Source of the DNA: Planctomycetota bacterium
GTDB taxonomy: Bacteria > Planctomycetota > UBA1135 > UBA2386
Direction: 5' to 3'
NCBI GenBank assembly: GCA_965228735.1
Contig: OZ245838.1
Coordinates: 480,001 to 544,000 of the forward strand
Length of the DNA stretch: 64,000 nucleotides
A program made the position numbers and the translations under genes. Of the stretch, positions 1 through 64,000 are shown piece after piece. A model generated the notes under the pieces. That model did not search any database. It saw only the letters and a list, made by a program, of their open reading frames with translations, and was not told where the DNA came from. The number at the start of each line of letters is the position of its first letter. The stretch's first letter is position 1.

Positions 1-891
1 ATCGCGCGGGGCGATCTCAGCGGTCCGCTGCCCGTCGCCCGAACCGCCGACGAGATCGGGTCGCTCACGCAGGCCTTCCACCGCATGCGCGGCGATCTCC
101 GTCAGTACATCGACGAACTCGAGAGCGCCACCGCCGCCAGGCAGAAGCTCGAAAGCGAGCTCTCGATCGCTCACGGAATTCAGGTCGGTATGGTTCCGCA
201 GGGCGGCTCCGCGGTGGAGCGAGCCCCTCGGTTCGACCTCGCGGCCGAGTTGATTCCTGCCAGCTCGGTCGGCGGCGACTGGTTCGACTACTTCCTGCTG
301 GGCCAGGATCGGCTCGTCGTCGTCGTCGGTGACGTCTGCGGTAAGGGGGTGCCCGCCGCGTTGCTCATGGCGCTGACCGTCTCGTGTATTCGCGCAGCCA
401 CGCGTCACGCGCAGACACCGGAGGCGATCCTCGCGATCGCCAACGAGGACTTCGCCAGGAACAACGAGGCCAGCATGTTCGCGACGGTCTTTTGCGGCGT
501 CCTCGATCTCCGCTCCGGGGAGCTGCAGTACGCGAGCGCCGGCCACGAACCACCGGTGATCAAGGCTCTCGATGGAGCGGCCACGATCCTCGAGGTCGAC
601 CGTGCGTTGCCGCTCGGGATCGTCGCCGAGACCGAGTACACCGCCCGCTCACGGACGCTCGCCGCCGGCGAGACCCTCGTCCTCTACACCGACGGCGTCA
701 CCGAGGCTTTCGACCCCAACCGGACGGTCTACGGCGAGGGTCGTATGCTGGAGGCCATCGCCAAGAGCACCGATTCTGATCCCACTGCTCTCAGTCGCTC
801 CATCCTGGCATCCGTCGAGAGCTTCGCCGATGGCGCACCACAGTCGGACGACATCACCCTCCTGGCCGTTGCTTGGAACCATGAACGATAG
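1..891 (+). CDS. HAMP + PP2C/SpoIIE (RsbU-like) serine phosphatase, 5'-partial
   Basis: Frame is open from base 1 (IARGDLSGPLPVARTADEIGSLTQAFHRM, HAMP-like). PP2C motifs: VGGDWFDY, GDVCGKGVPAAL, LYTDGVTE, SDDIT. Confidence 0.92.
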   Translation: MARGDLSGPLPVARTADEIGSLTQAFHRMRGDLRQYIDELESATAARQKLESELSIAHGIQVGMVPQGGSAVERAPRFDLAAELIPASSVGGDWFDYFLLGQDRLVVVVGDVCGKGVPAALLMALTVSCIRAATRHAQTPEAILAIANEDFARNNEASMFATVFCGVLDLRSGELQYASAGHEPPVIKALDGAATILEVDRALPLGIVAETEYTARSRTLAAGETLVLYTDGVTEAFDPNRTVYGEGRMLEAIAKSTDSDPTALSRSILASVESFADGAPQSDDITLLAVAWNHER

Positions 892-1324
892 GACGCAGAC
901 CTTCGCGGCGACGAGCTCCGATGGCGCGGCGCTCAAAGAGATCCGCCAGCAACTCGGGGTGTTCGCGCGGTGCGTCGATCCGAACGGATCGCTCGGCGGC
1001 GACGTCGAGACCATCGCCGCCGAGATCCTCGACAACATCCGAGAGCACAGCTCGGGAGAGAGTCGCGTCAACGTGCGCGTCACCCACGGGACCGCCGCGC
1101 TGGAGATCGAGTTCCGCGACGCGGGGGTCGCCTTCGACCCGCTGCAAGCTGAGTCCCCCGATCTGGACGTTCCGCTCTGCGAGCGCGATATCGGTGGCCT
1201 CGGCATCCACATTGCCTGCAGCCTCGCCAGCGAGCTTCGCTACCGCCGCAGTTCCGAAGGCGAGAACGTCCTCACGGTCCGGCTCTCCCTCTCGAAGGGA
1301 AGCGGTCGTCGGCCAGGGAACTGA
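881..1324 (+). CDS. RsbW/SpoIIAB-like anti-sigma factor kinase
   Basis: ATG 881 overlaps the upstream gene. EILDNIREH, DAGVAFDP, IGGLGIHI and GENVLTV are HATPase_c_2-type motifs. Confidence 0.85.
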   Translation: MNDRTQTFAATSSDGAALKEIRQQLGVFARCVDPNGSLGGDVETIAAEILDNIREHSSGESRVNVRVTHGTAALEIEFRDAGVAFDPLQAESPDLDVPLCERDIGGLGIHIACSLASELRYRRSSEGENVLTVRLSLSKGSGRRPGN

Positions 1325-1371
1325 GGTTCATCATCCACATTCACGTTTCACGCAGAACTGGAGAATCACAC

Positions 1372-1752
1372 ATGAGCTTGAAGATCGTCAACCAACAATC
1401 CGGCAGGTCGCGCGCGATCCAGGTGGCCCTGAAGGGAAGCCTCGATTCCGAGACCGCTCCGCAGCTCGAAGAGCACCTCGACAGGGTGGTAGATGAGTAC
1501 ATCAAGACACTCACCTTCGATCTGGAGGACCTTGACTTCATCAGCAGCGCCGGCCTTCGCGTCTTCGTCAAGGTCCAGAAGACTCTCGATGCGCGTGGCG
1601 GTGAAGTCTTGATGTTTCACCTTCAACCGCAGATCGAGAAGGTCTTCGAGATCGTGAAGGCGCTGCCTTCGATGACTGTCTTCGCCAGCGAACAGGAGAT
1701 GGACGACTACCTCGAGACCATGCAAGCCAAGGCATCCGGGCAGGAGGAGTAG
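1372..1752 (+). CDS. STAS-domain anti-anti-sigma factor (RsbV-like)
   Basis: LKGSLDSETAP...DLEDLDFISSAGLR motif with phosphoacceptor Ser; GGAG upstream. Confidence 0.92.
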   Translation: MSLKIVNQQSGRSRAIQVALKGSLDSETAPQLEEHLDRVVDEYIKTLTFDLEDLDFISSAGLRVFVKVQKTLDARGGEVLMFHLQPQIEKVFEIVKALPSMTVFASEQEMDDYLETMQAKASGQEE

Positions 1753-1898
1753 GGAGACGGACGACCGCTCTGGCCTTCTCTGATTTCCCGAGCCAGGACA
1801 GTGCCGCGAGCAGGCCGGTCTCGCGGCTGGCGACGTCAGGGGGATGCGCATCACTCGTACGGCCACGACCGCCCCGCCGCCCTCCCAACTATGACGCC

Positions 1899-2147
1899 AT
1901 GACCGTCCGCAACCTCGAGCAGCTCTTCCAGCCATCGTCGGTCGCGGTAGTCGGGGCCTCCAAGCGTGCCCAGAGCGTCGGCGGCGTGGTCATCAGAAAC
2001 CTCCTTCGCGGCGGTTTCGACGGTCCGATCATGCCGGTCAATCCGAAGTATGCAGCGATCGCCGGTGTGCTGGCGTACCCGGACGTGGCGAGCCTCCCCG
2101 ATGTTCTGGACCTGTCCGCGATCGCCAGCTGGCCGGTTTTGAAGTGA
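1899..2147 (+). pseudogene. Truncated N-terminal CoA-binding domain of a Pat/YfiQ-type acyl-CoA synthetase/acetyltransferase
   Basis: LFQPSSVAVVGAS...VNPKY...AYPDVASLP. Similarity ends at about 2128, where an IS-like end begins. Confidence 0.8.
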
Positions 2148-2181
2148 CCGCAACTGGCCGGTTTCAAGGTGTTCCCCGAGG
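2129..2181. mobile_element. Orphan IS21-family-like terminal sequence
   Basis: Two CTGGCCGGTTT units 25 bp apart, ending GTGTTCCCCGAGG. This resembles the tandem transposase-binding repeats of IS21-type ends. No istAB nearby. Confidence 0.5.
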
Positions 2182-2204
2182 TCTCCTGGCCCTTCTTCGA
2201 GCAA

Positions 2205-2229
2205 GAGGAAATGGAGCGGGTGATCGGGA
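2205..2229 (-). repeat. Short att-like copy of tRNA-Gly 3' end
   Basis: GAGGAAATGGAGCGGGTGATCGGGA is identical to 61747-61771. Its reverse complement contains ...ATCACCCGCTCCA (acceptor stem + CCA). Confidence 0.75.
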
Positions 2230-2348
2230 GCCCACGGCTGATTCTGCATCTGTGGGCTAGCCGGGCGTGCTGCCGCATCGTTCGGAGCGACCTCGCAACA
2301 CCTTGTCGACTCCGGCTCACCTGCGCAATGTCGCCGCAGCACATGCGA

Positions 2349-3767
2349 TCACCTGCCGGTTCGGCCGCCGGTGGCCCGTGGCGATCGGGGCTGCTTCGCC
2401 TCGTTGCCGTCGCCCTCGTCCTGCACGTCGCGGCCGGTGACTGCCACGTTGTCTCTAGCGAACTCGGTGAAGTGCACCGGGTGGAGCGTTTCGTTGATCA
2501 GGGTGACTCGCCTTGCGGCGTTGTACCGGCGCAGTTCGCCGATGTCGGTATTCTCCTTCGTGTATCGATCGCCCGTCGTCCCGACGATGATCGGTCGAAG
2601 CTTCTCGGGTTCGCTCGTTCTGCTGGAGGTGATCTTGATCCGGTGCCCGCTTCCGGCGATCTCGGCCAGGGCGTGGTCGCCCCTTTCCTGCACGGCGGCA
2701 CCGAGCAACTCCAGCTCGATGTCCGCATCGTGGCGGTTGCTGTAGGGCATCGTGAGCAGCGGCGAGAAGGCCGCGTCTCCCTTGCACCGGCGAACGACGC
2801 CGCTCGGCGGAACGCTGTAGGCGTGGCCTCCCGACTCCAGCACGACGCAGTCGGTGACCGTTCCGCCACTGGCCATCGTGATGGTGATGCCGCCACGCAT
2901 GCGCTTCACCACGCACTTCTCGACCGTGATGTGGCCGGTTCGGCGCTTGTTGCCCTCGCGATCGCTTCCGTTCAGATAGGCGCGAATGCCGTCCTCAGTG
3001 AGGCTCAGCATGTGGCCCTTTGGGATCGCCTCCCCCTTCCTCCATGGGGGGTACATCACTCGGTAGTCATGCTCCTTGGCGAGGCCGGTTTGCTCCTGGT
3101 AGATCTCATCAGTCAGGCGCAGCGCGCCCTTCATCGTGACGCCTCGGATCACCGTGTCCTGCGCGCCATGGATGTGGATGCCGTGACCGAAGGCGTACAC
3201 CTCGAAGTCGCAGTCCTCGACCAGCGTCCGGTCGCCCAGGATCGCCATGGCGGAGTGCTTCTGCAGCTTCGTGAACGCACCGCGGCCCTTGCCGTACAGA
3301 TCGCCATAGCCGTAGGGCGACGAGCCGCGGATGGTGATCTTGCAGCCTCGGAACACGTTGTCGTTGCCGAGTACCGTGAACTCATTGATGCCCCGGGGCG
3401 CGGCGTGCTCGCCGATGTCGACGAACGCGCCACCGATGATCTGGATGTGGTCGCCTTCGAGAAGAAACCCGCTGTGTTCATGCGGCATTCCGCGGGGCAT
3501 GTCCGCGTGGACCTTCGTGTCGGTCTCGATCCTCACGCCCGTGAGGTCGATCCGGTTGTTGGAGCCGCTGAAACGGAACACGATCTTCGGGTCGTCCGAG
3601 TAGATGCGGTCAATCAGGTAGGAGCCGGGCTTCAAGCGGACATGGTTCCCGCTCATCGCCGCGTAGACGGCGAGTTCCTTCAGCGAGGATATCTCGACCG
3701 GCTTTGCGTCGGTTTGTGCAGCCGGTGCGGTCAGCATCGAGATCGCTACCACCCATGTCCGTATCAT
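2349..3767 (-). CDS. Secreted right-handed parallel beta-helix (pectin lyase-like) protein
   Basis: Signal peptide, VRLKPGSYLI, and repeated beta-coil strands (GNDNVFRGCKI, FGHGIHIHGAQDTVIRGV, EDGIRAY). Confidence 0.7.
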   Translation of the reverse strand: MIRTWVVAISMLTAPAAQTDAKPVEISSLKELAVYAAMSGNHVRLKPGSYLIDRIYSDDPKIVFRFSGSNNRIDLTGVRIETDTKVHADMPRGMPHEHSGFLLEGDHIQIIGGAFVDIGEHAAPRGINEFTVLGNDNVFRGCKITIRGSSPYGYGDLYGKGRGAFTKLQKHSAMAILGDRTLVEDCDFEVYAFGHGIHIHGAQDTVIRGVTMKGALRLTDEIYQEQTGLAKEHDYRVMYPPWRKGEAIPKGHMLSLTEDGIRAYLNGSDREGNKRRTGHITVEKCVVKRMRGGITITMASGGTVTDCVVLESGGHAYSVPPSGVVRRCKGDAAFSPLLTMPYSNRHDADIELELLGAAVQERGDHALAEIAGSGHRIKITSSRTSEPEKLRPIIVGTTGDRYTKENTDIGELRRYNAARRVTLINETLHPVHFTEFARDNVAVTGRDVQDEGDGNEAKQPRSPRATGGRTGR

Positions 3768-3929
3768 GATTCTGGTCTCAGGGGTTGGTTCAGGTGGTCA
3801 TCCACGATTGCTTCCGCTGCCTGGCTTGCCGTTGCCGAGGAAGGTCGCCTCGGCCCAACTCGTTCGCTGCCTGCCTGGCCGGATCAGAGCGCGATTCGAA
3901 CACGGCGCGCAGGCGTGCCGCAATCTCCG

Positions 3930-4230
3930 AGTGCTGCGACAAAGGCGTCATGCCGCTCCAGGTGATCCTCGCGCAGCGAGTAGAGCTGTTGGCTACCGTC
4001 CTTGAATCGGCAGAACTTCCATCCGTCCTTGTCGATCACGACCCCCTTCATGATGCCGCGGCCGCGGATGAAGATCCAATCATGGCCGCGGTCCGGCTCG
4101 CCTGAAGCGTCGCGAGGTAGGATCGACCGTCCGTGCGGGTGACGCGAGGATCCTCGAGGCCGACGATCTCGGCGAGTGTCGCAAGAAGGTCGTAGTGCGT
4201 CGTCAGGCGATCGCCTACGGCGGCATTACC
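3930..4230 (-). pseudogene. Frameshifted C-terminal fragment of a sulfatase
   Basis: Minus strand reads DRLTTHYDLLATLAEIVG...DGRSYLATLQ, then after a frameshift GEPDRGHDWIF...DGWKF...QLYSLREDHLERHD. Boundaries approximate. Confidence 0.65.
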
Positions 4231-4270
4231 AGCGCCTGGTCTACGGCTGGGATCCTGACGCTCACTGCTG

Positions 4271-4540
4271 ATGGCCGCGCCGTTCGTCGCGCCTGTGCGT
4301 CTGGAACGTGTCGACGTCGGCGGACTGATCCTGCCGATCGCGACGGCCGAGGACAGCGTGCTGACGAAACTCGAGTGGTTCGAGAAAGGCGGCCGAGCTT
4401 CCGACCGTCAGTGGCGTGACGTGCTCGGAGTGATCAAGGCGCAGGGTGAACGCCTGGACGTTGCCTACCTCGAGCGCTGGGCCGGTGATCTCGGGCTGAG
4501 CGAGATGCTCGATCGCGCGTTGCGTGAGGCGAGCGGCTGA
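4271..4540 (+). pseudogene. C-terminal fragment of a nucleotidyltransferase-like protein
   Basis: ATAEDSVLTKLEWF...SDRQWRDVLGV...LDVAYLERWA is the typical C-terminal half; the N-terminal half is absent. Confidence 0.6.
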
Positions 4541-4767
4541 CCGGCGGCGCCATACTATGGGCCAAGTGCCAAGCTCGGAGTGCCCTTGCCGGCCGGCTGG
4601 GGGATCGAGATCGGCGGTAGAGCGACTGCGCCGACCGGGTCGATGCCGAGCGTGCCGAGGCCGGGACGGGGATCGAGGCCGGCGCGAACGCTGCGAAGGG
4701 AGCGGCGAAGTCGCCGAGGCTCGAGGGACAGTGCAGCCGCCAGCGCTCGCGGTAGGCTGCGCATGGC

Positions 4768-5457
4768 ATGGAGCAGCCGCTGGATACCTGCTGGACGATG
4801 GTGCGGGCCGCATCACTCGGCGACCGGGCAGCGCGTTCGGTGTTCTCGCGCAGCTACGCGGCGGTCGTGCGTCGCTACCTCGAACACCGCTGGGCAGGCT
4901 CGGCGTTGCGCCAGGAAGTCGAGGATGCGCTGCAAGACGTGTTCGTCGAGTGCTTCAAGCCCGATGGTGCGTTGACGAAAGCCGACCCTGCCGGCGGTGA
5001 TTTCCGCGGACTGCTCTATGCCGTCGTGCGCAACGTCGCGCGCCGCCACGAAAGGGCCGCGAGCAGGCGGCGCGCGCGGGAGGGAGCGGCCGAGTTGCAC
5101 CCGGACGATGTGCCGGATCGCGCCGAGGCGTTGTCGCGCATGTTCGACCGCACCTGGGCGCAGGGCGTGCTGCGCGAGGCCGTGTTGCGGCACGCCTCAC
5201 GCGCGCGCCGGGGCGCCGCCGACTTCCGGCAGCGCTACCGGGTGTTGCGACTGCGCCATCATCGCGGCCGGTCGATCCAGCAGATCGCGGCCGATCTCGG
5301 TGAGGCCGATGTCGCGGCGGTGCACAACGCCTATCGGCGGGCGCGGCGCGAGTTTCGCCTCGTCCTTCGCGAGGTCGTGGCGCGGCACACCGGCGCCGAA
5401 GGTGAGGACAACCTCGACGCCGCCTGCCGCCGCGTGACCGCGCTGCTCGGCTCCTGA
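4768..5457 (+). CDS. ECF-type RNA polymerase sigma-70 factor
   Basis: TCWTMVRAA, EDALQDVF, FRGLLYAVVRN, FDRTWA; region-4 HTH SIQQIAADLG...YRRAR. Confidence 0.88.
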   Translation: MEQPLDTCWTMVRAASLGDRAARSVFSRSYAAVVRRYLEHRWAGSALRQEVEDALQDVFVECFKPDGALTKADPAGGDFRGLLYAVVRNVARRHERAASRRRAREGAAELHPDDVPDRAEALSRMFDRTWAQGVLREAVLRHASRARRGAADFRQRYRVLRLRHHRGRSIQQIAADLGEADVAAVHNAYRRARREFRLVLREVVARHTGAEGEDNLDAACRRVTALLGS

Positions 5458-5542
5458 TCGGCGGCACGATCGCGGGTTTTCCGGGATTCCATGACTGAAA
5501 CGGGTTGGCGGGCGATGTTTTCGCGACACTGGAACCCGGCCG

Positions 5543-8500
5543 ATGCCCGAAGACACCGACAAGCCCGCTGACGACAGTGGTTTCGATGCCGATCTCGATC
5601 GCGCGCTCGATGGCGGGTTCGCGGCGGCGGGTGACGAAAGCGAACAGGACGACTCGGTCCAGAGCCCCAGCGTGCTCGGCCGGATCGCCGAGCTGACCGG
5701 TGATACGCCCAAGGTCTCACTGCGCGAGCCGGCCCCGACCGGCAACACCCCGCTGCTGAAACCGCTCGGCCCGGGCGACGACGCCGTGCGCGGCAAGTAC
5801 ATGGTGCAGGGCGAGCTCGGCAAGGGCGGGGTTGGCGCCGTGCACAAGGGTCACGACACCGACCTCGGCCGCGACGTGGCAATGAAGTTCCTGCACGACC
5901 GCTACAAGGACGAGCCGGCCGTGCTGCACCGGTTCGTCGAGGAGGCGCAGATCGGCGGCCAGCTGCAGCACCCGGGCATCGTGCCGGTCTACGACCTCGG
6001 CATGAGCGACGGGCGACCGTTCTTCACGATGAAGCTCGTGAAGGGCGAGACGCTGGCCAGGCAACTCGGCGATCGCGAGGCGGTGACCGACGACCGGCGG
6101 CGGTTGCTGTCGGTGTTCGAGGATGTGTGCCAGACGATGGCGTACGCGCACGCGCGCGGCGTGGTGCACCGCGACCTCAAGCCGGCCAACATCATGGTCG
6201 GCGCGTTCGGCGAGGTGCAGGTCGTCGACTGGGGGATGGGGAAGGTGCTCGCGTCTGGCGGCGTTGCCGACGAGAAGCGCGCGGCCGACAAGCAGTCGGC
6301 GATGTCGGTGATCGAGACCGTGCGCAGTCAGGGTCACGGCACGCAGTCGTTGATGGGTTCGGTCATGGGGACCCCGGCCTATATGCCGCCGGAGCAGGCG
6401 CGTGGTGACGTCGAGGCGATGGACGAGCGCAGTGACGTGTTCGCGCTCGGGGCGATCCTGTGTGAGATCCTGACCGGACTGCCGCCGTACGTCGGCGAGC
6501 TCGAGGAACTGATCGGCATGGCGGCGATGGCGCAGCTCGACGACGCGAAGGCGCGGCTGTCAGGCTGTGGCGCCGAGCAGGACCTCGTCGATCTCGCCAC
6601 GCGTTGCCTGATGCCGGCGCCGGCGGCGCGCCCGAAGTCGGCCGAGGCGGTGGCGCAAGCGGTTCACGATCACCTCGCCGCGGTCGAAGCGCGGGTCCAC
6701 GATGCACGCGTTGAGGCGGCCGAAGCGAAGGTGCGGGCGACGGCGTTGACGAGGCAGCGCACGTTGGGACTCGCACTCACGACTGCTGTTGCGGCTGGGC
6801 TAGTGGTATCGCTGTGGTTCTGGTTCGATGCGGACGAGCAGCGTGCGCTGGCTGTTCAGGCTGCCAAGGACGAGAAGATTGCTGCCGAGCTCGCCGAGGA
6901 GCGGCGCATCGAGGCCGAGCGGCAACGCGACCAGGTCGAGCGCATCGCGGAGTTCATGAGTGAGACGCTCGCGGGCGCGGGGCCACGGGTCGCATTGGGG
7001 CGCGACACCACGCTGCTGCGCGAGATGATGGATGCTGCCGCCGAGCGGATCGCGGGCGGCGAACTGACTGCGTCGCCCGAGGCCGAACTGCGACTACGTG
7101 CGACCATTGGCGGAACGTATCAAGAACTGGCGGCGTACGACGAGGCCGAGCGCATGTTCGCGCCGGCGCTGCAGCTCGCGCGACAGCTGCATGTCGGCGA
7201 TCACGAGGTCGTCGCGACCGCGGCCGAGAACTTGGCGAGGGTGCATCGCGCGCGGGATGAGTTTGGCCTGGCCGAGCAGCTGATCGGCGAATCCTTGGCG
7301 ATGCGTCGTCGGATCTACCGCGGCGATCACGAACTCGTGGTGAGGAGCATCGACTGCCTTGCTAGGCTGGTCGGAAGTCAGGGAGATCCAACGAGAAGCG
7401 CCGAGCTGCATCGCGAGGCGGTGCAAATGGCGGAGCGTTCGTTCGGGAAGCAGGATCCCAGATACGCGCAGTATCTGGCCCATTGGGCAGACGCGCTGTG
7501 GACGCTCGGCGATCAGGACAGCGCCGAGGTCCACCTTCGCGAGAGCCTTGCGATCCATCGGCGGCATTTTCCGGGCGATCACCCGACGGTCGGGTCGGCC
7601 CTTGCCAATCTGGGGAAGCTGCTGACGCAGCAAGGCCAGCTCGATGAGGCGGACAAGCTGCTGCGTGAGGCGTTGGCAATCGACAGGCGAGTGTATCCCA
7701 GCGGTCACCCGCACACGGCGATCACTCTGGACAGCCTGGCGGCCCTGTTGGTAATCCGCGGGGAGCTGGAGAAGGCCGAGACTTGCGTACGGGAGGCTCT
7801 GGCCATTCGTCGGCGGGTATTCCCGGGGGACGGCACCCACGTGGTGACCAGTCTCGGATTGCTTGCGCAGATGCTTGTCCTCCGCGGGAGGCCCGCGGAG
7901 GCGGAGCCGCTCCAGCGGGAATCACTGGCCATGGCGAGGCGCCTCCTGGAGGGCGATCACCGTCAGATCGCGCTGGAAATGGCCCGGCTCGGGCACATCC
8001 TGCGTCTGCACGGTGATCTGGCAGAGTCGGAGCAGGTCTACCGCGAGTCCTTGGCGATGAGCCGCCGCCTCTACCGTGGCGACCATCCGGACGTGGCCGG
8101 GATGATGAACGACCTGGCACTTGTCGTGGGTGACCGTGGGGATGTTGCGGCGGGGGAGTCTCTGCTTCGAGAATCGTTGGCGATGAAGCGCCGGCTGCAC
8201 GGTCGCGACGATCAGGGCGTCGCAGTGACCCTCATCAACCTGGGCTCCGCGCTGCAGTCCCAGGGGGACCTGGACGCAGCCGAGGACGCCTACCGAGAGG
8301 CCTATGGGCTCATGAGCCGGATTGCGACCGGTGACCATCCATACCTTGCCAACTGTGCCTTGCTCTGGGGCCAGCTACTTCTCCAGCGTGGGGATGCGCG
8401 CGCCGCGGAGCCACTTCTTCGGGAGGCGTTGGCGCTGCGGCAGCGCGTGTACGAGTCGGGTCACGAGTTGATTCGTGCCGCCAAGGCGGCCCACGACAGC

Positions 8501-8869
8501 GCCATGGCGCAGTTGGGGAGAAGTGATGGGAGTTCGACACCTGCGGGTGGGAAGCACGACGACGCACCGGGTGATCTCGTTGCGCGTGCCCGGCAGTTGC
8601 TCGACCCCAGTGATGGCGAGAGCGACCGAGATCCGAAGCAGGCGCTCGTTCTCGCAGAGCAGGTAGTCGAGGCAACGCGCGCCGTGAAGTGCGGGCCGCT
8701 CCAGGTGCTCGCCGAGGCGCTGTTCGCGAACGGCAAGCCCGACGAGGCGAAGTCGAAGATGCAGCGTGCGATGCGCGCGTGGCACTCCACGCGTTCGGCC
8801 GAGAAGAAGGAACTCGGCGAGCGCGATCTGAAGTGGATGCAGCAGCGCTTGAGGGAGTACGGCAAGTGA
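5543..8869 (+). CDS. Hanks-type Ser/Thr kinase with TM segment and TPR repeats
   Basis: [40 protein letters not shown]. Followed by ~42-aa TPR-like repeats (GDHP...LRESLA.RRR). Confidence 0.95.
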
Positions 8870-9188
8870 CGAACGCCGACCGCGGCTACGACACCGACCC
8901 GCCGATGTCGTTGTCCGGCGTGTTGCCGCGACATCATGGCCGCCGACATGTGAGGCGGGCTGACGGGGCGCCACCGTGCGAGATAGCCGGGGTCGTGGGT
9001 CGAGCTGGAGCGAGATCGAGCGGCTCGAAGGGGAGCCAGGCGGGGTGGATCGTGGATCGTGGCGAGTTGGGTTCGGGGTGGCCGGCACAATCTGAGCGCC
9101 CGGGGGTGAAAAGCTGATCCCCGCGGTGCGTGGCAGAGGCGCTTGGCGGCGCGGCGATCCGCTTCGCGCATAGCTCCTTGCCAGGGAA

Positions 9189-9233
9189 TGGAGTGGGTGA
9201 TCGGGATCGAACCGACGACATTCAGCTTGGGAA
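9189..9233 (-). repeat. att site: 3' half of tRNA-Gly(CCC) (fragment, not a full gene)
   Basis: Reverse complement TTCCCAAGCTGAATGTCGTCGGTTCGATCCCGATCACCCACTCCA has anticodon CCC, T-loop and CCA. 44/45 identical to 61754-61798; no 5' half. Confidence 0.9.
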
Positions 9234-9484
9234 AGGCGTCGGGTCGGAAAGTGACAAGCGCGGACAATAGCGGTCAGGCGCGGTCAAGTGAGGGCGAGCC
9301 AGCTGGTTCCGAAGAATCGGGCGAGCCGACTTATGAGCGTGATGCGGACACCTGAGGACATGCGCGGGGCGTATTGTTGGCACTAAGTTGGCAATCCGAC
9401 ATCGGGCGCGATGCGGCAGCCACGGGCAACACGCATGGAGATCACGCCGCCGACGCCGCGCAGTGCTCGACCCGCGCTTGCCAG

Positions 9485-9838
9485 CTAGTCCCAGTCGCAG
9501 AGCGAATCGTTCTCGTCGTAGAACACCTTGCCGTCCTGGAAACACAGGTCCGCGGGCGTGCCGTCTGGCAGCCTGAATGCCGCCCATCCGTAGATGTGGG
9601 GCGCGATCGCCTTGAGGATTGGGACCGCAGGGTTGCCCCACCAGCCATCGTGAAGCACGAATCCCGACCAGGCGGAGAAGTCAACGCGTCCTTCGCGGCT
9701 CACCAATCCCATGGTGTCCATCGACGCGGAGATCTTCTTGAGCGCCTCGACGTCGAGGTGGTCGATCTTCTGCTCTTCAAAATCTTGTCTATCTCCCATT
9801 TCATATGCCCTCCTTTGCATACAACTGAGGGCACACAC
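9485..9838 (-). CDS. Hypothetical protein
   Basis: Low-GC ORF with protein-like composition; start uncertain. Confidence 0.45.
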   Translation of the reverse strand: MCALSCMQRRAYEMGDRQDFEEQKIDHLDVEALKKISASMDTMGLVSREGRVDFSAWSGFVLHDGWWGNPAVPILKAIAPHIYGWAAFRLPDGTPADLCFQDGKVFYDENDSLCDWD

Positions 9839-9917
9839 CTATTTAGTCTTTCGGTTGGCTGGGGAGTCCGCGCTGCCGGTCCGACAGGTTTAAGAAGCTC
9901 CAATCCCTCTGCCTGAG

Positions 9918-10151
9918 ATGCGGAAGCGTAGAGACATCCTCACCATCGCGGAGAAGGTGCATTGGGAGCTGCGGGTGCGGGGCGAGACGTCGATCACGAC
10001 GCTTTGTGAAGCGACCGGGTCGACGCGCGAGACGATCGTCAAAGTGCTGGCGCACCTAAAGAGGCTCGGGCTGGTCCGTGAGCGTCGAGTGCCCGAGGTT
10101 GCGCCGCCACGTCCGATGCGCTTCTTCTTTCTTGGCTCTCGACGACGATGA
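9918..10151 (+). CDS. Small winged-helix DNA-binding protein
   Basis: SITTLCEATGSTRETIVKVLAHLKRLGLVRE matches a wHTH pattern. Confidence 0.55.
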   Translation: MRKRRDILTIAEKVHWELRVRGETSITTLCEATGSTRETIVKVLAHLKRLGLVRERRVPEVAPPRPMRFFFLGSRRR

Positions 10152-10229
10152 TCCGATCGGGGGCGCGACGTCGACTGGCTGGCATGCAGCGGCCCCTCTT
10201 CTACTCGCTGCCGTCGCCTCGTGTCGTGG

Positions 10230-11450
10230 TCAACGAAGGGGCAGCGCTGCAGTCTGCACGCCCTTGCTGGTCCACGCGAAGACGAGCTCTTCGCCATGGC
10301 GTGCCATCTGCGGGAAGCCGTTTCCTCGAGCTGTGCCGCTGTCGGCGATCGTTGTCGCCGTTCCTACGGTTCCATCCGGCGCCACCTGCCGCAGTCGTAT
10401 CGCGCCGCCGCTGGCCGTTGTCGCCAACCAACAGACGAAGATCGAGCCGTTGTCGTGTAGCAGAACCTCGACGCGGCCGGCTGGATTGGAATCGTCGATC
10501 GTGATGGGTTCGCCGAATGTTGCGCCCGCGTCCTTCGACACCGCGAGGAGCACCCGTGGCTCTCCGCCAGCGGCGGTGAACCAGGCCACGGCGACGCGTC
10601 GTTCGACCGCGGCTACCGAAGGACCGTTGACCGGACACCCGTGAATCTTCCACCCGTCCTCGACAACCGGTCGAGGCTCGGTCCAACGACCGTCAACGCG
10701 CCGAACGATCGAGATGTCTCGAACCTCGTCGCCCGATCGATCGCGGTAGGCGACGATGGGGCCGTCCTTCGTCATGGCGGCTGAAGTCTGGCAGCACTCG
10801 CAGACGCGAGCGTCGAGGACGGCGGGGTTCTGCAGCGTGCCGTCACGGAGGACTTCGACGAACCGCAAGGTCATGTCTCCTCGGCCCGAATGCTGGTCAG
10901 CGGGCTTCATCTCACGTCCGTCGAGCCAGACTGCGGAGAGGACGTCGTCTGCGCCGGCGAACAGGGACACGAACCCGTGCTCTGCCTGAACACCGTCGCG
11001 ATGCGGCACCAAGCTCGGGGTCCAGGTAGCGCCACCGTCGAAAGACCGCGAGATCGAGACGTCGTAGTCGAACGTGCCCGATCCGCTCTTGACCAGCCAA
11101 TGGGCCGCCATCGTTCCGTCCGGCAGTGCGATCATCGACGGGAAGTCGGCCCAGTTCACGAACCAGTCCTTGTCCTCCTTGGCGATGATGCGCGGGGCGG
11201 ACCAGTCGTCGCCCTTGCGAACGGTGAATCTCAGGGAGTGTCGTTCCGAGCTGTGTTCGATCCAGCTCAGGAACAGGCGGCCGTCCGGTCCGGTCGTGAG
11301 GTTGGGCTGCCCACTCTGTGGGCCGGCGGGGGAGGGTAGCTCGCGCACCTGTGCGACGAGACCGGATGCGAGCAGTGCAGCGAGAAGCGCATGATGGAGA
11401 GCGCATCGGTGGGTTTGGTCGGTGAAGCGGGTTGTCAGCATCTGCGGCAA
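10230..11450 (-). CDS. Secreted BNR/Asp-box (sialidase-like) beta-propeller protein
   Basis: Asp boxes SFDGGATW and [23 protein letters not shown] and [11 protein letters not shown] motifs. Start uncertain. Confidence 0.8.
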
Positions 11451-11706
11451 CTATCCCCGGGGGTTGCCCCTCGAGTGAGGGATTTCGACTGACGACTGAC
11501 CGTCGACCGTCCGGTGGCATCCCGATGGCGCGTCGGCGACTCGACGATGCCGTTCGCGGGCGAGCGGCGAGCCATCATCTCGCTACTCCGCGGCTCGCAG
11601 GAGGTTCGGTTGTCGTGATGACGCGACGGCAAGTCGCGCAACCCGGCCTCTCTGCCGCCGGTATGATCCTTGCTGAGAAGTCCGTCCAAGAACTCTAGGA
11701 GGCTCC

Positions 11707-13866
11707 ATGCACTGGTCCATCGGCGTTGTTGCTGCATCTTGGTTCGTCGTTTCCCTTGGTGCTCAGACCTGGAATCGCGCCGATGCCTTCCCGAGTGCAG
11801 GGTCGGGGATCATGACTCACGACCGCGACCGGGATCGCGTAGTGATGTTCGGGCACTACAACGGCGATGACGTCACCTGGGAGTGGACCGGCGCGACGTG
11901 GTCGCCCAATCACACCGCGACGTATCCGTCGGTGACCTTCCGTCACACGTTGGTCTACGACGACGCGCGCCGCCAGACGTGGTTGTTCGACTTCGGTTCG
12001 CGCGAGACTTGGGCCTACGACGGTCGGATGTGGTCCCAGGTGAACACGTCGATGGCGCCGTCGTATCGCGAGGCCCCGAGCATGGTGTTCGACCGTCAGC
12101 GCGACGTCGCAGTTCTGTTCGGCGGCCAGTTCGACCACCACACTGTGTTGAGCGACACTTGGGAATGGGATGGGACCTCGTGGACTCAGGCGCAACCGCC
12201 GGTGATCCCGGGTGCCCGCGCGGGTCACGCGATGACCTACGATCCGGTTGCCGGCGAAGTGTTGATGTTCGGCGGTAGCAACCTCCAAGGCGTGCTCGAC
12301 GACACCTGGGCCTGGGACGGGACGTTCTGGGTGCAGCAGCAGGCCTTCGTCAGGCCAGCCGCGCGTTGGGGGAGCGCGATGGCGTTCGACTCGGTCCGCC
12401 AACGGCCGCTGCTCTTCGGCGGCAGGAGCATCCAGACTTACGACGACACCTGGGAGTGGACCGGTAGCAACTGGCAACAGCTGCAGCCGGCGACGACGCC
12501 GCCGTGGGACTTCGGCGCTGCCCTGGTGGCTCACGACGGCACGAACAGTCTGTTATTGCACGGCGCGGCCGAGGGGCAGACCTGGCGCTGGGATGGCACG
12601 GATTGGTCCTTGGCCCAGGACTGGCCGGCTCCGGCATTGATGGAGTCCGCCGCCGCGGCCGACCGCGCTCGTGGCAAGATCGTGGTGTTCGGCGATGCGC
12701 GCGGCAACAGTACGTTCCCGGCGCCGGTGCCGACCGGCACGTGGGAGTGGGATGGCATCGAGTGGGAGCGCAAGCAGCCGGCGGTCGAGCCGCCCTCGCG
12801 CGGCTATGGCGCGATGGCGTCGGATCCGCTGCTCGGCAAGACGATTCTCTACGGCGGCCAGCAGCGGGTGAACTACCAGTGGCTGTTCGACACCTGGGAG
12901 TGGGACGGCAACCAGTGGACGCAGCGGTTCCCAACGACATCGCCGCAGGTGCGTTTGCGTTCGACGATGTACTTCGATGCCACGATCGGACGCGCTGTCC
13001 TCGCCACCGAGAACGTGGCCGGCCAGCCGACCGGGTTCTACGAGTGGACCTGGGACGGCAACGATTGGCAGCCGCTCACCTCGACGACCGCGCTCGGTCA
13101 GTTCCGCGCGGCCGGCTACGACGAAGCGCGAGGAGTCGCCGTCGCGGTCACCTCGAGCGGAACGTTCGAGCGGGTCGGCGGGCAGTGGCAACAATTGACG
13201 GGGGCGGGTCCGTTCTTCGGCGCGTTCGACGGTCGCGGTTTCGCCTACGATCCGGCGCGGCAGACGATGGTGGCGATCACCTACGCTACCAGCTTGGGTG
13301 CATACTCGGCCCCGGCCTGGGAGTGGGATGGCCTGTCCTGGTCGAGCCTGCCCTCGGCCCAGGGGCACGGCTACTATGCCGCGCGCCTGCTCGTCGAAGA
13401 CCCCACGCGTGGACAGCTCACCCTCATCGGCGGCAACATCCTCGCTACGCGATTCTGGAACCTCACCGATTCTCCGGCGTTCGGCGAGGCGTTCGGCGGC
13501 GCCTGCGGCGGATCTGCCGGTGAGGTCACGGTCACTGCGCGCGGGAAACCGCGCACCGGCAACGCGGCGTTCGGAGTCGACGTCGACCACGCACTCCCCG
13601 GGGCTCTCGTCCTGCTCGGCATCTCGATCGGTGAAGGCAACGCCCCGCTCGGCAACGGTTGCTCGTGGTACTTCGGCAGTCCGATCGCATCGCACGTGTT
13701 GTTCGCCAGTGCCTCCGGGTTCGCGGCGGTCGATCTTCCGATTCCTCAGAGCACGGCGTTTCGGGGCATCGTCCTGGCGTCGCAGGCGTTCGCCATCGAC
13801 CCGGCGGGTCCGCACCTGGGTGGTTTGGCGGCCAGTGCGGGGCTTCGTATTCGGATCGGCGACTGA
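11707..13866 (+). CDS. Secreted kelch-repeat protein
   Basis: Repeats of YD..R...LFGG...DTWEWDG..W; signal peptide; C-terminal FGGACGG...LPIP...Q domain. Confidence 0.85.
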   Translation: MHWSIGVVAASWFVVSLGAQTWNRADAFPSAGSGIMTHDRDRDRVVMFGHYNGDDVTWEWTGATWSPNHTATYPSVTFRHTLVYDDARRQTWLFDFGSRETWAYDGRMWSQVNTSMAPSYREAPSMVFDRQRDVAVLFGGQFDHHTVLSDTWEWDGTSWTQAQPPVIPGARAGHAMTYDPVAGEVLMFGGSNLQGVLDDTWAWDGTFWVQQQAFVRPAARWGSAMAFDSVRQRPLLFGGRSIQTYDDTWEWTGSNWQQLQPATTPPWDFGAALVAHDGTNSLLLHGAAEGQTWRWDGTDWSLAQDWPAPALMESAAAADRARGKIVVFGDARGNSTFPAPVPTGTWEWDGIEWERKQPAVEPPSRGYGAMASDPLLGKTILYGGQQRVNYQWLFDTWEWDGNQWTQRFPTTSPQVRLRSTMYFDATIGRAVLATENVAGQPTGFYEWTWDGNDWQPLTSTTALGQFRAAGYDEARGVAVAVTSSGTFERVGGQWQQLTGAGPFFGAFDGRGFAYDPARQTMVAITYATSLGAYSAPAWEWDGLSWSSLPSAQGHGYYAARLLVEDPTRGQLTLIGGNILATRFWNLTDSPAFGEAFGGACGGSAGEVTVTARGKPRTGNAAFGVDVDHALPGALVLLGISIGEGNAPLGNGCSWYFGSPIASHVLFASASGFAAVDLPIPQSTAFRGIVLASQAFAIDPAGPHLGGLAASAGLRIRIGD

Positions 13867-14012
13867 CCTGGGTTGCCGGAATCTAGCCGTCAGCAAACGG
13901 CCGGCAGTTGTCGGAGCCCGCGGATGTCAACAGTCGTTGCTGGCACTGGCGCGCCACGTCTACCAACTCGATGCGCGGGCGCCGTGCGGTACGTCCCGGG
14001 CCCGGTAGTCGC

Positions 14013-14312
14013 CTAGGACTTTTTCTTCGCGGTCTGCCCGGCCTCTTCAAGGCCGCTCAGAACTGTTTCGACGCTGGTCTTCGCCGGATCGAAGCTGACG
14101 ATGATGTCGGTCTTGCCGGCTTCCACCTTGGCGCCGGTGACGCCGGGCATGTCGGTCAGCAGGCCACGCACGGTGGCCGCACAACCGCCTCAAGATGGCG
14201 CCTTGGCCAGAACGAGTGCGACATCGACACCATTGGAAGCTTGCTGCATCGAGGTACAAGCGCCCAGGGCAAGGAGGAGCGAAGCTGCGCTCGTCAGGGA
14301 GGATCGTTTCAT
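14013..14312 (-). CDS. HMA-domain lipoprotein, putative selenoprotein (UxxC; Sec at codon 41)
   Basis: MKRSSLTSAASLLLALGAC...VLAKAPS-TGA(14190-14192)-GGCAATVRGLLTDMPGVTGAKVEAGKTDIIVSFDPAKTSVETVLSGLEEAGQTAKKKS-TAG. The HMA fold continues in frame, with a hairpin after the TGA. Confidence 0.8.
14162..14178 (-). promoter_or_regulatory. Putative bacterial SECIS hairpin
   Basis: GGCCAC-CGUGC-GUGGCC stem begins 11 nt after the UGA; GU near the 5' side of the loop. Confidence 0.6.
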
Positions 14313-14382
14313 TGTTCTTCGAGTTGGGGTGAGGCTGGAGGAATCTAGCGCGCAGCTGACGAGAGGGAAGGCCCTCGGCGCC

Positions 14383-14634
14383 TCACTTCCGTAGCTTGGC
14401 GAGAAAGCGTTCCTTGTCGTCCTCGAACTCCGCGACGCACGGGCGGCAGCAGAACTTGACTTCCTGGTCGCCGTAGACCTTGACGACCGGATCGCCCATC
14501 GATCCGAGCTTGTTGTCGGTGACGATGCAGACGTCGGAAGGGTAGGGTCGAACATTGGCGTGGATCGCTGCGCAGGAGGCGAACAGCGCGGCGAATGCAG
14601 TAATGGCGAGCGCGCGGATTCGGTTGGTCTTCAT
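14383..14634 (-). CDS. YHS/TRASH-like metal-binding lipoprotein
   Basis: Lipobox FASC; YPSDVCIVTDNKLGSMGDP...YGDQEVKFCCRPC. Confidence 0.8.
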   Translation of the reverse strand: MKTNRIRALAITAFAALFASCAAIHANVRPYPSDVCIVTDNKLGSMGDPVVKVYGDQEVKFCCRPCVAEFEDDKERFLAKLRK

Positions 14635-17536
14635 GTGGCGGATTAGAAGCGGAAGACCATTCCGAGGCCATAGCCGTGGTCCGAGTGGTACGATGTCGAC
14701 AGTCCGAGGCGCTGGCTGAGGGCCCAGCCGGAGCCGATCGACCACTCACCGTACGTATTGGTATCGTATTCGAAGGAGCCGAACAGAGACCAGCGGCTGG
14801 TGAGCTGAAGCTCCTTCTCGAGTGCGAGCCGGAAGTCGCCCCGGGAGTCGACGCTCAGATTCGACATCACGAAGTAGGGCAGTCGGTATCTCACGCCGGC
14901 AAAGGCGCGGCTGGTGGTGCCGGCCGTGTCGGCGTAGCGAAATCCCAGTTCGGTGGCGAGGTCTGGGTCGATGTAGCGAGACCAGCCCAGGTCGACTTCG
15001 ACGTCGCGCTCGCCGTGCTCGTGGCCGCCGAACGCGGTCGACAAGCCGATGTCCCAGCGGGCGAAGTAGTCGTTGCGCCCCTTCATCACCATCAGGCGAC
15101 CGGAGGTCATGTGGTTCTGCACGGTGGCATCGAGCAGCAAGTACGCTGGATCGAGCAGTTTGGGATCGATCTTCGGTTCGTGCTCGGGGTCCTGCGAGTA
15201 GCTGAAGACGCGCGCCATTCCGGCGTCCATGTGGTACAGCAGGTGGCAGTGGAAGAACCAGTCGCCGCCTTCTTCGTCGGCGATCCACTCGATTACGCGT
15301 TTGCCCATCGGCGGCACGTCGACGGTGTGCTTGAGGGGCGCCCTGGCGCCTTGGCCGTTGAGCAGGCGGAAGAAGTGCCCGTGCAGGTGTAGCGGGTGGT
15401 GCATCATGGTGTCGTTGATGAGCTCGATCCGTAGCACTTCCCCTCTTTTGACGCGGATGGTGGTCTCCTCACTCAGCGTCTTGTCGTCGAACGACCAGAG
15501 GTAACGCTGCATGTCGCCAGTGAGGCGCATCGTCAGCAGGCGCACCTCGGCTTCGTCCGCCGTGATGGTCGTATCCCGGGTTGCGCGCAGAAGGCCGTAT
15601 GGCGCGAATGGTTGGTCCGATGTCGCGGCTTCTTGAGCGCGCTTCGGCATCAAGGTGGCGAGCCCGGCCTGCAGCATCTCGTCCATCGAGTAGAGTTCCG
15701 CCCTCGGCGGATCCGTGGCGGCTCGCAATGGACCGTCGCCGAGCAGGATCGACGCGTGGCCGCTGCCGTCCTGGGCGGTCGCACGAACTTCGACCGTTGC
15801 GGCTTCGGCCGGCATCGTGACGATGACGTCGTAGGTCTCCGCCATCCCGACCAGGAGTCGTCGCACGTCGGCTGGCTCGACCCGCTGCCCGTCGGCGCCG
15901 ACGATCGTGAGGTCTCCCCCGGCCGCGGCCAGGAAGAAGTACGTCGACGCACCCGCATTGATAAATCGCATCAATACGCGTTCCCCGGGCGCGGCGTCGA
16001 GTGGCAGCCGGCGCTGGCCGTTGGCGAGGAAGGCGTCGTAGCCGACGTCGGACAGATCCATCGCCGGCATGCGGTCGCCTTCGCGCCGGATGTAGTCGCC
16101 GAGCGCGCCTCGTTGGTAGGCGCCCCACAGTGACTGTTGCACGCCCTTCTTGATCGAGTACCACTCGCTACCGCGCATCAGCCAGCGCATCACGGTGGCA
16201 GGATCCTCGTCCGTCCAGTCGCCGAGCACGACGACGTGTTCGCGATCGAACTCGATGTCCGGCGTGCGCGGCTCGATGACGATTGCACCCTGGACGCCGC
16301 GCTGCTCCTGCAGCCCGGTGTGCGAGTGGTACCAATAGGTTCCCGATTGCCGGAGCGTGAACTCGAACGGGTGCTCGCCGCCCGGCGGGATCGGCGGTGT
16401 GGTCAAGTATGGGACACCGTCCATTTCGTTGGGCAAGAGTAGACCGTGCCAGTGGATGGAGGTTTCCTCGGTTGCGAGCCGGTTCTTGACAGTGATGCGG
16501 GCGGTGTCGCCTTCGCGAAAGCGCAGGACTGGACCTGGCGAAGTGCCGTTCACGACGAGAACGGGGACGACGTTGCCCGCCGGTGCGCCTTCGACCTCGC
16601 TTATCACCAACTCGTATTCGACTGTCTTGCTGCCCGTCGATTGAGCATCGGTCGTCGGGGGAGTGTGCGATGAACGGTGTATTCGCGTGACGGCTGGTGG
16701 GATCCTCTGACCCATAGGGAGCCCACCGATGACCCCGAAGAAGAATGACCGCCACCGAATCCCGGACGAGCTGATCGACCAGCTCCTCGCCAACTACGAG
16801 AAGCCAGAAGACCTGACAGGAAAGGACGGCATCCTCAAGGAGCTGACGGCCCGGCTGCTCGGCCGCGCCCTCGAAGGCGAGATGACCGAGCACCTCGGCT
16901 ACGAGAAGCACGCGCCGCGTGCCGAGGGCACGACCAACGCGCGCAACGGATCACGCAGCAAGACGATCAAGGTCGAGGACGGCGAGCTCGAGATCGAGGT
17001 GCCGCGCGATCGCGACAGCACGTTCGAGCCCGAGATCGTCAAGAAGCGCCAGAGACGCTTCGCGGGCTTCGACGAGAAGATCCTGGCGCTCTACGCCCGC
17101 GGCATGACCGTCCGGGACATCCAGGGCCACCTGGAGGAGCTGTACGGCGTCGAGGTTTCGCCGTCGCTGATCTCGAGCGCCACGTCGGCGGTCCACGAAG
17201 ACGTCCTGGCCTGGCAGAGCCGGCCGCTCGAGCCAGTTTACCCGATCGTCTTCCTCGACGCGCTCGTCGTGAAGGTGCGCGATGAAAGCGTCGTCCGCAA
17301 CAAGTCGGTCGACCTGGCGATCGGCGTCACGCTCGACGGCCGTCGCGAAGTCCTCGGGATCTGGATCGAGCAGACGGAGGGCGCCAAGTTCTGGCTGAAG
17401 GTCATGAACGAGCTGAAGACGCGCGGCGTCCAGGACATCCTGATTGCGTGCTGCGATGGCCTGAAGGGCTTCCCAGACGCGATCGAGCACGTGTTCCCGC
17501 AGGCCACCGTGCAGACCTGCATCGTGCACATGATCC

Positions 17537-18961
17537 GGCAAAGCAACATTCGTTCTGTAAGAGCGAGCCCATAGTCGGCGAATCATTTCACTCAGCGTCC
17601 ATGGAGAGATAGCGACGGCCAGTCACCCAGTCCTCGCTGATCTCCATGAGGACCGCGGTGGCGAGCCGGAGAAGAGAGGCGTCGTTGGGGAAGAGCGTCG
17701 CAACGCGGGTGCGGCGCAGGAGCTCCTTGTTGAGGCGCTCGAGCATGTTGGTCGTGCGAAGGCAGCGACGGTGCGTCGCCGGGATCGCGAAGACAGCGAA
17801 GCCGTCGGGGACGTTGTCGCGAGCCCACCGGACAAAGTCGGGAGCGGTTTCCGCGTGATCCTCCAGAAGCCTATCAAGAAGCCGTTCGGCCTCAGGTCGG
17901 TCTGGAGCGTTGAAGACCGCACGAAGTCCACGAGCGATCGACGGGCGCAACGAGACGGTCGGCACTCGTGGAGCGGCGTTGCGTTGCAGGTGGAACTGGC
18001 AGCGTTGCCAAGCGACTCCGGGAAAGCTCGCCGCCAAAGCTTGGCGGAGGCCAGAGTGGTCGTCACTGACGATGAGTCCGAGCCCGTGCAGGCCACGTTC
18101 ACGCAGGCTGTCGAGGAAGTCGCGCCAGTGGACCTCGGCTTCCGAGCGCGACACGCTGACGCCGAGGACCGAGCGATGGCCTGCATCATCGACGCCCGTC
18201 GCGATCAGGACGGCGGCGCTCATGACGGAGCCGGCGTGCCGGACCTTTTCGTAGCGGGCATCGAGGACCAGGTAGCGGCACCGGCCGAGCTCGCGCATCC
18301 GCCACTGCTGCAGCTCGTCGTCGAGTGCCGCGGCGGCCCGGGAGACCTGCTGGGACGACACCTGTACTCCGCAGAGCTCCTCGGTGATCGCGGCGACCTT
18401 GCGGGTCGAGACGCCCTGGACGTACATCTCGGCGACCGCGAGCTTCAGGGCGCGCTCCGAGCGAATCCCGCGTTCGAGTGCCGTCGGATAGAAGCGTTCG
18501 CCGTCGACGGCCTCGCGGACCTGCGGGACGGCGAACTCGATCGCGCCGACGCGAGTCGCCACGGTCTTCGGCTTGAAGCCGTTGGCGTAGCCCCGTCGTG
18601 ACTCGGTACGCTCGTTTGGACCGGCGCCCAGGAACGCGGATCGCTCGATCTTCATGGCCTCGTTCACGAGGACGCGGATCGCGTCCGCGATCCCTCCCAG
18701 ACCCTGCGTTGCGATGGATTCCAAGACGGTGTCGAGCGTGCTACTTTCGGATTGGTGGGTCACTTCGTTCTGCTTTCGTTGTGGTTAACAAAAGCTGAGC
18801 GTCGTGACTCGCCGACTTGAAGCATCCGTCCGCGCCGGCGGTGGTCGTCGCGGTCGGCCTGGCCACTGCACCCAGGGTGCAGCGCCCAGACCGACCGCGA
18901 CGACCACCGCCGACTGCGTCAAGCTGCCTCGGGCGGTTTACAGAACGCATGCTGCACTACC
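17537..18961 (-). mobile_element. IS256-family element (inner, nested)
   Basis: IRs GGCAAAGCAACATTCGTTCTGTAA / GGTAGTGCAGCATGCGTTCTGTAA. Target duplication CATGATCC at 17529-17536 and 18962-18969. Confidence 0.92.
17588..18763 (-). CDS. IS256-family transposase (intact)
   Basis: EMYVQGVSTRKV, LDARYEKVR, SDDHSGL, WQRCQFH, RTTNMLERLNKE. Confidence 0.95.
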   Translation of the reverse strand: MTHQSESSTLDTVLESIATQGLGGIADAIRVLVNEAMKIERSAFLGAGPNERTESRRGYANGFKPKTVATRVGAIEFAVPQVREAVDGERFYPTALERGIRSERALKLAVAEMYVQGVSTRKVAAITEELCGVQVSSQQVSRAAAALDDELQQWRMRELGRCRYLVLDARYEKVRHAGSVMSAAVLIATGVDDAGHRSVLGVSVSRSEAEVHWRDFLDSLRERGLHGLGLIVSDDHSGLRQALAASFPGVAWQRCQFHLQRNAAPRVPTVSLRPSIARGLRAVFNAPDRPEAERLLDRLLEDHAETAPDFVRWARDNVPDGFAVFAIPATHRRCLRTTNMLERLNKELLRRTRVATLFPNDASLLRLATAVLMEISEDWVTGRRYLSMDAE

Positions 18962-19810
18962 CATGATCCGGAACTCGCTGCGCTTCGTCAGCTACAAGGA
19001 TCGCAAGGCCGTCGCCAAGGACCTCAAACCGATCTACACGGCCGCCAACCGTGAGGCCGCCGAGGCAGCGCTCGACGCCTTCGACAAGAAGTGGGGCCGC
19101 CGCTACGAGATGATCACCTCGTCCTGGCGAGCGAACTGGGAGCGCGTCGTGCCGTTCCTCGACTTCCCGCCCGAGGTCCGGCGCGTGATCTACACGACCA
19201 ACCAGATCGAGGCGCTCAACTCGAGCCTGCGCAAGCTGCTGCAGTACCGCGGCCACTTCCCGGACGACAAGTCCGTCACCAAGCTGCTCTACCTCGCGCT
19301 GCGTCGCTTCGAGAAGAAGTGGACGCGTGCGCTCTGGAATTGGAGCGCCGTCCTCGGGCAGCTCGCTATCTTCTTTCAAGGCAGGATTCCTGCCCTGTAA
19401 CCGTGACCTCACTCCGCCAGCTGGTCGCCGATTACACCGTTAGCTGCACACTCCCGTCGTCGGGGCCAACAAGAGAAGCGACAGGATCGCCAGCAGACTT
19501 CGAAGTGCAACGTTGCCCATGTGGTTGTGTGTGCGCCGTCATGGATCGTGGCGGCGCGCGGAGATTCTGCGCCGCGATCGCACCCGCGTCCAGACAACAC
19601 GCCCCGGGACGGTCGCTCGCCTTCCTTCGGTGGCCGGGTCGCATCGGCCGTGACCTACATCCGGCGCCATGACATCGTCGCCATCGAGAGCCGATCCGGA
19701 ACGCCTCCTCGTTCCGAAGGATCGGACTCGCCACGCAGGATGTCTCGGACCCGGCTATGATCGTTGTCGGGAGGGCCCTGCCATCCCCCCGCTCCTGATC
19801 GAGGCCCGAC

Positions 19811-20227
19811 ATGAAAACCGCAGCTCTCGTCTCCGTCCTCTTCGCCGCAACCGCGCCGGCGCAACACTGGTCGCTGCACCATCACGGCCACTCGTGCGGC
19901 GCCGCAGTCTCGGCGCAGCTCGTGCAGCATGCGCATCAGGTCAGCGTGCAGTTCAACTTGCACACGACTCCGAACTCCCTGGCTGTGCTCGCGATCGGCC
20001 ACGCCGCGCCGGCGCCGATTCCGCTGCCGGGCGGGTCGTGCCACTTCGGCGTCTCGCCCGCCGGCACGATGCTCGGCATCACGGATTCGCACGGCAACAT
20101 CCACTTCGGCTTCCATGCCCCGCACGTCGCGCCGGTGAGCGTGCTGTTCCAGGGCGGTGTCGTTCGGCTCGGACCACACGGCCTGACTGCGGGATCGAGC
20201 AACGTCATCGAACTCGTCGGCACGTGA
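19811..20227 (+). CDS. Secreted histidine-rich protein
   Basis: Signal peptide ending APA|Q; 15 His in 138 aa; GAGG upstream. Confidence 0.7.
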   Translation: MKTAALVSVLFAATAPAQHWSLHHHGHSCGAAVSAQLVQHAHQVSVQFNLHTTPNSLAVLAIGHAAPAPIPLPGGSCHFGVSPAGTMLGITDSHGNIHFGFHAPHVAPVSVLFQGGVVRLGPHGLTAGSSNVIELVGT

Positions 20228-21111
20228 TCCCCGGCGCCGGGCGGCGCTGGCCGCTTCTGTTACTTGTCGTTGCCTTGATCGTGTCCGCCGGCTCGGCACA
20301 GATCTTCACGGCTGACGCCGGGGTTCGGTCGCCGGAGCTGCCGTCGGTGAGGGAACTCGTCGTCATGCGCGGCTATCGGGATGCCACGGAACTGCGTGCC
20401 GTCTCCGAACTGACCTGGAGCCCGAGCACGCGGTTCGAGACCAAGCTCGAAGTACCCTTCGTCGGGCGTGACCTCGAGATCCCGGCCGCGTCCGGCGCCG
20501 GCTTCGACGGCAGCTACTTCGCCCTCGGGGACACCGTCCTGCGCGGCAAGCTGGCGTTGCTTCGCGATGACGACGTGATGCGTTCCAACCGGGTCGCACT
20601 GCTGGCGGCGGTCTACGCGCCGACCGGCGAACACGATCGAACCCTGGGCGGAGTGCGGCTCCCGCGCCGGGTGCAGGCGGGACTTGGCGGGGTTGCGGGG
20701 AGCCTGGGCGTGGCCGGCACGATCGTCCGCGATCGGCACCGCGCTTCGCTGTCGGCCGAGTGGTTGCACGGCGCCGCCCACGACGGGTTCGAACCCGGGG
20801 ATGAACTCGCGGTCGACGCGGCGTGGTGGTATCGACTGTCACCCGGCGTGTTCGACCCGGCCTTGCCAGCTACCGAGTATCGCCTCGTCACCGAACTGCG
20901 CAGCGTGCACCGATTCGCGGACCACGAGGGCGGAGTGCGGGCCCCTGACGATGGGCTGCGCAGTGAGATGGTTCTCGGGCTGCAGGCCAACACGTCGAAT
21001 CAGCGTTTGCGTTTCGAGATCGGTGCCGTCGTTCCTGTCTTCGAAGACACCCCGGGCCCCCTCGGCCGGTTCCGTGCTGGTGGGGTTGTGGCGCTCACAC
21101 TCTACTTCTGA
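20224..21111 (+). CDS. Putative outer-membrane beta-barrel transporter (MetA/SphA-like)
   Basis: GTGA overlap with the upstream gene; signal peptide; LGDTVLRGK, APTG, VQAGLG; C-terminal LTLYF. Confidence 0.65.
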   Translation: MIPGAGRRWPLLLLVVALIVSAGSAQIFTADAGVRSPELPSVRELVVMRGYRDATELRAVSELTWSPSTRFETKLEVPFVGRDLEIPAASGAGFDGSYFALGDTVLRGKLALLRDDDVMRSNRVALLAAVYAPTGEHDRTLGGVRLPRRVQAGLGGVAGSLGVAGTIVRDRHRASLSAEWLHGAAHDGFEPGDELAVDAAWWYRLSPGVFDPALPATEYRLVTELRSVHRFADHEGGVRAPDDGLRSEMVLGLQANTSNQRLRFEIGAVVPVFEDTPGPLGRFRAGGVVALTLYF

Positions 21112-21119
21112 CCACGACC

Positions 21120-21602
21120 ATGAATCTCACTCGGACTCCCCTGTTAGTGCTCACTCTCGTTGGCTGCGCGGCGCCGCCACCGCGACCGGGCACACCGCTT
21201 TCGAGCGACTCCGGTCTTCGCGAGGTCCGCATCGAGGCCCTCGGGCTCGAGTGACTGCCTTGAGTGAAAGCCGTCGAGGACGGCCTCCGGCGCCTGGACG
21301 GCGTCGAACGCATCAAGACCGACCTGCAGCGCAACCTCGTGACGATGACACCGGCGCGTCGTGTCGCGCCGGACCTGGCGTCGATCCCGCGCGTGATCGC
21401 GGAGGCCGGGTTTCGGCCTGGGCGCATGTGGATCACGGCGCACGGCGCGACCGAGGAGTTGGCCGCGGGCCAGCCGGGATTCCGCATCGATGGCTGGCCG
21501 GCAGGGCTGCCGCTCTCTGGTTCGACCGCCCGGGGGCGTCGCAAGATCGAGGGGCAGGTTGTCTACAGCGACGACGAGATACGGCTGCGGTTGCCTGAGT
21601 AG
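21120..21602 (+). CDS. HMA-domain lipoprotein, putative di-selenoprotein (UxxU; Sec at codons 45 and 48)
   Basis: MNLTRTPLLVLTLVGC...EVRIEALGLE-TGA-LP-TGA-VKAVEDGLRRLDGVERIKTDLQRNLVTMTP...IAEAGF. Both TGAs (21252, 21261) occupy the Cys positions of GxxCxxC. Confidence 0.8.
21270..21298 (+). promoter_or_regulatory. Putative SECIS-like hairpins
   Basis: GCCGUC-GAG-GACGGC (21270-21284) and UCCGG-CGC-CUGGA (21286-21298) directly after the UGA pair. Confidence 0.45.
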
Positions 21603-22007
21603 GTGCGAAGCAGCGGCTTGTCGATTGCTGCGCTCCACCGACCATCTCGATCCACTTGATGCCCCGCGCCGACGCCGTCGCACCGCCCGTGGAGATGCCC
21701 AGGTCGGGCCGACTGCGGCGAGGCCTGACCTGGAATACTCTTTGCTACTCGTTCTTCCATCGTAACCAAGCTTCGGACAACCCAGCGTCGGCACCGCGGC
21801 GAGGGCGATGGTCCGAACATTGGGTGGTCAGATTCTGGCGCCGGGACTCGACAGGTCCTGACGGCAGTTGAATCTGACTGCGTCGTTTCCGGGTATCAGA
21901 TGACAGAGCAGCGTGCACACGACCATGAAACACGGTTCGAATCGTTGAGTGTCGCGTATCACGATCCTCGGGCGTCCGCGGACACCCGCAGCTTGAAAGT
22001 CCCCTAG

Positions 22008-22406
22008 ATGTTGCCATCCCGCGTGTTCCTGATCTCGTTGTGTTGGGCGGCGGTCCTCTGGATCGGCGTCGCGGCGCAGCGCGGCGATGCGCAGCGCCTG
22101 GATAGCGCATGCGGCTCGATGAATGCCACGCCGTCTTCTTCGTGCTGCGGAGAGGAACGTGGCTGCTGCGAGATGGAGGGTGATTCGCAGCGGCTGTGTG
22201 GATGTGGCGAGTCGGACCCGGCGCCGCATCCGGCGATTCCGACTCCGAGTGGTCCGCAGGTCGCGCAGATTGCGCCAGATTGGACTTGGCCGCCGGTCGT
22301 CGTGCCGCCACGAGCAAGCGGTTCCGCGCCACTGGGAAGCGATCTGCCCATGGGGCTTCTGCCACGCGTCTCGCGGCAGAAGGCGCTCTCGGTCTGGCAC
22401 TGCTAG
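22008..22406 (+). CDS. Cys-rich hypothetical membrane/secreted protein upstream of efflux operon
   Basis: N-terminal hydrophobic helix, CC..CC..CGC cluster, Pro-rich tail ending SVWHC. Confidence 0.55.
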   Translation: MLPSRVFLISLCWAAVLWIGVAAQRGDAQRLDSACGSMNATPSSSCCGEERGCCEMEGDSQRLCGCGESDPAPHPAIPTPSGPQVAQIAPDWTWPPVVVPPRASGSAPLGSDLPMGLLPRVSRQKALSVWHC

Positions 22407-22451
22407 CAAGCCGAGTAGGGGCGGTCTGTACGGACCGAACCTACCGAGTTC

Positions 22452-23957
22452 GTGAGTGCGGCCTTCCAGGTCGCCTCGTCGCCCTTGGCCATTCCCGCCC
22501 GAGATCGATTCATGGGATTCGACCGCAACACCTACACCGTGAGCTGCCGGTTCGGCGCGCTCCTGGCACTGGCAGCCTTGACTGCCTGCTCTTCCTTCTA
22601 CTCCCTGTCGGACGAGGTGCAGCAGCGCATCGCCGAGGAGAGCGGCACGCTCGAGCTGAAGATCAGCGATCACGACGGCGTCCAGGATGCCGCTGCGAAG
22701 GCCATCCGCCGCGAGCTCCCGCTTCCCGAGGCCATCGAGATCAAACCGGACGCCAAGCTGCACGACTATGTGGCGCTGGCGCTTTCGCGCAACCCGCGGC
22801 TGCAGGCGCGGATTCGCGAAGTCGAGGCTCTGGGAATGCGCGTGCCGCAGGTGTCGTCCTTGAGCGACCCGACACTGTCACTGGTGCCGCCGACGGGCGA
22901 CATGGTGCAGACTGCCGGCGGCGAGATGGCGGGAGCGGTTGGCCTGAGCCAGGGCATCCCGTGGCCGGGCAAGCTCGAGGCCAAGGGGCGTGTGGCCGAG
23001 CAAGTGGTGCGGGTCGCGCTGTCCAATCTCGACACCGAACGCCTTCGAGTCGTGGCCGACGTCAAACGGGCGTACTTCGATCTCTACCGCGCGCAGGTAT
23101 CGATCGACGTGACCCGCGAGTTGGAAGCGCTACTGCAGCGCGTCCGCGATAGTGCGCAGGCGCGCGTTGCCGCGGGCACCACCAGCCAGCAGGACCTGTT
23201 GCGCACCGAGGTCGAGCTCTACGCGTTGACGAACTCGCGCATCGACTATGAGCAGGAGTTCCGTACCGCGATCGCTCGGCTCAACATCCTCATGGATCGA
23301 GCCGTCGACGCGGATCTGCCCCGGCCCGCACCGGTGGCTGCCGAGCCACTGCAGTGGCGGTTGCTCGGTCTGTTGCAGCGCGCCGACGAGACCAGCCCCC
23401 AGCTCGCGGCGTTGCGCCAGGTCGTCGAGCGCGACCTCGTTCGCGTGGAGCTCGCGAACCTGCAGTTCTACCCTGACCTCAGTATCGGCGGGTTGTTCAC
23501 GTTCATCATGAACGGCGGCCGCAGCCCGGTTGCGGACGGCAGCGACGTCTGGAGCCTCGGCCTCGGCGTCACGTTGCCGATCTGGTTCGACAAACTGGAG
23601 AGCGGCGTGCTGCAGCGCAACGCCGAGACGCTCGCCAGCGTGCTGCGCTACCGCGAGCGCCGCAACGATGTGTTGTTCGTGCTGCAGGAGCTGCTCGTGC
23701 GGGTGGACGCCGATTACCGCAAGGCAGTGTTGCTGCGTGACGGCATCCTGCCCCGGGCCGACCAGGCCGTGCGGGTCGCACAGAGTGGCTACGACGCCGG
23801 CACCGTCGACTTCGCGACACTGCTCGCGGGTTGGCGCCGGCTGTTCGAGCTCAGCCTCGACTACCACCGGGCGCTCGCGTCGCTCGAGCAGAACATCAGT
23901 GAAGTGGAATACGTCGCCGGTGGCGACATGCAGCGGCAGCAGCCGCCGGAGAAATGA
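22452..23957 (+). CDS. TolC/CusC-family outer membrane efflux lipoprotein
   Basis: Lipobox LTAC, ALSRNPRL, SQGIPWPGKL, coiled coils. True start may be downstream. Confidence 0.9.
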   Translation: MSAAFQVASSPLAIPARDRFMGFDRNTYTVSCRFGALLALAALTACSSFYSLSDEVQQRIAEESGTLELKISDHDGVQDAAAKAIRRELPLPEAIEIKPDAKLHDYVALALSRNPRLQARIREVEALGMRVPQVSSLSDPTLSLVPPTGDMVQTAGGEMAGAVGLSQGIPWPGKLEAKGRVAEQVVRVALSNLDTERLRVVADVKRAYFDLYRAQVSIDVTRELEALLQRVRDSAQARVAAGTTSQQDLLRTEVELYALTNSRIDYEQEFRTAIARLNILMDRAVDADLPRPAPVAAEPLQWRLLGLLQRADETSPQLAALRQVVERDLVRVELANLQFYPDLSIGGLFTFIMNGGRSPVADGSDVWSLGLGVTLPIWFDKLESGVLQRNAETLASVLRYRERRNDVLFVLQELLVRVDADYRKAVLLRDGILPRADQAVRVAQSGYDAGTVDFATLLAGWRRLFELSLDYHRALASLEQNISEVEYVAGGDMQRQQPPEK

Positions 23958-26299
23958 TCATGAAACCTGCCCCTGATTCGCCCACTACCGATCCGACTCC
24001 GGGTGCGCCGGAGCCCTCGCGGCGCCCGCCGAAAGCCTGGCGGACGTTCTTGCTGATCATGTTGCTGCTCGTGGTGGGCGGCACCATGTTGGCCGTCGGC
24101 CGTTCGTTCGGTGATCGCATCTACGCGACGCTCGGTCAGATCTGGCAGGACATCGCCGGCGCGCCGCCGGACGACGAAGGTGACGACTCCGGCAATACGT
24201 TCTTCACCTGCGGGATGCACCCGTGGGTCATCCTGCCAGCACCTGGGCTGTGTCCGATCTGCCACATGGACCTGACGCCGCTCGATGCGTCGAAGTTCAC
24301 CGGTGAGATCGCGATCGACCCCGTGCTCGCGCAGAACATCGGCGTGCGCACCGCGGTCGTCGATACGGGGCCGCTCGTCGCCACGGTTCGAACCGTGGGC
24401 AAGGTCGACTACGACGAGACCGGCCTGCACGACGTCAACCTGCGCGTAGCGGGCTGGATCGAAGAGCTGCACGTCGACTACCTCGGCACCGCCGTGACGA
24501 ACGAGCAGCCGCTGTTCGAGCTGTATTCGCCGGATCTGTACTCGGCGCAGCAGGACTACCTCCTCAGATACGAGCAGAAGGACTTGCCAGGGGTCTCGTT
24601 CGTGCCGCGGGTCGCCGAGGACGCTGCGAGCGCACTGCAGGCGGCGCGGACGCGGCTCACCTTCTACGGCATCGATGACAAACAGATCGCGGAGCTCGAG
24701 CGCGCAGGCGTACCGAGTAGGACCATGACGATCCGGAGTCCACAGCAGGGCACGGTGATCGAGAAGATGGCCGTGGACGGCATGCGGGTCGAGCCGGGGA
24801 TGCGGATGTATCGCATCGCCGATCTCGACAGGGTGTGGGTGACGGTGACGGTCTACGAGTACCAGCTGCCGTTCGTCGAGCTCGGACAGGAGGCGAGGAT
24901 GGTGCTGCCGTACGTCCCGGGGCAGGAGTTCACCGGTGAGGTCACCTACATCTACCCGTGGACCGACGAGAAGACCCGTCAGGTCAACGTGCGGCTGGAG
25001 TTCGACAACAACGACGGGCGACTCAAGCCAGGCATGTTCGCGAACATCGAGCTGCGGCGCACACTGGCCGCAGAGCGCACGCTCGTCAGTCGCTCGGCGG
25101 TCATCGACACCGGCGAGCGGCAGGTCGTACTCATGAGCCTCGGCGGTGGCCGCTTCGAGCCGCGCGAGCTGAAGCTCGGGATCGAGACCGAGGGCGGCTT
25201 GGTCGAGGTGCTGGAAGGTCTCGAGCCGGGCGAGCGGGTCGTCACCAGCGGGCAGTTCCTGCTCGACAGCGAGGCGAAGATCCGTGAGGGCCTGCTGCGC
25301 ATGTTGCGGGGGGACCTCGTCGGCAACGAATCGGCCGGCGACGGACCGGAGCTCGAGTCGCAGCCGCAGGCCCTTGCGGTCGCGTTGACCCGCGCGCTCG
25401 AGAGCTACGTCGTGATCGGCGACGAGCTGGCCAGCGACTCGGCTGCGGACATCGCCAAGTCGGCCGCGGACCTCGCGGCTGCGGTGGAGGAGGTCACCGG
25501 GGTATCGATCCCCGGCGATGAGCACTTCTGGCACAAGCACACCGAGGTCGCCGCGATTCGCGACAAGGCCACCGAGCTGCGAACGATGACGGATCTCGCT
25601 GCGGCGAGACTCGTGTTCTTCGATCTCAGCTCGGCCTTCGTCAAGTTGCTGCGTGCCACGGGGGTGCCACCGACCTACGAGCACGAGGTGCAGGAGCTGC
25701 ATTGCCCGATGTACCAGGAGGAGCGCGGGGGCGCGACCTGGGTTCAGCACGGTGGAAGCGTGCGCAATCCCTACTACGGCAGCGAGATGCTGGTCTGCTA
25801 CGACTCGCGGGAGACGTTGCCCGTGGCTGCGGAAGCCGGCGACACCGGCCCTGCGGCTGCAGCTGCTGCGGTGGACGAAGCGGCGATCGATGCGATCGTG
25901 ACGGTTTACCTCCGGGCTTCGGCAACGCTGGTAGAGGACCGCACCGATGGGCTCGATGCCGCATGGCACGAGTTGCACGAGCTGACCGCGCGCCTGTTCG
26001 ATGCTCCGGGTGCTGTCGCCGACCTCGCGCGCAAGGTGCGTGACGCCGTGCCGGGCACGGGGCTGAGTATCGAAGCGGCTCGCAAGGAGTTCGAAGGTCT
26101 CTCGGCTGCAGTGATCGAGCTCGTGCGCGTCGCGCCTGCGGGGCGTCCGCTCGAGCGTGCGTTCTGTCCGATGGTCGACGCGTCCTGGCTGCAGGCCGAG
26201 AAGTCGGTGAAGAACCCCTACATGGGGCAGGACATGCTCGAGTGCGGCAGCGTCAAGGAGACGCTGCCGGGCCGTCAAAACGGAGGGCAGGGCCGATGA
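23954..26299 (+). CDS. cusB: CusB-like RND membrane fusion protein with N-terminal heavy-metal-binding domain and two DUF3347-like C-terminal domains
   Basis: FTCGMHP...CPICHMDL; LYSPDL; LKPGMFA; GQFLLDSE; two CPM...W...NPY.G..ML.C modules. Confidence 0.88.
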   Translation: MIMKPAPDSPTTDPTPGAPEPSRRPPKAWRTFLLIMLLLVVGGTMLAVGRSFGDRIYATLGQIWQDIAGAPPDDEGDDSGNTFFTCGMHPWVILPAPGLCPICHMDLTPLDASKFTGEIAIDPVLAQNIGVRTAVVDTGPLVATVRTVGKVDYDETGLHDVNLRVAGWIEELHVDYLGTAVTNEQPLFELYSPDLYSAQQDYLLRYEQKDLPGVSFVPRVAEDAASALQAARTRLTFYGIDDKQIAELERAGVPSRTMTIRSPQQGTVIEKMAVDGMRVEPGMRMYRIADLDRVWVTVTVYEYQLPFVELGQEARMVLPYVPGQEFTGEVTYIYPWTDEKTRQVNVRLEFDNNDGRLKPGMFANIELRRTLAAERTLVSRSAVIDTGERQVVLMSLGGGRFEPRELKLGIETEGGLVEVLEGLEPGERVVTSGQFLLDSEAKIREGLLRMLRGDLVGNESAGDGPELESQPQALAVALTRALESYVVIGDELASDSAADIAKSAADLAAAVEEVTGVSIPGDEHFWHKHTEVAAIRDKATELRTMTDLAAARLVFFDLSSAFVKLLRATGVPPTYEHEVQELHCPMYQEERGGATWVQHGGSVRNPYYGSEMLVCYDSRETLPVAAEAGDTGPAAAAAAVDEAAIDAIVTVYLRASATLVEDRTDGLDAAWHELHELTARLFDAPGAVADLARKVRDAVPGTGLSIEAARKEFEGLSAAVIELVRVAPAGRPLERAFCPMVDASWLQAEKSVKNPYMGQDMLECGSVKETLPGRQNGGQGR

Positions 26300-29200
26300 T
26301 TGGCAAGGTCATCGATCTGTGCATTCGCAACCGGGTGATGGTCCTGCTGCTCACGGCGTTCGTCGTGTTCGGCGGCATCTACGCGATCCAGAACATCAAG
26401 GTCGACGCGATTCCCGACCTGTCGGACGTGCAGGTCGTGATCCGCACCGAGTACCCGGGCCAGGCTCCGCAGATCGTCGAAGACCAGGTCACGTATCCGC
26501 TGACGACGACGATGCTCGCGGTTCCGTACGCGAAGGTCGTGCGCGGCTACTCGATGTTCGGGTCGAGCTTCGTCTACGTGATCTTCGAGGACGGCACGGA
26601 TCTGTACTGGGCGCGCAGCCGCGTGCTCGAGCAGCTGAGTTTCGTGGCCGGCAAGCTGCCTTCAGGTGTGAGCCCGCAGCTCGGTCCGGATGCGACGGGT
26701 GTCGGCTGGGTCTATCAGTACTCCCTCGTGACGGGACCCTACAGTCCCGACCACCCGGGCGGGGCATACCACGATGAAGAGAACGACCGTTGGTATGCCG
26801 CTACTGACCTGCCGGAGCTGGCGGCCGACGTTCGGGACCGGCTCGTGCACCATCGCATCTTCGCGCGGCCCAAGACGGTCTACTACGACCGCACCGAGAA
26901 TCGCCGCTATGACGACATCGAGCGGGCGCCGGCCCGGGCGAAGAAGCGACTCGAACCGATCGAACTGGTGCGCGGCTTCACCGAGTGTCCGCTGAGCGGC
27001 GAGCCGCTGCGCGAGCCGGACGTCGATCTCGCCCAGCTCAGGTCCCTGCAGGATTGGTATCTGCGCTACGAACTCACCGCTCTCGAGGGGGTCAGCGAGA
27101 TCGCGGTGATGGGCGGGTTCGTCAAGCAGTACCAGGTTGTCGTCGACCCCGTGAAGCTGCTTGCGCTCGAGATGCCACTGTCGCGCGTCAAGCAGGCCGT
27201 GCGGCGCTCGAACGTCGACGTCGGCGGTCGGCTCATCGAGATGGCCGAGACCGAGTTCATGGTGCGCGGCATCGGCTATCTCGGATCGGTAAGCGACGCC
27301 GAGATCGAGACCGCGCGCGCGGCGGGCCGTTCGGTGGAGAAGCTGCGGACCGAGCGCGCGCTCGAGGAGCTGCGGAAGATCGCGCTCGGCGCGAATGCCC
27401 AAGGTGCCCCGATCTACCTGCGCGATGTCGCGGAAGTTCGGCTGGGGCCCGACATCCGGCGTGGGGTCGCCGACTGGAATGGCGAGGGCGAGACTGTCGG
27501 CGGGGTCGTCGTCATGCGATTCGGCGAGAACGCAAGCAAGACGATCGAGCGAGTGCGCGAGCGGCTGCAGGAGCTCGAGTCCGGCTTGCCGCCCGGTGTG
27601 GCGATTCGAACGGCCTACGACCGCAGCGACCTGATCGAACGGTCCGTGCACACTCTGACCGGCACGCTCATCGAGGAGATCCTCGTCGTCTCGTTGATCT
27701 GTATCTTGTTTCTGCTGCACGCGCGGAGCGCTCTGGTTGCCATGTTCGTGCTGCCGACGGGCGTGCTCGCGAGCCTGGCGGTGATGTATCTGCTCGACCT
27801 CAACGCCAATATCATGAGCTTGGGCGGTATCGCGATCGCGATCGGCGTCATGGTCGACAGCTCGATCATCATGGTCGAGAACGCCCACAAGCACTTCGAG
27901 CGCGACAAGCATCGCGTAGCCGCCGGCGGCACGCCGACTCCGCGCGCTGAGTTGATCGGCGAGGCGGCACGAGAAGTCGGCCCGAGCCTGTTCTTCAGCC
28001 TGCTGATCATCACCGTCAGCTTCCTGCCGGTGTTTGCACTGGGTGAGCAATCCGGGCGCTTGTTCAAGCCGCTCGCTTACACCAAGACGTTCGCGATGGC
28101 GGCCGCCGCCATCCTCGCGGTGACGATCATCCCGGTGCTAATGGTCTACTTCATCAGCGAGCGGGTCCTGCCCAAGGCCATGCCGCGCTGGCAGCGATGG
28201 GCGATCTACCTCGCATTCATGGGGCTGCCGGCCGCAGTCTTGGCCGTCGCCCCACTGGCGACGCTCGAGGCCTGGCGGCTCTGGCTCGTGATCGGATGGT
28301 TGGTCGTCGGGGGCCTCATCGTGCTGCCGCAGCGGATCCTGTCCGAAGAGCACAACCCCATCAGTCGGCTGCTCCAACGGATCTACGATCCGGCGTTCAC
28401 GTTCGTGATGCAGTTCCGCTGGAGCGTCCTGACGCTCGCCGTTGCGGTCGTGGCGTTGACGGCGTGGCCGCTCAGCAAGCTCGGCTCGGAGTTCATGCCG
28501 CCGCTCGAGGAGGGTGACCTGCTCTACATGCCGACCACCGACCCGGGGATCAGCGTCAACAAGGCGCGCGAACTGCTGCAACAGACCGACGCGCTGATCA
28601 TGGCGTTGCCGGAGGTGCAGAGCGTGCTGGGCAAGATCGGGCGCGCGGAGACGGCCACCGACCCGGCGCCGCCGAGCATGCTCGAGACGACGATCACGTT
28701 GCATCGCGACAAGAGCCTGTGGCGCACGAAGCCCGTGCTTCGCTTCTTCTCGGACTGGCCCGAGTGGGTCCGCGACCCGCTCCACGAGATCTGGCCACCC
28801 ACGGAGCCGATCACGGTCGACGAACTGGTCTACGGCTACGACTGGCCCGATGGCACGCACGTGCCGGGCCTCAACGAAGTCGTGCAGGTGCCCGGCTTGA
28901 CGAATGCCTGGACGATGCCGATCAAGACCCGCATCGACATGCTGTCGACCGGCATCAAGACGCCGGTCGGCATCAAGGTCATGGGGCCGGATCTCTCGAC
29001 ACTGGCGGACGTCTCGGAGCGGATCGCCGCCGCCGTGACGACCGCGAAGACGACCGGACCGTTCACGACGAGCGCGTTCCCCGAGAAGTCGGTAGGCGGT
29101 AGCTATCTCGATGTCCGCATCAATCGCGACGAGATCGCTCGCCACGGGCTGCTGATCGCCGACGTGCAGGACGTGATCATGAGCGCGATGGGGGGCATGA

Positions 29201-30120
29201 ACGTGACCTCGACGGTCGAGGGGCTCGAGCGCTACCCGGTCAATGTGCGTTACCCCCATGAGCTGCGCGACAACCTGCCCGCACTGCGGCAATCGCTGGT
29301 TGCGACTCCTGCCGGCGCGCAGGTGCCGCTCGGGCAGCTGGCGGAGTTCGAGGTCCACAAGGGCCCACCGATGGTCAAGAGCGAGAACGCTCGCCTGACC
29401 AGCTGGGTCTACGTCGATATCGCGGGTATCGACGTCGGGACCTACGTGCGCAACGCGCAGGCGGTGGTAGCCAAACAAGTCGAGCTGCCGCAGGGCTACT
29501 CGGTCGTGTGGTCGGGGCAGTTCGAGTACATGCAGGAAGCGAACAAGCGCTTGAGCATCGTGATTCCGATCGCGGCGGTGCTGATCGTGCTCTTGCTCTA
29601 CATGGCGACGCGATCCTGGCTGCGTGTCGGCATCGTGCTGCTGGCCGTTCCGTTCAGCCTGGTCGGAGCGATCTGGCTGCTCTGGTTCCTCGACTACAAC
29701 ATGTCGCTGGCGGTGTGGGTCGGGATCATCGCGCTCGCTGGACTCGACGCCGAGACCGGGCTCGTGATGCTGCTCTATCTCGACAATAGCTTCGAGCGGT
29801 TCAAGGCATCCGGTCGGATGCGGAACGCCGACGATCTGTGGTTCGCGATCCACGACGGTGCCGTGAAGCGCATCCGACCGAAGACCATGACCGTGATGAC
29901 GACGTTCATCGGCCTGGCCCCGTTGCTCTTCGCATCGGGCGCCGGTGCCGACACGATGCGGCGCCTTGCCGCTCCGATGATCGGCGGGCTGGCGACGAGT
30001 TTCATCATGGAGCTCCTGATCTATCCGGTGCTGTTCTTCCAGGCCAAGCGCCTGGCGATGCGCGGGACCTGGCGTGCCGCGGCGGGCGCCGCGCCAATGC
30101 CGACGAGGTCTTCTTCGTGA
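26296..30120 (+). CDS. cusA: CusA/SilA-family heavy metal efflux RND permease
   Basis: DAIPDLSDVQV, GPDATGVGWVYQY, GSEFMPPLEEGD, KTRIDMLSTG, GAVKRIRPKTMT. Confidence 0.93.
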   Translation: MIGKVIDLCIRNRVMVLLLTAFVVFGGIYAIQNIKVDAIPDLSDVQVVIRTEYPGQAPQIVEDQVTYPLTTTMLAVPYAKVVRGYSMFGSSFVYVIFEDGTDLYWARSRVLEQLSFVAGKLPSGVSPQLGPDATGVGWVYQYSLVTGPYSPDHPGGAYHDEENDRWYAATDLPELAADVRDRLVHHRIFARPKTVYYDRTENRRYDDIERAPARAKKRLEPIELVRGFTECPLSGEPLREPDVDLAQLRSLQDWYLRYELTALEGVSEIAVMGGFVKQYQVVVDPVKLLALEMPLSRVKQAVRRSNVDVGGRLIEMAETEFMVRGIGYLGSVSDAEIETARAAGRSVEKLRTERALEELRKIALGANAQGAPIYLRDVAEVRLGPDIRRGVADWNGEGETVGGVVVMRFGENASKTIERVRERLQELESGLPPGVAIRTAYDRSDLIERSVHTLTGTLIEEILVVSLICILFLLHARSALVAMFVLPTGVLASLAVMYLLDLNANIMSLGGIAIAIGVMVDSSIIMVENAHKHFERDKHRVAAGGTPTPRAELIGEAAREVGPSLFFSLLIITVSFLPVFALGEQSGRLFKPLAYTKTFAMAAAAILAVTIIPVLMVYFISERVLPKAMPRWQRWAIYLAFMGLPAAVLAVAPLATLEAWRLWLVIGWLVVGGLIVLPQRILSEEHNPISRLLQRIYDPAFTFVMQFRWSVLTLAVAVVALTAWPLSKLGSEFMPPLEEGDLLYMPTTDPGISVNKARELLQQTDALIMALPEVQSVLGKIGRAETATDPAPPSMLETTITLHRDKSLWRTKPVLRFFSDWPEWVRDPLHEIWPPTEPITVDELVYGYDWPDGTHVPGLNEVVQVPGLTNAWTMPIKTRIDMLSTGIKTPVGIKVMGPDLSTLADVSERIAAAVTTAKTTGPFTTSAFPEKSVGGSYLDVRINRDEIARHGLLIADVQDVIMSAMGGMNVTSTVEGLERYPVNVRYPHELRDNLPALRQSLVATPAGAQVPLGQLAEFEVHKGPPMVKSENARLTSWVYVDIAGIDVGTYVRNAQAVVAKQVELPQGYSVVWSGQFEYMQEANKRLSIVIPIAAVLIVLLLYMATRSWLRVGIVLLAVPFSLVGAIWLLWFLDYNMSLAVWVGIIALAGLDAETGLVMLLYLDNSFERFKASGRMRNADDLWFAIHDGAVKRIRPKTMTVMTTFIGLAPLLFASGAGADTMRRLAAPMIGGLATSFIMELLIYPVLFFQAKRLAMRGTWRAAAGAAPMPTRSSS

Positions 30121-30275
30121 TCAAAGCCGCACTGGCACCAACCTCTATGGTCCGCCGGGACGAAACGACAGATCTACCAAGGGCGTGTGTCCGGCCGCAG
30201 ACTCGTGGATTCCACCGGCTAGTAAAGCGCCCACGTCCCATATGTTGCTGCCCGCTCACACTCCCGACACTGCCC

Positions 30276-32132
30276 ATGAGTTCACGACTTCCTCGACGTT
30301 CATCCCAGAAGCCTCCGCGCCCGAGCCGACGTCAGTTCCTCGCAGCGTCCGCGTCTGCGGGTGCCTCAGTTGCGCTTGGTAGTTGTCGCCTTGAGCCTGC
30401 CTTCCGGCGCCCGGCGAGCGCTGCATGGAGCCCCGCAGATCTGATCGTAGAGCGTCGAACCGTCTCGATCGACGGTCAGGCTACGGAGGCAGTCACTCTA
30501 AACGGCTCGCTTCCTGGTCCGACGCTCCGGTTCAAAGAGGGGGATGAGGCGGTTCTGCGCGTGCAGAATCGGCTGGACGTCGACACATCGGTGCACTGGC
30601 ACGGGCTGATTCTGCCGCCGAACATGGACGGCGTGCCGGGCGTCAGCTTCCGCGGAATCGCCCCTGGCGAGACCTTCACCTACCGATTCCCGATTCGCCA
30701 GAGTGGGACCTACTGGTACCACAGCCACTCGGGGTTTCAGGAGCAGCTCGGGATGTTTGGTGCGTTCGTCATCGAACCAGCGGAGGCGGACCCCATCGAG
30801 TCCGATGTCGAGCATGTCATTCTCCTGTCCGACTGGACGTTCGAGGATCCGATGCGCATCCTCGCACGGCTGAAGAAGAGCGCGGGCTACTACAACTTCC
30901 AGAAGCCGACGATCGCCGCGGATGGCCTCGGCGCCATCGTGAGGAATCGTCTGTCGTGGGGAGCCATGCGGATGGATCCGACCGACATCGCCGACATCAC
31001 CGGGGCAACGTACACGTACCTGATGAACGGCATGGGGCCGGCGTCGAACTGGACGGGTCTCTTCGAGCCCGGGCAGACCGTTCGACTGCGGCTCGTCAAC
31101 GCTGCGGCAGCTAGCTACTTCGACGTGCGAATTCCGGGCTTGGCCATGACTGTCGTCCAGGCGGATGGGCAGAACGTCGAACCGGTGACGGTCGATGAGT
31201 TGCGGATCTCGATTGCGGAGACCTACGACGTTTTGGTGACCCCTCGAGAAGACCGCGCCTACACGGTGTTCGCCGAGGCCATGGACCGCAGCGGGTTCGC
31301 GCGGGGAACCCTGGCCCCACGTGTGGGAATGTCGGCCGCGGTGCCACCTCGCCGGAAGCGTCCGTTGTTGACGATGCGAGACATGGGCATGTCCATGGCG
31401 AGCATGCCGGCGGCCGAGATGCCGGGCATGGAGATGGCGAATGGCCACGACATGAACGCGATGCCTGGGCACGACAAGGGAAGCGAGAAGGGTGCCACGA
31501 CCGAGATGGGGGGCATGCGAAAGAACGGCGGCGGCGAGCCAGGAATGCAAGCGGGCGAGTCCGGACCCGCTTGGGCGCGCTCCGTTCCTCACGGTCCGGA
31601 TACCCATGGGCCCGGCAACACGATGATCCCCGAGTTCACGAAGGGTCGGCTCGATGAGCCGGGAATCGGCCTGGGCGAGGCTGAGCACCGGGTGTTGGTC
31701 TACACCGACCTGAGGCGCCTCGTTCCAGGGAACGACCAGCGCGAGCCGGACCGTGAGATCGAGATGCATCTCACGGGCAACATGGAGCGCTACATCTGGG
31801 GATTCGATGGCAAGAAGTACTCAGAGGCGCCGGAGTCGATTGCGTTCCGATACGGGGAACGTCTCCGACTCACCTTCGTCAATGACACGATGATGAATCA
31901 TCCCATCCACCTCCACGGCATGTGGATGGAACTGGTCAACGGCGCCGGGGAGCACAAGCCTCGCAAGCACACTGTCAACGTGAAACCCGCGGAGCGGCTG
32001 TCGGTGGACATCTCAGTCGATGCGCCCGGCCGATGGGCGATGCATTGTCACATCCTCTATCACATGGATGCTGGGATGTTCCGAGTGGTGGAGGTGAGTG
32101 AAGCACCCGAGGAGCAGCGACATGGCAAGTAG
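30276..32132 (+). CDS. copA: Tat-exported copper resistance multicopper oxidase (PcoA/CopA)
   Basis: SRRQFL Tat motif; HWHG, YWYHSH, Met-rich insert, HPIHLHG, HCHILYHM. Confidence 0.92.
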   Translation: MSSRLPRRSSQKPPRPSRRQFLAASASAGASVALGSCRLEPAFRRPASAAWSPADLIVERRTVSIDGQATEAVTLNGSLPGPTLRFKEGDEAVLRVQNRLDVDTSVHWHGLILPPNMDGVPGVSFRGIAPGETFTYRFPIRQSGTYWYHSHSGFQEQLGMFGAFVIEPAEADPIESDVEHVILLSDWTFEDPMRILARLKKSAGYYNFQKPTIAADGLGAIVRNRLSWGAMRMDPTDIADITGATYTYLMNGMGPASNWTGLFEPGQTVRLRLVNAAAASYFDVRIPGLAMTVVQADGQNVEPVTVDELRISIAETYDVLVTPREDRAYTVFAEAMDRSGFARGTLAPRVGMSAAVPPRRKRPLLTMRDMGMSMASMPAAEMPGMEMANGHDMNAMPGHDKGSEKGATTEMGGMRKNGGGEPGMQAGESGPAWARSVPHGPDTHGPGNTMIPEFTKGRLDEPGIGLGEAEHRVLVYTDLRRLVPGNDQREPDREIEMHLTGNMERYIWGFDGKKYSEAPESIAFRYGERLRLTFVNDTMMNHPIHLHGMWMELVNGAGEHKPRKHTVNVKPAERLSVDISVDAPGRWAMHCHILYHMDAGMFRVVEVSEAPEEQRHGK

Positions 32133-33000
32133 CTTCCGCTGTCTCGCTGTTAGCTTCGCGGGTCTCCTTGCGGGCTGCTCATCGATGACGCGGGAGTATC
32201 GACATGACTCGCTGCCTCACGAACGCGTGGTTGGCGCTGACGTATCGGCAGCGGCGCAAGGACCGGGGCTGGAGCGAATCGCTTTCGACACGGCAAGACC
32301 GTCGACGCCGCAAGGCGAGCGCAGGGATTGGCCGCCCCCAGTCCATGACGCCATGCGTTTCACCTTTCTTCGGGCAGAGCAGCTCGAATATCGCCTGCGC
32401 GACGATGGAGTCGATGTTGCCCGCTGGGACGCTCAGGGTTGGCACGGAACTGACTACCACAAGCTCTGGCTGAAGGTCGAGGGCGAGCAGTCGCTCGAGG
32501 GGCCATCCGAAGGCGATCTGCAGGTTCAGGCTCTCTACAGTCAGCTTGTCGCGCCGTTCTGGGACTTCCAGGTCGGCGTGCGCTACGACTTGAGCTCGGG
32601 GCCCGGGCCGAACCTGGACCGCTGGCTAGGCGTGATCGGCGTGCAGGGATTCGCCCCCTACGAGTTTGAGACGGAGCTTGCGCTCTTCGTCAGCGAGGAC
32701 GCCGATGTCTCTGCGCGCCTCACGGCGTCCACGGACTTCCTGATCACGCAGAGGCTGATTCTTCAGCCGCGGTTCGAGACAGAGGCGTCGATTCAGGCAG
32801 TGCCCGAGTTTCAGGTCGGGCAAGGCCTGAACGACCTAGAACTGGGCTTGCGTCTGCGCTACGAGTTCCAGCGCGAGTTCGCGCCGTACATCGGAGTCAA
32901 CTGGATCCGCAGTCTTGGCGAGACAGAGGACCTGGTCCGCCGGGCTGGTGACAAAGGCCGAGACCTGGCGTTCGTGATCGGTGCTTCGCTGTGGTTCTGA
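32122..33000 (+). CDS. copB: Copper resistance protein B (outer membrane)
   Basis: WDAQGWHG, KLWLKVEGE, PFWDFQVGVRYD, TQRLILQPR, GLRLRYE..REFAPYIGV, terminal WF. Confidence 0.92.
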   Translation: MASSFRCLAVSFAGLLAGCSSMTREYRHDSLPHERVVGADVSAAAQGPGLERIAFDTARPSTPQGERRDWPPPVHDAMRFTFLRAEQLEYRLRDDGVDVARWDAQGWHGTDYHKLWLKVEGEQSLEGPSEGDLQVQALYSQLVAPFWDFQVGVRYDLSSGPGPNLDRWLGVIGVQGFAPYEFETELALFVSEDADVSARLTASTDFLITQRLILQPRFETEASIQAVPEFQVGQGLNDLELGLRLRYEFQREFAPYIGVNWIRSLGETEDLVRRAGDKGRDLAFVIGASLWF

Positions 33001-33149
33001 CTGGCTTCGCTGCTTTTCGCGTTGGGCGTTGGTGCCGACGCGATGCGGCGCCTCGACGCTCCCTTGCATCATGGAGCTGCTGATTTGCCCCGTGCTGTTC
33101 TTCCAGGCCCAAGCGCCTGGCGATGCGCGGGACCTGGCGTGCCGCGGCG
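33001..33149 (+). repeat. Degenerate direct copy of the cusA 3' end (29914-30084)
   Basis: Shares GGTGCCGAC.CGATGCGGCGCCT and CAAGCGCCTGGCGATGCGCGGGACCTGGCGTGCCGCGGCG, with indels. Confidence 0.85.
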
Positions 33150-33153
33150 CTCG

Positions 33154-33171
33154 CCGGCACGGGTGTTGCTA
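33154..33171 (+). promoter_or_regulatory. Putative sigma-54 promoter
   Basis: CCGGCACGGGTGTTGCTA fits the GG-N10-GC -24/-12 consensus. Confidence 0.6.
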
Positions 33172-33301
33172 GATAGCCCAACGATGCCGTCAGAGTCGAG
33201 GTGATGTCGATGACCGGCGGCGATTCAGTTCTTGGCATCCGTGTCGTGGGCGGCGCAGTGTTGCTCGCTACGGAGGCTTCAACCAGTTGAGAGTGCTGCA
33301 G

Positions 33302-34060
33302 ATGCAATCGACCAGACGTTTCTTTCTTGCCAGTTCCTTGGTGGCTTCGCTGCTTTGCGGCGCAGCTACAGCCCAACACGAAGGCCACAAAGACCATGGC
33401 AAGGGTCACCAGAAACACACCACGGCCCAGACTCGCGTTGGTGACGCCTACCCATTCGATTCCTGCCCGGTATCGGGAAAGAAGCTCGGGACCATGGGGG
33501 ATCCGTTCATCAAGGTCTACGACGGGAGAGAGGTGCGGTACTGCTGCAAGGGGTGCACTGGGAAGTTCGAGAAGGACCTCGCCAAGAGCTTCGCTGAGAT
33601 CGACGCCAAGATCATCGCGGACCAGATTCCGCTCTACCCGCTGAAGACCTCCGTCGTCACTGGTAAGAAACTGCCTGGCAAGTCGACAGATCTTGTCTAC
33701 GGCAATCGGCTGATTCGCCTGGCTTCGCCGAAGGAAAAGGCCGCGTTTGCGAAATCGTCCGCGAAGTTCCTCGAGGCGTTGGACAAGGCCGTCGTGGCGG
33801 CGCAAGGGAAGGACTACGTGCTGTCCGACTGCCCCGTCAGCGGCGAGGAGCTCGGCAGCATGGGCAAGCCGGGAGACCTCGTGGTTGCGGGGCGCCTGAT
33901 CCGGGTGTGCTGCGGTGACTGCTTCGATGCGGTCGAGAAGGCGCCGGCCAAGTACACGGCCATGATCGACCGCGCCATGGCCAAGAAGGGCCACGACCAC
34001 AAGCCGGGTCAGGAGCACAAGAAGGGGCACGACAAGAAGTGTTGCGGAACCCAGTCTTGA
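33302..34060 (+). CDS. Exported protein with three YHS/TRASH-like modules and His-rich tails
   Basis: TRRFFL signal; CPVSGKKLG.MG...CCKGC; a degenerate middle repeat; CPVSGEELGSMG...CCGDC. Confidence 0.8.
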   Translation: MQSTRRFFLASSLVASLLCGAATAQHEGHKDHGKGHQKHTTAQTRVGDAYPFDSCPVSGKKLGTMGDPFIKVYDGREVRYCCKGCTGKFEKDLAKSFAEIDAKIIADQIPLYPLKTSVVTGKKLPGKSTDLVYGNRLIRLASPKEKAAFAKSSAKFLEALDKAVVAAQGKDYVLSDCPVSGEELGSMGKPGDLVVAGRLIRVCCGDCFDAVEKAPAKYTAMIDRAMAKKGHDHKPGQEHKKGHDKKCCGTQS

Positions 34061-34076
34061 TTAGAGGAGGTGCAAG

Positions 34077-35039
34077 GTGAACCGCTGGCTCTCACGTTGG
34101 GTGCTCGTGACGATGACGACGCTGGCGCCGCTAGCGGCGCAGGCGCTCGAGCTGCGATCTGGCGAGGTCGTAATCGGCCGCGTCATCGACGTCGACGACA
34201 CGTCAGTCAGGATCAAGGTCAACTACCCGGTTGCGGGTGATCGCACGGTCCCACGCGCAGCCCTGTTACCGCGTTCCGTCTACGACGCGCTGGTCAGCCA
34301 AGCTGACCGGAGCGATGCCGGGGCGCACCTGCGGTTGGCTGAAGAATGCCGGAAGCTGGGCCTTCACGCCCTGGCGATCGCCGAAGCCCGAGAGGCCATG
34401 CAGCTCGATCCGGCGCTTTTGGACAAGGCGACACCTCTGATCGACAGTCTGTTCGAGAAAATCGCCGCGGAGATCGTCGTACGCGCGCGAGATGACTTCG
34501 CCCATGACCACCTCGGCTCCGCGCGATTGGCAGCCAGGATCGTGCTGCGCGATCATGGCGACACGGCGGCCGCCCGTGAAGCGCAGGAGCTGCTCGCGAA
34601 GATCGCGGCCCGGAGTCCGCAGAAGCCCCGACGCGCGTCTGCGAGAGCGATCGAGGCCGCGATCGACAAGGCGCAACGAACACTGGAGCGCACGGCCAAG
34701 GACCTCGACGCGCCGTCTCACGCCGACATGCGAGATCAGCGGGCGCTGCAGCGGGGAGTTGCTCGGCTCGAGAAGGTCTGGCAGTCGTTCGCGAGGCTCA
34801 TGGCGCCGGACGCCGATGTAGCCCTCACCGACAGGCTAGCGACCGCGCAGGCTGCCATGCGGGCGCGGTTGACCGAAGCATACCTCGCTCTCGGAACCCT
34901 TCACCTGGAGCGGCTGGCCCTCACCGATGCCGACGAGTGGTGCAACAAGGCCTGCAAGTTGGATCCGGAGAACGCGCATCTGCATCGGCTTCACGCGTTG
35001 ATTCTCCAGGCCAAGATCGTCAGCGGTTGGTGGTACTGA
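34077..35039 (+). CDS. Secreted helical/TPR-like hypothetical protein (paralog of 40453-41433)
   Basis: LRSGEVVIGRV...AHL.LA..C..LGL...DADEWCNKAC.LDPEN...LILQAKIV.GW. Confidence 0.75.
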   Translation: MNRWLSRWVLVTMTTLAPLAAQALELRSGEVVIGRVIDVDDTSVRIKVNYPVAGDRTVPRAALLPRSVYDALVSQADRSDAGAHLRLAEECRKLGLHALAIAEAREAMQLDPALLDKATPLIDSLFEKIAAEIVVRARDDFAHDHLGSARLAARIVLRDHGDTAAAREAQELLAKIAARSPQKPRRASARAIEAAIDKAQRTLERTAKDLDAPSHADMRDQRALQRGVARLEKVWQSFARLMAPDADVALTDRLATAQAAMRARLTEAYLALGTLHLERLALTDADEWCNKACKLDPENAHLHRLHALILQAKIVSGWWY

Positions 35040-35069
35040 TTGCAATCCCCCTGCTCACGGACAGAACCA

Positions 35070-36091
35070 TGCGCAAGTACTCCCTGGTGTCGTTGCTGCC
35101 GTTCGCGGTGGGGCTGCCGGGCCAGGACCTGGCGGATGTCTTCGCGAAGGTGTCGCCGGCCGTCGTGACCGTCGAGGTCGTCGTGTCGACGTTCGATGGG
35201 CCTTCCCGCGACAAGCCCAAGGCGCGCGTGGGTTCGGGAGTGCTGATCGACGAGGGCACGATTCTGACCGCATGGCACCTCGTGGACCTGGCCCACGTTG
35301 TGGCCGTGGAGTTTGCGGAAGGGAGCAGGCTGCTGGCGACGGTCGATGCGACGGCGCCAGCAGCCGACCTGGCGCTGCTCTGCATCGAGGGTGAACTGCC
35401 GGATGGCGTCAAGCCGGGTGAACTCGGCAACTCGGACGGTGTGCGTGTCGGCAACCAGGTGTTCGCGGTTGGCGCACCGCTGGGGATGCCGCGTACGTTG
35501 ACGGCGGGGCACGTCAGTGCGCGGCGGCGACACGAGCGGTTTCTCGGGAGCATGCGGCATGTCGAACATCTTCAGACCGATGCGGCGATCAACCCTGGGA
35601 ACTCCGGCGGACCGTTGTTCGATTCCCACGGGCGGGTGATCGGAATCATCTGCCACATCGCCAATCACGCGAAGGGCGCGGAGGGGATCGGCTTCGCGGT
35701 GACGTCGAATGCCGCTCGGGACCTGCTGATCGCGCATCGCGCGTCCTGGCTCGGCTTCGACGGGGTGCAGTTGCCGAACGCACTGGCACGGGCTCTCAAC
35801 GTGCCGGGTGGAAGAGTCGGCGTACTCGTCACGCGCGTTGCCCAATCAACGCCCGCGAGCGCCGCGGGCCTTCGCGCGGGTCAGATCCCGGTGGCCGTGG
35901 AAGGAGAGAGGATTCTGCTCGGCGGCGACATCGTGCTCGAGATCCTCGGCCACTCACTGGAGACGGACGGGCAGTCGAAGGCTGCGCGGGCTGCGGCAGC
36001 CGCTCTGAAGCCGGGGGACAAGGTCGAGTTCACCGTCCTGCGTGCGGGGAAGGTCGAGCGGCTGAGCGCGCGGCTGCGGCGATCGCCATGA
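35070..36091 (+). CDS. HtrA/DegP-like trypsin protease with PDZ domain
   Basis: GSGV, LTAWH, DLALL, QTDAAINPGNSGGPL; C-terminal PDZ-like segment. Confidence 0.9.
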
Positions 36092-36813
36092 CGAGAGCGG
36101 CGGCACCGCAAGGCCGATACGGCTGGCTCGCCGGATCGCTGATCCTGCTGGCGGCTGCTTACCCCACGCTCGCGAACGGGCCGTTCGGACAGCTTGTTTG
36201 GACGGTCGTCTTCTGGTTCGTGTTGCTCGCGTGCGTGTGGGCGATCGGGCCGCGGTCGCCGGCGAGGCTCGCCGTTCGCGTGCTGGGTGTCGCTGCGCTC
36301 GTAGGCAGCGTGGCCAGTCTCTGGTGCTTTGGCGCCACCGATAGCGGGCATGGGTTCGCCTACGCGATTCTTCACGGTCTGTCGCTGGTGCTCCTCGGAC
36401 TCACTACGGCGGCAACGCTCCGGGATGTGTTCGGACACCAGCGCGTGACGGGGCGCACACTCGCGGGGGCGGCTTGTGGCTACGTGCTGATCGGGTTGAC
36501 ATTCGCTTTCGCGATGCTCGTTCTCCACAGCGCCAGCGTCGAGACTTTGGCTGTAGGCCAGGGCGAGGCCGAGGCAGCGACGGGCGTGCGTGTGATAGCC
36601 AGCTACCTCTACTTCAGCTTCGTCACGCTCAGCACGCTCGGCTACGGCGATGTTGTCCCGCAATCTTCGACGGGAGAGGTGATCGCGCCGGCAGAGGCGA
36701 TCGTCGGTCAGCTCTATCTCGCCGTGTTCATCGGGCGACTGATCGCCATGCATGTCTCGCATCGCGGTCGGTGCCCGCGTTGTGGTGTCGTGGGAGATGG
36801 TCCAGACCCGTGA
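36088..36813 (+). CDS. Potassium channel family membrane protein
   Basis: YFSFVTLSTLGYGDVVP selectivity filter; multiple TM helices. Confidence 0.85.
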   Translation: MTRAAAPQGRYGWLAGSLILLAAAYPTLANGPFGQLVWTVVFWFVLLACVWAIGPRSPARLAVRVLGVAALVGSVASLWCFGATDSGHGFAYAILHGLSLVLLGLTTAATLRDVFGHQRVTGRTLAGAACGYVLIGLTFAFAMLVLHSASVETLAVGQGEAEAATGVRVIASYLYFSFVTLSTLGYGDVVPQSSTGEVIAPAEAIVGQLYLAVFIGRLIAMHVSHRGRCPRCGVVGDGPDP

Positions 36814-38181
36814 TCACCGCAGCTCGTAGTCGACGATCTTCTTTCGCAGAGTGGTCGGTGAGATCTCCAGGAGCTGGGCTGTCCTGGTGATGTTCCAGCC
36901 GGTGTGGTCCAGGGCATGCTTGACGTGGTCCCTTTCGACTTCCCAGAGCTTCTTGACCGGGCTCTCATCGGCGCTCGGTGAGGGTGGCCGCCGGGTGACC
37001 TGCAGATCCACCTCCTCGATCACGTCGCCGCGAGCCAGCGCGACGGCTCGCGTCAGCACGTTCTCCAGCTCGCGCACGTTGCCGGGCCACGAATGGTGTT
37101 CCAGGGTCTGGAGTGCCGATTCGGTGATGGTAGCGACCTTGCTTTCGAGTCGACGGCAGATTCGGTGCAACAGGTGGATCGCCAACAGCCGAATGTCGCC
37201 GCGGCGATCGCGGAGCGCCGGGATCTCGAGGCGCGCAACCGACAGTCGGTAGAGCAGATCCTCCCGGAACTCCTTGTTGGTGACCATCTCGTCGAGGTTG
37301 CGATGTGATGCAGCGAGGACTCGTGCCTCGAACTTGACGCTCTGGTTGCCACCGACACGCTCGAAGCTGCGGTCCTGCAATGCGCGCAGCAGCTTGGCCT
37401 GCAGCTCCAGCGGCATGTCGCCGATTTCGTCGAGGAAGACGGTCCCGCCGCCGGCCTGTTCGAGTCGCCCGATCTTGCGGGCATCTGCACCGGTGAACGC
37501 GCCCTTCTCGTGCCCGAACAGCTCGCTCTCCAGCAGGGTCGGCACGATTGCCGCCGAATTGATGGCGACGAACGGCTGTGATGGCGATGACGCGTTGTGG
37601 ATCGCGCGGGCTACGAGGTCCTTGCCGGTGCCGCTCTCGCCCTGGATCAGGACCGTGATCTTGCTGCGGGAGAGCAGGCCGACCTGCTGGAGCAGGTCGA
37701 GCACCCGCCGATCCTTGCCGACGATCTCGTGCGGCTGATCGGACCCGGCCTCGATCCGAACGAGATCCTGGCGCTGGTGTCGAGGCCTTCGTTGGCGAAG
37801 GTGCTGCTTGCACTTCTCGACCGCGACGAGCACGTCTTCGATCGCGAGCGGCTTGCGGACGTAGTCGAGCGCACCGATCTGGATCGCCTCGATCATGGAC
37901 TTCATGTCCTGGACACCTGTGATCATCACGGTGGCGGGCGGCGCATCGAGGCCCTGGAGTGCGCGCAAGATCCGCAGGCCGCTCTGATCCGGCAGGCGTA
38001 GGTCGAGAAACAGCATGTCGAACACGCCGCCATCGCCGACGAGTTGAAGCGCTTCGTCGCCGCGGGTGCAGGTCTTGACCTCGTGGCCGTGCTCTTCGAG
38101 CTGGATCTGCAGTGAGCGCCCCAGCGCCGCGTCATCGTCGACTGCGAGGATTCGGAGTGCGTTACGGTTGCTGTGGCTCAT
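36814..38181 (-). CDS. Sigma-54-dependent response regulator (NtrC/AtoC family)
   Basis: Receiver domain, GESGTGKD, ESELFGHEKGAFTGA, WPGNVREL, Fis-type HTH. Confidence 0.95.
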   Translation of the reverse strand: MSHSNRNALRILAVDDDAALGRSLQIQLEEHGHEVKTCTRGDEALQLVGDGGVFDMLFLDLRLPDQSGLRILRALQGLDAPPATVMITGVQDMKSMIEAIQIGALDYVRKPLAIEDVLVAVEKCKQHLRQRRPRHQRQDLVRIEAGSDQPHEIVGKDRRVLDLLQQVGLLSRSKITVLIQGESGTGKDLVARAIHNASSPSQPFVAINSAAIVPTLLESELFGHEKGAFTGADARKIGRLEQAGGGTVFLDEIGDMPLELQAKLLRALQDRSFERVGGNQSVKFEARVLAASHRNLDEMVTNKEFREDLLYRLSVARLEIPALRDRRGDIRLLAIHLLHRICRRLESKVATITESALQTLEHHSWPGNVRELENVLTRAVALARGDVIEEVDLQVTRRPPSPSADESPVKKLWEVERDHVKHALDHTGWNITRTAQLLEISPTTLRKKIVDYELR

Positions 38182-40024
38182 AGGGCAGATCGATTCGGAA
38201 CACCGCGCCGGTCTCTTGGCGTGTCGAGTCCGCACGGTTCGAGGCGCTCACCCTACCACCGTGGTATTCGACGATCTTGCGGACGATCGCGAGTCCTAGT
38301 CCGGTCCCGTCTTCCCGCGTGGTGAAGAACGGTTGGAACAGCCGCTCGAGGTTGTCGTCGGAGACGCCTGGGCCGTTGTCTGTGACCTCGAGCCGGACAA
38401 GGCGCCGGGCGTGGTCGAGGTGTGTGACGACGACGACTTCTCCACCATCTCCAGTCGCCTGCATGGCGTTCTGGAAGAGATTGACCAAGGCCTGCTGGAA
38501 ACGCTCGGGATCGATGCGCGCGCGGATGGCGGTATCGATCTCCTGGAGCTGAAAGCGACAGCGCTTGTCGGCAGCCTGCTCCGCTACCGCTTCCAGCGCG
38601 TCGATCACGGTTTCGCGCAGTGGGGCAACCCGGAAGTTCATCGCGAGTGGTCGGCTGAGCGACAGTAGATCGCTGAACATCCGCTCGAGGCGGTGCACCT
38701 GGGCCTGCGCGATGTCAGCGAGTTCTTCATGGCGGGGGTCGCCGTCGAGCTTGGTACGTATGGCCTGCAGGTTGAGCTTGATCGAGGACAGCGGGTTGCG
38801 CATCTCGTGGACGACCGCCGAACTCATCTCTCCCATGGCGGCCAACGTTTCACTCTGGACGACGCGTTGCCGTGCGCCGGCCAGCTTGTCGAGCATGTCG
38901 TTCAGCGCCGTGCCGACGGCATTCACTTCGGATTGGGAGGCGGGTTCGGCTCTCGCGTTGTGGTCGCCTCTCGCGACGAGATTGGCGACTTCGGCGAGCT
39001 GTTGCAGCGGGGTTGTCATGGTCCGCACACTCCGAAGCGCCAGGAAGATGACGATGATGGCCACGATCAGGGCCGTGAAGGCGGCCCGCCATCCCAGTTC
39101 CGGCAGCCACGCGAGGGCCACCTCGGCGTCTTGCTCCATCAGCAGGATCCAGTCCATTCCCGGGATCGAGGCGAACCCGCCGACTACCTCGCGATCGCTG
39201 GCATCGCGGTACACGGCGGCGCCGGTTTCGCCGTCGGCGGCGCGACGGAATCCCTCGGTATCAACGCGCTCGCTGAGGGCGGCTCCAGATCGGGCAGGGT
39301 TGGCCTCCGTCAACATCAAGCCGTCCGTCGAGACGAGGTAGCACCGGTAGGCCGGGGTCGGGGTTCCACCTCTGAGGACCGCGGTGAGGGCCTTCTGATC
39401 GAGAGCGGTGAGAACGTAGCCCGCGGACGCTCGTTCGGCGTCGAGAACCACCGCGCCGAAATGGATGCCGAGCTCGCCGTCTTCGTGGCGGTGGATGCGT
39501 CCCACGGCGGGGCCCGTCGCAGCCTGCACGGCTTGCTTGATATCCGAGCGCTCGAAGTCGTCGAGGCCGTGCTCCTCCGTGCCCGCGGCTGCGAGCTCGC
39601 GCCATCGTGGGTCGTACAGCCCGATCGCCTCGTAGGTCCCGTACTTCGTCGCGAACAACCTCAGGAACTCCGATGTTGTCGCGGCGGTCGGGCTGTTCTC
39701 GTGCTCGGCTCGGCTCTCCTGGCGCACGGTCGGGCAGCTTGCCAGGAACGCGGCATCGGCCAGGCGCTCGGAAAGCCATAGCTCGAGTCGCTGCCGGGAG
39801 GCGTCGGTGAGTTCCGCCAGCCGTTCGGTGGCGCTGTCGAGCACGGCCTCGCGGGCGCAGTGATACCCCTGGCTTGCCAGGAGAATCATGGGTACGAGCG
39901 CGATCAGCAGCGACCACAGCAGTACGTGGCGTTTGAGTGAATCTCGAGGCGTTTGCTCGGTCGGGGCCGGAGGTGACCCGATCGAGTCCGGTGACACGCG
40001 ACTAGTTTCTGGTGAGCCGGCCAT
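38162..40024 (-). CDS. Sensor histidine kinase (Cache-like + HAMP + HisKA + HATPase)
   Basis: Two TM helices, HEMRNPLSSI, NAMQA, DNGPG, FFTT, GTGLGL. Confidence 0.93.
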   Translation of the reverse strand: MAGSPETSRVSPDSIGSPPAPTEQTPRDSLKRHVLLWSLLIALVPMILLASQGYHCAREAVLDSATERLAELTDASRQRLELWLSERLADAAFLASCPTVRQESRAEHENSPTAATTSEFLRLFATKYGTYEAIGLYDPRWRELAAAGTEEHGLDDFERSDIKQAVQAATGPAVGRIHRHEDGELGIHFGAVVLDAERASAGYVLTALDQKALTAVLRGGTPTPAYRCYLVSTDGLMLTEANPARSGAALSERVDTEGFRRAADGETGAAVYRDASDREVVGGFASIPGMDWILLMEQDAEVALAWLPELGWRAAFTALIVAIIVIFLALRSVRTMTTPLQQLAEVANLVARGDHNARAEPASQSEVNAVGTALNDMLDKLAGARQRVVQSETLAAMGEMSSAVVHEMRNPLSSIKLNLQAIRTKLDGDPRHEELADIAQAQVHRLERMFSDLLSLSRPLAMNFRVAPLRETVIDALEAVAEQAADKRCRFQLQEIDTAIRARIDPERFQQALVNLFQNAMQATGDGGEVVVVTHLDHARRLVRLEVTDNGPGVSDDNLERLFQPFFTTREDGTGLGLAIVRKIVEYHGGRVSASNRADSTRQETGAVFRIDLPYEPQQP

Positions 40025-40293
40025 CAGGATCTGGTGTTGTACGCCGACGGAAACTCCCTTCCGGAGTGGGGGAGAGCATGTCGACTGTCTGGCAGCCTAC
40101 CGCGCGAGTCACCTACTGCCGGCCGCCGGGATGCGTCGAGTGCCGGTCCATTGCCGGGCGATGTGCGCAAGTTCGCCCATCTCCTGTTCGCAGGTCGGGC
40201 TGAGAACGGCAGGAAGGCGGTTGGCACGGGTTGCATTGGGTCTCTGGACAGGGCGGAGCAACTCGAGTGCCGGGTTTCACGGCAGGCTGGCCA

Positions 40294-40310
40294 TCGGCAC
40301 GGATGTTGCC
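40294..40310 (+). promoter_or_regulatory. Putative sigma-54 promoter
   Basis: TCGGCACGGATGTTGCC fits GG-N10-GC; divergent from the kinase/regulator pair. Confidence 0.6.
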
Positions 40311-40348
40311 CCTGTTGGTTGTTCCGAAGCTGATCCACCGTCATCGAC

Positions 40349-40438
40349 ATGAACCGTCCAACCCGAAGAAGTCTCGCTCAGTTCGCCTTGTTCGTGGGCC
40401 TTGCCATTGCACTGGCTGCCTGCTCCGGGTGCCACTGA
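40349..40438 (+). CDS. Putative 29-aa small lipopeptide
   Basis: MNRPTRRSLAQFALFVGLAIALAACSGCH-stop: basic n-region, hydrophobic core, lipobox LAAC. Confidence 0.45.
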   Translation: MNRPTRRSLAQFALFVGLAIALAACSGCH

Positions 40439-40452
40439 TGAAGGAGCCCAAG

Positions 40453-41433
40453 ATGAAATCCATGTTCCCGTTCCTGCTCGTAGGCGTGCTTTTCGCGATC
40501 CCGTGCGGCGCCCAGGGCATCACACTCAAGTCGGGAGAGGTGGTCATCGGTCGCGTCGTCGATGTGGACGACACGACGCTCAAAGTGGCAGTCACGTTCC
40601 CGAAGTTGGAGGTTCGCGAGCTGCCCAGAGCAGACGTCGCGCCACGCTCGATCTACTCCGTTCTCGCGTCTCGCATCGACCGAGACAGCGGCAAGGCACA
40701 TCTCGACCTTGCCGGGACCTGTGACGAGCTCGGCCTGTTTGCGTTCGGCATCGCCGAGGCCCGGGAGGCCGCGGCGCTGGATCCGTCGCTGGCCCCCAAA
40801 GCGAGGCGGATGGAGCGGGAGTTCCGCGAGAAGATCGCGATGCAGATCCTGCGCGCCGCGGAAGCCGACTTTGTCGATGGCCGTCTCGGGGCGGCGGAGC
40901 GCACCGTCCATGCGATCGTTCGCGACTACGCAGACACCAGCGTGGTCTCGGAGGCACGCAAGCTCGCCAAGAAGATCGTGCGCCGCAAGAACCCGGCGGC
41001 CCGCGAGGCGTCCGCCAGGGAGATCGACGCAGCCGTCAAGAAGACCCGGCGAGCTCTCGAGATCGCGGCCAAGGACCTGGACGTGCCCGTTCACGGCCGG
41101 ATGCGCCATCAGCGTGCGCTGCAGCAGGCCATCAGGCGGCTCGAGAAGGTGTGGAAGGAAGTCGGTGACCTCGTCGGACCGCCGACCGAGCCCGTGTCCA
41201 CGACGTCGGCAGTATCGCCGACCGAGCGACTCGCCGCAGCGCAGTCGGATCTGCGCAAGCGCCTCACGGCAGCCTACCTCGCGCTCGGCACGATCTACCT
41301 CGAGCGGCGCGCTTTGCCCGATGCCGACGAGTGGTGCAACAAGGCGTGTGACCTCGATCCCGAGAACAAGCGTTCCCACGCGCTGCACACGTTGATCCTG
41401 CAAGCCAAGATCGTCAATGGTTGGGGCTACTGA
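40453..41433 (+). CDS. Secreted helical/TPR-like hypothetical protein (paralog of 34077-35039)
   Basis: AAGGAG RBS; same motifs as its paralog. Confidence 0.78.
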   Translation: MKSMFPFLLVGVLFAIPCGAQGITLKSGEVVIGRVVDVDDTTLKVAVTFPKLEVRELPRADVAPRSIYSVLASRIDRDSGKAHLDLAGTCDELGLFAFGIAEAREAAALDPSLAPKARRMEREFREKIAMQILRAAEADFVDGRLGAAERTVHAIVRDYADTSVVSEARKLAKKIVRRKNPAAREASAREIDAAVKKTRRALEIAAKDLDVPVHGRMRHQRALQQAIRRLEKVWKEVGDLVGPPTEPVSTTSAVSPTERLAAAQSDLRKRLTAAYLALGTIYLERRALPDADEWCNKACDLDPENKRSHALHTLILQAKIVNGWGY

Positions 41434-41458
41434 TCGCGACTACCTCCGGGAGCGGACC

Positions 41459-42454
41459 GTGACACGCTACTCTTTCACTACATCGACACGCGCCGGCGAG
41501 GGAAAGATCCGCCTGCGCCGCGGGGATCCGAGTCGCCACTGGGTCGTCGTGCTTGCTGGTGGCAACGGATCGCGACTCGGGGCGCTGACCTCGGACGGCA
41601 TGGGGTGGTCTCTCCCGAAGCAGTACTGTTCGCTCTTCGGCGGGCGCTCACTGCTCGGCGATGCGCTTGCCCGGGCCGAACGTCTCACGGACCGCAGCCG
41701 CGTGTTGACGGTCGTGGCGAGTCAGCACGAGCCATTCTGGCGGCGTGACCTCGGTGGCCGCGAGACCGGCAACCTCATCGCGCAGCCGCGCGACCGGGGC
41801 ACCGCGGCGGGCATCCTGCTGCCGCTGCTTTCGATCCTCGCTCGGGACCCCGACGCGCACGTCACCGTGATGCCGTCGGACCACTACGTCGCGGACGAGG
41901 ATGGCCTGGCACGATCGGTTCGCTCGGCCCAGAGTGTCGCCGACGCATCACCGGAGCGGGTGATTCTCGTGGGTATCGATCCCGACCGGCCCGAGACGGA
42001 CTACGGTTGGATCCTGCCCGGCCAGCGCGATGGTGGAGCTTGGCGTGTGACCCGCTTCGTCGAGAAGCCGAGCCGCAAAGAGGCCGTCGAGCTGATGCGG
42101 CGCGGGGCGGTCTGGAACGCCTTTCTCATGACGGGTGCGGCTCGCGCCGTGTTGCAACTCTATGTCGAGCGCTTGCCGCAGCTGCTCGCAGCGTTTCGCG
42201 GTGCCGACGTGACCGTCGCCAAGGACTGCCTGGCACAGTTGTACGAGACCCTCCCGTCGGTGGATTTCTGCCGTGACCTGTTGGCCGGGGCGGAAACCCG
42301 CCTCGGGCTCGTGGTTGCTCGCCGGTGTGGCTGGACCGACCTCGGTACGCCGGCCCGCGTCGCCAGGTGCGCCGAGGCAAACGACCATCCGGTGCCGGCG
42401 GGCGACAGTCTGGTGGCTGCCGCGCTGCGCGCCGGTTCGCCTGAAGTGGGCTGA
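41459..42454 (+). CDS. Mannose-1-phosphate guanylyltransferase-like nucleotidyltransferase
   Basis: VLAGGNGSRL, PKQY, QPRDRGTA, PSDH, YGWI, FVEKP, GWTDLG. Confidence 0.85.
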   Translation: MTRYSFTTSTRAGEGKIRLRRGDPSRHWVVVLAGGNGSRLGALTSDGMGWSLPKQYCSLFGGRSLLGDALARAERLTDRSRVLTVVASQHEPFWRRDLGGRETGNLIAQPRDRGTAAGILLPLLSILARDPDAHVTVMPSDHYVADEDGLARSVRSAQSVADASPERVILVGIDPDRPETDYGWILPGQRDGGAWRVTRFVEKPSRKEAVELMRRGAVWNAFLMTGAARAVLQLYVERLPQLLAAFRGADVTVAKDCLAQLYETLPSVDFCRDLLAGAETRLGLVVARRCGWTDLGTPARVARCAEANDHPVPAGDSLVAAALRAGSPEVG

Positions 42455-42481
42455 GCCCGTGGAATGAAAAGAGAGGAGAAC

Positions 42482-42823
42482 ATGATTCACATAGTGCGTG
42501 GCGTGCGTGGCGCGGTCGTCTTCGGTATCGCGGCGGTCGTTCTCACGGGTTGTTGTTCAGTTGCCGACGCGGATGCGTCGGGAAAGACCGCGGTTTGCCA
42601 GGAGTGCTTCGACGCCGTCAACCGGGCTCGATCGGACCATCCCGCATCCGGGCCCCAGCACAACGAGACTCTTCGGACCTACGATTGCCCGTGCTGCAAG
42701 ACAGAGATGTCCGTCTATGTCGAGCGCGGAGTGCACAAGGTGAGGTGCGGGGGATGTGCTGTCGACGGGGTGGCGTGGGATCGCTGCGAGCCCAGCGAAC
42801 ACGTCGCGGGCCAGCGGCCGTGA
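42482..42823 (+). CDS. Cys-rich lipoprotein
   Basis: GAGGAG RBS; lipobox LTGC; CQEC, CPCC and CGGC motifs. Confidence 0.65.
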   Translation: MIHIVRGVRGAVVFGIAAVVLTGCCSVADADASGKTAVCQECFDAVNRARSDHPASGPQHNETLRTYDCPCCKTEMSVYVERGVHKVRCGGCAVDGVAWDRCEPSEHVAGQRP

Positions 42824-42898
42824 AGTGTCCCTGATGATCAGAAACCGTGCCGCCGGACGCGCCGGTGTTTCGAACCGTGGAGTCTTGGAGATAGCGAA

Positions 42899-43840
42899 AT
42901 GATCAAGTGCAAGCAGTTGGAAGTCTCTTGGATGGGTCCCGTGTTGGTGGCCGTCCTCTTGTCGTCGACAGTGTCGGCGGCGCCCGTTCCGCCGCAGGAT
43001 CCCGTCGACCACAAGAGCCACGCCGAGCACGTCGCCAAGCAGGAGCCGTCGCTCGCCGAACAGTTGGCGGATCTCAAGGCGAAGGTCGCGAAGCTCGAAG
43101 CCGCCCTGCATCAGAATCACCAGGGGCGGTCGCAGCAGCCGGCCCAGACCGGTGCCGCCGCCGGAGGCATGGCCATGGGCGGCAACCAGCAGGGCATGGG
43201 GGGCATGGGCATGGGCGGCATGATGAAGGGCATGGGCGGCATGGGCATGGGGACGGGCGGCATGATGAAGGGGATGGGCGGCATGGGCGGCATGAACATG
43301 AACGCCACCGGCTCGGTGTCGGGCATGCAGGCCTCTCCCGATGGCTCGAGCATGTCCATGGGCGCAATGGGCGGCATGGGCATGGGCCAGATGAAGCGGA
43401 TGCGCATGATGGGGTCGATGGGGCGCGCGCAGACCCCTGGTCGATCCGCGGTGCTTTCCGCGCTACCGGGTTTCCCCGGCGCGTCGCACATCTACCACAT
43501 CGGGGCGAGCAGCCACTTTCTCGAATACGCCGACGCGTTGGGTCTGTCCCGTGACCAGCACAAGCAGCTGTCCGAACTGCACGAGCGATCGGAGTTGCAG
43601 CAGAACGACCTGGAGCGGGCTCTCGAGCAGCTCGAGCAGGAGCTGTGGGTGCTGACGAGCGAGGGCGAGCCCGACGTCGCCGCAGTCAGCGGAAAGGTGC
43701 GGGAGATCGCCACGAAGAACGCCGAGATGCGCCTCGAGTTCATTCGCAGCGTCGGCGAAGCCGCCAAGGCGCTGACCGACGCGCAGCGCAAGGCACTCGT
43801 CGGTGAATACGAAGCCGGCGCGTCTTCGGACAGCAAATGA
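42899..43840 (+). CDS. Met/Gly-rich Spy/CpxP-like periplasmic metal-binding protein
   Basis: HxxHxxH near the N-terminus, long GM tract, LGLSRDQ...LTDAQRK (LTxxQ motifs). Confidence 0.75.
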   Translation: MIKCKQLEVSWMGPVLVAVLLSSTVSAAPVPPQDPVDHKSHAEHVAKQEPSLAEQLADLKAKVAKLEAALHQNHQGRSQQPAQTGAAAGGMAMGGNQQGMGGMGMGGMMKGMGGMGMGTGGMMKGMGGMGGMNMNATGSVSGMQASPDGSSMSMGAMGGMGMGQMKRMRMMGSMGRAQTPGRSAVLSALPGFPGASHIYHIGASSHFLEYADALGLSRDQHKQLSELHERSELQQNDLERALEQLEQELWVLTSEGEPDVAAVSGKVREIATKNAEMRLEFIRSVGEAAKALTDAQRKALVGEYEAGASSDSK

Positions 43841-45684
43841 AGCCGGCGCGTCGAGGCTCGTCGGCGATCACGCGCGGTCCGTTCCTTCTGGCTCTCGTGT
43901 GTGGCCTCGTCATGGCGTCATCGGCTGCCGTGACGGCACAGGTGTCTCCCGAAGAGCACGCCAGGCACCATCCGGGACAGCAGGGTGAGGGCGCAGGGGC
44001 AGCAAAGCCGTCCGGCGATGCGGGCGGCATGATGGGCGGCATGGGGGAGATGATGAAGAACATGGGCGTGCCGCCGCCCAAGGAGCTCTACCCCTCGCTG
44101 ATGGCGCTGCCCGATCTGCCACTCGAGATGCGCGCAGAGGTTCAGGCCAAGGCGCACGAGCGCATGAAGTCGGGAACTGCCCGGCTGTCCGACGGGCTCG
44201 GTCGCCTCGCTGCCGCCGCTCCGGGAGACGACTGGCAGGCCATGCAGGCGGCCATGGCAACGATTCGAGAGGGTCTTGCAGAGTTCGAGAGCGGCCTCGC
44301 CGCGCATCAGGCCCTGGCGGAGGGCAAGGCGCCGCGCAGCGTCGCGATGCACTGGTTCAAGAGCCAGATGAACCTGCTTCCGCCGGCGTCGTCGCCGGCC
44401 CGAACGGGACCGTTCGGGCTCGGTTGGTTCCACTTCGCGGCCATGCTCGTGCTCGTCGCGTTCACCGCGGCCATGGTCTGGATGTACTTCCACAAGATGC
44501 GGCGTGCGGCCGACCTGGTCGAGAAGCTGACAGCCGGCGCTGCGCTACCGGCGTCGCCGGCGAATGCCGCGGCCACCGGCAACGCAGCCGTTGCGGTCGC
44601 AGCCTCATCTCGGCCGAGCGAGACGGGCACCTCCCCCGAACGATGGTCGGGGCGTCTTGCTGTGTGTCGCGTGTTCGTCGAGACGCCGACGATCAAGACC
44701 TTCCGCCTGGTCTCCGAAGGCGGGGAGGGCGTGCCGTTTCGGTTCTTGCCGGGACAGTTTCTGACCCTGGCGATGCCGATCGGCGGGAAGGTCGTCAAGC
44801 GGTCCTACACGATCGCGTCCTCGCCGACGGTGCAGGGCTACGTCGAGATCACCGTGAAGCGCGAAGAAAACGGCACCGTGTCGAAGCATCTCCACGACCA
44901 CGTGGCTGCGGGTGACATGCTCGACCTCTCGGCGCCGATGGGCAAGTTCTGCTTCGCGGGAGTGGAGGCCCCGAGCATCGTGCTCATTGGAGGTGGGGTC
45001 GGCATCACGCCGCTGATGAGTGTCGTCCGATACCTGACCGACATCGGCTGGCCGGGCCGGATCACGTTGCTTTTCGTGTGTCGTGACCGTCGCGAGTTCG
45101 TCTTTCGCGACGAGCTGACCGCGTTGGAGCGTCGCCACCCCAACCTGAGAGTCGTCCCCAGCCTCACTCGTGAGGCGGGCAAGGGCTGGAAGGGCCTACG
45201 TGGTCGACTCACCCGGCAGATGATCGCGGATGCCGTGCCGGATCTGTCGGGTCAGAGGATCCACGTCTGCGGGCCGCAGCCGATGATGCAGGCCGCCGAG
45301 GAGGCGCTCGTCGAGCTCGGGGTGCCACCCGAGAACATCAGGACCGAGGCCTTCGGCGCCGGGAAGGCGAAGCGAAAGGCCGGATCGCCCGCTTCTGGCG
45401 CGGATGCACCTGACGCGGCGGCTCCGGCTACGGTGTCGTTCGCCCAGTCGGGCAAGGTCGGTCCGATCGGCGAGGACGAAACCATCCTGGACGTCGCCGA
45501 TACCGTCGGCGTCGATATCGAGAACTCCTGCCGTGCCGGCACGTGTGGCTCGTGCAAGGTCCGGCTCGTCGAGGGGTCGGTCGAGATGGAAACGGACGAC
45601 GCGCTCGAGCCGGACGAGAAGGCCAGTGGTTGGGTCCTCGCTTGCCAGGCCAAGACGCATGGGAGCGTGAAGGTCGATGCCTGA
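43837..45684 (+). CDS. Membrane-anchored FAD/NAD-binding oxidoreductase with C-terminal 2Fe-2S ferredoxin
   Basis: PGQFL, RSYTIAS, GGVGITP, CGPQPMM, SCRAGTCGSC...LACQ. Confidence 0.9.
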   Translation: MKPARRGSSAITRGPFLLALVCGLVMASSAAVTAQVSPEEHARHHPGQQGEGAGAAKPSGDAGGMMGGMGEMMKNMGVPPPKELYPSLMALPDLPLEMRAEVQAKAHERMKSGTARLSDGLGRLAAAAPGDDWQAMQAAMATIREGLAEFESGLAAHQALAEGKAPRSVAMHWFKSQMNLLPPASSPARTGPFGLGWFHFAAMLVLVAFTAAMVWMYFHKMRRAADLVEKLTAGAALPASPANAAATGNAAVAVAASSRPSETGTSPERWSGRLAVCRVFVETPTIKTFRLVSEGGEGVPFRFLPGQFLTLAMPIGGKVVKRSYTIASSPTVQGYVEITVKREENGTVSKHLHDHVAAGDMLDLSAPMGKFCFAGVEAPSIVLIGGGVGITPLMSVVRYLTDIGWPGRITLLFVCRDRREFVFRDELTALERRHPNLRVVPSLTREAGKGWKGLRGRLTRQMIADAVPDLSGQRIHVCGPQPMMQAAEEALVELGVPPENIRTEAFGAGKAKRKAGSPASGADAPDAAAPATVSFAQSGKVGPIGEDETILDVADTVGVDIENSCRAGTCGSCKVRLVEGSVEMETDDALEPDEKASGWVLACQAKTHGSVKVDA

Positions 45685-46465
45685 TTCGCGGAACAGTTCG
45701 GCGGCACAGGAGCGCGAGAGCACGGTCGTCGGCGGCCTCGTGCTGCTGATGCTGGTGCTCTGGCTCGGGTTTCTGCTGCATCGCGCGCCCGAGTTCCCGG
45801 GCAGCGGGGTTGGTCACGCCCTCGGGGTCGTGGGCGCGCTGCTGATGCTCGTTCCGCTCGCCTACGTCGTCGTCAAGCGGGTGCCAAGGCTCCGCAAGTC
45901 GGTGACGAAGCGGTTCCCGATGCGCACCCTGCTCGCATGGCACATCTATGCGGGGGTTCTCGGGCCCGTGCTCGTGCTATTGCACACCGGCCACCGCTTC
46001 GAGAGTCCGCTGGCGATCGCGCTCACCGCGCTGACGATCATCGTCGTCTTGAGTGGCTATGTCGGGCGTTACCTGATGCGGAACATCAACGCCGAGCTGC
46101 GGGAGAAGCGGCAGCAGCTGGAGGCGATCGAGGCGGAATACGAACGGATGCGGCAGGTGCTCGCGACGGCGAGCGGTGCTTCCACCGTCCTGGCGCAGAA
46201 TCGCTCCGTTTGGCGTCGAATCGTGGCCGCGTTCTTCGTCCGTGACGCGGCCCAGGACCCCGTCCTCGCGGCGATGGTGCCGCGAGCGCTGCGTCTGGTG
46301 GAGTCGCGTGCCGACCTCGAGTACGCGGTCGGCACGCACGAGCGCTTCAAGCGTTGGTTCGGAGTCTGGCTCCGGTGGCACATCGTGCTGAGCTTCGGGT
46401 TGTATGTGCTGCTCGGACTGCACGTCTGGGCGGTCATCTACTTCGGCCTGCGGTGGCTGTCGTGA
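45677..46465 (+). CDS. Ferric reductase-like transmembrane protein
   Basis: TM His pairs WHIYAG...LLHTGH and WHIVLS...LHV. Confidence 0.7.
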   Translation: MPDSRNSSAAQERESTVVGGLVLLMLVLWLGFLLHRAPEFPGSGVGHALGVVGALLMLVPLAYVVVKRVPRLRKSVTKRFPMRTLLAWHIYAGVLGPVLVLLHTGHRFESPLAIALTALTIIVVLSGYVGRYLMRNINAELREKRQQLEAIEAEYERMRQVLATASGASTVLAQNRSVWRRIVAAFFVRDAAQDPVLAAMVPRALRLVESRADLEYAVGTHERFKRWFGVWLRWHIVLSFGLYVLLGLHVWAVIYFGLRWLS

Positions 46466-47238
46466 GTCGCCGCGCGACCTGGGGCTGGATTCTGGTCGCT
46501 GGCGCGGTCTTCGTCGGTGCGTTGGCACTCGAGCCGCGTCTGCGCCAGAGCTCGTTGTGGCTGCAGATGGCGAGCCCCGGAGACCTGTCCGCCGCGCACG
46601 CCGACCTCGCCGGCGACTGCGCGGCGTGTCATTCCCCGGTTGAAGGGGTGACAGCGGCCAGGTGCATCGTCTGTCACGCCAACAACGAGCGGCTCCTGCA
46701 GAGCCAGCCGACGGCGTTTCATGCCGCGGTGTCGAGCTGCAGCGAGTGTCACCCCGAGCATCGCGGCGGTGGGGCGCTGGCGACGTCGATGGATCACGAG
46801 GCGCTGGCCACGATCGGCCTGCGGGAGCTGGAGCGTCACCCGGATCCCGAGCGACAACAGTTCGCCCGGTCCATTCGTCACGTCACGCTCGAAGGTAGCG
46901 ACGATGTTCACCCTGGCCTGACGCCGGTCGAGGGGGCGCTCGACTGCAGTTCCTGTCACACCACGTCGGATCCTCATCTCGGTCTTTTCGGTTCCGGCTG
47001 CGCGGCGTGCCACGAAACGCGTTCGTGGTCGATCTCCGAGTTTCGACATCCGTCCGCGGGGTCACGCGACTGTGCGCACTGCCATCAGGCGCCGCCGAGC
47101 CACTACATGATGCACTTCAAGATGATCTCCGCGAAGGTCGCGCGCAAACCGCACGCCCGCGTCGAACAGTGCTACGAGTGCCATCGGATCACCTCGTGGA
47201 ACGACATTCCCGGCATCGGCCACTACAAGCATCACTGA
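46462..47238 (+). CDS. Multiheme c-type cytochrome (7 CxxCH)
   Basis: SPGDLSAAH; CAACH, CIVCH, CSECH, CSSCH, CAACH, CAHCH, CYECH. Confidence 0.88.
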   Translation: MSRRATWGWILVAGAVFVGALALEPRLRQSSLWLQMASPGDLSAAHADLAGDCAACHSPVEGVTAARCIVCHANNERLLQSQPTAFHAAVSSCSECHPEHRGGGALATSMDHEALATIGLRELERHPDPERQQFARSIRHVTLEGSDDVHPGLTPVEGALDCSSCHTTSDPHLGLFGSGCAACHETRSWSISEFRHPSAGSRDCAHCHQAPPSHYMMHFKMISAKVARKPHARVEQCYECHRITSWNDIPGIGHYKHH

Positions 47239-47251
47239 GCAGGAGGCGCGG

Positions 47252-48052
47252 ATGACACGACGTGACGTATCCACGAACCCTGTTTCAGACAGTGGTGCGC
47301 CGTGCGAGTTCGGGCACGCGAAGTGGGGTAAGCGTTCGCCGCACGTCGGCGAGACTCGGTTTCTGCTCGGAGCGGGAGGCCGGCTCGCAGACCTGATGCG
47401 CGTCGCTCGGATCAGCGTCGAGTTCGTGCGCGGCTTTCGCGCGTTCCGCGGGCTGCCTCCGACCGTGACCGTGTTCGGTTCGGCACGGTTCGGCGAGGGG
47501 GATCCACATTACGAGATGGCTCGCGATCTCGGGCGCCAGCTGGCCGAGCACGGGTTTGCGGTCATGACCGGCGGCGGCCCCGGGATGATGGAGGCGGCCA
47601 ATCGCGGCGCGGCCGAGGCCGGCGGGACGTCCGTGGGCTGCAACATCGTCCTGCCGAAGGAGCAAGAGCCCAACGGGTACGTCCAGCGCTGGACCGAGTT
47701 CCGCTACTTCTTCGTGCGCAAGGTGATGCTGCTGAAGTACAGCTGCGGATTCGTCGCTCTGCCCGGTGGCTACGGCACGCTCGATGAGATCTTCGAGACG
47801 GCGACGCTGATCCAGACCGAGAAGGTGCGTGACTTCCCGGTCGTGCTGATGGGGCGGGACTACTGGGAGCCGTTGCGGGAGTTCCTGGCCGAGCGCCTGC
47901 TGGCACGGGGGGCCATTGAAGGCCTCGACCTCGACCGCCTGACGATTACCGACGATGTGGCGGCCGCCGTGCAGTGCCTGCGCCAATGTGCCGAGCGCAG
48001 GTTCGGCATCGCCATTCCCGCCGCCGTGAAAGCGGGCGAGGTGCATCGATGA
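47252..48052 (+). CDS. LOG-family (TIGR00730-like) Rossmann-fold protein
   Basis: VTVFGSAR, TGGGPGMMEAANRGA, FFVRK, PGGYGTLDE. Confidence 0.9.
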   Translation: MTRRDVSTNPVSDSGAPCEFGHAKWGKRSPHVGETRFLLGAGGRLADLMRVARISVEFVRGFRAFRGLPPTVTVFGSARFGEGDPHYEMARDLGRQLAEHGFAVMTGGGPGMMEAANRGAAEAGGTSVGCNIVLPKEQEPNGYVQRWTEFRYFFVRKVMLLKYSCGFVALPGGYGTLDEIFETATLIQTEKVRDFPVVLMGRDYWEPLREFLAERLLARGAIEGLDLDRLTITDDVAAAVQCLRQCAERRFGIAIPAAVKAGEVHR

Positions 48053-49410
48053 AGGTGCACTTCCTCGGTGCTGCCGGGACCGTCACGGGCTCGAAGTATC
48101 TCGTCGAGTGCCGAGACGGGACCAGAGTGCTCGTCGACTGTGGTCTCTTCCAGGGACCGAAGCGTTTGCGAGAGCGCAACTGGGCCGGGTTTCCGGTGCC
48201 GCCGGGCGAGATCGACGCGGTCCTGCTCACGCATGCGCATATCGATCACACCGGCTACCTTCCCGCGCTCGTCAAGCAGGGGTTCGGCGGCGACGTGTTC
48301 TGCACCGCAGCGACACGCGATCTGGCCGGGATCCTGCTACCGGACTGCGGCCACATCCAACAGGAGGACGCGAAACACGCCAACAAGTGGGGCTACTCGC
48401 GACACAAGGTCGCGTTGCCGCTCTTCACGCGAGCAGACGCGGAGGCGTGCCTACCTCGGCTGCAACCGGTCGCCTACAACGCAAGGTTGCAGCTGACGCC
48501 CCGCCTCTCGGTGACGTTCCATCCTGCGGGTCACATCCTCGGGTCCGCGTTCCTCGTTCTAGAGGACGAAGCGACCCGGCTTTTGTTCAGCGGCGATGTC
48601 GGACGGCAGAACGACGTCATGATGCGCCCTCCGAGTGCGATTCCGGCAGCCGACTACATCGTGTGCGAGTCGACCTACGGAAACCGCCTGCACGAGGACG
48701 CCGATGGCGAGGAGAAGCTCGGCGATGTGATTCGCCGCACCATGGGGCGCGGCGGCAGCGTGGTGATTCCCGCGTTCGCCGTCGGCCGCACGCAGGCGCT
48801 GTTGTTCATGCTGTCCGAGCTGCGGCGCAAGGACCGGATTCCCCGGATGCCGGTGTTCCTCGACAGTCCGATGGCGATCGATACGAGCGAGATCTACTGC
48901 CGGCACAGGGCGGAGCATCGGCTCGACGAGCCATCATGCCGAGCGGCCTGCACGGTGGCGGAGCGGTTGCGTACCCCGGCCGAATCGATGCGACTGAACT
49001 CGATCGCCATCCCCCACGTCGTTCTGTCAGCGAGCGGGATGGCAACGGGAGGTCGGGTCGTTCACCACCTGAAACGGTTGCTCCCTGATGAGCGCAACAC
49101 CGTTCTGTTGGCCGGCTATCAAGCTGCCGCGACTCGGGGCCGCAAGCTCGCGGAGGGCGCGCCGAGCGTTCGAATTCACGGTTCGGAGATCCCCGTCCGA
49201 GCGAACGTCGAATCGCTCGACCACCTGTCCGCGCATGCCGATCGCGCCGAGCTCGTGACCTGGCTGCGCACGGCTCCTGGCCCGCCGCGAAGTCTGCTCG
49301 TCACTCACGGTGAAGCCGAGGCCGCACAGGCGTTCTCGGAGCACGTCAGTAGCGAACTCGGATGGACGACGAGGGTGCCCTCGGATGGAGAAGTCATCGA
49401 TCTCAGCTGA
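48049..49410 (+). CDS. MBL-fold metallo-hydrolase, beta-CASP family
   Basis: GAAGTVTGS, THAHIDH, AGHILGS, ESTYG, SAHAD, HGE. Confidence 0.92.
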   Translation: MKVHFLGAAGTVTGSKYLVECRDGTRVLVDCGLFQGPKRLRERNWAGFPVPPGEIDAVLLTHAHIDHTGYLPALVKQGFGGDVFCTAATRDLAGILLPDCGHIQQEDAKHANKWGYSRHKVALPLFTRADAEACLPRLQPVAYNARLQLTPRLSVTFHPAGHILGSAFLVLEDEATRLLFSGDVGRQNDVMMRPPSAIPAADYIVCESTYGNRLHEDADGEEKLGDVIRRTMGRGGSVVIPAFAVGRTQALLFMLSELRRKDRIPRMPVFLDSPMAIDTSEIYCRHRAEHRLDEPSCRAACTVAERLRTPAESMRLNSIAIPHVVLSASGMATGGRVVHHLKRLLPDERNTVLLAGYQAAATRGRKLAEGAPSVRIHGSEIPVRANVESLDHLSAHADRAELVTWLRTAPGPPRSLLVTHGEAEAAQAFSEHVSSELGWTTRVPSDGEVIDLS

Positions 49411-49879
49411 CGCGAGCAAGGACCACCGAAGCCCGTTCGAGCTGCGTGTTCGCGCACCTGAGGGGTTGCTCTTCCGTGGTCCGATCGTGGCCCTGCGCAT
49501 ACCGGTTGCCGATGGGTACACCGGAGTGCTCGCGAATCATGCGCCGTTGATCGCATCCCTGAGCTGCGGCGTGATGCAGGTGGTGCATCCTGGCGGTCAG
49601 ACGGAGAGGATGGCGATCGGAGAGGGATTCGCCGAGGTTGCCCGCAACCGTGTGCGTCTCGTCGTGCACTTCCTGGATTTCCCGGATGGCATCGATCGCG
49701 AGCGTGCGCATCGGGCGATGGGGCGGGCGTTGTCGCGCCTTCGCCGCGAGACGGAGGAGGAAAGTCTGGATCTGGTCCGGGCCGAGGCGGCGCTCTGTCG
49801 CTCGATCGCTCGGATGTCCGCTTGCGGTTGCGGTTGTGCGATGTGCGGCTCCGCGGCTGGGGTGCCATTACGGCGATGA
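49385..49879 (+). CDS. atpC: Orphan F1 ATP synthase epsilon subunit-like protein
   Basis: PEG...GVLANHAPLI.SL..G...GFAEV..N.V, ID.ERA..A..RA..RL; Cys-rich tail. Confidence 0.7.
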   Translation: MEKSSISADASKDHRSPFELRVRAPEGLLFRGPIVALRIPVADGYTGVLANHAPLIASLSCGVMQVVHPGGQTERMAIGEGFAEVARNRVRLVVHFLDFPDGIDRERAHRAMGRALSRLRRETEEESLDLVRAEAALCRSIARMSACGCGCAMCGSAAGVPLRR

Positions 49880-49972
49880 TGAACGAGCTGTTCCGTCCTA
49901 CGTCCCAGACGTCGCGAGACTTCGTTCTTCGGCCCGGCCACGTTTCGCGAAGCGAGAGTGGAGAATCACACC

Positions 49973-51718
49973 ATGATCACGAGCTTCCGAGGTGTCCGCG
50001 CGCTCGCCATCTGCGTCGCGGCGTTTGCCGGTCCGATTGCGGCGCAGGTCGTGACCGTGAACCTGACCGCTGCGCCCGGCACCGTGCAGGTGGCGCCGGG
50101 TGTCAACGTCAACGGTTGGTTCTACAACGGCACGCTGCCGGGCCAGCTGCTGCGGATCACGGAGGGGCAGACCCTGCGCGTTCGTTTCCACAACGATCTG
50201 CCGGAGTCGACCGCAGTGCATTGGCACGGGCAGCCGGTCCGGCTCGGCATGGACGGCGTGCCTGGGATCTCGCGGCCCGCGATCGCTCCGGGCCAGGAGT
50301 TCGTCTACGAACTCCCGAATCTCGTGCCGGGCACCTACTGGTATCACACCCACGGGCACGAGCACCAGCTCGACATCGGCCTCGCTGGTGTGTTGATCGT
50401 CGATCCCGCGAACCCGGCGAACGACCCGCAGTTCGACGTCGAGCAGACCATCGTGCTCGATGAATGGAGTAACCCGCTCGGCGGTGGCTTCACGGGCAAC
50501 CTGATCAACGGCCGCAGCTCCCACGGACAGGCTCCCATCGTCGTGCAGCCGGGCCAGCGGTTGCGGTTGCGCGTGATCAATGCCTCTGCGGTGACGAACT
50601 ATGTGTTCGCGCTCGACGGCCACGCGATGACCGTGACTCATGCCGACGGCAACCGCGTGCAGCCGGTCACCGTGCAGTCTGTCCCGATCGGCATCGGCGA
50701 ACGCTACGACGTGATCGTCGACTGCAACAACCCCGGCGTCTGGAGTCTCGCGGCCTCGCGGATCCAGAACCGCAATCAAACCGTCGTTCGCGGCGTGATT
50801 CGCTACGCCGGTCAAGCCCAGCCCGATCCTGCGGCGGGCTACGTCCCCGCCAATCTGTCCTCGGGTTCGCTGCTGTCGTACGCGCAGCTCGCGGCCTACT
50901 TCCCGGTGACGCCGCTCACGTCGACACCGAACCGAACGCTTCCGGTCGTCCTCGGCATGAGCGGCGGTCCGCAGGGCATGCAGCACACGATCAACGGGCA
51001 GGCCTGGCCCAACGAGACGCCGATGCTGGCCGGGTCCGGTGAGCAGGTCCAGATGAACATCACCAACGGCGGAATGATGATGATGTCGGACTACCATCCG
51101 ATGCACATCCATGGCCATTTCTTCCGCCTGATGAACACCGCCGGGGGCACGACTTTCCCGCCGCTCAAGGACACCGTGCTGATTCGGCCCACGTCGCAGG
51201 CTGGCAGCTCGGCGCAGGTGCAGATCACGATGGACAACCCCGGGCGCTGGCTCTTCCACTGCCACAACATGGATCACATGGCGGGCGGCATGATGACCAG
51301 CATCGATTATGTCGGCGACGCCGATCTCGATGGCGTTCCCGACGCGCGCGACTTCGAACCTACACGGGCTACGCCCGTGATGCTGATCTCAGACGAGGCG
51401 GCGGCGTTCGCTCCCGGCGCCACGAATCAGGTGCAGGTGCAGTGGACTCCGGGCGAAGGCTTCGTGCTGTTCGTCGGCTTGTTCGAGCTCGCGACTCCAT
51501 TGCCCGCGCCGCCGTACGGCACGTACGTGATGGATCCCGGCAGCTCGGCGTTCTACGGCGGCGCGGTGACGTCCGCGGCGGGCCTCGCCGGCTTCGGCTA
51601 CACGATCCCGAACGACCCGGGCCTGTCCGGACTGCGCCTGCTGCTGCAGGGTGTCGGCACCACGAATCTCGCAGGTGGCATGCGGCTGTCGACCTGCCAG
51701 GCGTTGTGGGGCCGTTGA
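49973..51718 (+). CDS. Multicopper oxidase with C-terminal extension
   Basis: HWHG, YWYHTH, HPMHIHGH, HCHNMDHM; DADLDGVPD linker. Confidence 0.9.
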   Translation: MITSFRGVRALAICVAAFAGPIAAQVVTVNLTAAPGTVQVAPGVNVNGWFYNGTLPGQLLRITEGQTLRVRFHNDLPESTAVHWHGQPVRLGMDGVPGISRPAIAPGQEFVYELPNLVPGTYWYHTHGHEHQLDIGLAGVLIVDPANPANDPQFDVEQTIVLDEWSNPLGGGFTGNLINGRSSHGQAPIVVQPGQRLRLRVINASAVTNYVFALDGHAMTVTHADGNRVQPVTVQSVPIGIGERYDVIVDCNNPGVWSLAASRIQNRNQTVVRGVIRYAGQAQPDPAAGYVPANLSSGSLLSYAQLAAYFPVTPLTSTPNRTLPVVLGMSGGPQGMQHTINGQAWPNETPMLAGSGEQVQMNITNGGMMMMSDYHPMHIHGHFFRLMNTAGGTTFPPLKDTVLIRPTSQAGSSAQVQITMDNPGRWLFHCHNMDHMAGGMMTSIDYVGDADLDGVPDARDFEPTRATPVMLISDEAAAFAPGATNQVQVQWTPGEGFVLFVGLFELATPLPAPPYGTYVMDPGSSAFYGGAVTSAAGLAGFGYTIPNDPGLSGLRLLLQGVGTTNLAGGMRLSTCQALWGR

Positions 51719-51764
51719 CGCAGGCAAGCAGCCTGGCCGGATTCGTCGCGAGCAGCGCGAGGGC

Positions 51765-52627
51765 TCAGAGCGCGAGGCGGCGTGTTGTCAGGCTGTCATC
51801 GACGATGAGTAGCGTGTCGTCATCCTCTTCGGTCCAGTCCTCGTCGGTTAGGGGCTCGGACGCAACGATCACCGCGCGGCATGGCAGGCGATCGACGGTG
51901 GGGTGCGACGGCTTCGCGAGCCGGTGACACTTCGGGCAGTGGCACGTGCCGCAGAGTTCGCACGTGCCCAAGACTTGCCGTTGTAGTGAGAACAATCGCC
52001 GGCCACGGCGTGACGCGAGGAGCATTCGGGAGTCCGCGAGCACGAAGTTGAGGGTCGCCTCGGAGGATGTGCGTCGTGCGCAGAGGCTGCGAACATGTCG
52101 CAGACCGGTGCGAACGACCTCGGCGACGATCGCCGGCGGCGCCTCGGGCGTGCCGTTTGGCGTGTGTTCAGCGAGCCGCGCCAGCAGCCATAGAAACAGC
52201 AGTTCGCTGTCGGTCGTGCCGCGCCGGTGCTGGCGAATCACGCCGGGCAGGTCACCGAGCAGACTCGGCTCGATGGCATCGAATGCGGGAATCGTGCCGT
52301 TGTGTGCGAAGACCCATGGCCCGAATGCGAAAGGGTGCACGTTCTCGTTCCGGGTGTCTCCGACCGTCGCCGCCCGCACATGGGCGACGAGCGTGCGGGC
52401 GCGGATGTGGCTCGCATCGACGCGGAACCGCGGATCGGCTGCGGCTTGGAACGCGCGCTTGTCCACGTGCGGTTCGCCTTTCTCGAACCACGCGATGCCC
52501 CAGCCGTCGGCATTCGCTCGTCCGCGCCGATCCTCGCGGCTTTGTTGCAGCATGGAGTTCTGCGCGCAGACGAGGGCGCATTCGACCGCGGTGGGCTGCT
52601 CCGAGAAGTAGCATATAGGCGGCACAT
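51765..52627 (-). pseudogene. Class II glutamine amidotransferase (EgtC/YafJ-like) with 5' frameshift
   Basis: ATG 52627 gives MCRLY, out of frame with the body (DGWG, AHVRAAT, HPF, HNG, GTTDSE, ASEPL). Confidence 0.7.
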
Positions 52628-52631
52628 CGGT

Positions 52632-53903
52632 CTAGCGAGGCAGGAGCCCGCTAGCGGCGAGCCAAACGTGAAGGGCCACACCAGCCGCGCAGCCGACCAG
52701 GATCACGGGACTCCACACCAGATGGGTCGTGAACGTGTAGGAGCCGCGCGACACTCCCATGAGTGCGACGCCGGCGGCCGATCCGGTCGACAACAGCGAG
52801 CCGCCGATGCCGGCGGTCAGAGTTACGAGCAACCAGTCGGATCGACCCATCGCCGGGTCCATCTCGAGAACCGCGAACATGACCGGCACGTTGTCGAGCA
52901 CAGCGGACCCGACGCCGACGAGCAGGTTCGCAGGGGTTGCGCCGAGCTCGCCGTAGAGCAGCGTCGCGGCGGTGTCGAGGTGACCGAACACGGCGAGGCC
53001 GCCGAGGCAGAGGATCACGCCGAAGAAGAACAGCATGGTGTCCCACTCCACGCCGCGGATGTGTTCGAAGACCTTGCGGCCCGGATGATCGAGGTCACCG
53101 TGCCGCCGGCAGTCCCAGTAGCAGTAGAGCATGTAGTAGCCGAGACCGGTCGTCATGCCGAGGAACGGTGGCAGGTGGAGGATGCTGTGGAACAGGATGG
53201 CGGTCGCGATGGTCGCCACGAACAGCCCCGAGACGATGGCCCAGTCCGCCCCCAGCGTCACGGCCGGCGGCGATTGCGGGGTCTTGGATTGCCCGATGGC
53301 AAACTGCATCACGAAGGCCGGCAACAGCCAGCTGATCAGTGCGGGCGGGACGAGCCACAAGAAGCCTGTCGTCTCGACCTTGCCCGCCTGCCAGACCATG
53401 AGTGTGGTGAGATCGCCGAAGGGCGAGAACGCGCCGCCGGCGTTGGCGGCAACCACGACGTTGACGCTTGCGATGGCGACGAACCGGGCGTTCCCTTGGC
53501 CAATCGCAGCGACGACCGCTCCGAGCACCAGCGCCGTCGTCAGGTTGTCGGCGAGCGGTGAGAGCAGAAGGGCCAGGCTGCCCGTGACCCAGAAGCTGCG
53601 ACGCAGTCCACCGGGGCCGCTGATCAGTCTGGCGCTGATCCAGTCGAACACCCCGCGCGCCCGGATGGCGTTGACGTACGCCATCGCGACGAGCAGGAAC
53701 AAGAACAGCTCACCGAACTCGTAGACGCTGTCGCGAACGCTCGCGGTGACCGCTTCGCGGTCGTGCTCTACGGCCGCCATGACCCAGATGGCTCCGGCCC
53801 CGAGCAGCAGCGGCTTCGACTTGCGCAGCCTGGTGAAGTCCTCCGCGATGACGAGTGCGTAGGCCAGCGCGAAGATGCCGAGTGCGACCAGAGAAAGGGT
53901 CAA
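52632..53903 (-). CDS. nhaD: NhaD-family Na+/H+ antiporter
   Basis: LRKSKP, SPLADNLTT, AANAGGAFSPFGDLTT, DNVP, GGSLLSTGSAAGVALMG. Confidence 0.9.
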   Translation of the reverse strand: MTLSLVALGIFALAYALVIAEDFTRLRKSKPLLLGAGAIWVMAAVEHDREAVTASVRDSVYEFGELFLFLLVAMAYVNAIRARGVFDWISARLISGPGGLRRSFWVTGSLALLLSPLADNLTTALVLGAVVAAIGQGNARFVAIASVNVVVAANAGGAFSPFGDLTTLMVWQAGKVETTGFLWLVPPALISWLLPAFVMQFAIGQSKTPQSPPAVTLGADWAIVSGLFVATIATAILFHSILHLPPFLGMTTGLGYYMLYCYWDCRRHGDLDHPGRKVFEHIRGVEWDTMLFFFGVILCLGGLAVFGHLDTAATLLYGELGATPANLLVGVGSAVLDNVPVMFAVLEMDPAMGRSDWLLVTLTAGIGGSLLSTGSAAGVALMGVSRGSYTFTTHLVWSPVILVGCAAGVALHVWLAASGLLPR

Positions 53904-53912
53904 CGATTCTCC

Positions 53913-56240
53913 TCAGAGGTGGACGCTCCGCAGACGCAGAGCGTTACCGATCACGGAGACCGAGCTGAGACTCATCGCTGCCGCCGCGATCATCGGACTC
54001 AGCAGCAGGCCTGTGAGCGGGAAGAGAACGCCGGCGGCAATCGGCACGCCGATGATGTTGTAGCCGAACGCGAACACCAGATTCTGGGTGATGTTGCGCA
54101 TCGTCGCATGGCTGAGAGCAGTCGCCCGGGCGATGCCGGCGAGGTCGCCTTTCACGAGTGTCACGGCTGCGCTCTCCATCGCGATGTCGGTGCCCGTGCC
54201 CATCGCGATGCCGACGTCGGCGACGGCGAGCGCAGGGGAGTCGTTGATGCCGTCGCCGGCCATCGCGACTCTGTGGCCCTCGGACTGCAGTTGTTTGACG
54301 ATCCGCACCTTGTCGTCGGGCAGGGCATCGGCATGGACTTCGTCGATCCCGAGCGCGCGCGCCACGGCTTCGGCGGTCTTGCGACTGTCACCGGTGAGCA
54401 TGACGATCCGCAACCCTGCGCGGTGGAGCTCGTCGATGGCCGGGCCGGTCGTTTCCTTGATGGGATCCGACACAGCGAGCACTCCGGTAGCACTGCCGTC
54501 CACACTCAGGAACATCGCAGTGGCACCGCCGCCACGCATGTCGTCGACCTTCGCGGACCAGGCGCTCACGTCGACGTCGAGTTGCTCCATCAGGGCAAGG
54601 TTGCCGAGCGCGATGCGGTGGCCGTCCACGACTCCGGTCACACCCTTACCGGTGACTGCCTCGAAGCTCGCCGACTCTGGGACCGCGAGCCGTCGGTCGC
54701 GGGCGCCGGCTACGATGGCGAGGCCGATCGGGTGCTCGCTCAGGCTCTCGAGGGCAGCTGCGTATCGCAGGACCTCGTCGTCGGAGCTGTTTGGTCCCGA
54801 AACAACTGCGGTCAACGAGGGCTTGCCGCGCGTCAGTGTGCCGGTCTTGTCGACGACGAGGGAGTCGACGTCGCGCATCGCCTCGATTGCGCGTGCGTCG
54901 CGGAACAGGACGCCTATGTGCGCGCCTTTCCCGGTCGCGACCATGATGGACATCGGCGTGGCGAGCCCCAGAGCGCAAGGACACGCGATGATCAGCACCG
55001 CGACGGCGTTGACGAGGCCGTAGGCCAGCGCGGGTTCTGGTCCGATCGCAGACCACACGACGAAAGTGACCACTGCCGTAGCGATGACGATCGGTACGAA
55101 CCAGCTCGCCACGGCGTCCACGAGCCGCTGCACCGGTGCGCGCGAACGCTGTGCATCGGCGACCATCTGGACGATCCGGGCGAGCAGGGTGTCGGCTCCG
55201 ACCTTCTTCGCGACCATCAGCAAGCTGCCGTTGCCGTTGACGGTTCCGGCGACGAGCAGATCATCGGTTGCCTTGTCGACCGGAGTCGGTTCGCCGCTGA
55301 TCATCGATTCGTCGACGCTGCTCGTGCCCTCGAGGACTCGCCCGTCCACCGGGATCTTCTCGCCGGGACGGATTCTCAGGCGGTCGCCGACCTGCACGCT
55401 CGCAATGTCGACTTCTTCCTCCGTGCCATCGGGCTGGAGGCGGTGGGTAGTCTTGGGTGTGAGATCGAGCAGGGCGCGAATGGCTGCACCGGTGCTGCTT
55501 CGCGCCTTGAGCTCGAGGACCTGGCCGAGCAGCACGAGGGCCACGATCGTCGCTGCGGCCTCGAAGTAGACGGCAACCTGGCCGTCCGCGTTCTGGAATC
55601 CCGGCGGGAACATCGTCGGCGCGATGGTTGCGACGATGCTGTACGCATATGCCACGAGCACGCCCATGCCGATGAGCGTGAACATGTTGAGCTTGCGATG
55701 CCGCAGCGAGTCGTACGCGCGCGTCAAGAGCGGCCACGCCGACCACAGGACCACGGGAGTGGTAAGGGTAAGCTCGAGCCACCGCGACAGGGTGTGGCCG
55801 AGCAGGCCGGCAATCGGTTTGCCCGGCAGGACCATGTCAGCCATCGCGAGCACGATGACGGGTACCGTGAAGACCGCGGCGACGACGGTACGGCGCTGCA
55901 TGTCGCGCAGTTCGTCGCTGCCCTCGTCGTCGCCGCTGCCGGGAGTCAGGGGCTCGAGCGACATGCCGCAGATCGGGCACGTGCCCGGCCCGTGTTGCCG
56001 CACCTCCGGGTGCATCGGGCAGGTGAAGGTCGCGGTCGAGTTCGTCGGTGCCGCCGGTGAGATCGCCTTCGCGCTACCGGGCAGGAACGACTGCGGGGCC
56101 TGTATGAACCGGTCCCGGCAGTGCGCCGAACAGAACGCATAGCTCGTTCCGTCGAACTCGGCGTGGGGCGAATCCGGCCGGACTTGCACGTCCATGCCGC
56201 AGACAGGGTCGATCAGGACCGTCTTGGTGTTCTTGGTCAA
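53913..56240 (-). CDS. Copper-translocating P1B-type ATPase with YHS and heavy-metal-binding domains
   Basis: DPVCGM, TCPMHP...[39 protein letters not shown]...P, MSLSS. TTG start inferred. Confidence 0.93.
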
Positions 56241-56694
56241 GTCGTCGGGCCTTGGTTCTTCATGAGGTTGTGGATGACCCCTATGGCACCACCGAGCCCG
56301 GGAATCCAACTCGCTTTCTCGATCGGATCCGCCGCACGCAGCAAAGGACGTTCCAACTGTGGCGCCTCCATCGGCATCTCTGAGGGCGCCTGTCGTCGTT
56401 GGCCATGGCTGTCGTTGGAGTCCATACGTCTCGTGATCCGCACGTGCCGACTCGCCAGTTCTTGGCGAATGGGCCGTCAGGAACTGCCTACGCGCAGAGG
56501 CGTAGGCATGGCGAGTAATGCATGACTTGGCCCGACTCGCGGGGGGCGACGAGGACATCAGCGCCGTGCTGTCGAGCCGGTTTCGGTCCCGCGCGCGGTA
56601 CGGTGTTTGCCTCGTTCCATCCCGTGGCGCGAGTGTGCACGACGATGATCAGAACGCGAACTGTCGCCGGCGATGCCGCGGCGGAGGGCGGGCC

Positions 56695-57912
56695 ATGGAG
56701 TTGGTGATCCAGCCCCCGGCGCAGCCCTGGTGGCGGTATCCGCCGCTTCGCAACGTGCTCCTTGCCGTTCTCGTTGCAGCTGCCGGTTGGGCGATGGTAG
56801 ACCCTGCCAGCAGCCAGGCCGTACGGAGTCTCCCTTGGCGCGTGGCCCTCGTCATCGCGTCGTATCGGTGGGCCTACCGGTCGATCGATGCCCTGTGTCT
56901 CGAGCAACGCCTGAGCGGCGGCCTGCTCGTTCTCATTGCCGTCGTCGGTCTCGGTCTTGTCGGGGCTTGGATCGAAGCAGCGGTCGTCGGCACCCTCTAC
57001 GCCGGCGCCGATGGGTTGGTTTCCTACCAGTTCGAACGCGTTCGCCAGGCGGCGGATCGCCTTCGGCGGCTCGCTCCTGGCAAGGCGGTCCTGAAGCACA
57101 AGCGTCGCCAGAAGACGGTGCCGATCGATCGCCTGAGGGTCGGTGACCACTTCTATGTGGGCCGCGGACAAGTCGTGGCCGCCGACGGCGTGGTGGTGGA
57201 TGGCGCAAGCAGTGTCTTTCAGCCGTTCGCGATCGGCGAGGCCGTCGTTGTGGACAAGGCGGCAGGCGACTCGGTCCTCGCGGGCAGCATCAATGGACCG
57301 GGTGTGTTGACAGTCGAGGCACGTGAGACCCCGAAGGGCGCGGTCCTTGCTCGCACGATCGACCTGTTGGAGAGGGTGCAGAGTAGCCAGGCGGACGAGC
57401 GGACCCGAATCGAGGCTGCCGCGAAGTGGACTTGTCTCGGGGTGCTTCTGGTGGCGGTTCCACTGTACGTGATGGCCAGGGCCGGCAACCTGCCGTCGGT
57501 GTGGGCGGAGCGTGCCGTTGCGCTCCTGGTTGCGGCCGTGCCGGACGCTGTGATGGTGGCCCGGCCGATCCTTGCGACGGCAATGATCGTCAGTTCTGTT
57601 CGAGGGGCCGCAGAAGGTGCGCTTGCGGGTTGTCGCCTCGGTGGCCTGGCCGAGGTCGTGACGCAGAGGGCGCGAAGGTTGGCCGACCCGGTCGCGCGGA
57701 AGTCGTTCGTCGTGTCGGCTGCGCTGATCCTACTCGTTGTCTTCGACGTCGTTGGCGTCCTGGGCGCAGCTCTCGTTCAGGCAGCCGTACTGGCGTGGAT
57801 CGTGGTGACCGGATGGCGTGCGGGACAGGTTTCAGCCTTGGACACGAACGATGGCCGCGACGGACGGGATGTCGTCGATCATGGCGAACAACAAGTAGTG
57901 TCCGAGCGGTAG
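56695..57912 (+). CDS. Degenerate P1B-ATPase-like protein lacking P and N domains
   Basis: WWRYPPLRN, TM helices, actuator-like DGVVVDG.S...GE...DK..GD.V.AGSIN; no DKTGT or GDG.ND. Confidence 0.6.
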   Translation: MELVIQPPAQPWWRYPPLRNVLLAVLVAAAGWAMVDPASSQAVRSLPWRVALVIASYRWAYRSIDALCLEQRLSGGLLVLIAVVGLGLVGAWIEAAVVGTLYAGADGLVSYQFERVRQAADRLRRLAPGKAVLKHKRRQKTVPIDRLRVGDHFYVGRGQVVAADGVVVDGASSVFQPFAIGEAVVVDKAAGDSVLAGSINGPGVLTVEARETPKGAVLARTIDLLERVQSSQADERTRIEAAAKWTCLGVLLVAVPLYVMARAGNLPSVWAERAVALLVAAVPDAVMVARPILATAMIVSSVRGAAEGALAGCRLGGLAEVVTQRARRLADPVARKSFVVSAALILLVVFDVVGVLGAALVQAAVLAWIVVTGWRAGQVSALDTNDGRDGRDVVDHGEQQVVSER

Positions 57913-59928
57913 CCGATTCGGGTCGCTCGGCAGGGTGCAGGTGATCGCCGCACCACTCTGGCTGACGGGCAGCTCGAGGCGGCGAGGCACGCCGCCGTCG
58001 ACCCAGTGCGTCGTGACGCCCGTGCCGATCAACACGACCGACGTCAGGGCCGTGGCAGGCGATACATCGAACGCGACGGTGCCACCGCGTTGGAAGACGC
58101 TGGTGGTCAGGTTGTTGATGCGCGGTCGCACGCCGCGGAACAGATACGGCGGGCTCCAGGCGTCGATGTCGGGCGACAGCGGTGTGTTGTTGAACTTGAT
58201 CTTGGTGCCGCCGGTCGTCGCCACGCGCCCGTCGGGTAGTAGCAGGGTCACCGCGTGGTACTCGCGGAACTTCGGCGTGTCCGCGACACGGCGCCAGGAA
58301 TCGGCATCCGGATCGTAGAGATCGGTCCGCTTGACGACGCCATAGAGTGTCGGTGTCGCGGTCGACTGGTTGAGCACGTCGCCGCCTTGCACGAGCACCC
58401 TGCCGTCGGGCAGTGGCACGACCTCGCACTGCGCACGCTTCAGGCTCGGGCTCGACCGTGCGCTCCACGTACCCGCTACGGGATCGTACACCTCCGCCAT
58501 GGCAGCCTGGTGGCCGGCGGTCTGGGTGTTGATGCCGATCACGAGTGCTCGACCGTCGTGGAGCACCACGAGACTGTGGTCGGAGTGGCCGGGCCAGCCG
58601 CGGTTGCCGCCGACGAACCCGCCGGTCGGCTGCCATGCGCCGGTCGCGGGGTCGTAGAGCTCGGGCGCGCCCCAAGTCCTCAGCACGAGGCCGTTGTAGA
58701 GCAGCGCCGCGGGCGGAAACTCGACCGCCTGGCCCATCGTGCCGGTCCACGACCACGTGTTGGTCGCCGGGTCGAAGAGCTCGCAGGTTGGAGTGCGCAC
58801 CGCGGACGGCGCCGTGCCACCGCCCATGATCAGCAGTCGCCCGTCGTTGAGCCTGGCGAGGCCGGGATACCAGCGACCGGTCGAGTTGAGCAGCCACGGC
58901 AGCCCCTGCCAGCCGAGCTGCGCCGACCATGCCTTCACGCGTCGCGTGGCATTCTGGAACTGGCTCGGCGCTGCACCGTCCTGGCCACCGACCAGAATCA
59001 CGCGGCCGTCTTCGAGCAGGGTGCCGTGCATGCAGCCCTGCTCGGATCCGGACGCCGCGGGAAAGCTCTTCTGGCCGGTGACCGGGTCGAACACGATCGG
59101 ATCGGTCGTGTCATGGCAGTAGAACAGGCGGCCGTCCGGCAGCAGCACGCCGATGTCGGTGGCGTCGAGCGTCTCGGGGAGAGTGTTGCCGATCACGTTC
59201 CATTCGCCGGGGTGCGTCTCGGACTGCAGAGTGAAGCTGCGGGTCGCGCCGGAAGTCCCGATCGTCAGAGCGCTCTCGACGTAGTCGAAGCCGGGTTTGG
59301 CGCAGCCGATGCGGAAGTTGCCGGGCAGCACGGGCAACGAGTAGTTGCCGCTCGCGTCGCTGCGCGTTTCGGTGAAGACCTCGAGCTCGGGAGTGAACAA
59401 GGTGACCCGGGCCCCCGACACGGGCTGGCTCGTTCCCGTTTCCAGGACCGTTCCGGTGAGATTGACCGTCGGTGACGGCGCCACCGACACAGCGAGTGCG
59501 CGCGTGCCGTACCAGGGCTCGCCCGTCGGCAGGCCGAGTGCCTGCAGGTAGAACGTCCAGTTGGCGCCGCCGGGTGGGATGGCGATCGCGACGCTTCCTT
59601 CGCCGTTCGGTCCCGCGCCGAACGCGGCCGATGCCACGATCGAGATGTGCAGCGCGCAGCCAGGGGCAAACCCCATGGCTTGCGGCACGACCCACGGCAG
59701 AGGTGTGCTGTTCCAGCTCGTCGTCGAGAAACCGAGGAGCAGGAAGTGGGGTGCGCCGGACGCGGCGTCGTTGACTCGCGCTGCGACCGTCTGTCCCGGC
59801 ACGGGCGAGCCGTAGGCGTCGAGCAGGGTCTGGCGCGCGCCGCAGCCAGCGCCCAGCGGGGCGATCGACTGCGCGGTGAGCGAGACGAGGAACGTCGCGG
59901 GCGCGACGATGCGCAAGAGCGTGGGCAT
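57832..59928 (-). CDS. Copper radical oxidase (galactose/glyoxal oxidase-like) with kelch repeats
   Basis: GCMHG, RWYP, REYHAV and TTH ligand motifs; SPPYLFRG; DUF1929-like tail. Confidence 0.85.
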   Translation of the reverse strand: MPTLLRIVAPATFLVSLTAQSIAPLGAGCGARQTLLDAYGSPVPGQTVAARVNDAASGAPHFLLLGFSTTSWNSTPLPWVVPQAMGFAPGCALHISIVASAAFGAGPNGEGSVAIAIPPGGANWTFYLQALGLPTGEPWYGTRALAVSVAPSPTVNLTGTVLETGTSQPVSGARVTLFTPELEVFTETRSDASGNYSLPVLPGNFRIGCAKPGFDYVESALTIGTSGATRSFTLQSETHPGEWNVIGNTLPETLDATDIGVLLPDGRLFYCHDTTDPIVFDPVTGQKSFPAASGSEQGCMHGTLLEDGRVILVGGQDGAAPSQFQNATRRVKAWSAQLGWQGLPWLLNSTGRWYPGLARLNDGRLLIMGGGTAPSAVRTPTCELFDPATNTWSWTGTMGQAVEFPPAALLYNGLVLRTWGAPELYDPATGAWQPTGGFVGGNRGWPGHSDHSLVVLHDGRALVIGINTQTAGHQAAMAEVYDPVAGTWSARSSPSLKRAQCEVVPLPDGRVLVQGGDVLNQSTATPTLYGVVKRTDLYDPDADSWRRVADTPKFREYHAVTLLLPDGRVATTGGTKIKFNNTPLSPDIDAWSPPYLFRGVRPRINNLTTSVFQRGGTVAFDVSPATALTSVVLIGTGVTTHWVDGGVPRRLELPVSQSGAAITCTLPSDPNRLPLGHYLLFAMIDDIPSVAAIVRVQG

Positions 59929-60043
59929 GGCGGATCCAAGATACACCGGGGGAACGAGTTCGGAGAGGGGGTGCGCTGCTCGACGATCGTCCCAATGCGG
60001 CCGGTATCATGTGAGCGTTCCCCTGCCGGTGAGGTTGTCCGTC

Positions 60044-61369
60044 ATGCAGAGCCGCTCCACCTGTCGCGTTGCATTCGCCGTCGCGTTGTCCCTGTCGTTC
60101 GTGGATCGGGTGCCCGCACAAGTGCCGCCGAACACCGCGGTCGTCGCGACGTCGGTCGCGGCGCAGCCCGCGACGCTGCTGCTCGCTGTCGATCTCGCGA
60201 CGATGGCGGTGACTCCGTTGTCGGGCTTTGCGAACGACCAGTTCGCGCCGCTCGCGCTGCGCATCGATCCGATCAACCGCGACATCCTGCTCGCGGTCGA
60301 CCTCGGCGGCGGCACGTCGCGCGTGCTGCGGCTTGGCCTCGGCGGCAGCACGATCACGCGGGTGCGCCAGCTCGCGGACGTCACCGGCGTGATCACGGAC
60401 ATCGTCGTGCCGTATCCGGGTGATCTCGCGCTCACGATCAACGGCCCCCAGGGCGGCATCGTGCGCGTCGACCGCAGCGGCGGCGCGCCGGTGCCCGCGC
60501 TGACCGCGCCGTTCGCGGTCGGGGCCGGGTCACTGAGCGTGTACAGCGCCGAGCTCTGGATCGCGCAGTCCGGTGTCGGTGCAGTGCCGGGCCAGCTCAC
60601 GTACTGGCACAGCGGCAGCGGCAATACGGGCGGCACGTATCCGCTCCCATCGATTCAGCCGCCGACGCTGACCGGCATCGCCGAGCTGTTGACGTCGATT
60701 CCGACCCACGTGATCTTGACGGCGAGCGGCGAGGTTTGGCAGAACATCCTGCAGCAGAGCCTCGTGCAGCTGCCGATCTCGCCGCCGTTGCCGGCGGGCG
60801 GCACCGAGTCGGTGCGCATGGCCGGCGGCAACGACGGCTACGTGCTCGGCAACTCGGCGTATCCGTTTCTGCAGCGGTTCGACGCCTACAGCACGGCTGC
60901 GCAGAACTGGGTCGTGATCGCCGGGCCGTTGCCCGGCAGTCCGAAGTCGTTCGACATCAGCGCGCCAGCGTCCGCGCAGGTGCATTCCTTCGGCGAACGC
61001 TGTTCGCCGTCGGCGACCGTGCCGTGGATCGGCCTGCAGGGTGGGTATCCCCAGCTCGGCAACGGCAGCTTCACGCTGACCACGACTGGGATCCCGGGTG
61101 CGGCCGCGATCGTGACGATCGGTTTCAGCGATCAGTCGGCGTTCGGCTCTCCGCTGCCGTTCGCGTTGCCTGGCGGGGGTTGTGAGCTCCTGGTGTCGCC
61201 AGATGCGGCGGTATTGCACATCAACGGCGTCAACGGCCGCTCCACGCAGGCGTTGCCGATTCCCTCGAGCCCGTCATTCGCGGGTGTCGTTCTGTTCGGG
61301 CAGTGGATCCACCTGATCGGTGGGCCGCTGATCGCGGCGACCGACGCGCTTGCACTGCACGTATTCTAG
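60044..61369 (+). CDS. Secreted hypothetical protein
   Basis: Signal peptide ending PA|Q; C-terminal FGERC...GCELLVSPD...LPIP...GQW domain. Confidence 0.7.
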   Translation: MQSRSTCRVAFAVALSLSFVDRVPAQVPPNTAVVATSVAAQPATLLLAVDLATMAVTPLSGFANDQFAPLALRIDPINRDILLAVDLGGGTSRVLRLGLGGSTITRVRQLADVTGVITDIVVPYPGDLALTINGPQGGIVRVDRSGGAPVPALTAPFAVGAGSLSVYSAELWIAQSGVGAVPGQLTYWHSGSGNTGGTYPLPSIQPPTLTGIAELLTSIPTHVILTASGEVWQNILQQSLVQLPISPPLPAGGTESVRMAGGNDGYVLGNSAYPFLQRFDAYSTAAQNWVVIAGPLPGSPKSFDISAPASAQVHSFGERCSPSATVPWIGLQGGYPQLGNGSFTLTTTGIPGAAAIVTIGFSDQSAFGSPLPFALPGGGCELLVSPDAAVLHINGVNGRSTQALPIPSSPSFAGVVLFGQWIHLIGGPLIAATDALALHVF

Positions 61370-61568
61370 CCCGGGGGCGGAAGCGAGCACCCGGTAGCTG
61401 CGGTCGCCGCATCGCCCGCGTTGAAGTGAACCGCAAGACACACCCTCGTTGCCTGGGCGTGGCGCCTTCATGGCAACAAGGCGGCACATCCTGCGAGAGC
61501 ATGGGGCCCCCAATCACAAGGACGGATCGCGAACCGGGCTACGAACATGCGAGAGCATTCGAATTGGC

Positions 61569-61595
61569 GACATTCAGCCTTCCAGGCTGAATGTC
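61569..61595. repeat. Perfect 12-bp hairpin resembling a tRNA-Gly anticodon arm/att core
   Basis: GACATTCAGCCT-TCC-AGGCTGAATGTC; shares GACATTCAGC with the att repeats. Confidence 0.6.
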
Positions 61596-61753
61596 CGTCA
61601 GCGTGTCCTCATTTCGGGCTGAAGTTGTTCGCTCGACTCAACTTCAGGATCGAGATTCGCGACGGATTCGAAGCACGTCTCGTTACATTTGTGTGCGCGC
61701 CAACGGCGAACGAGCACGACGTAGTCCTTGCCGGCGCAGAGCCTTCGAGGAAA

Positions 61754-61798
61754 TGGAGCGGGTGATCGGGATCGAACCGACGACATTCAGCTTGGGAA
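61754..61798 (-). repeat. att site: 3' half of tRNA-Gly(CCC)
   Basis: Reverse complement TTCCCAAGCTGAATGTCGTCGGTTCGATCCCGATCACCCGCTCCA; no 5' half follows. Confidence 0.9.
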
Positions 61799-61911
61799 CC
61801 GGCTGAGGGCCTTCGGAGCACCGTCGTCACAACCGCTTCAGGTTGCACGTAGTGCGATACCTAGCAGTGGTTTGAGGGCATTGCAAGCGATTGCGAGAGA
61901 GTGCCGGGGAA

Positions 61912-61960
61912 TGCGGTAGTTTTGCGGTAGTAGGCCGGTTTGCGGTAGGTATTGCGGTAG
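61912..61960 (+). repeat. Four TGCGGTAG direct repeats (candidate integrase arm-type sites)
   Basis: Copies start at 61912, 61923, 61941 and 61953, 115-160 bp from the att core. Confidence 0.65.
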
Positions 61961-61974
61961 TGTCGCAGACGTCG

Positions 61975-62325
61975 ATGAGACTTCGCGCAGCTTCGATTTT
62001 GCTCGGCGTGGTGATCACGAGCCCGGTCGCCGGGTGCCGTTCGTTGCGCCCGGACAAGGTGGTGAAAGTCGAGACCGTGCCGCCCGGTGGCGTGGTGCTG
62101 CTCAATGGCCTCAAGGTGGGTACAGCGCCGTGCGAGCTTGTGATGCCATATGAGGGCGTGCTCGACTTCCAGGTTCTTCCGCCGCCGGACTTCTCGGGGC
62201 GACTGTTCTCGAAGCGGCAGACGCTGTACTGGAAGAAGCTCCCGGCAAGCGGTGCAGTGGCCTACTTCGATCTCCGCCTGGAGCAGACCGAACCGCTCAC
62301 TCCGATCGAGGTGAGGCAAAGGTAG
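61975..62325 (+). CDS. PEGA-domain-like lipoprotein
   Basis: Lipobox VAGC; VETVPPGGVVLLNG..VGTAP. Confidence 0.65.
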   Translation: MRLRAASILLGVVITSPVAGCRSLRPDKVVKVETVPPGGVVLLNGLKVGTAPCELVMPYEGVLDFQVLPPPDFSGRLFSKRQTLYWKKLPASGAVAYFDLRLEQTEPLTPIEVRQR

Positions 62326-62483
62326 TAGCAGGCAGGTCGTCGACTTGTTTGTGGGCGTCGCTATCGGATAGGCTGGGCAATCTGCCGGGGCAGCCATAGC
62401 CGACGGGTTATGGACCTGGGTCACGACTCCCGAGCCCGCCCCGGCAGGCATTTGCTCTATCGGGAGTGTAACGGGAGTCTGAT

Positions 62484-63215
62484 ATGAGCAAGGCGGAGGC
62501 CGACTTGGTGTCGGTCGATGTGCTCGACGGCCTTGGCGGTCGAGACGCAGTTGTGGAGCGTTGGTCGCTCATCCAAGAAGCGCTGAGGGACCGCGCGCGT
62601 GATCACAGCGAACGCTGCCGGCAAGACTTCAACGCCCTGTTGAGGCAGCTTGCTGCTGGCCTCGTGCGAGACGTGGAGTACATCCTGCCGCGCAAGAGCC
62701 ACCCGGATCTATGGCGCGATGTCGAGCTGGGGGTGACCTGGAATCCTATCAACCACGTCGTTCAGTCCGGCCGGCACCTACTGTCTGAGAGTAATGCTCA
62801 CCGGGCAGAGCTTGATGCCGGCCGCATTCCCTTGTTTCTCGATCTCGCGGGGCGCGTGCTCGGTCACGTTCGCGTTGCCGGATCCGAAGCGCCTGCCGAT
62901 AAGACCGCCGAAGAGCTCGCCGGCGGGCTTACCGAGCGTCAGCGTCTAGGTCTGCTTATCTATCAGGAGCGTGGGCCACTAACTGACGCGGGGATAGCCA
63001 ATTGCCTGAAAGGGATGCGGGTCAGGACCTCGCACGATAACTGGTTCGACGAAGGGTCTTGCCGTGATTACATCCGGAGGCCGCTTCGCGATAAGCGTCT
63101 CGTTCGAAAAACGGAAGATATCGAGCGGTCTGGATGGGTCGTCACAAGCATCGGAGAGAGCGTTGCTTGCGTTGTCCGCAGTTGGGGGGTGACCTTAGGG
63201 GGTGACCCCCCATAA
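62484..63215 (+). CDS. Hypothetical protein with possible C-terminal winged helix
   Basis: LTERQRLGL...LRDKRLV...GWVVTSIG. Confidence 0.55.
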   Translation: MSKAEADLVSVDVLDGLGGRDAVVERWSLIQEALRDRARDHSERCRQDFNALLRQLAAGLVRDVEYILPRKSHPDLWRDVELGVTWNPINHVVQSGRHLLSESNAHRAELDAGRIPLFLDLAGRVLGHVRVAGSEAPADKTAEELAGGLTERQRLGLLIYQERGPLTDAGIANCLKGMRVRTSHDNWFDEGSCRDYIRRPLRDKRLVRKTEDIERSGWVVTSIGESVACVVRSWGVTLGGDPP

Positions 63216-63263
63216 GGGGGTTAACGGTAGGCCGAATTGACGTATTCGAGGGCATACAGAGCA

Positions 63264-63512
63264 ATGCCAGCGAATACGAAACACCAAGAACCACTTCTAA
63301 CGCTGCGGGAGGCCGCGGCCCTCAAATGGCTTCCTCGCCGCCGTCGCGGTAAGAGGCCGCAGGTCCCGACGTTGTGGCGTTGGATCAACCATGGTTGCTA
63401 TGGGGTGAAGCTCAGGGCGACGTCGGTTGGCGGAACCTTGTGCGTCACCGAGTCCGACTTGCGCGAGTTCTTCGCTGAACTGACCAGGCTTCGGCAGCAG
63501 GCGTCGGCATGA
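63264..63512 (+). CDS. DUF1580-like HTH protein (excisionase-like)
   Basis: LLTLREAA..LP.RR.GKRP...TLWRW...G..GVKL....VGG......L.EF. Confidence 0.75.
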   Translation: MPANTKHQEPLLTLREAAALKWLPRRRRGKRPQVPTLWRWINHGCYGVKLRATSVGGTLCVTESDLREFFAELTRLRQQASA

Positions 63513-63672
63513 TTGCTCGACTCCCATGGTGGCTCGTCGAGCGTCGTTGGTGGATCCGGTCCCTCGCGATTGCCCGCCTCGATAGCCGTGACCCGCACGT
63601 GCGCGAGCACGCTCGGCAGTTCATCGCCGACCTCAACGACTACGAGCGCCTGCATCCGGTCCGGAGGCCAGC

Positions 63673-63939
63673 ATGAAGCGGCACCCCGTGTTCACGCTGC
63701 TCGATCTGCTACCCGGTGCGGAGCAACGGAACCCCCAGGAGTGGCAGTCGTGCTGCCCGGTCGATGCTCACGACGGCCTGTCCGTACCGCTGACGGTTTT
63801 CGTCGATGACTACGGGCATGTCCAAGTGCATTGCCACGGCCACTGCGTCGACATGGCTGTGCTCGACGCTGTCGGGCTCACGTACGACGATCTCCGGCCG
63901 GACGACCTGGACGTTGATGTCGTCGAGGAGGGACTGTGA
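63673..63939 (+). CDS. Primase-type zinc-binding domain protein
   Basis: WQSCCPVDAHD...L.V......VHCHGHC....VLDAVGL...DL. Confidence 0.6.
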   Translation: MKRHPVFTLLDLLPGAEQRNPQEWQSCCPVDAHDGLSVPLTVFVDDYGHVQVHCHGHCVDMAVLDAVGLTYDDLRPDDLDVDVVEEGL

Positions 63940-64000
63940 CGCCGTCTGTCGCCTCTGTGGGCACGTCGCCCATCGAGCGGGTGTTGGCCCGGCTCGACCC
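63936..64000 (+). CDS. 3'-partial ORF, possibly primase-like
   Basis: GTGA overlap; MTPSVASVGTSPIERVLARLD runs off the window. Confidence 0.4.
   Translation, partial: MTPSVASVGTSPIERVLARLD

Follow-up and report, generated by a model that had tools for sequence, protein, structure and literature searches.

Selenocysteine (Sec) in the metal loop of an HMA domain is already catalogued, in a P1B ATPase and in the models NF041115 and NF045683. Table 1 of a 2026 review lists 119 families, including a UxxC P-type ATPase (TIGR01525; ABB15669.1), the UxxU protein of NF041115, and a MerT-type protein, and the review calls for more work on what metal-linked selenoproteins do (PMC13188914). Two 'MerP' selenoprotein sequences, with neither motif nor accession, appear in a table of the GOS survey (PMC2398784). 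In small exported copper proteins, the Cu(I) ligands are Met and His (CopC and CusF) or Cys and His (CueP) (PMC7558416). A standalone UxxC HMA lipoprotein is not among the entries of Table 1 of the review (PMC13188914). A literature search that took in parts of PMC9312934, PMC1976440, PMC12013277, and bioRxiv 10.1101/2022.07.06.499078 brought up no description of such a subfamily, a term search of the text and supplement of the BSepDB paper (PMC13326102) found nothing relevant, and Table S9 of PMC4807772 holds no HMA protein among its entries. The subfamily described here is apparently uncatalogued.

The gene in question lies within a 64,000-nucleotide stretch of planctomycete DNA (contig OZ245838.1, positions 480,001 to 544,000), the whole of which is called the window. 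It occupies positions 14013..14312 of the minus strand and encodes a predicted lipoprotein of 99 residues that has a single HMA domain and a UxxC motif, its frame interrupted by a single in-frame TGA and ended by TAG. Translated from 14312 to 14013, it gives a 40-residue leader part with LGAC, and KAPS before the TGA, then a 58-residue domain portion, GGCAATVRGLL...PGV...VSFDP...ETVLSGLEEAG. A first-pass annotation, made from the sequence alone, had read the same LGAC and the same KAPS-TGA-GGCAATVRGLL frame down to the TAG, and the frame is there as described, on a strand that had not been specified. Public annotation cuts the gene at the internal TGA. Met1 is nearly invariant among 30 aligned family members, and a longer frame from an ATG at 14555 was rejected, as it overlaps the upstream TRASH gene and homologs begin at a Met equivalent to 14312. 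Nor is the TGA an assembly error, since the gene is covered by contigs from four runs of four studies with no differing letter.

The TGA (14190..14192, minus strand) is codon 41 and aligns with the first Cys of the HMA CxxC motif; the second residue of the resulting UxxC site is Cys44 (14181..14183, minus strand), which is invariant. The earlier claim that Sec replaces the first metal-ligating Cys stands as far as the position goes; that the residue ligates a metal, and that the UxxC site binds soft metals at all, is something we infer. That the TGA of this 99-codon gene is recoded as selenocysteine we regard as almost certain. Recoding itself is very likely in view of the machinery genes present in the host and of a hairpin that is demonstrably under selection, as set out below.

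Searched against 61 related genomes, the protein gave 35 matches spread over 24 of them; 33 of the matches carry one in-frame TGA, contrary to what would be expected if close homologs all had Cys. The two matches lacking a TGA, one a DUF523-like stretch and the other a domain of a P-type ATPase, were set aside as unrelated. With a profile, matches at E<=1e-5 came from 125 of the class's 251 genomes and included many generic HMA domains; at E<=1e-20 all 65 matches in the 251 genomes carry one TGA (some of these sequences built the profile). Among genes of at least 55 bits in the loci examined, there are 73 distinct TGA genes, from 45 genomes, as against 4 Cys genes, and with loci picked by score this is not an unbiased ratio. 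The 73 fall into four named families plus seven unlabelled genes, and the homologs' public labels are Planctomycetota. Outside the class, in about 285 genomes of the phylum, no TGA member was found at E<=1e-12, and the best match was a Cys gene in genome G518. All 57 members counted have a frame that closes 57 to 64 codons beyond the TGA, and several genomes carry two tandem paralogs with overlapping stop and start.

Among the best 150 matches of a search of 1.84 billion proteins, in which multi-HMA proteins dominate, five are full-length single-domain Cys relatives. Cys versions occur in genomes having selA and tRNA-Sec, so Sec is not indispensable. Conversely, G023 (92% complete, in 290 contigs) holds two TGA members and selA, and neither selB nor tRNA-Sec was found there. 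In a tree of 72 columns, whose bootstrap was unsettled and which was used only for the family split, the short-linker clade and the scatter of the Cys rows, the family groups together (100/99), separate from HMA domains of the GMT type, and a clade with a short linker, to which the window gene belongs, is supported at 94/94. Sec and Cys rows are interspersed, and the well-supported branches require six or more changes across the entire tree, a pattern suggestive of repeated reversion to Cys, as far as so short and rough a tree can tell. P0160 is a full-length family-like lipoprotein with Ser as the first ligand (ISEAC).

Just past the UGA lies a hairpin with the marks of a bacterial SECIS element. 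Its upper stem-loop (14162..14178, minus strand) has six base pairs and the loop CGUGC, which begins 17 nt past the UGA. The stem, GGCCAC-CGUGC-GUGGCC, had been noticed in the first-pass annotation, starting 11 nt after the UGA, and it is indeed part of the minimum-energy fold, with its first base at that distance. A published model of the bacterial SECIS asks for a loop of 3-9 nt, a stem of 4-16 bp, a G among the first two loop nucleotides, 16-37 nt between UGA and loop, and an energy <= -7.5 kcal/mol (PMC13188914). The hairpin agrees with all four constraints of that model: its loop is 5 nt, its stem 6 bp, G is second, the distance is 17 nt, and the energy is -16.8 to -20.2 kcal/mol. By itself the fold energy is unexceptional (-20.2 kcal/mol, z -1.72, with 13 of 200 shuffles as good). 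Pairing is more telling. When the peptide is held fixed and codons are redrawn from genome usage, all six Watson-Crick pairs appear in 1.1% of 20,000 draws, and the stem together with GT at the loop position follows only 6 of the 134,578 TGA triplets of the genome. A second covariance-model match in the window, at 61793-61840 (E 0.01), has a further TGA in frame and no signs of coding, and was put down to chance.

The comparison of family members gives a clear result. Across 30 distinct sequences, 92.8% of cells are paired, with 20 cells changed on both sides; none of 500 shuffles equalled the observed pairing and every slid register scored lower, in a test that relatedness can inflate. Of 24 held-out genes outside that alignment, 22 pair at six of six positions. 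Taking all TGA genes together, 64 of 73 pair at six of six and all 73 have GT at loop positions 22-23. The compensation can be followed codon by codon. Where position 19 is A, position 27 is T in 35 of 36 genes, and where position 19 is G, position 27 is C in 16 of 21, so that Arg is still written CGT opposite a codon starting with A, even though genome usage per 1000 codons is 7.7 for CGT and 49 for CGC. Likewise, the wobble base of Gly tracks the first base of the Ala, Thr, or Ser codon, and the Val codon of the loop is GTG in 56 of 57 genes (the remaining member has GTC). Family members average 5.42 Watson-Crick pairs, compared with 3.16 +/- 0.12 when their codons are redrawn synonymously. 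Counting from the TGA, the closest orthologs have 8-9 identical codons among the first 11, and 11-16 among the 46 that follow. The four Cys genes have 3, 3, 0, and 4 of the six pairs, and their ATVRG peptide is gone. RNAalifold, run on 31 sequences, returned a different and weak structure (-1.99 kcal/mol) lacking the 6-bp stem; the stem is retained here on the strength of the pair counts, the held-out genes, and the synonymous codon choices. The hairpin is under selection. The mRNA hairpin also shapes the protein sequence, the ATVRG helix start being held only while Sec is kept.

The N-terminus is that of a predicted type II signal peptide (residues 1-19; 14256..14312, minus strand), with a basic N-terminus and a hydrophobic stretch ending in the lipobox LGAC (14267-14256) and its Cys19. 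Cys19 is invariant in 30 of 30 aligned members, a strict script finds the lipobox pattern in 50 of 57 Sec members, and lspA is present in the host genome. A lipid anchor is likely, given the invariant Cys19 and lspA, and the protein has the sequence features of a bacterial lipoprotein: basic N-terminus, hydrophobic stretch, a lipobox with a conserved Cys, and LspA in the genome.

Residues 29-97 (14022..14228, minus strand) form an HMA domain, as judged from PF00403, which the protein read with Sec matches at 32.4 bits (cut-off 24.8), and from the predicted fold. AlphaFold2, given the 30-sequence alignment, returned a beta-alpha-beta-beta-alpha-beta model with a mean pLDDT of 80.7, and about 90-93 over the HMA domain. 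The best Foldseek match to the model is MerP (1osd; rmsd 1.6 over 72 columns), followed by domains of ATP7A/B and by CopZ. The canonical HMA loop is GM[TS]CxxC plus a Phe or Tyr in loop 5, a motif visible also in the present alignments. The loop of this family had been called canonical in the first-pass annotation, and it is not: Met at -2 or -3 before the first ligand occurs in 0 of 57 members, Met-Thr is gone, and the aromatic residue of loop 5 is likewise found in 0 of 57, with Glu in its place in 40 and Gln in 11. The CxxC spacing is retained despite these changes. With both the Met and the loop-5 aromatic gone, the metal site may behave unlike that of CopZ.

What lies upstream of the gene points to copper. 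A 70-nt gap separates it from a gene for a small TRASH/YHS-like lipoprotein (14383..14634, minus strand; the Pfam TRASH and YHS matches are weak and under cut-off), and before that is the body of a CopA-type multicopper oxidase (14643..16658, minus strand), which has three Cu-oxidase domains and a weakly CopB-like C-terminus (CopB 20.1 bits, under cut-off). The oxidase is the first gene of a conserved block, and its intact orthologs have 713-727 residues. The order oxidase, TRASH lipoprotein, HMA(Sec) gene is the same in five orthologous loci of four genomes, with 72-74% DNA identity over 2.5-2.7 kb, and three of the five blocks are directly behind CusB/CusA-like genes; these orthologs come from one other genus, on apparent mobile islands, and hence are not independent. 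Elsewhere in the window are CusCBA, CopB, a second oxidase, and P-type ATPases. A paralog of the oxidase-TRASH pair at 4.228 Mb of contig C1 of the host genome (G000) has no HMA(Sec) gene within about 1.8 kb downstream, and a scan for promoters and terminators gave nothing above chance. Also near the block is a BNR-repeat protein (10230-11450, minus strand), and a look-alike lies directly upstream of the oxidase at L158:4839-6032, so the BNR-repeat protein may be a member of the copper cluster.

The association with copper is seen in the short-linker subclade. Copper genes are near 12 of 20 of its loci (4 of 6 in a first set, 8 of 14 in a later one), and near none of 20 loci holding only other family members (0 of 14 and 0 of 6), compared with a host genome background of 26 in 504 stretches; the later 20 loci were chosen once the first 20 had shown the pattern, the counts are not independent because of kin and shared islands, and the stretches covered 4-15 kb. 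Eight of the 20 subclade loci have no copper genes nearby, two of these running into a contig end on the upstream side. The host's second copy of the family sits in a 14 kb copper island (C1:597393-611392) that is 99.99% identical to one in G013 (L104), a different genus, which points to recent transfer.

For the family as a whole, the sole recurring neighbour is a protein of 730-870 residues that belongs to no Pfam family and whose gene immediately precedes the chromosomal copy in eleven or more genomes (G000:C1:3695157-3697418, minus strand; also L084, L103, L106, L111, L164, and L167). The third host copy, at C1:3694905, stands behind it, at a site common to at least ten other genomes. In G004 the same chromosomal site is occupied by a Cys gene, and the two make a natural Sec/Cys pair.

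The copper block of the window is not intact. An IS256-family element (16659..19455), flanked by the 8-bp target duplication GTCGTCGG, lies near the 5' end of the oxidase gene, and a second IS256 (17537-18961) is nested inside it, so that the 2.8 kb pair splits the oxidase gene just after its leader. The detached 5' end, with start codon and hydrophobic leader, is at 19456..19520 (minus strand). Both elements recur across the genome, in about ten near-identical copies, several of them nested likewise. As the first gene of the operon is broken, this copy of the HMA(Sec) gene may be poorly expressed, and perhaps the family consists of real selenoproteins of which this one is silent or nearly so, cut off from its promoter. 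In favour of that reading is the sequence just described, with 2.8 kb between the oxidase 5' end and the rest of the block, and the sequencing runs: the junction end is the same in three of four, and in none of the four does a contig skip or join across the insertion. No RNA run was listed among those holding the sequence, which speaks neither for nor against expression. Against it, the HMA(Sec) gene, its hairpin, and its TRASH neighbour are all intact, and 70 nt precede the gene. IS256 elements can also supply outward promoters. We consider silence of this copy an unlikely but by no means negligible outcome; in any event, it is compatible with a Cu(I) explanation for the intact orthologs.

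That explanation is the one we favour, with somewhat better than even confidence: the protein would be an exported, lipid-anchored Cu(I) chaperone or buffer of the HMA fold, binding the ion through Se and S (Sec41 and Cys44). SelB and tRNA-Sec would recognize the hairpin just past the UGA and insert Sec. Lipidation at Cys19 and cleavage of the leader would follow, so that a tether of 10 residues would hold the domain outside the cytoplasm, where it is predicted to fold like MerP or CopZ, with Sec and Cys on the usual metal loop. A selenol is deprotonated at lower pH than a thiol and binds soft metals more strongly, and the selenolate-thiolate pair might hold a soft ion. For this copy copper is the likeliest ion, since the orthologous genes stand behind those for a multicopper oxidase and a TRASH lipoprotein. 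The copper could be buffered in the envelope or handed on to oxidase, TRASH protein, or Cus pump, a role like that of PcoC/PcoE or CusF, to judge from context.

Another possibility is that no metal is carried, the UxxC site cycling as a selenenylsulfide on an HMA scaffold and serving to reduce or repair proteins of the envelope, of which the Cys-rich TRASH neighbour may be one. Most bacterial UxxC selenoproteins are thought to be redox proteins (PMC13188914). The loss of the HMA Met and loop-5 aromatic in this family would suit such a role, as would the absence of metal genes near most members, and the best structural match is an oxidized MerP, so the site can form a disulfide. The fold, however, is that of HMA and not of thioredoxin, the orthologs of this copy are tied to a copper oxidase block, and no thiol-oxidoreductase partner recurs among the nearest neighbours (an OsmC-like gene is near one locus). 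A redox function seems to us improbable, somewhat more so than silence of the copy.

Less probable still is a MerP-like scavenging role for the selenoprotein, directed at some other soft metal (Hg, Ag, Cd) or at soft metals generally. The best match is MerP in NCBIfam, among single-domain PDB sequences, and in Foldseek alike, and the GOS survey has its two 'MerP' selenoproteins (PMC2398784). The fit to the MerP model is distant, though: 35.9 bits against the TIGR02052 cut-off of 92.55 (best member E 2.4e-14). The affinity of Se for Hg is high. Yet the neighbours are copper genes, and a mercury role in particular found no support, with MerA over cut-off in none of the 61 genomes, MerT not found in the host, and no mer operon context (merT, merA) at the window gene.

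These readings all take the TGA to be translated. The alternative, that the gene is a nonsense pseudogene or a sequencing error, or that the true gene is a 52-residue frame from the GTG of the hairpin loop, owes what appeal it has to the databases. There, 48 of 70 profile matches, the window's own included, are pieces of 52-60 residues starting after the TGA, and GenBank holds members as Cys-less hypothetical proteins of 53 residues starting at the hairpin-loop GTG (MBL8738766.1, MCA8976591.1). A single-protein search of a 5.8-billion collection, confined to proteins of near length, gave no match because the family is stored there as fragments, and a search for related loci gave just two generic ATPase HMA loci. 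The near-constancy of the GTG would also suit a short frame. But one member has GTC, the same TGA is conserved at 30-57% protein identity across 45 genomes, the Cys homologs read straight through the site, and the invariant Cys44 lies upstream of the GTG, leaving the fragment with no Cys; sequencing error is countered by the agreement of all four runs with the assembly. Conservation refutes this reading, to which we give only the slightest probability.

The host can be expected to insert Sec. The first-pass annotation had named missing machinery among the conditions under which its proposal would fall, and all of it is present and over cut-off: selA (454 bits), selB (337), selD (367), and tRNA-Sec (76.6). 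The host's selD itself carries one in-frame TGA, and 59 of 61 relatives have selB as well. Among stop codons TGA is the most frequent, ending 1346 of 2038 long coding frames, which indicates the ordinary table 11 code with TGA a normal stop. That TGA is read genome-wide as Trp, Gly, or Cys has just the open frame in its favour and can be dismissed, given how often TGA is a stop, the absence of internal TGA from selA, selB, and further long housekeeping matches, and a TGA here that aligns with Cys and is followed by a SECIS. With TGA kept in homologs, Sec machinery in the host, and a conserved hairpin, the candidate first proposed from the sequence is very likely a real, well-supported selenoprotein gene.

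It has company. A heuristic scan of the host genome gave about twenty other plausible Sec genes, all of them candidates. One is in the window (21120-21602, plus strand): a lipoprotein (LVGC) with an HMA-like domain and two in-frame TGAs (21252 and 21261) read as U-L-P-U. It reaches 22.7 bits with Pfam HMA, under cut-off, and shows no BLAST pairwise similarity to the HMA(Sec) protein (E 0.96). It is probably the earlier candidate that the first-pass annotation implied in counting the HMA(Sec) gene as its second. On contig C1 of G000, at 583337 and 583577 (plus strand), an exported protein with two GMT-UGGC HMA domains lies between CusA/CusB-like genes; its hairpin is in another register and it falls outside the family in the tree, which suggests a separate gain of Sec. 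There are matches of the same scores in G013. At C1:2123 (minus strand), an HMA-like stretch with U-M-G-T (UxxT) and a hairpin ends a longer frame. Loci L089, L102, and L122 encode GMT-U/C-GAGC-P lipoproteins, with four residues between ligands, beside CusB/CusA-like genes, Sec being present in two of the loci and Cys in one.

Candidates of other kinds include three FG-GAP-like repeat proteins (C1:3065085, plus strand; 5872224 and 406817, minus strand) with U-C-x4-PQF and a shared hairpin loop, AGUUC. Their UC motif does not appear in Table 1 of PMC13188914; FG-GAP/ASPIC Sec candidates have been listed for other planctomycetes (PMC4807772, Table S9), which C1:5458926 fits better than these three do. 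The host gene set also has what we take, by motif recognition, to be likely selenoproteins: Prx-like (3014005, 5285933), a thioredoxin-like lipoprotein (3485980), TlpA-like (4643014), MsrA-like (5365793), AhpD-like (4838102), SelW-like (4024167), UGMC (7165651), and a C-terminal USDCU (625510).

The Cu(I) reading can be taken further. Perhaps Se binds copper directly, in a protein of an operon given over to copper resistance, and perhaps the class gained Sec repeatedly in exported HMA proteins (this family, the GMT-UGGC double-domain protein, and the UxxU lipoprotein 7 kb away), cytoplasmic HMA domains keeping Cys, with Sec an adaptation for soft metals in an oxidizing envelope. We offer this tentatively, as possible rather than probable. 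More firmly, the family makes testable whether Sec serves as metal ligand or as redox catalyst in small bacterial proteins. It is a suitable system, with a soluble domain of 70 residues, natural Sec and Cys versions, and one subclade tied to a copper-oxidase operon. A new family model would also correct the database records of Cys-less 53-residue fragments. The lipoprotein does not found a new kind of system.

How, then, does it stand beside what is known? The protein is far under the cut-offs of the curated models for these known selenoproteins, and the best E-values of the 30 members are weak. It shares with the Sec P1B ATPase a UxxC motif, presumably at the same position, as we take that of the ATPase to sit in its N-terminal HMA domain. 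In the ATPase, however, the HMA domain is fused to a membrane enzyme and faces the cytoplasm, whereas the window protein is a single domain with a predicted lipid anchor outside, and ATPase-type HMA domains in this lineage carry Cys. NF041115 (UxxU_metal_bind, 'putative mercuric reductase') is likewise a small HMA-like selenoprotein, weakly matched by 30 of 30 members, but it is a 74-position model of a UxxU protein with two Sec, and the UxxC window protein scores 34 bits against a cut-off of 95. NF045683, a MerT/CopZ fusion-like heavy metal transport selenoprotein, also combines Sec with a CopZ-like domain, though in a 235-position fusion to a MerT-like part, unlike the 99-residue product here (16.8 bits against 375). 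MerP (TIGR02052; PDB 1osd, 1afi) is an exported single HMA domain and the best fold match, differing in its plain leader, its GMT, and its loop-5 aromatic, where the window protein has a lipobox, lacks both loop features, and is accompanied by no mer genes. The two 'MerP' selenoproteins of the GOS survey, known by their listing alone, may or may not belong to the present subfamily (PMC2398784). PcoC/CopC, PcoE, CusF, and CueP resemble it in proposed role, as small exported proteins beside a multicopper oxidase or Cus pump (PMC7558416); their folds are different, so the likeness is a functional analogy and not one of membership. What sets the subfamily apart is, by prediction, an exported, lipid-anchored single domain with a remodelled loop, and, for this copy, a place in a conserved copper-oxidase operon as well.

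Follow-up and report, generated by a model that had tools for sequence, protein, structure and literature searches.

The window, by which we mean the whole 64,000-nucleotide stretch of a Planctomycetota bacterium analysed here, contains a pair of adjacent genes that encode an outer-membrane β-barrel and an HMA lipoprotein; the pair is coupled across the phylum, both products have recognizable predicted folds, two TGA codons occupy the CxxC positions of the lipoprotein in a genome possessing the selenocysteine machinery, and two covarying hairpins follow these codons in tandem. The module is best read as having a soft-metal role, and we lean towards the view that the two genes let a soft metal cross the outer membrane and trap it on the periplasmic side, the UxxU ligands being likely selenocysteines (U). 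A wider claim is put forward tentatively, as one of somewhat less than even probability: that a COG4313 barrel with a double-selenocysteine HMA protein constitutes an undescribed soft-metal entry step in mer, cop and czc operons of Planctomycetota, and that a tandem two-hairpin SECIS cassette decodes UGAs one or two codons apart and has reshaped the helix it encodes.

The barrel gene (20224..21111, plus strand), whose start overlaps the stop of the gene before it (GTGA), encodes a PF13557/COG4313-type protein of 295 residues with a signal peptide and a C-terminal Phe. Its Pfam score is 23.3 bits versus a cut-off of 22, and two of seven subfamily barrels exceed the PF13557 cut-off; comparison with PF13557 clusters gave an ESM Atlas feature score of 0.98 and a TM of 0.84, and the AF2 model is all-beta (pLDDT 84.9). 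Beyond Planctomycetota, the Atlas clusters point towards Acidobacteriota and Pseudomonadota. Searching PDB sequences with the barrel profile yielded 0 matches. Family profile and predicted barrel fold together place the protein among the COG4313/PF13557 channels, with which it shares about 270 mature residues, an all-beta architecture and an N-terminal segment before the first strand. Whereas the characterised members (Pput2725, TcpY, SphA) take up hydrophobic organic molecules, not ions (PMC4493636), window-type barrels are linked to metal-binding lipoproteins and carry conserved charged motifs.

The second gene (21120..21602, plus strand) encodes a lipoprotein of 160 residues with a lipobox Cys16 and an E-U-L-P-U motif, in which U45 and U48 correspond to in-frame TGA codons at 21252 and 21261 (21252..21263, identical in four independent run assemblies); C16, U45 and U48 are invariant in 14/14 sequences. 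Its score for the Pfam HMA family (PF00403), 22.7, lies just under the gathering score of 24.8. The AF2 model (pLDDT 91.5) retrieves MerP, CopZ and CCS folds with Foldseek, and by this match to HMA structures the protein is predicted to contain an HMA domain. After the HMA fold comes a C-terminal domain of five β-strands, for which structure and fold comparison found no named relative.

The pair recurs well beyond this genome. A barrel gene stands directly upstream of the UxxU gene in 10 of 13 UxxU loci, the lipoprotein follows the barrel in 12/12 true metagenome matches (three of which are repeats), and at 28 of 35 distant barrel loci the adjoining partner is HMA-like or YHS (UxxU, UxU, CxxC and YHS types), one clade of barrels having YHS proteins in place of an HMA partner. 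Exceptions are the UxxU genes with no barrel beside them (L048-L050) and the clade-A barrels without partner (L132, L133). Judged from gene neighbourhoods, the conserved unit is the barrel–HMA lipoprotein pair, coupled across Planctomycetota; our literature search, thin on subscription papers, found no paper on barrel and Sec-HMA pairs. The gene in front of the barrel (19811..20227, plus strand) encodes a secreted protein of 138 residues including 15 His, to which profile searches assigned no family. It was rejected as a core part, being absent from the vicinity of all 13 related UxxU loci, and its histidines are not kept in the mature part of its only paralogue (C1:864666). It is a local addition outside the conserved module.

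The window holds a second HMA lipoprotein gene with an in-frame TGA (14013..14312, minus strand; 99 residues; Pfam HMA score 32.4 versus 24.8), in which the codon at 14190-14192 places U41 in an S-U-G-G-C motif; one TGA is found in each of its 8 best matches. Both genes very likely encode selenoproteins, as had been proposed in the initial annotation. The host genome has adjacent selA and Sec-type selD genes, a selB over cut-off and a tRNA-Sec scoring 76.6 bits. A search of 301 genomes gave 39 matches to the UxxU gene, the best 12 of which all contain two TGAs, and the 11 other genomes carrying these best matches are all selA-positive, versus 221/301 overall. Altogether 22 distinct genes have TGAs at these two Cys positions, and natural ligand exchanges exist (UxxC in L087, CxxU in L102, CxxC in L105). 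Counting against the proposed module function, one full-length homologue (P0083) has lost both ligands. The sister barrels of the window clade (100/99 in the tree) belong to two genomes, G001 and G238 (99% and 98% complete), that have neither selA nor selB and encode a CxxC HMA lipoprotein upstream instead. Selenium dependence is a trait of the lineage, and the module also occurs in Cys form. Contigs assembled from 4 runs (3 studies) show 0 differences over 13800-16687 and 19401-22200, and the TGAs are therefore not sequencing errors. By eye, we count about 25-30 credible selenoprotein candidates in the genome. The occurrence of two TGA-containing HMA genes within 8 kb had been taken as mutual support; both genes are real, but several further Sec-HMA genes occur elsewhere in this genome, and the support is therefore weaker than stated. 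A search of representative proteins returned mostly post-UGA fragments and many multi-HMA proteins.

Two hairpins lie behind the double UGA on the plus strand. Hairpin 1 (21268..21286) combines an 8-bp stem with a variable loop at a distance of 21 nt from the first UGA, and hairpin 2 (21289..21305) a SECIS-like stem with an N-G-G/U loop, which the second UGA precedes by 31 nt. Pairing is found in 94.9% of cells, with 7 pairs showing both-side changes, as compared with 0/500 shuffles and 32-49% in slid controls; for hairpin 2 the paired share is 98.8%, and in hairpin 1 both-side changes affect 5/8 pairs. Both hairpins are present in 36/39 double-UGA genes, 0/7 single-Sec genes and 0/1 Cys gene, and hairpin 2 in 39/39 double-UGA genes, counts in which related genes are not independent. 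The bacterial SECIS model, as set out in PMC13188914, has one hairpin per UGA at a distance of 16-37 nt; applied as a hairpin 16-37 nt 3' of the UGA, a filter that 130/2000 random TGAs also pass, it accepts hairpin 2 (for the second UGA) and the single hairpin of the UxxC gene (14162-14178, minus strand; present in 7/7), both of which agree with it in loop, stem, spacing and energy. Unlike that model, the arrangement here comprises two UGAs 1-2 codons apart and two hairpins, the second at least 40 nt from the first UGA. The single-SECIS model does not accept the first UGA: hairpin 1 stands at the right distance, hairpin 2 40 nt away. A canonical G-G/U loop is found in hairpin 1 in only 9/22 subfamily members, and codon resampling gave it a median p of 0.10. 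Hairpin 1 is a candidate, either as the SECIS element for the first UGA or as a spacer. SelB might read the first UGA with hairpin 1, or with hairpin 2 stacked on hairpin 1; the ribosome would then unwind hairpin 1, and hairpin 2 would serve the second UGA. The tandem hairpins are likely new, and a likely solution for the decoding of adjacent UGAs; a literature search covering few subscription papers found no paper on tandem bacterial SECIS hairpins.

Selenocysteine-containing HMA proteins are themselves a known class. Table 1 of PMC13188914 lists the family NF041115 (UxxU_metal_bind), a 'putative mercuric reductase' with UxxU and two selenocysteines, which shares with the window protein an HMA-like fold and the double selenocysteine in UxxU. 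Membership was rejected, as the window scores are 18.7 and 34 bits versus a cut-off of 95, and the window protein differs in its lipobox, C-terminal beta domain and barrel partner; true NF041115-like genes are adjacent to or fused with a window-type gene in two genomes (G104, G026). With MerP, CopZ and Atx1 (PF00403) the window lipoprotein shares fold and position of the ligand loop, and with MerP the periplasmic location, but it has Sec for Cys, a lipid anchor and an additional beta domain, and its partner is an outer-membrane barrel whereas that of MerP is MerT. Assignment to MerP (TIGR02052) was rejected at 35.9 and 17.6 bits versus 92.55, with merT and merA lacking, and assignment to CopZ likewise, its score being below cut-off. 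The nine-gene SAO ABC system, found mostly in monoderm anaerobes, also involves exported, lipid-anchored selenoproteins, which have been proposed to contact heavy metal in transport (Haft and Gwadz, bioRxiv 10.1101/2022.07.06.499078); it has no protein family in common with the window module.

Metal-resistance neighbours were found at 12/47 module loci versus 1/60 random windows, a tally inflated by the derivation of its queries from these same loci, and at 6/21 loci of the window's own subfamily. The clearest cases are a complete mer operon (G296: merR-like, barrel, CxxC HMA, merT-P, merP-like, and merA over cut-off), in which the Cys module is embedded, and a locus with MerR, a merT-P fusion, barrel and UxxU HMA (G092), where the Sec module stands beside merR and merT-P; elsewhere MerR or ArsR accompanies P1B ATPases or Cus/Czc pumps (G104, G113, G033, L086). 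The literature search found no outer-membrane component of the mer operon. The mer-operon barrels (L105, L107) fall in the other half of the barrel tree. We propose that the lipoprotein would dock under the barrel and use its two selenolates to hold Cu(I), Ag(I) or Hg(II) between them, and that the metal would be passed to the host's inner system, MerT/MerA in mer operons and P1B ATPases or Cus/Czc pumps elsewhere. Compared with the merR-merT-merP-merA operon, this genome lacks merT and any merA scoring over cut-off, and mercury reduction was rejected for it. Because these genes are missing, while a Cys-rich leader, cusC, cusB (with DUF3347), cusA, copA and copB lie alongside (22008..33000, plus strand), copper or silver would be the likelier substrate here.

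The survey of barrel and HMA genes across Planctomycetota suggested in the initial annotation bore out their coupling and the selA-positivity of the best-match genomes, whereas 35 of the 47 loci have no metal-resistance neighbour within 5 kb. Such a distribution, with about three quarters of the loci amid unrelated genes, would also be expected if the module served housekeeping uptake of a nutrient (trace Cu, Co/Ni or selenium species) and metal islands merely gathered it. The conservation of orthologous positions within genera, a YHS-partnered barrel adjoining a cbiO-like gene (G235) and the requirement of selenium for translation of the lipoprotein point the same way. We nonetheless regard this as unlikely, as the regulators and partners, where found, are MerR, ArsR, merT/merA, P1B ATPases and RND pumps, and Cys versions in Sec-less genomes speak against selenium as the cargo.

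Against the metal-trap reading, a periplasmic UxxU pair would tend towards oxidation to the diselenide. The lipoprotein could also be thought of as a periplasmic redox or diselenide device whose substrate is an organic compound admitted by the barrel, in keeping with the description of COG4313 channels as carriers of hydrophobic molecules (PMC4493636), the thioredoxin-like genes or fusions beside several loci, the UxU motifs of related families, whose spacing is narrower than the usual HMA geometry allows, and the many exported thiol oxidoreductases in which this genome places Sec. The fold matches to the metal-binding domains of MerP, CopZ and CCS, the replacement of the HMA partner by YHS metal-binding proteins in one barrel clade, and the mer and cus contexts make this improbable.

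The initial annotation had joined both divergent operons, the Cus pump and copAB in one selenium-dependent system passing metal between barrel, oxidase and pump. Its description of the locus holds at the sequence level, comprising both operons, each ending in a Sec-HMA lipoprotein, the nested IS, three TGA-at-Cys codons and the cusC/B/A, copA and copB genes that follow, except that the oxidase ATG is at 19520, not 19521. All these genes are of envelope metal-handling types and share the 290-bp divergent spacer (19521..19810). The left operon encodes a multicopper oxidase–CopB-like barrel fusion (14643..19520, minus strand; Cu-oxidase domains and a weak CopB match), of 690 residues once the IS is removed, with all four copper motifs and the barrel at the C-terminus; a YHS/TRASH-like lipoprotein of 83 residues (14383..14634, minus strand; weak PF24273 match); and the UxxC HMA lipoprotein, whose type also follows YHS genes in copper cassettes of this genome and of G157. 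As it stands the oxidase gene is interrupted, which the initial annotation omitted: the ORF is broken after its signal peptide by an IS256 (16659..19455, plus strand; 42-nt inverted ends, 8-bp target duplication; three genome copies at 98%), whose transposase in turn contains an inner IS256 (17537..18961, minus strand; seven genome copies at 100%). No contig of the four runs joins the two flanks of the outer IS, and the gene is interrupted in all four. The oxidase–YHS cassette is present three times in this genome, the two intact oxidase paralogues being 76-77% identical to the broken window gene and followed by paralogues of the YHS lipoprotein. The divergent pair is found at 0/13 related loci and, at the DNA level, in 0/40 relatives; no oxidase or left-type HMA gene occurs near the 13 UxxU loci, no regulator gene lies near the spacer, and a promoter scan of 13800-22500 returned 0 sigma-70-like sites. 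A single system is accordingly very improbable. The left operon is a copper cassette in its own right, which arrived in the same metal-resistance island and is now disrupted by IS256.

That the TGAs are true stops in pseudogenes or split genes, as the post-UGA fragments which alone are annotated by public gene callers and the transposon-hit island as a place for decay might suggest, is hardly credible given their recurrence at the same Cys positions in 22 distinct genes, the Cys exchanges, the covarying hairpins and the strict co-occurrence with selA.

If the module does bring soft metals through the envelope, COG4313 channels would gain a metal-related function, mercury or copper handling would be supplied with an outer-membrane step, and several families that databases cut in two would be added to the selenoproteins. 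The tandem hairpins bring within direct experimental reach the long-standing problem of how two selenocysteines encoded only a few bases apart are inserted from a single bacterial mRNA, with the natural UxxU, UxU, UxxC, CxxU and CxxC variants as ready-made controls, and the two-hairpin cassette could guide the expression of proteins containing multiple selenocysteines.

Re-reading of the window sequence bore out the gene anatomy claimed by the initial annotation. The left-hand multicopper oxidase-barrel gene is broken immediately past its signal peptide by an outer IS256 (16659–19455; 42-nt inverted ends, 8-bp target duplication; three genome copies at 98%), which carries an inner IS256 (17537–18961; seven genome copies at 100%) containing a 38-bp near-perfect palindrome (18836–18912). 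Genes for a YHS-like lipoprotein and for an HMA lipoprotein bearing the motif U-G-G-C (U, selenocysteine, Sec) lie 3' of this gene. The order on the opposite strand is His-rich secreted protein, barrel, HMA lipoprotein with U-L-P-U, then cusCBA and copAB. Both flanks are identical, with no differences, in contigs from four runs of three studies, none of which restores the empty, IS-free site. Since oxidase-YHS paralogues are intact elsewhere in the genome (C1:597–599 kb and 4228–4230 kb) and the window copy is interrupted, the left arm is a mobile copper cassette. The oxidase-YHS-P1B-UxxC HMA version of this cassette gives identical matches in two different genera (locus L069 of genome G157, and L070, G000:C1:590000–609999, of the window's own genome), which suggests that it was transferred recently. 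The His-rich protein (19811–20227) weakly resembles the C-terminal domain of many secreted proteins in the genome (E 0.02–0.1), and CusB (23954–26299), at 781 aa, is of unusual length and contains DUF3347 domains as well as a heavy-metal-binding motif. The metal island continues with a double YHS-like protein, another multicopper oxidase (the third) and a P1B ATPase of Cu type (33287–34060, 49958–51718 and 53913–56558).

The two divergent operons had been proposed to form one system, a reading that comparison with other genomes does not sustain: neither the oxidase, the His-rich protein nor the left HMA gene lies near any of 13 related UxxU genes, and the whole region recurs in none of 40 relatives, G305 having only barrel and HMA gene, and G302 and G157 the oxidase-YHS cassette. 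What stands of the earlier interpretation is the pairing of the barrel, assigned to PF13557/COG4313, with the double-Sec HMA lipoprotein, which recurs across the phylum, and not the left arm or His-rich protein as partners. The barrel is directly upstream of the UxxU gene in 10 of the 13 related loci; three UxxU genes have no adjacent barrel. Scanning metagenomes with the alignment of barrels retrieved 15 loci, 3 of them weak non-barrel matches; all 12 true barrels are followed by a lipoprotein (11 UxxU, 1 UxxC), although three repeat other loci. The barrel profile matches 57 of 301 genomes. Among 35 distant loci, drawn from 59 lower-scoring profile matches, a Sec-bearing HMA-like lipoprotein comes after the barrel in 21 (4 UxxU, 1 CxxU, 15 UxU and one with four TGAs); the partner is a CxxC HMA protein in 3 and a YHS lipoprotein in 4, a partner of these kinds is lacking in 6, and one locus is cut off. 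In a tree of 46 barrels, grouping follows partner type, and the sister of the window's barrel clade (100/99) consists of two barrels from genomes lacking selA and selB (G001 and G238), where a CxxC HMA lipoprotein is encoded upstream of the barrel. That the pairing outlasts both the Sec/Cys switch and an inverted gene order argues that barrel and lipoprotein are functionally coupled. The lipoprotein with four TGAs has them within six codons (G-U-V-U-U-E-U; L143:2800–3000, G168). YHS lipoproteins come after the barrels of a separate clade (L116, L139, L144, L146), once adjoining a cbiO-like gene. Downstream of one barrel-less UxxU gene are a Prx-like gene with UxxC and an AhpD-like gene that contains a TGA in frame (L048:8500–9600, G279).

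Sec is very probably inserted at the TGAs of the HMA genes. The genome encodes selA adjoining a Sec-type selD, selB and tRNA-Sec, and a selenoprotein scan based on coding potential and SECIS gave 66 candidates, about 25–30 of them credible on visual inspection, with additional Sec-HMA genes among them. The right-hand protein has matches in 37 of 301 genomes; the 12 best each carry two TGAs, the other 27 being weak generic HMA matches. These genes co-occur with selA, which is present in all 11 other genomes with a double-TGA gene vs. 221 of 301 overall, kin not being independent. The left-hand protein has 13 matches, the best 8 of which carry one TGA each, all within the window's family. Cys replaces Sec at either position (UxxC in L087, CxxU in L102). 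Neither HMA protein reaches an NCBIfam cut-off, NF041115 scoring 18.7 and 34 bits vs. a cut-off of 95. The AF2 model of the right-hand lipoprotein (C for U; pLDDT 91.5) comprises an HMA fold, for which Foldseek matches are CCS, MerP and CopZ domains, and a five-strand C-terminal domain with no Foldseek match. Further Sec-HMA genes of the genome lie at C1:583336–583576 (L148), 2123–2372 (L151), 3694905 (L150) and 604249, and one of them, within a cus/czc cluster, encodes a secreted tandem-HMA protein that has two UxxC motifs. One full-length homologue of the UxxU lipoprotein, P0083, has a motif without Cys or Sec.

Two adjacent hairpins lie 3' of the UxxU codons. Across 14 aligned UxxU genes 94.9% of cells pair, with both-side changes in 7 of 14 pairs, figures favoured by derivation of the structure from the same 14 sequences; none of 500 shuffles is as good, slid controls pair at 32–49%, and pairing persists across amino-acid swaps (A-V-x-D-G vs. 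G-V-x-D-A). Counting hairpins at −7.5 kcal/mol and leaving out four double-UGA genes missed by the lipobox filter, both occur in 36 of 39 double-UGA genes across families and in none of seven single-Sec left-type genes, which have one each; nor does the Cys gene have both. In 39/39 double-UGA genes, the loop of hairpin 2 is N-G-G/U. The loop of hairpin 1, 21–22 nt past the first UGA, is canonical in 13/13 UxU genes, 9/22 of the window's subfamily and 0/4 of a second UxxU family, and codon resampling in the window's subfamily gave median p of 0.10 for hairpin 1 and 0.04 for hairpin 2. These loop distributions and resampling results leave two alternatives: a separate SECIS for each UGA, or a hairpin 1 that has turned into a spacer and keeps hairpin 2 reachable until melted by the ribosome. 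In the left-type family, the CGTGC SECIS loop is kept in L065:1612–1674 despite a four-base shift and a changed peptide.

Concerning the substrate, a CxxC module of G296 lies in a complete mer-like operon (L152:5495–10742) with a MerR-type regulator, merT-P, a MerP-like gene and merA (559 bits vs. a cut-off of 454); this operon also holds a DF-family (seleno)protein. In G092, MerR and a merT-P fusion precede a UxxU module, and modules lie near MerR/ArsR regulators, P1B ATPases or Cus/Czc pumps in G104, G113, G033, G119 and L086. Judged by eye, the L044 and L086 MerR proteins appear to lack the third Hg-binding Cys, which is absent from CueR too. Against a simple detoxification role stand the count of metal neighbours within 5 kb (12/47 loci vs. 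1/60 random windows, inflated by neighbour queries taken from the same loci), the position of mer-linked barrels outside the window's clade, the barrel-less UxxU genes and the loss of both ligands in one homologue. The window's genome has no merA over the cut-off and no merT. In G104 (L044:8700–10480), MerR and barrel are followed by three consecutive UxxU HMA genes, one fused to a thioredoxin domain and the third sharing the two-hairpin layout; a G033 cluster (L046:11780–12292) has a second PF13557 barrel, then a UxU lipoprotein, a TehB-like methyltransferase and a P1B ATPase. According to PMC4493636, COG4313 channels are 12-stranded barrels with the N-terminus as plug that likely carry hydrophobic molecules. 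In our view, this description is compatible with neutral mercury or metal-ligand complexes as cargo.

Sec-HMA proteins already catalogued in the literature include NF041115 UxxU proteins, a UxxC P1B ATPase and Sec-MerT (PMC13188914; see also PMC9312934, PMC2398784, PMC1976440 and bioRxiv 10.1101/2022.07.06.499078); the passages of PMC12013277 covered, and a term search of PMC13326102, gave no mention of HMA or barrel partners. In the literature searched, with Haft and Tolstoy 2025 outside its scope, neither the module of barrel and lipoprotein nor tandem SECIS hairpins in bacteria are described. The real finding is thus the module of barrel and double-Sec HMA lipoprotein with its tandem hairpin cassette, which takes in less of the window than first proposed and more of the phylum. 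Beyond the observed gene content, coupling, folds, codons and RNA structure, Sec is very probably inserted at the UGAs, barrel and lipoprotein would dock, a soft metal would be caught between the two selenolates, and the captured metal may be passed onward to host-specific systems.

Follow-up and report, generated by a model that had tools for sequence, protein, structure and literature searches.

A predicted two-selenocysteine HMA lipoprotein encoded beside a putative outer-membrane channel gene in Planctomycetota

The gene and its predicted product

The window (the whole stretch of planctomycetotal DNA that was analysed, 64,000 nucleotides long) carries a gene whose ATG lies 8 nt 3' of the stop codon of the preceding gene and which, with TGA translated as selenocysteine (Sec, U), would encode a lipoprotein of 160 amino acids terminated by TAG (21600-21602). 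Two in-frame TGA codons, at 21252-21254 and 21261-21263, correspond to residues U45 and U48 and lie in a loop motif that aligns with GMxCxxC of known metal-binding proteins (Table 1). The N-terminus combines a hydrophobic signal with Cys16 of a lipobox, a residue present in all 25 close orthologs in the alignment. An ORF listing under genetic code 11 shows only a 112-aa ORF starting with GTG at 21264, and the protein database entry P0002 is the same shortened form. The initial annotation, made before these analyses, had described the position of the ATG, the LVGC lipobox, TGA codons at both cysteine positions of an HMA domain, GC hairpins just past the motif and truncation by gene callers to the ORF at 21264; all of this was borne out, by translation of the frame, the structure model and alignment described below, the hairpins found and the ORF and database entries. 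Its general reading, a di-selenoprotein with an HMA fold, was supported as well, while a second domain, a layout of one hairpin per UGA and a conserved barrel partner had been overlooked.

The region 20900-21700 is identical, with zero differences, in contigs from four runs of four studies, all of which carry TGA rather than TGC or TGT at the two codons, so that an assembly error is unlikely, although this comparison used assembled contigs and not raw reads, and any of these runs may be near the source sample. At least half of the words of 20224-21602 are present in 12 sequencing runs; among all runs that share the stretch, those with a named source comprise one coral metagenome (0.57 of the words) and, at 0.48 or less, macroalgae metagenomes. 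No RNA data set is among the 24 runs listed, a result without bearing on expression in either direction. A promoter scan at the locus found none, and it contains three terminator-like sites, a number near chance level.

Table 1 Features at and around the lipoprotein gene (positions within the window).
Feature	Position	Strand	Remarks
Multicopper oxidases	14643-16607 and 30561-32132		
His-rich 138-aa predicted secreted protein	19811..20227	+	stop overlaps barrel start (GTGA)
Signal peptide and 270-aa predicted outer-membrane beta-barrel	20224..21111	+	PF13557/COG4313-like, C-terminal Phe
Predicted di-selenocysteine HMA lipoprotein gene	21120..21602	+	160 aa with TGA=Sec
Lipoprotein signal peptide, lipobox LVG-C16	21120..21167	+	motif and ortholog alignment; lipidation predicted
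HMA (ferredoxin-like) domain, residues ~33-106	21216..21437	+	PF00403, structure model
Metal-loop motif G-L-E-U-L-P-U	21243..21263	+	aligns with GMxCxxC of CopZ and ATP7B domains
SECIS-like hairpin 1	21270..21284	+	-8.3 kcal/mol; loop 21 nt past first UGA, G first
SECIS-like hairpin 2	21288..21306	+	-11.2 kcal/mol; loop 31 nt past second UGA, G at loop position 2
C-terminal all-beta region, residues ~107-160	21438..21599	+	model strands; common to cysteine homologs
OEP/CusB/CusA-like efflux set (CusCBA-like)	22452-30120		

The window protein scores 22.7 bits against the HMA model PF00403, for which the gathering cut-off is 24.8, and all 25 family members match it at E<=0.01 (best E 5.4e-13). 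An AlphaFold model, computed from 25 sequences with U replaced by C, has a mean pLDDT of 91.5 and matches Ccc2a (1fvq) with a Z score of 10.6 and an rmsd of 1.5 over 72 aligned residues; a Foldseek search likewise returned matches of the HMA class. The model has a ferredoxin-like fold in which a CxxC-type loop follows strand 1, and both Sec residues align to the cysteines of GMxCxxC, in agreement with the HMA fold first proposed. No named family was matched by the C-terminal beta region; matches to the HMA domain prevailed in fold searches with the full protein, and an ESM Atlas search with the C-terminal part alone returned only unnamed clusters, under 0.9.

Conservation and predicted decoding of the two UGA codons

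A profile search of 339 genomes of the host's class gave 35 matches at E<=1e-8, and the close-ortholog set was defined as 25 full-length genes (L025-L049), the window's included. Outside this count are cysteine-only HMA proteins, one fragment at a contig end, three divergent UxU proteins and four further matches. The codon pairs at the motif are TGA/TGA in 20 orthologs, TGA followed by TGT or TGC in four and TGT/TGA in one; neither TAA nor TAG occurs at either column in any of the 25. In-frame UGA is thus aligned with the cysteine of homologs and otherwise kept as UGA, the pattern expected of a selenoprotein gene, and the earlier argument that two nonsense mutations were unlikely to fall on exactly these codons by chance agrees with this restriction to TGA and Cys codons. 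Identity to the window protein is 30-55%, with both flanks of the motif conserved; Cys16, Gly42 and both motif columns (as Sec/Cys) are invariant, and Glu44 is retained in 24 of the 25. The literal motif ULPU is found in the window protein and in 11 of the 25 orthologs.

In a sample of 401 genomes of the phylum, 17 match. Two TGA codons are present in every one of the 13 matches from outside the host's order, and the nine of these 13 that were inspected are all UxxU. Twelve relative loci include six in Planctomycetota, two in Ca. Brocadiaceae and one weak partial match in Marinobacter (L066, E 5e-4 over 36 residues). Neither of two genomes of the host's own genus gave a match. A quick tree of 50 proteins scatters the four UxxC forms over four different positions among the UxxU forms; its branches follow host family, and support for the Sec group as a whole is only 88%. 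Of 150 representatives in the database, 82 extend over the C-terminal region; 56 of these begin past the motif, 23 are full-length CxxC proteins, two begin inside the motif and one, P0013 from Planctomycetota, is full-length, has neither Cys nor Sec at either position and is nested among UxxU forms. In P0117, a further member of the family from the database, a Redoxin/AhpC-TSA domain that carries a CxxC is fused to the C-terminus.

Two further groups of lipoproteins were observed. Three divergent proteins with U-x-U (T-U-I-U), encoded at L081:7992-8500 (-), L082:1700-2288 (+) and L083:3891-4400 (-), have an AYGL stretch after the motif that resembles the CPFC cysteine family, and L132, L133 and L134 encode another UxxU subfamily (G-G-I/V-T-U-x-x-U) adjoining weaker barrel homologs.

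RNAalifold predicted two adjacent hairpins 3' of the motif, a 15-pair structure with 93% of cells paired and 17 two-sided changes, a result reached by none of 500 shuffles and compared with 26-53% paired in slid controls; the structure was derived from the same related sequences, so this pairing statistic overstates the case. We therefore used a control of synonymous recodings, which avoids this circularity, together with the published rule for bacterial SECIS elements (a loop of 3-9 nt with G in its first two positions, 16-37 nt from the UGA, on a stem of >=4 bp of <= -7.5 kcal/mol; PMC13188914), applied with our own script rather than bSECISearch. One qualifying hairpin per codon was found in 24 of the 25 orthologs, among them the window copy, which thereby shows SECIS-like elements of the kind that the initial annotation had proposed to look for; the corresponding figures are 4.6% for synonymously recoded sequences and 17 of 3000 for genome sites taken at random. 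Loop 1 starts only 12 nt from the second UGA and loop 2 as much as 40 nt from the first, so each hairpin has the 16-37 nt spacing to just one of the two codons.

The one ortholog of the 25 that fails is L042, which has Cys at motif position 2. The other three UxxC genes retain hairpin 2, which argues against one SECIS per codon, and three of the nine distant members fail the test. The fold of lowest energy for the window copy is a single long alternative hairpin (-22.7 kcal/mol, vs -19.5 for both hairpins together), and of 100 recodings 34 were equally stable.

The host genome (7.19 Mb, 69% GC) encodes selA, selB, selC (tRNA-Sec) and selD, the four genes whose presence the two-Sec reading called for, and its selD itself has an in-frame TGA. 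selA was found in 28 of 29 genomes carrying the lipoprotein gene; as 315 of the 339 genomes of the class have it anyway, this co-occurrence is uninformative as a test.

The UGA/Cys conservation, the tandem hairpins and the full Sec machinery of the host together support insertion of selenocysteine, and the gene very likely encodes a two-Sec protein, judging from the sequence comparisons. With equally high confidence, SelB would read hairpin 1 for the first UGA and hairpin 2 for the second, so that U45 and U48 would both be inserted. That databases hold only truncated forms would suit a locus that does not encode a selenoprotein at all, whether a pseudogene, an assembly error or a gene in which UGA is read as Trp or Cys, but we regard this as extremely improbable, given that TGA alternates only with Cys codons at the two columns, that both flanks are conserved across 30-55% identity, that the hairpins are conserved, that four independent assemblies are identical and that many orthologs, as well as the gene upstream, use TGA as their normal stop codon. 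Pseudogene, assembly error and TGA as Trp were rejected on the codon alternation, on TGA as ordinary stop and on the identical contigs of the four runs. A real, unannotated gene for a two-Sec HMA lipoprotein is therefore a well supported prediction.

The predicted channel partner and relation to known families

A gene for a predicted outer-membrane beta-barrel, without any in-frame TGA, lies directly 5' of the lipoprotein gene in 24 of the 25 orthologs (counting L036, which is cut by a contig end), the exception being L029, which has a different predicted porin upstream. Conversely, 25 of the 339 genomes have a close barrel ortholog, and all of these are followed by the lipoprotein gene, at 24 known loci and, in the 25th case, as a lipoprotein start at a contig end. 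Three of four weaker barrel matches adjoin a further UxxU lipoprotein, and barrel genes also occur next to genes of the UxU type (L081, L082) and of the cysteine type (L086); at three of nine distant loci it was not found within 1.5 kb. At L144 the UxxU gene is preceded instead by a gene for a membrane protein, which we take to resemble YeeE/YedE sulfur transporters. The window barrel falls just short of PF13557 (E 2.8e-4, 21.5 bits vs a cut-off of 22), while its homolog at L086 passes (E 1.7e-13), and a weak profile match to FapF was also seen (E 0.006). It shares a mature length of ~270 aa, a signal peptide and a C-terminal Phe with channels of the COG4313/PF13557 type (Pput2725, TcpY, SphA, FapF), from which it differs in its setting, as the known ones are tied to hydrophobic organics or to amyloid export.

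The HMA domain resembles CopZ, MerP, Atx1/Ccc2a and the N-domain of ZntA (PF00403) in fold and in the position of two chalcogen residues, and MerP also in its predicted export. In contrast to CopZ, MerP and Atx1, the window protein would have Sec for both cysteines, and it has G-L-E in place of G-M-T/S, a predicted lipid anchor and an extra domain; membership of the CopZ and MerP families was rejected (17.6-28.4 bits vs cut-offs of 62-95 for NF033795, NF033794, NF047957, TIGR00003 and TIGR02052). Close in character is NF041115 (UxxU_metal_bind), whose HMA-like domain likewise carries UxxU in its metal-binding loop. All 25 members match it weakly (best E 3.7e-8), and membership was rejected at 18.7 bits vs a cut-off of 95, which none of the 339 class genomes exceeded; the model covers 74 positions, whereas proteins of the window family are ~160 aa long, possess a lipobox and a C-terminal beta region, and have the barrel as a constant partner. 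We predict that the window protein works like NF041115 proteins and MerP-type binders, yet it lies outside those families. Among the curated models tested, none was passed by the family and its channel partner.

The window protein is not the first UxxU protein of the HMA type, since such proteins have been catalogued, as predictions only, in NF041115, in Table 1 of PMC13188914 and in PMC9312934, going by the accessible parts of these sources. The statement in the initial annotation that no characterised UxxU HMA protein was known therefore holds in so far as the catalogued ones are predicted only, and fails as to novelty, such proteins being already listed. The main risk to novelty is another entry, the 'ULPU-containing selenoprotein' of Peng et al. 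2016 (PMC5029168; 28 proteins in 26 organisms), which may be the window family: it shares the motif ULPU and is listed apart from the MerP and cation-ATPase selenoproteins, a comparison by name and counts only, as the accessible text gives neither sequence nor fold. In the accessible main text of Zhang and Gladyshev 2007, the review's source for NF041115, 'UxxU' does not occur, and the accessible parts of PMC13326102 and PMC12013277 hold no relevant passage on such proteins; UxxU also occurs in a Prx-like family (PMC2398784). Sec in a heavy-metal HMA loop is shared with the MerT/CopZ fusion selenoprotein NF045683, the Sec P-type ATPase (UxxC) and the MerP selenoprotein, which differ in being membrane transporters or single-Sec domains, and NF045683 gave only weak matches, to three of the 25 members. 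In the accessible portions of the literature searched, which left out Haft and Tolstoy 2025 and the 2007 SelL paper, no description was found of tandem bacterial SECIS elements or of a channel-selenoprotein pairing.

The same architecture of HMA and C-terminal beta region is seen in exported CxxC two-domain proteins (mostly CPFC; P0083, P0089, P0097, P0111), and the cysteine-type locus L086 has a PF13557 barrel and a MerR adjoining as well. These proteins differ in having Cys for Sec and, by eye, a cleaved signal peptide in place of a lipobox; they form a separate branch in the quick tree, and none of the seven examined passes an NCBIfam cut-off.

Genomic context and possible function

The window pair lies in a copper island, together with CopB and two transposase-like genes. 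The His-rich protein encoded before the barrel was a singleton in neighbour clustering, present only at the window locus among those compared, and, at the thresholds applied, had no match among Pfam or NCBIfam families. Metal genes are likewise found beside L055, L057 (MerA-like, MerT-HMA, MerR) and L064, and L086 has metal-resistance neighbours too. In all, of the 27 distinct Sec-type loci that had wide flanks, 4 showed such neighbours, the window locus included, a lower bound as 84 neighbour proteins from 190 clusters were scanned. Three further features of the window were also observed. A multicopper oxidase gene is followed by one for a small putative lipoprotein (14383-14745, -), which has spaced cysteines, looks YHS-like and gave no Pfam or NCBIfam match; a 132-aa Cys-rich signal-bearing ORF of no convincing family lies directly 5' of the efflux operon (22008-22406, +); and a transposase-like gene, presumably IS256-like, runs from 16729 to 17574 and resumes near 18963-19400, split by a transposase-like gene of the opposite strand (17588-18763).

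Our preferred reading, to which we give a probability of roughly 0.55, is that of an envelope metal trap of Planctomycetota, in which a lipoprotein with two Sec residues is predicted to trap soft metal ions at a channel. Cys16 would be lipidated, placing the protein in the envelope, probably at the outer membrane, where it would act with the COG4313-like barrel; their gene linkage is observed and the joint function is suggested by it. The two selenolates, perhaps with Glu44, would on balance be expected to bind species of Hg(II), Cu(I), Ag(I) or Cd(II) on their way through the channel, with a higher affinity than cysteines have; the metals would then be held or passed to efflux or detoxification systems where these are present. 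An acidic residue at the place of Glu44 is a third ligand in the ZntA domain. The HMA fold, the 23 CxxC homologs, the barrel linkage and the metal-resistance neighbours support this reading; heavy-metal binding is suggested by the fold and some of the neighbours, and the role of 'metallochaperone' given in the initial annotation is an inference.

Several observations speak against a metal trap. The canonical Met of GMxCxxC is mostly Leu in the family, P0013 is a relative without the motif, no conserved Cys, Met or obvious metal site was found in the barrel's invariant columns, and the remaining Sec-type loci lie mostly among housekeeping genes. The COG4313 channels characterised so far are, in the accessible text of PMC4493636, tied to hydrophobic organic molecules.

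The same source describes these as uptake channels, and the pair might accordingly be a module in which the channel admits a scarce metal or complex and the selenolate site pulls it inwards for nutrition, not detoxification. Such a role would suit the setting of the pair, which mostly occurs on its own with housekeeping genes around it, and the tree, which follows host family, unlike mobile resistance genes. However, no inner-membrane importer or TonB partner is conserved adjacent to the pair, and the metal genes, where present, are of efflux or detoxification types, so that we consider uptake improbable.

The main rival of the metal trap, still unlikely in our view and less so than uptake, is a redox protein of the envelope whose UxxU would alternate between the diselenide and the selenol state, with a substrate that passes through the channel and with the HMA fold as scaffold only. 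An oxidising compartment might keep a UxxU site locked in the diselenide form, which would count against metal trapping, and an oxidised structure of MerP exists (1osd). Most loci are without metal genes. SelL is described as holding a diselenide in a redox motif, and most uncharacterised selenoproteins are likely to be redox in function according to the accessible text of a review (PMC13188914). The fusion of P0117 to a thioredoxin-like domain points the same way, but it occurs in one of 150 representatives and would equally fit a reductant that keeps a metal site reduced; moreover the fold is that of HMA and not of thioredoxin, and several loci lie within Cu/Hg islands.

A wider form of the metal-trap reading is tentative, and we would rather doubt than assert it: an envelope system of two genes, not described before and widespread across Planctomycetota, whose COG4313-type channel would be physically coupled to a di-selenol HMA lipoprotein capturing mercury or other soft metals, in UxxU, UxU and CxxC versions, with two tandem SECIS elements decoding UGA codons three codons apart. 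Whichever function applies, the UxxU, UxxC, CxxU and CxxC forms provide a natural matched series, in one fold, in which to ask what selenium contributes to a metal site, the known prokaryotic examples of Sec metal sites of this kind being predicted only. The gene is also a compact test of bacterial insertion of two Sec residues three codons apart, of relevance to the production of multi-Sec proteins, and it links a channel family of hydrophobic organics to possible metal handling.

The 56 of 82 two-domain database representatives that begin past the motif reveal a systematic gap in annotation. Across the class, many other HMA-like matches with one in-frame TGA were observed (G068, G110, G201), as was one with two (G296), which suggests further candidate Sec-HMA genes that are unannotated.
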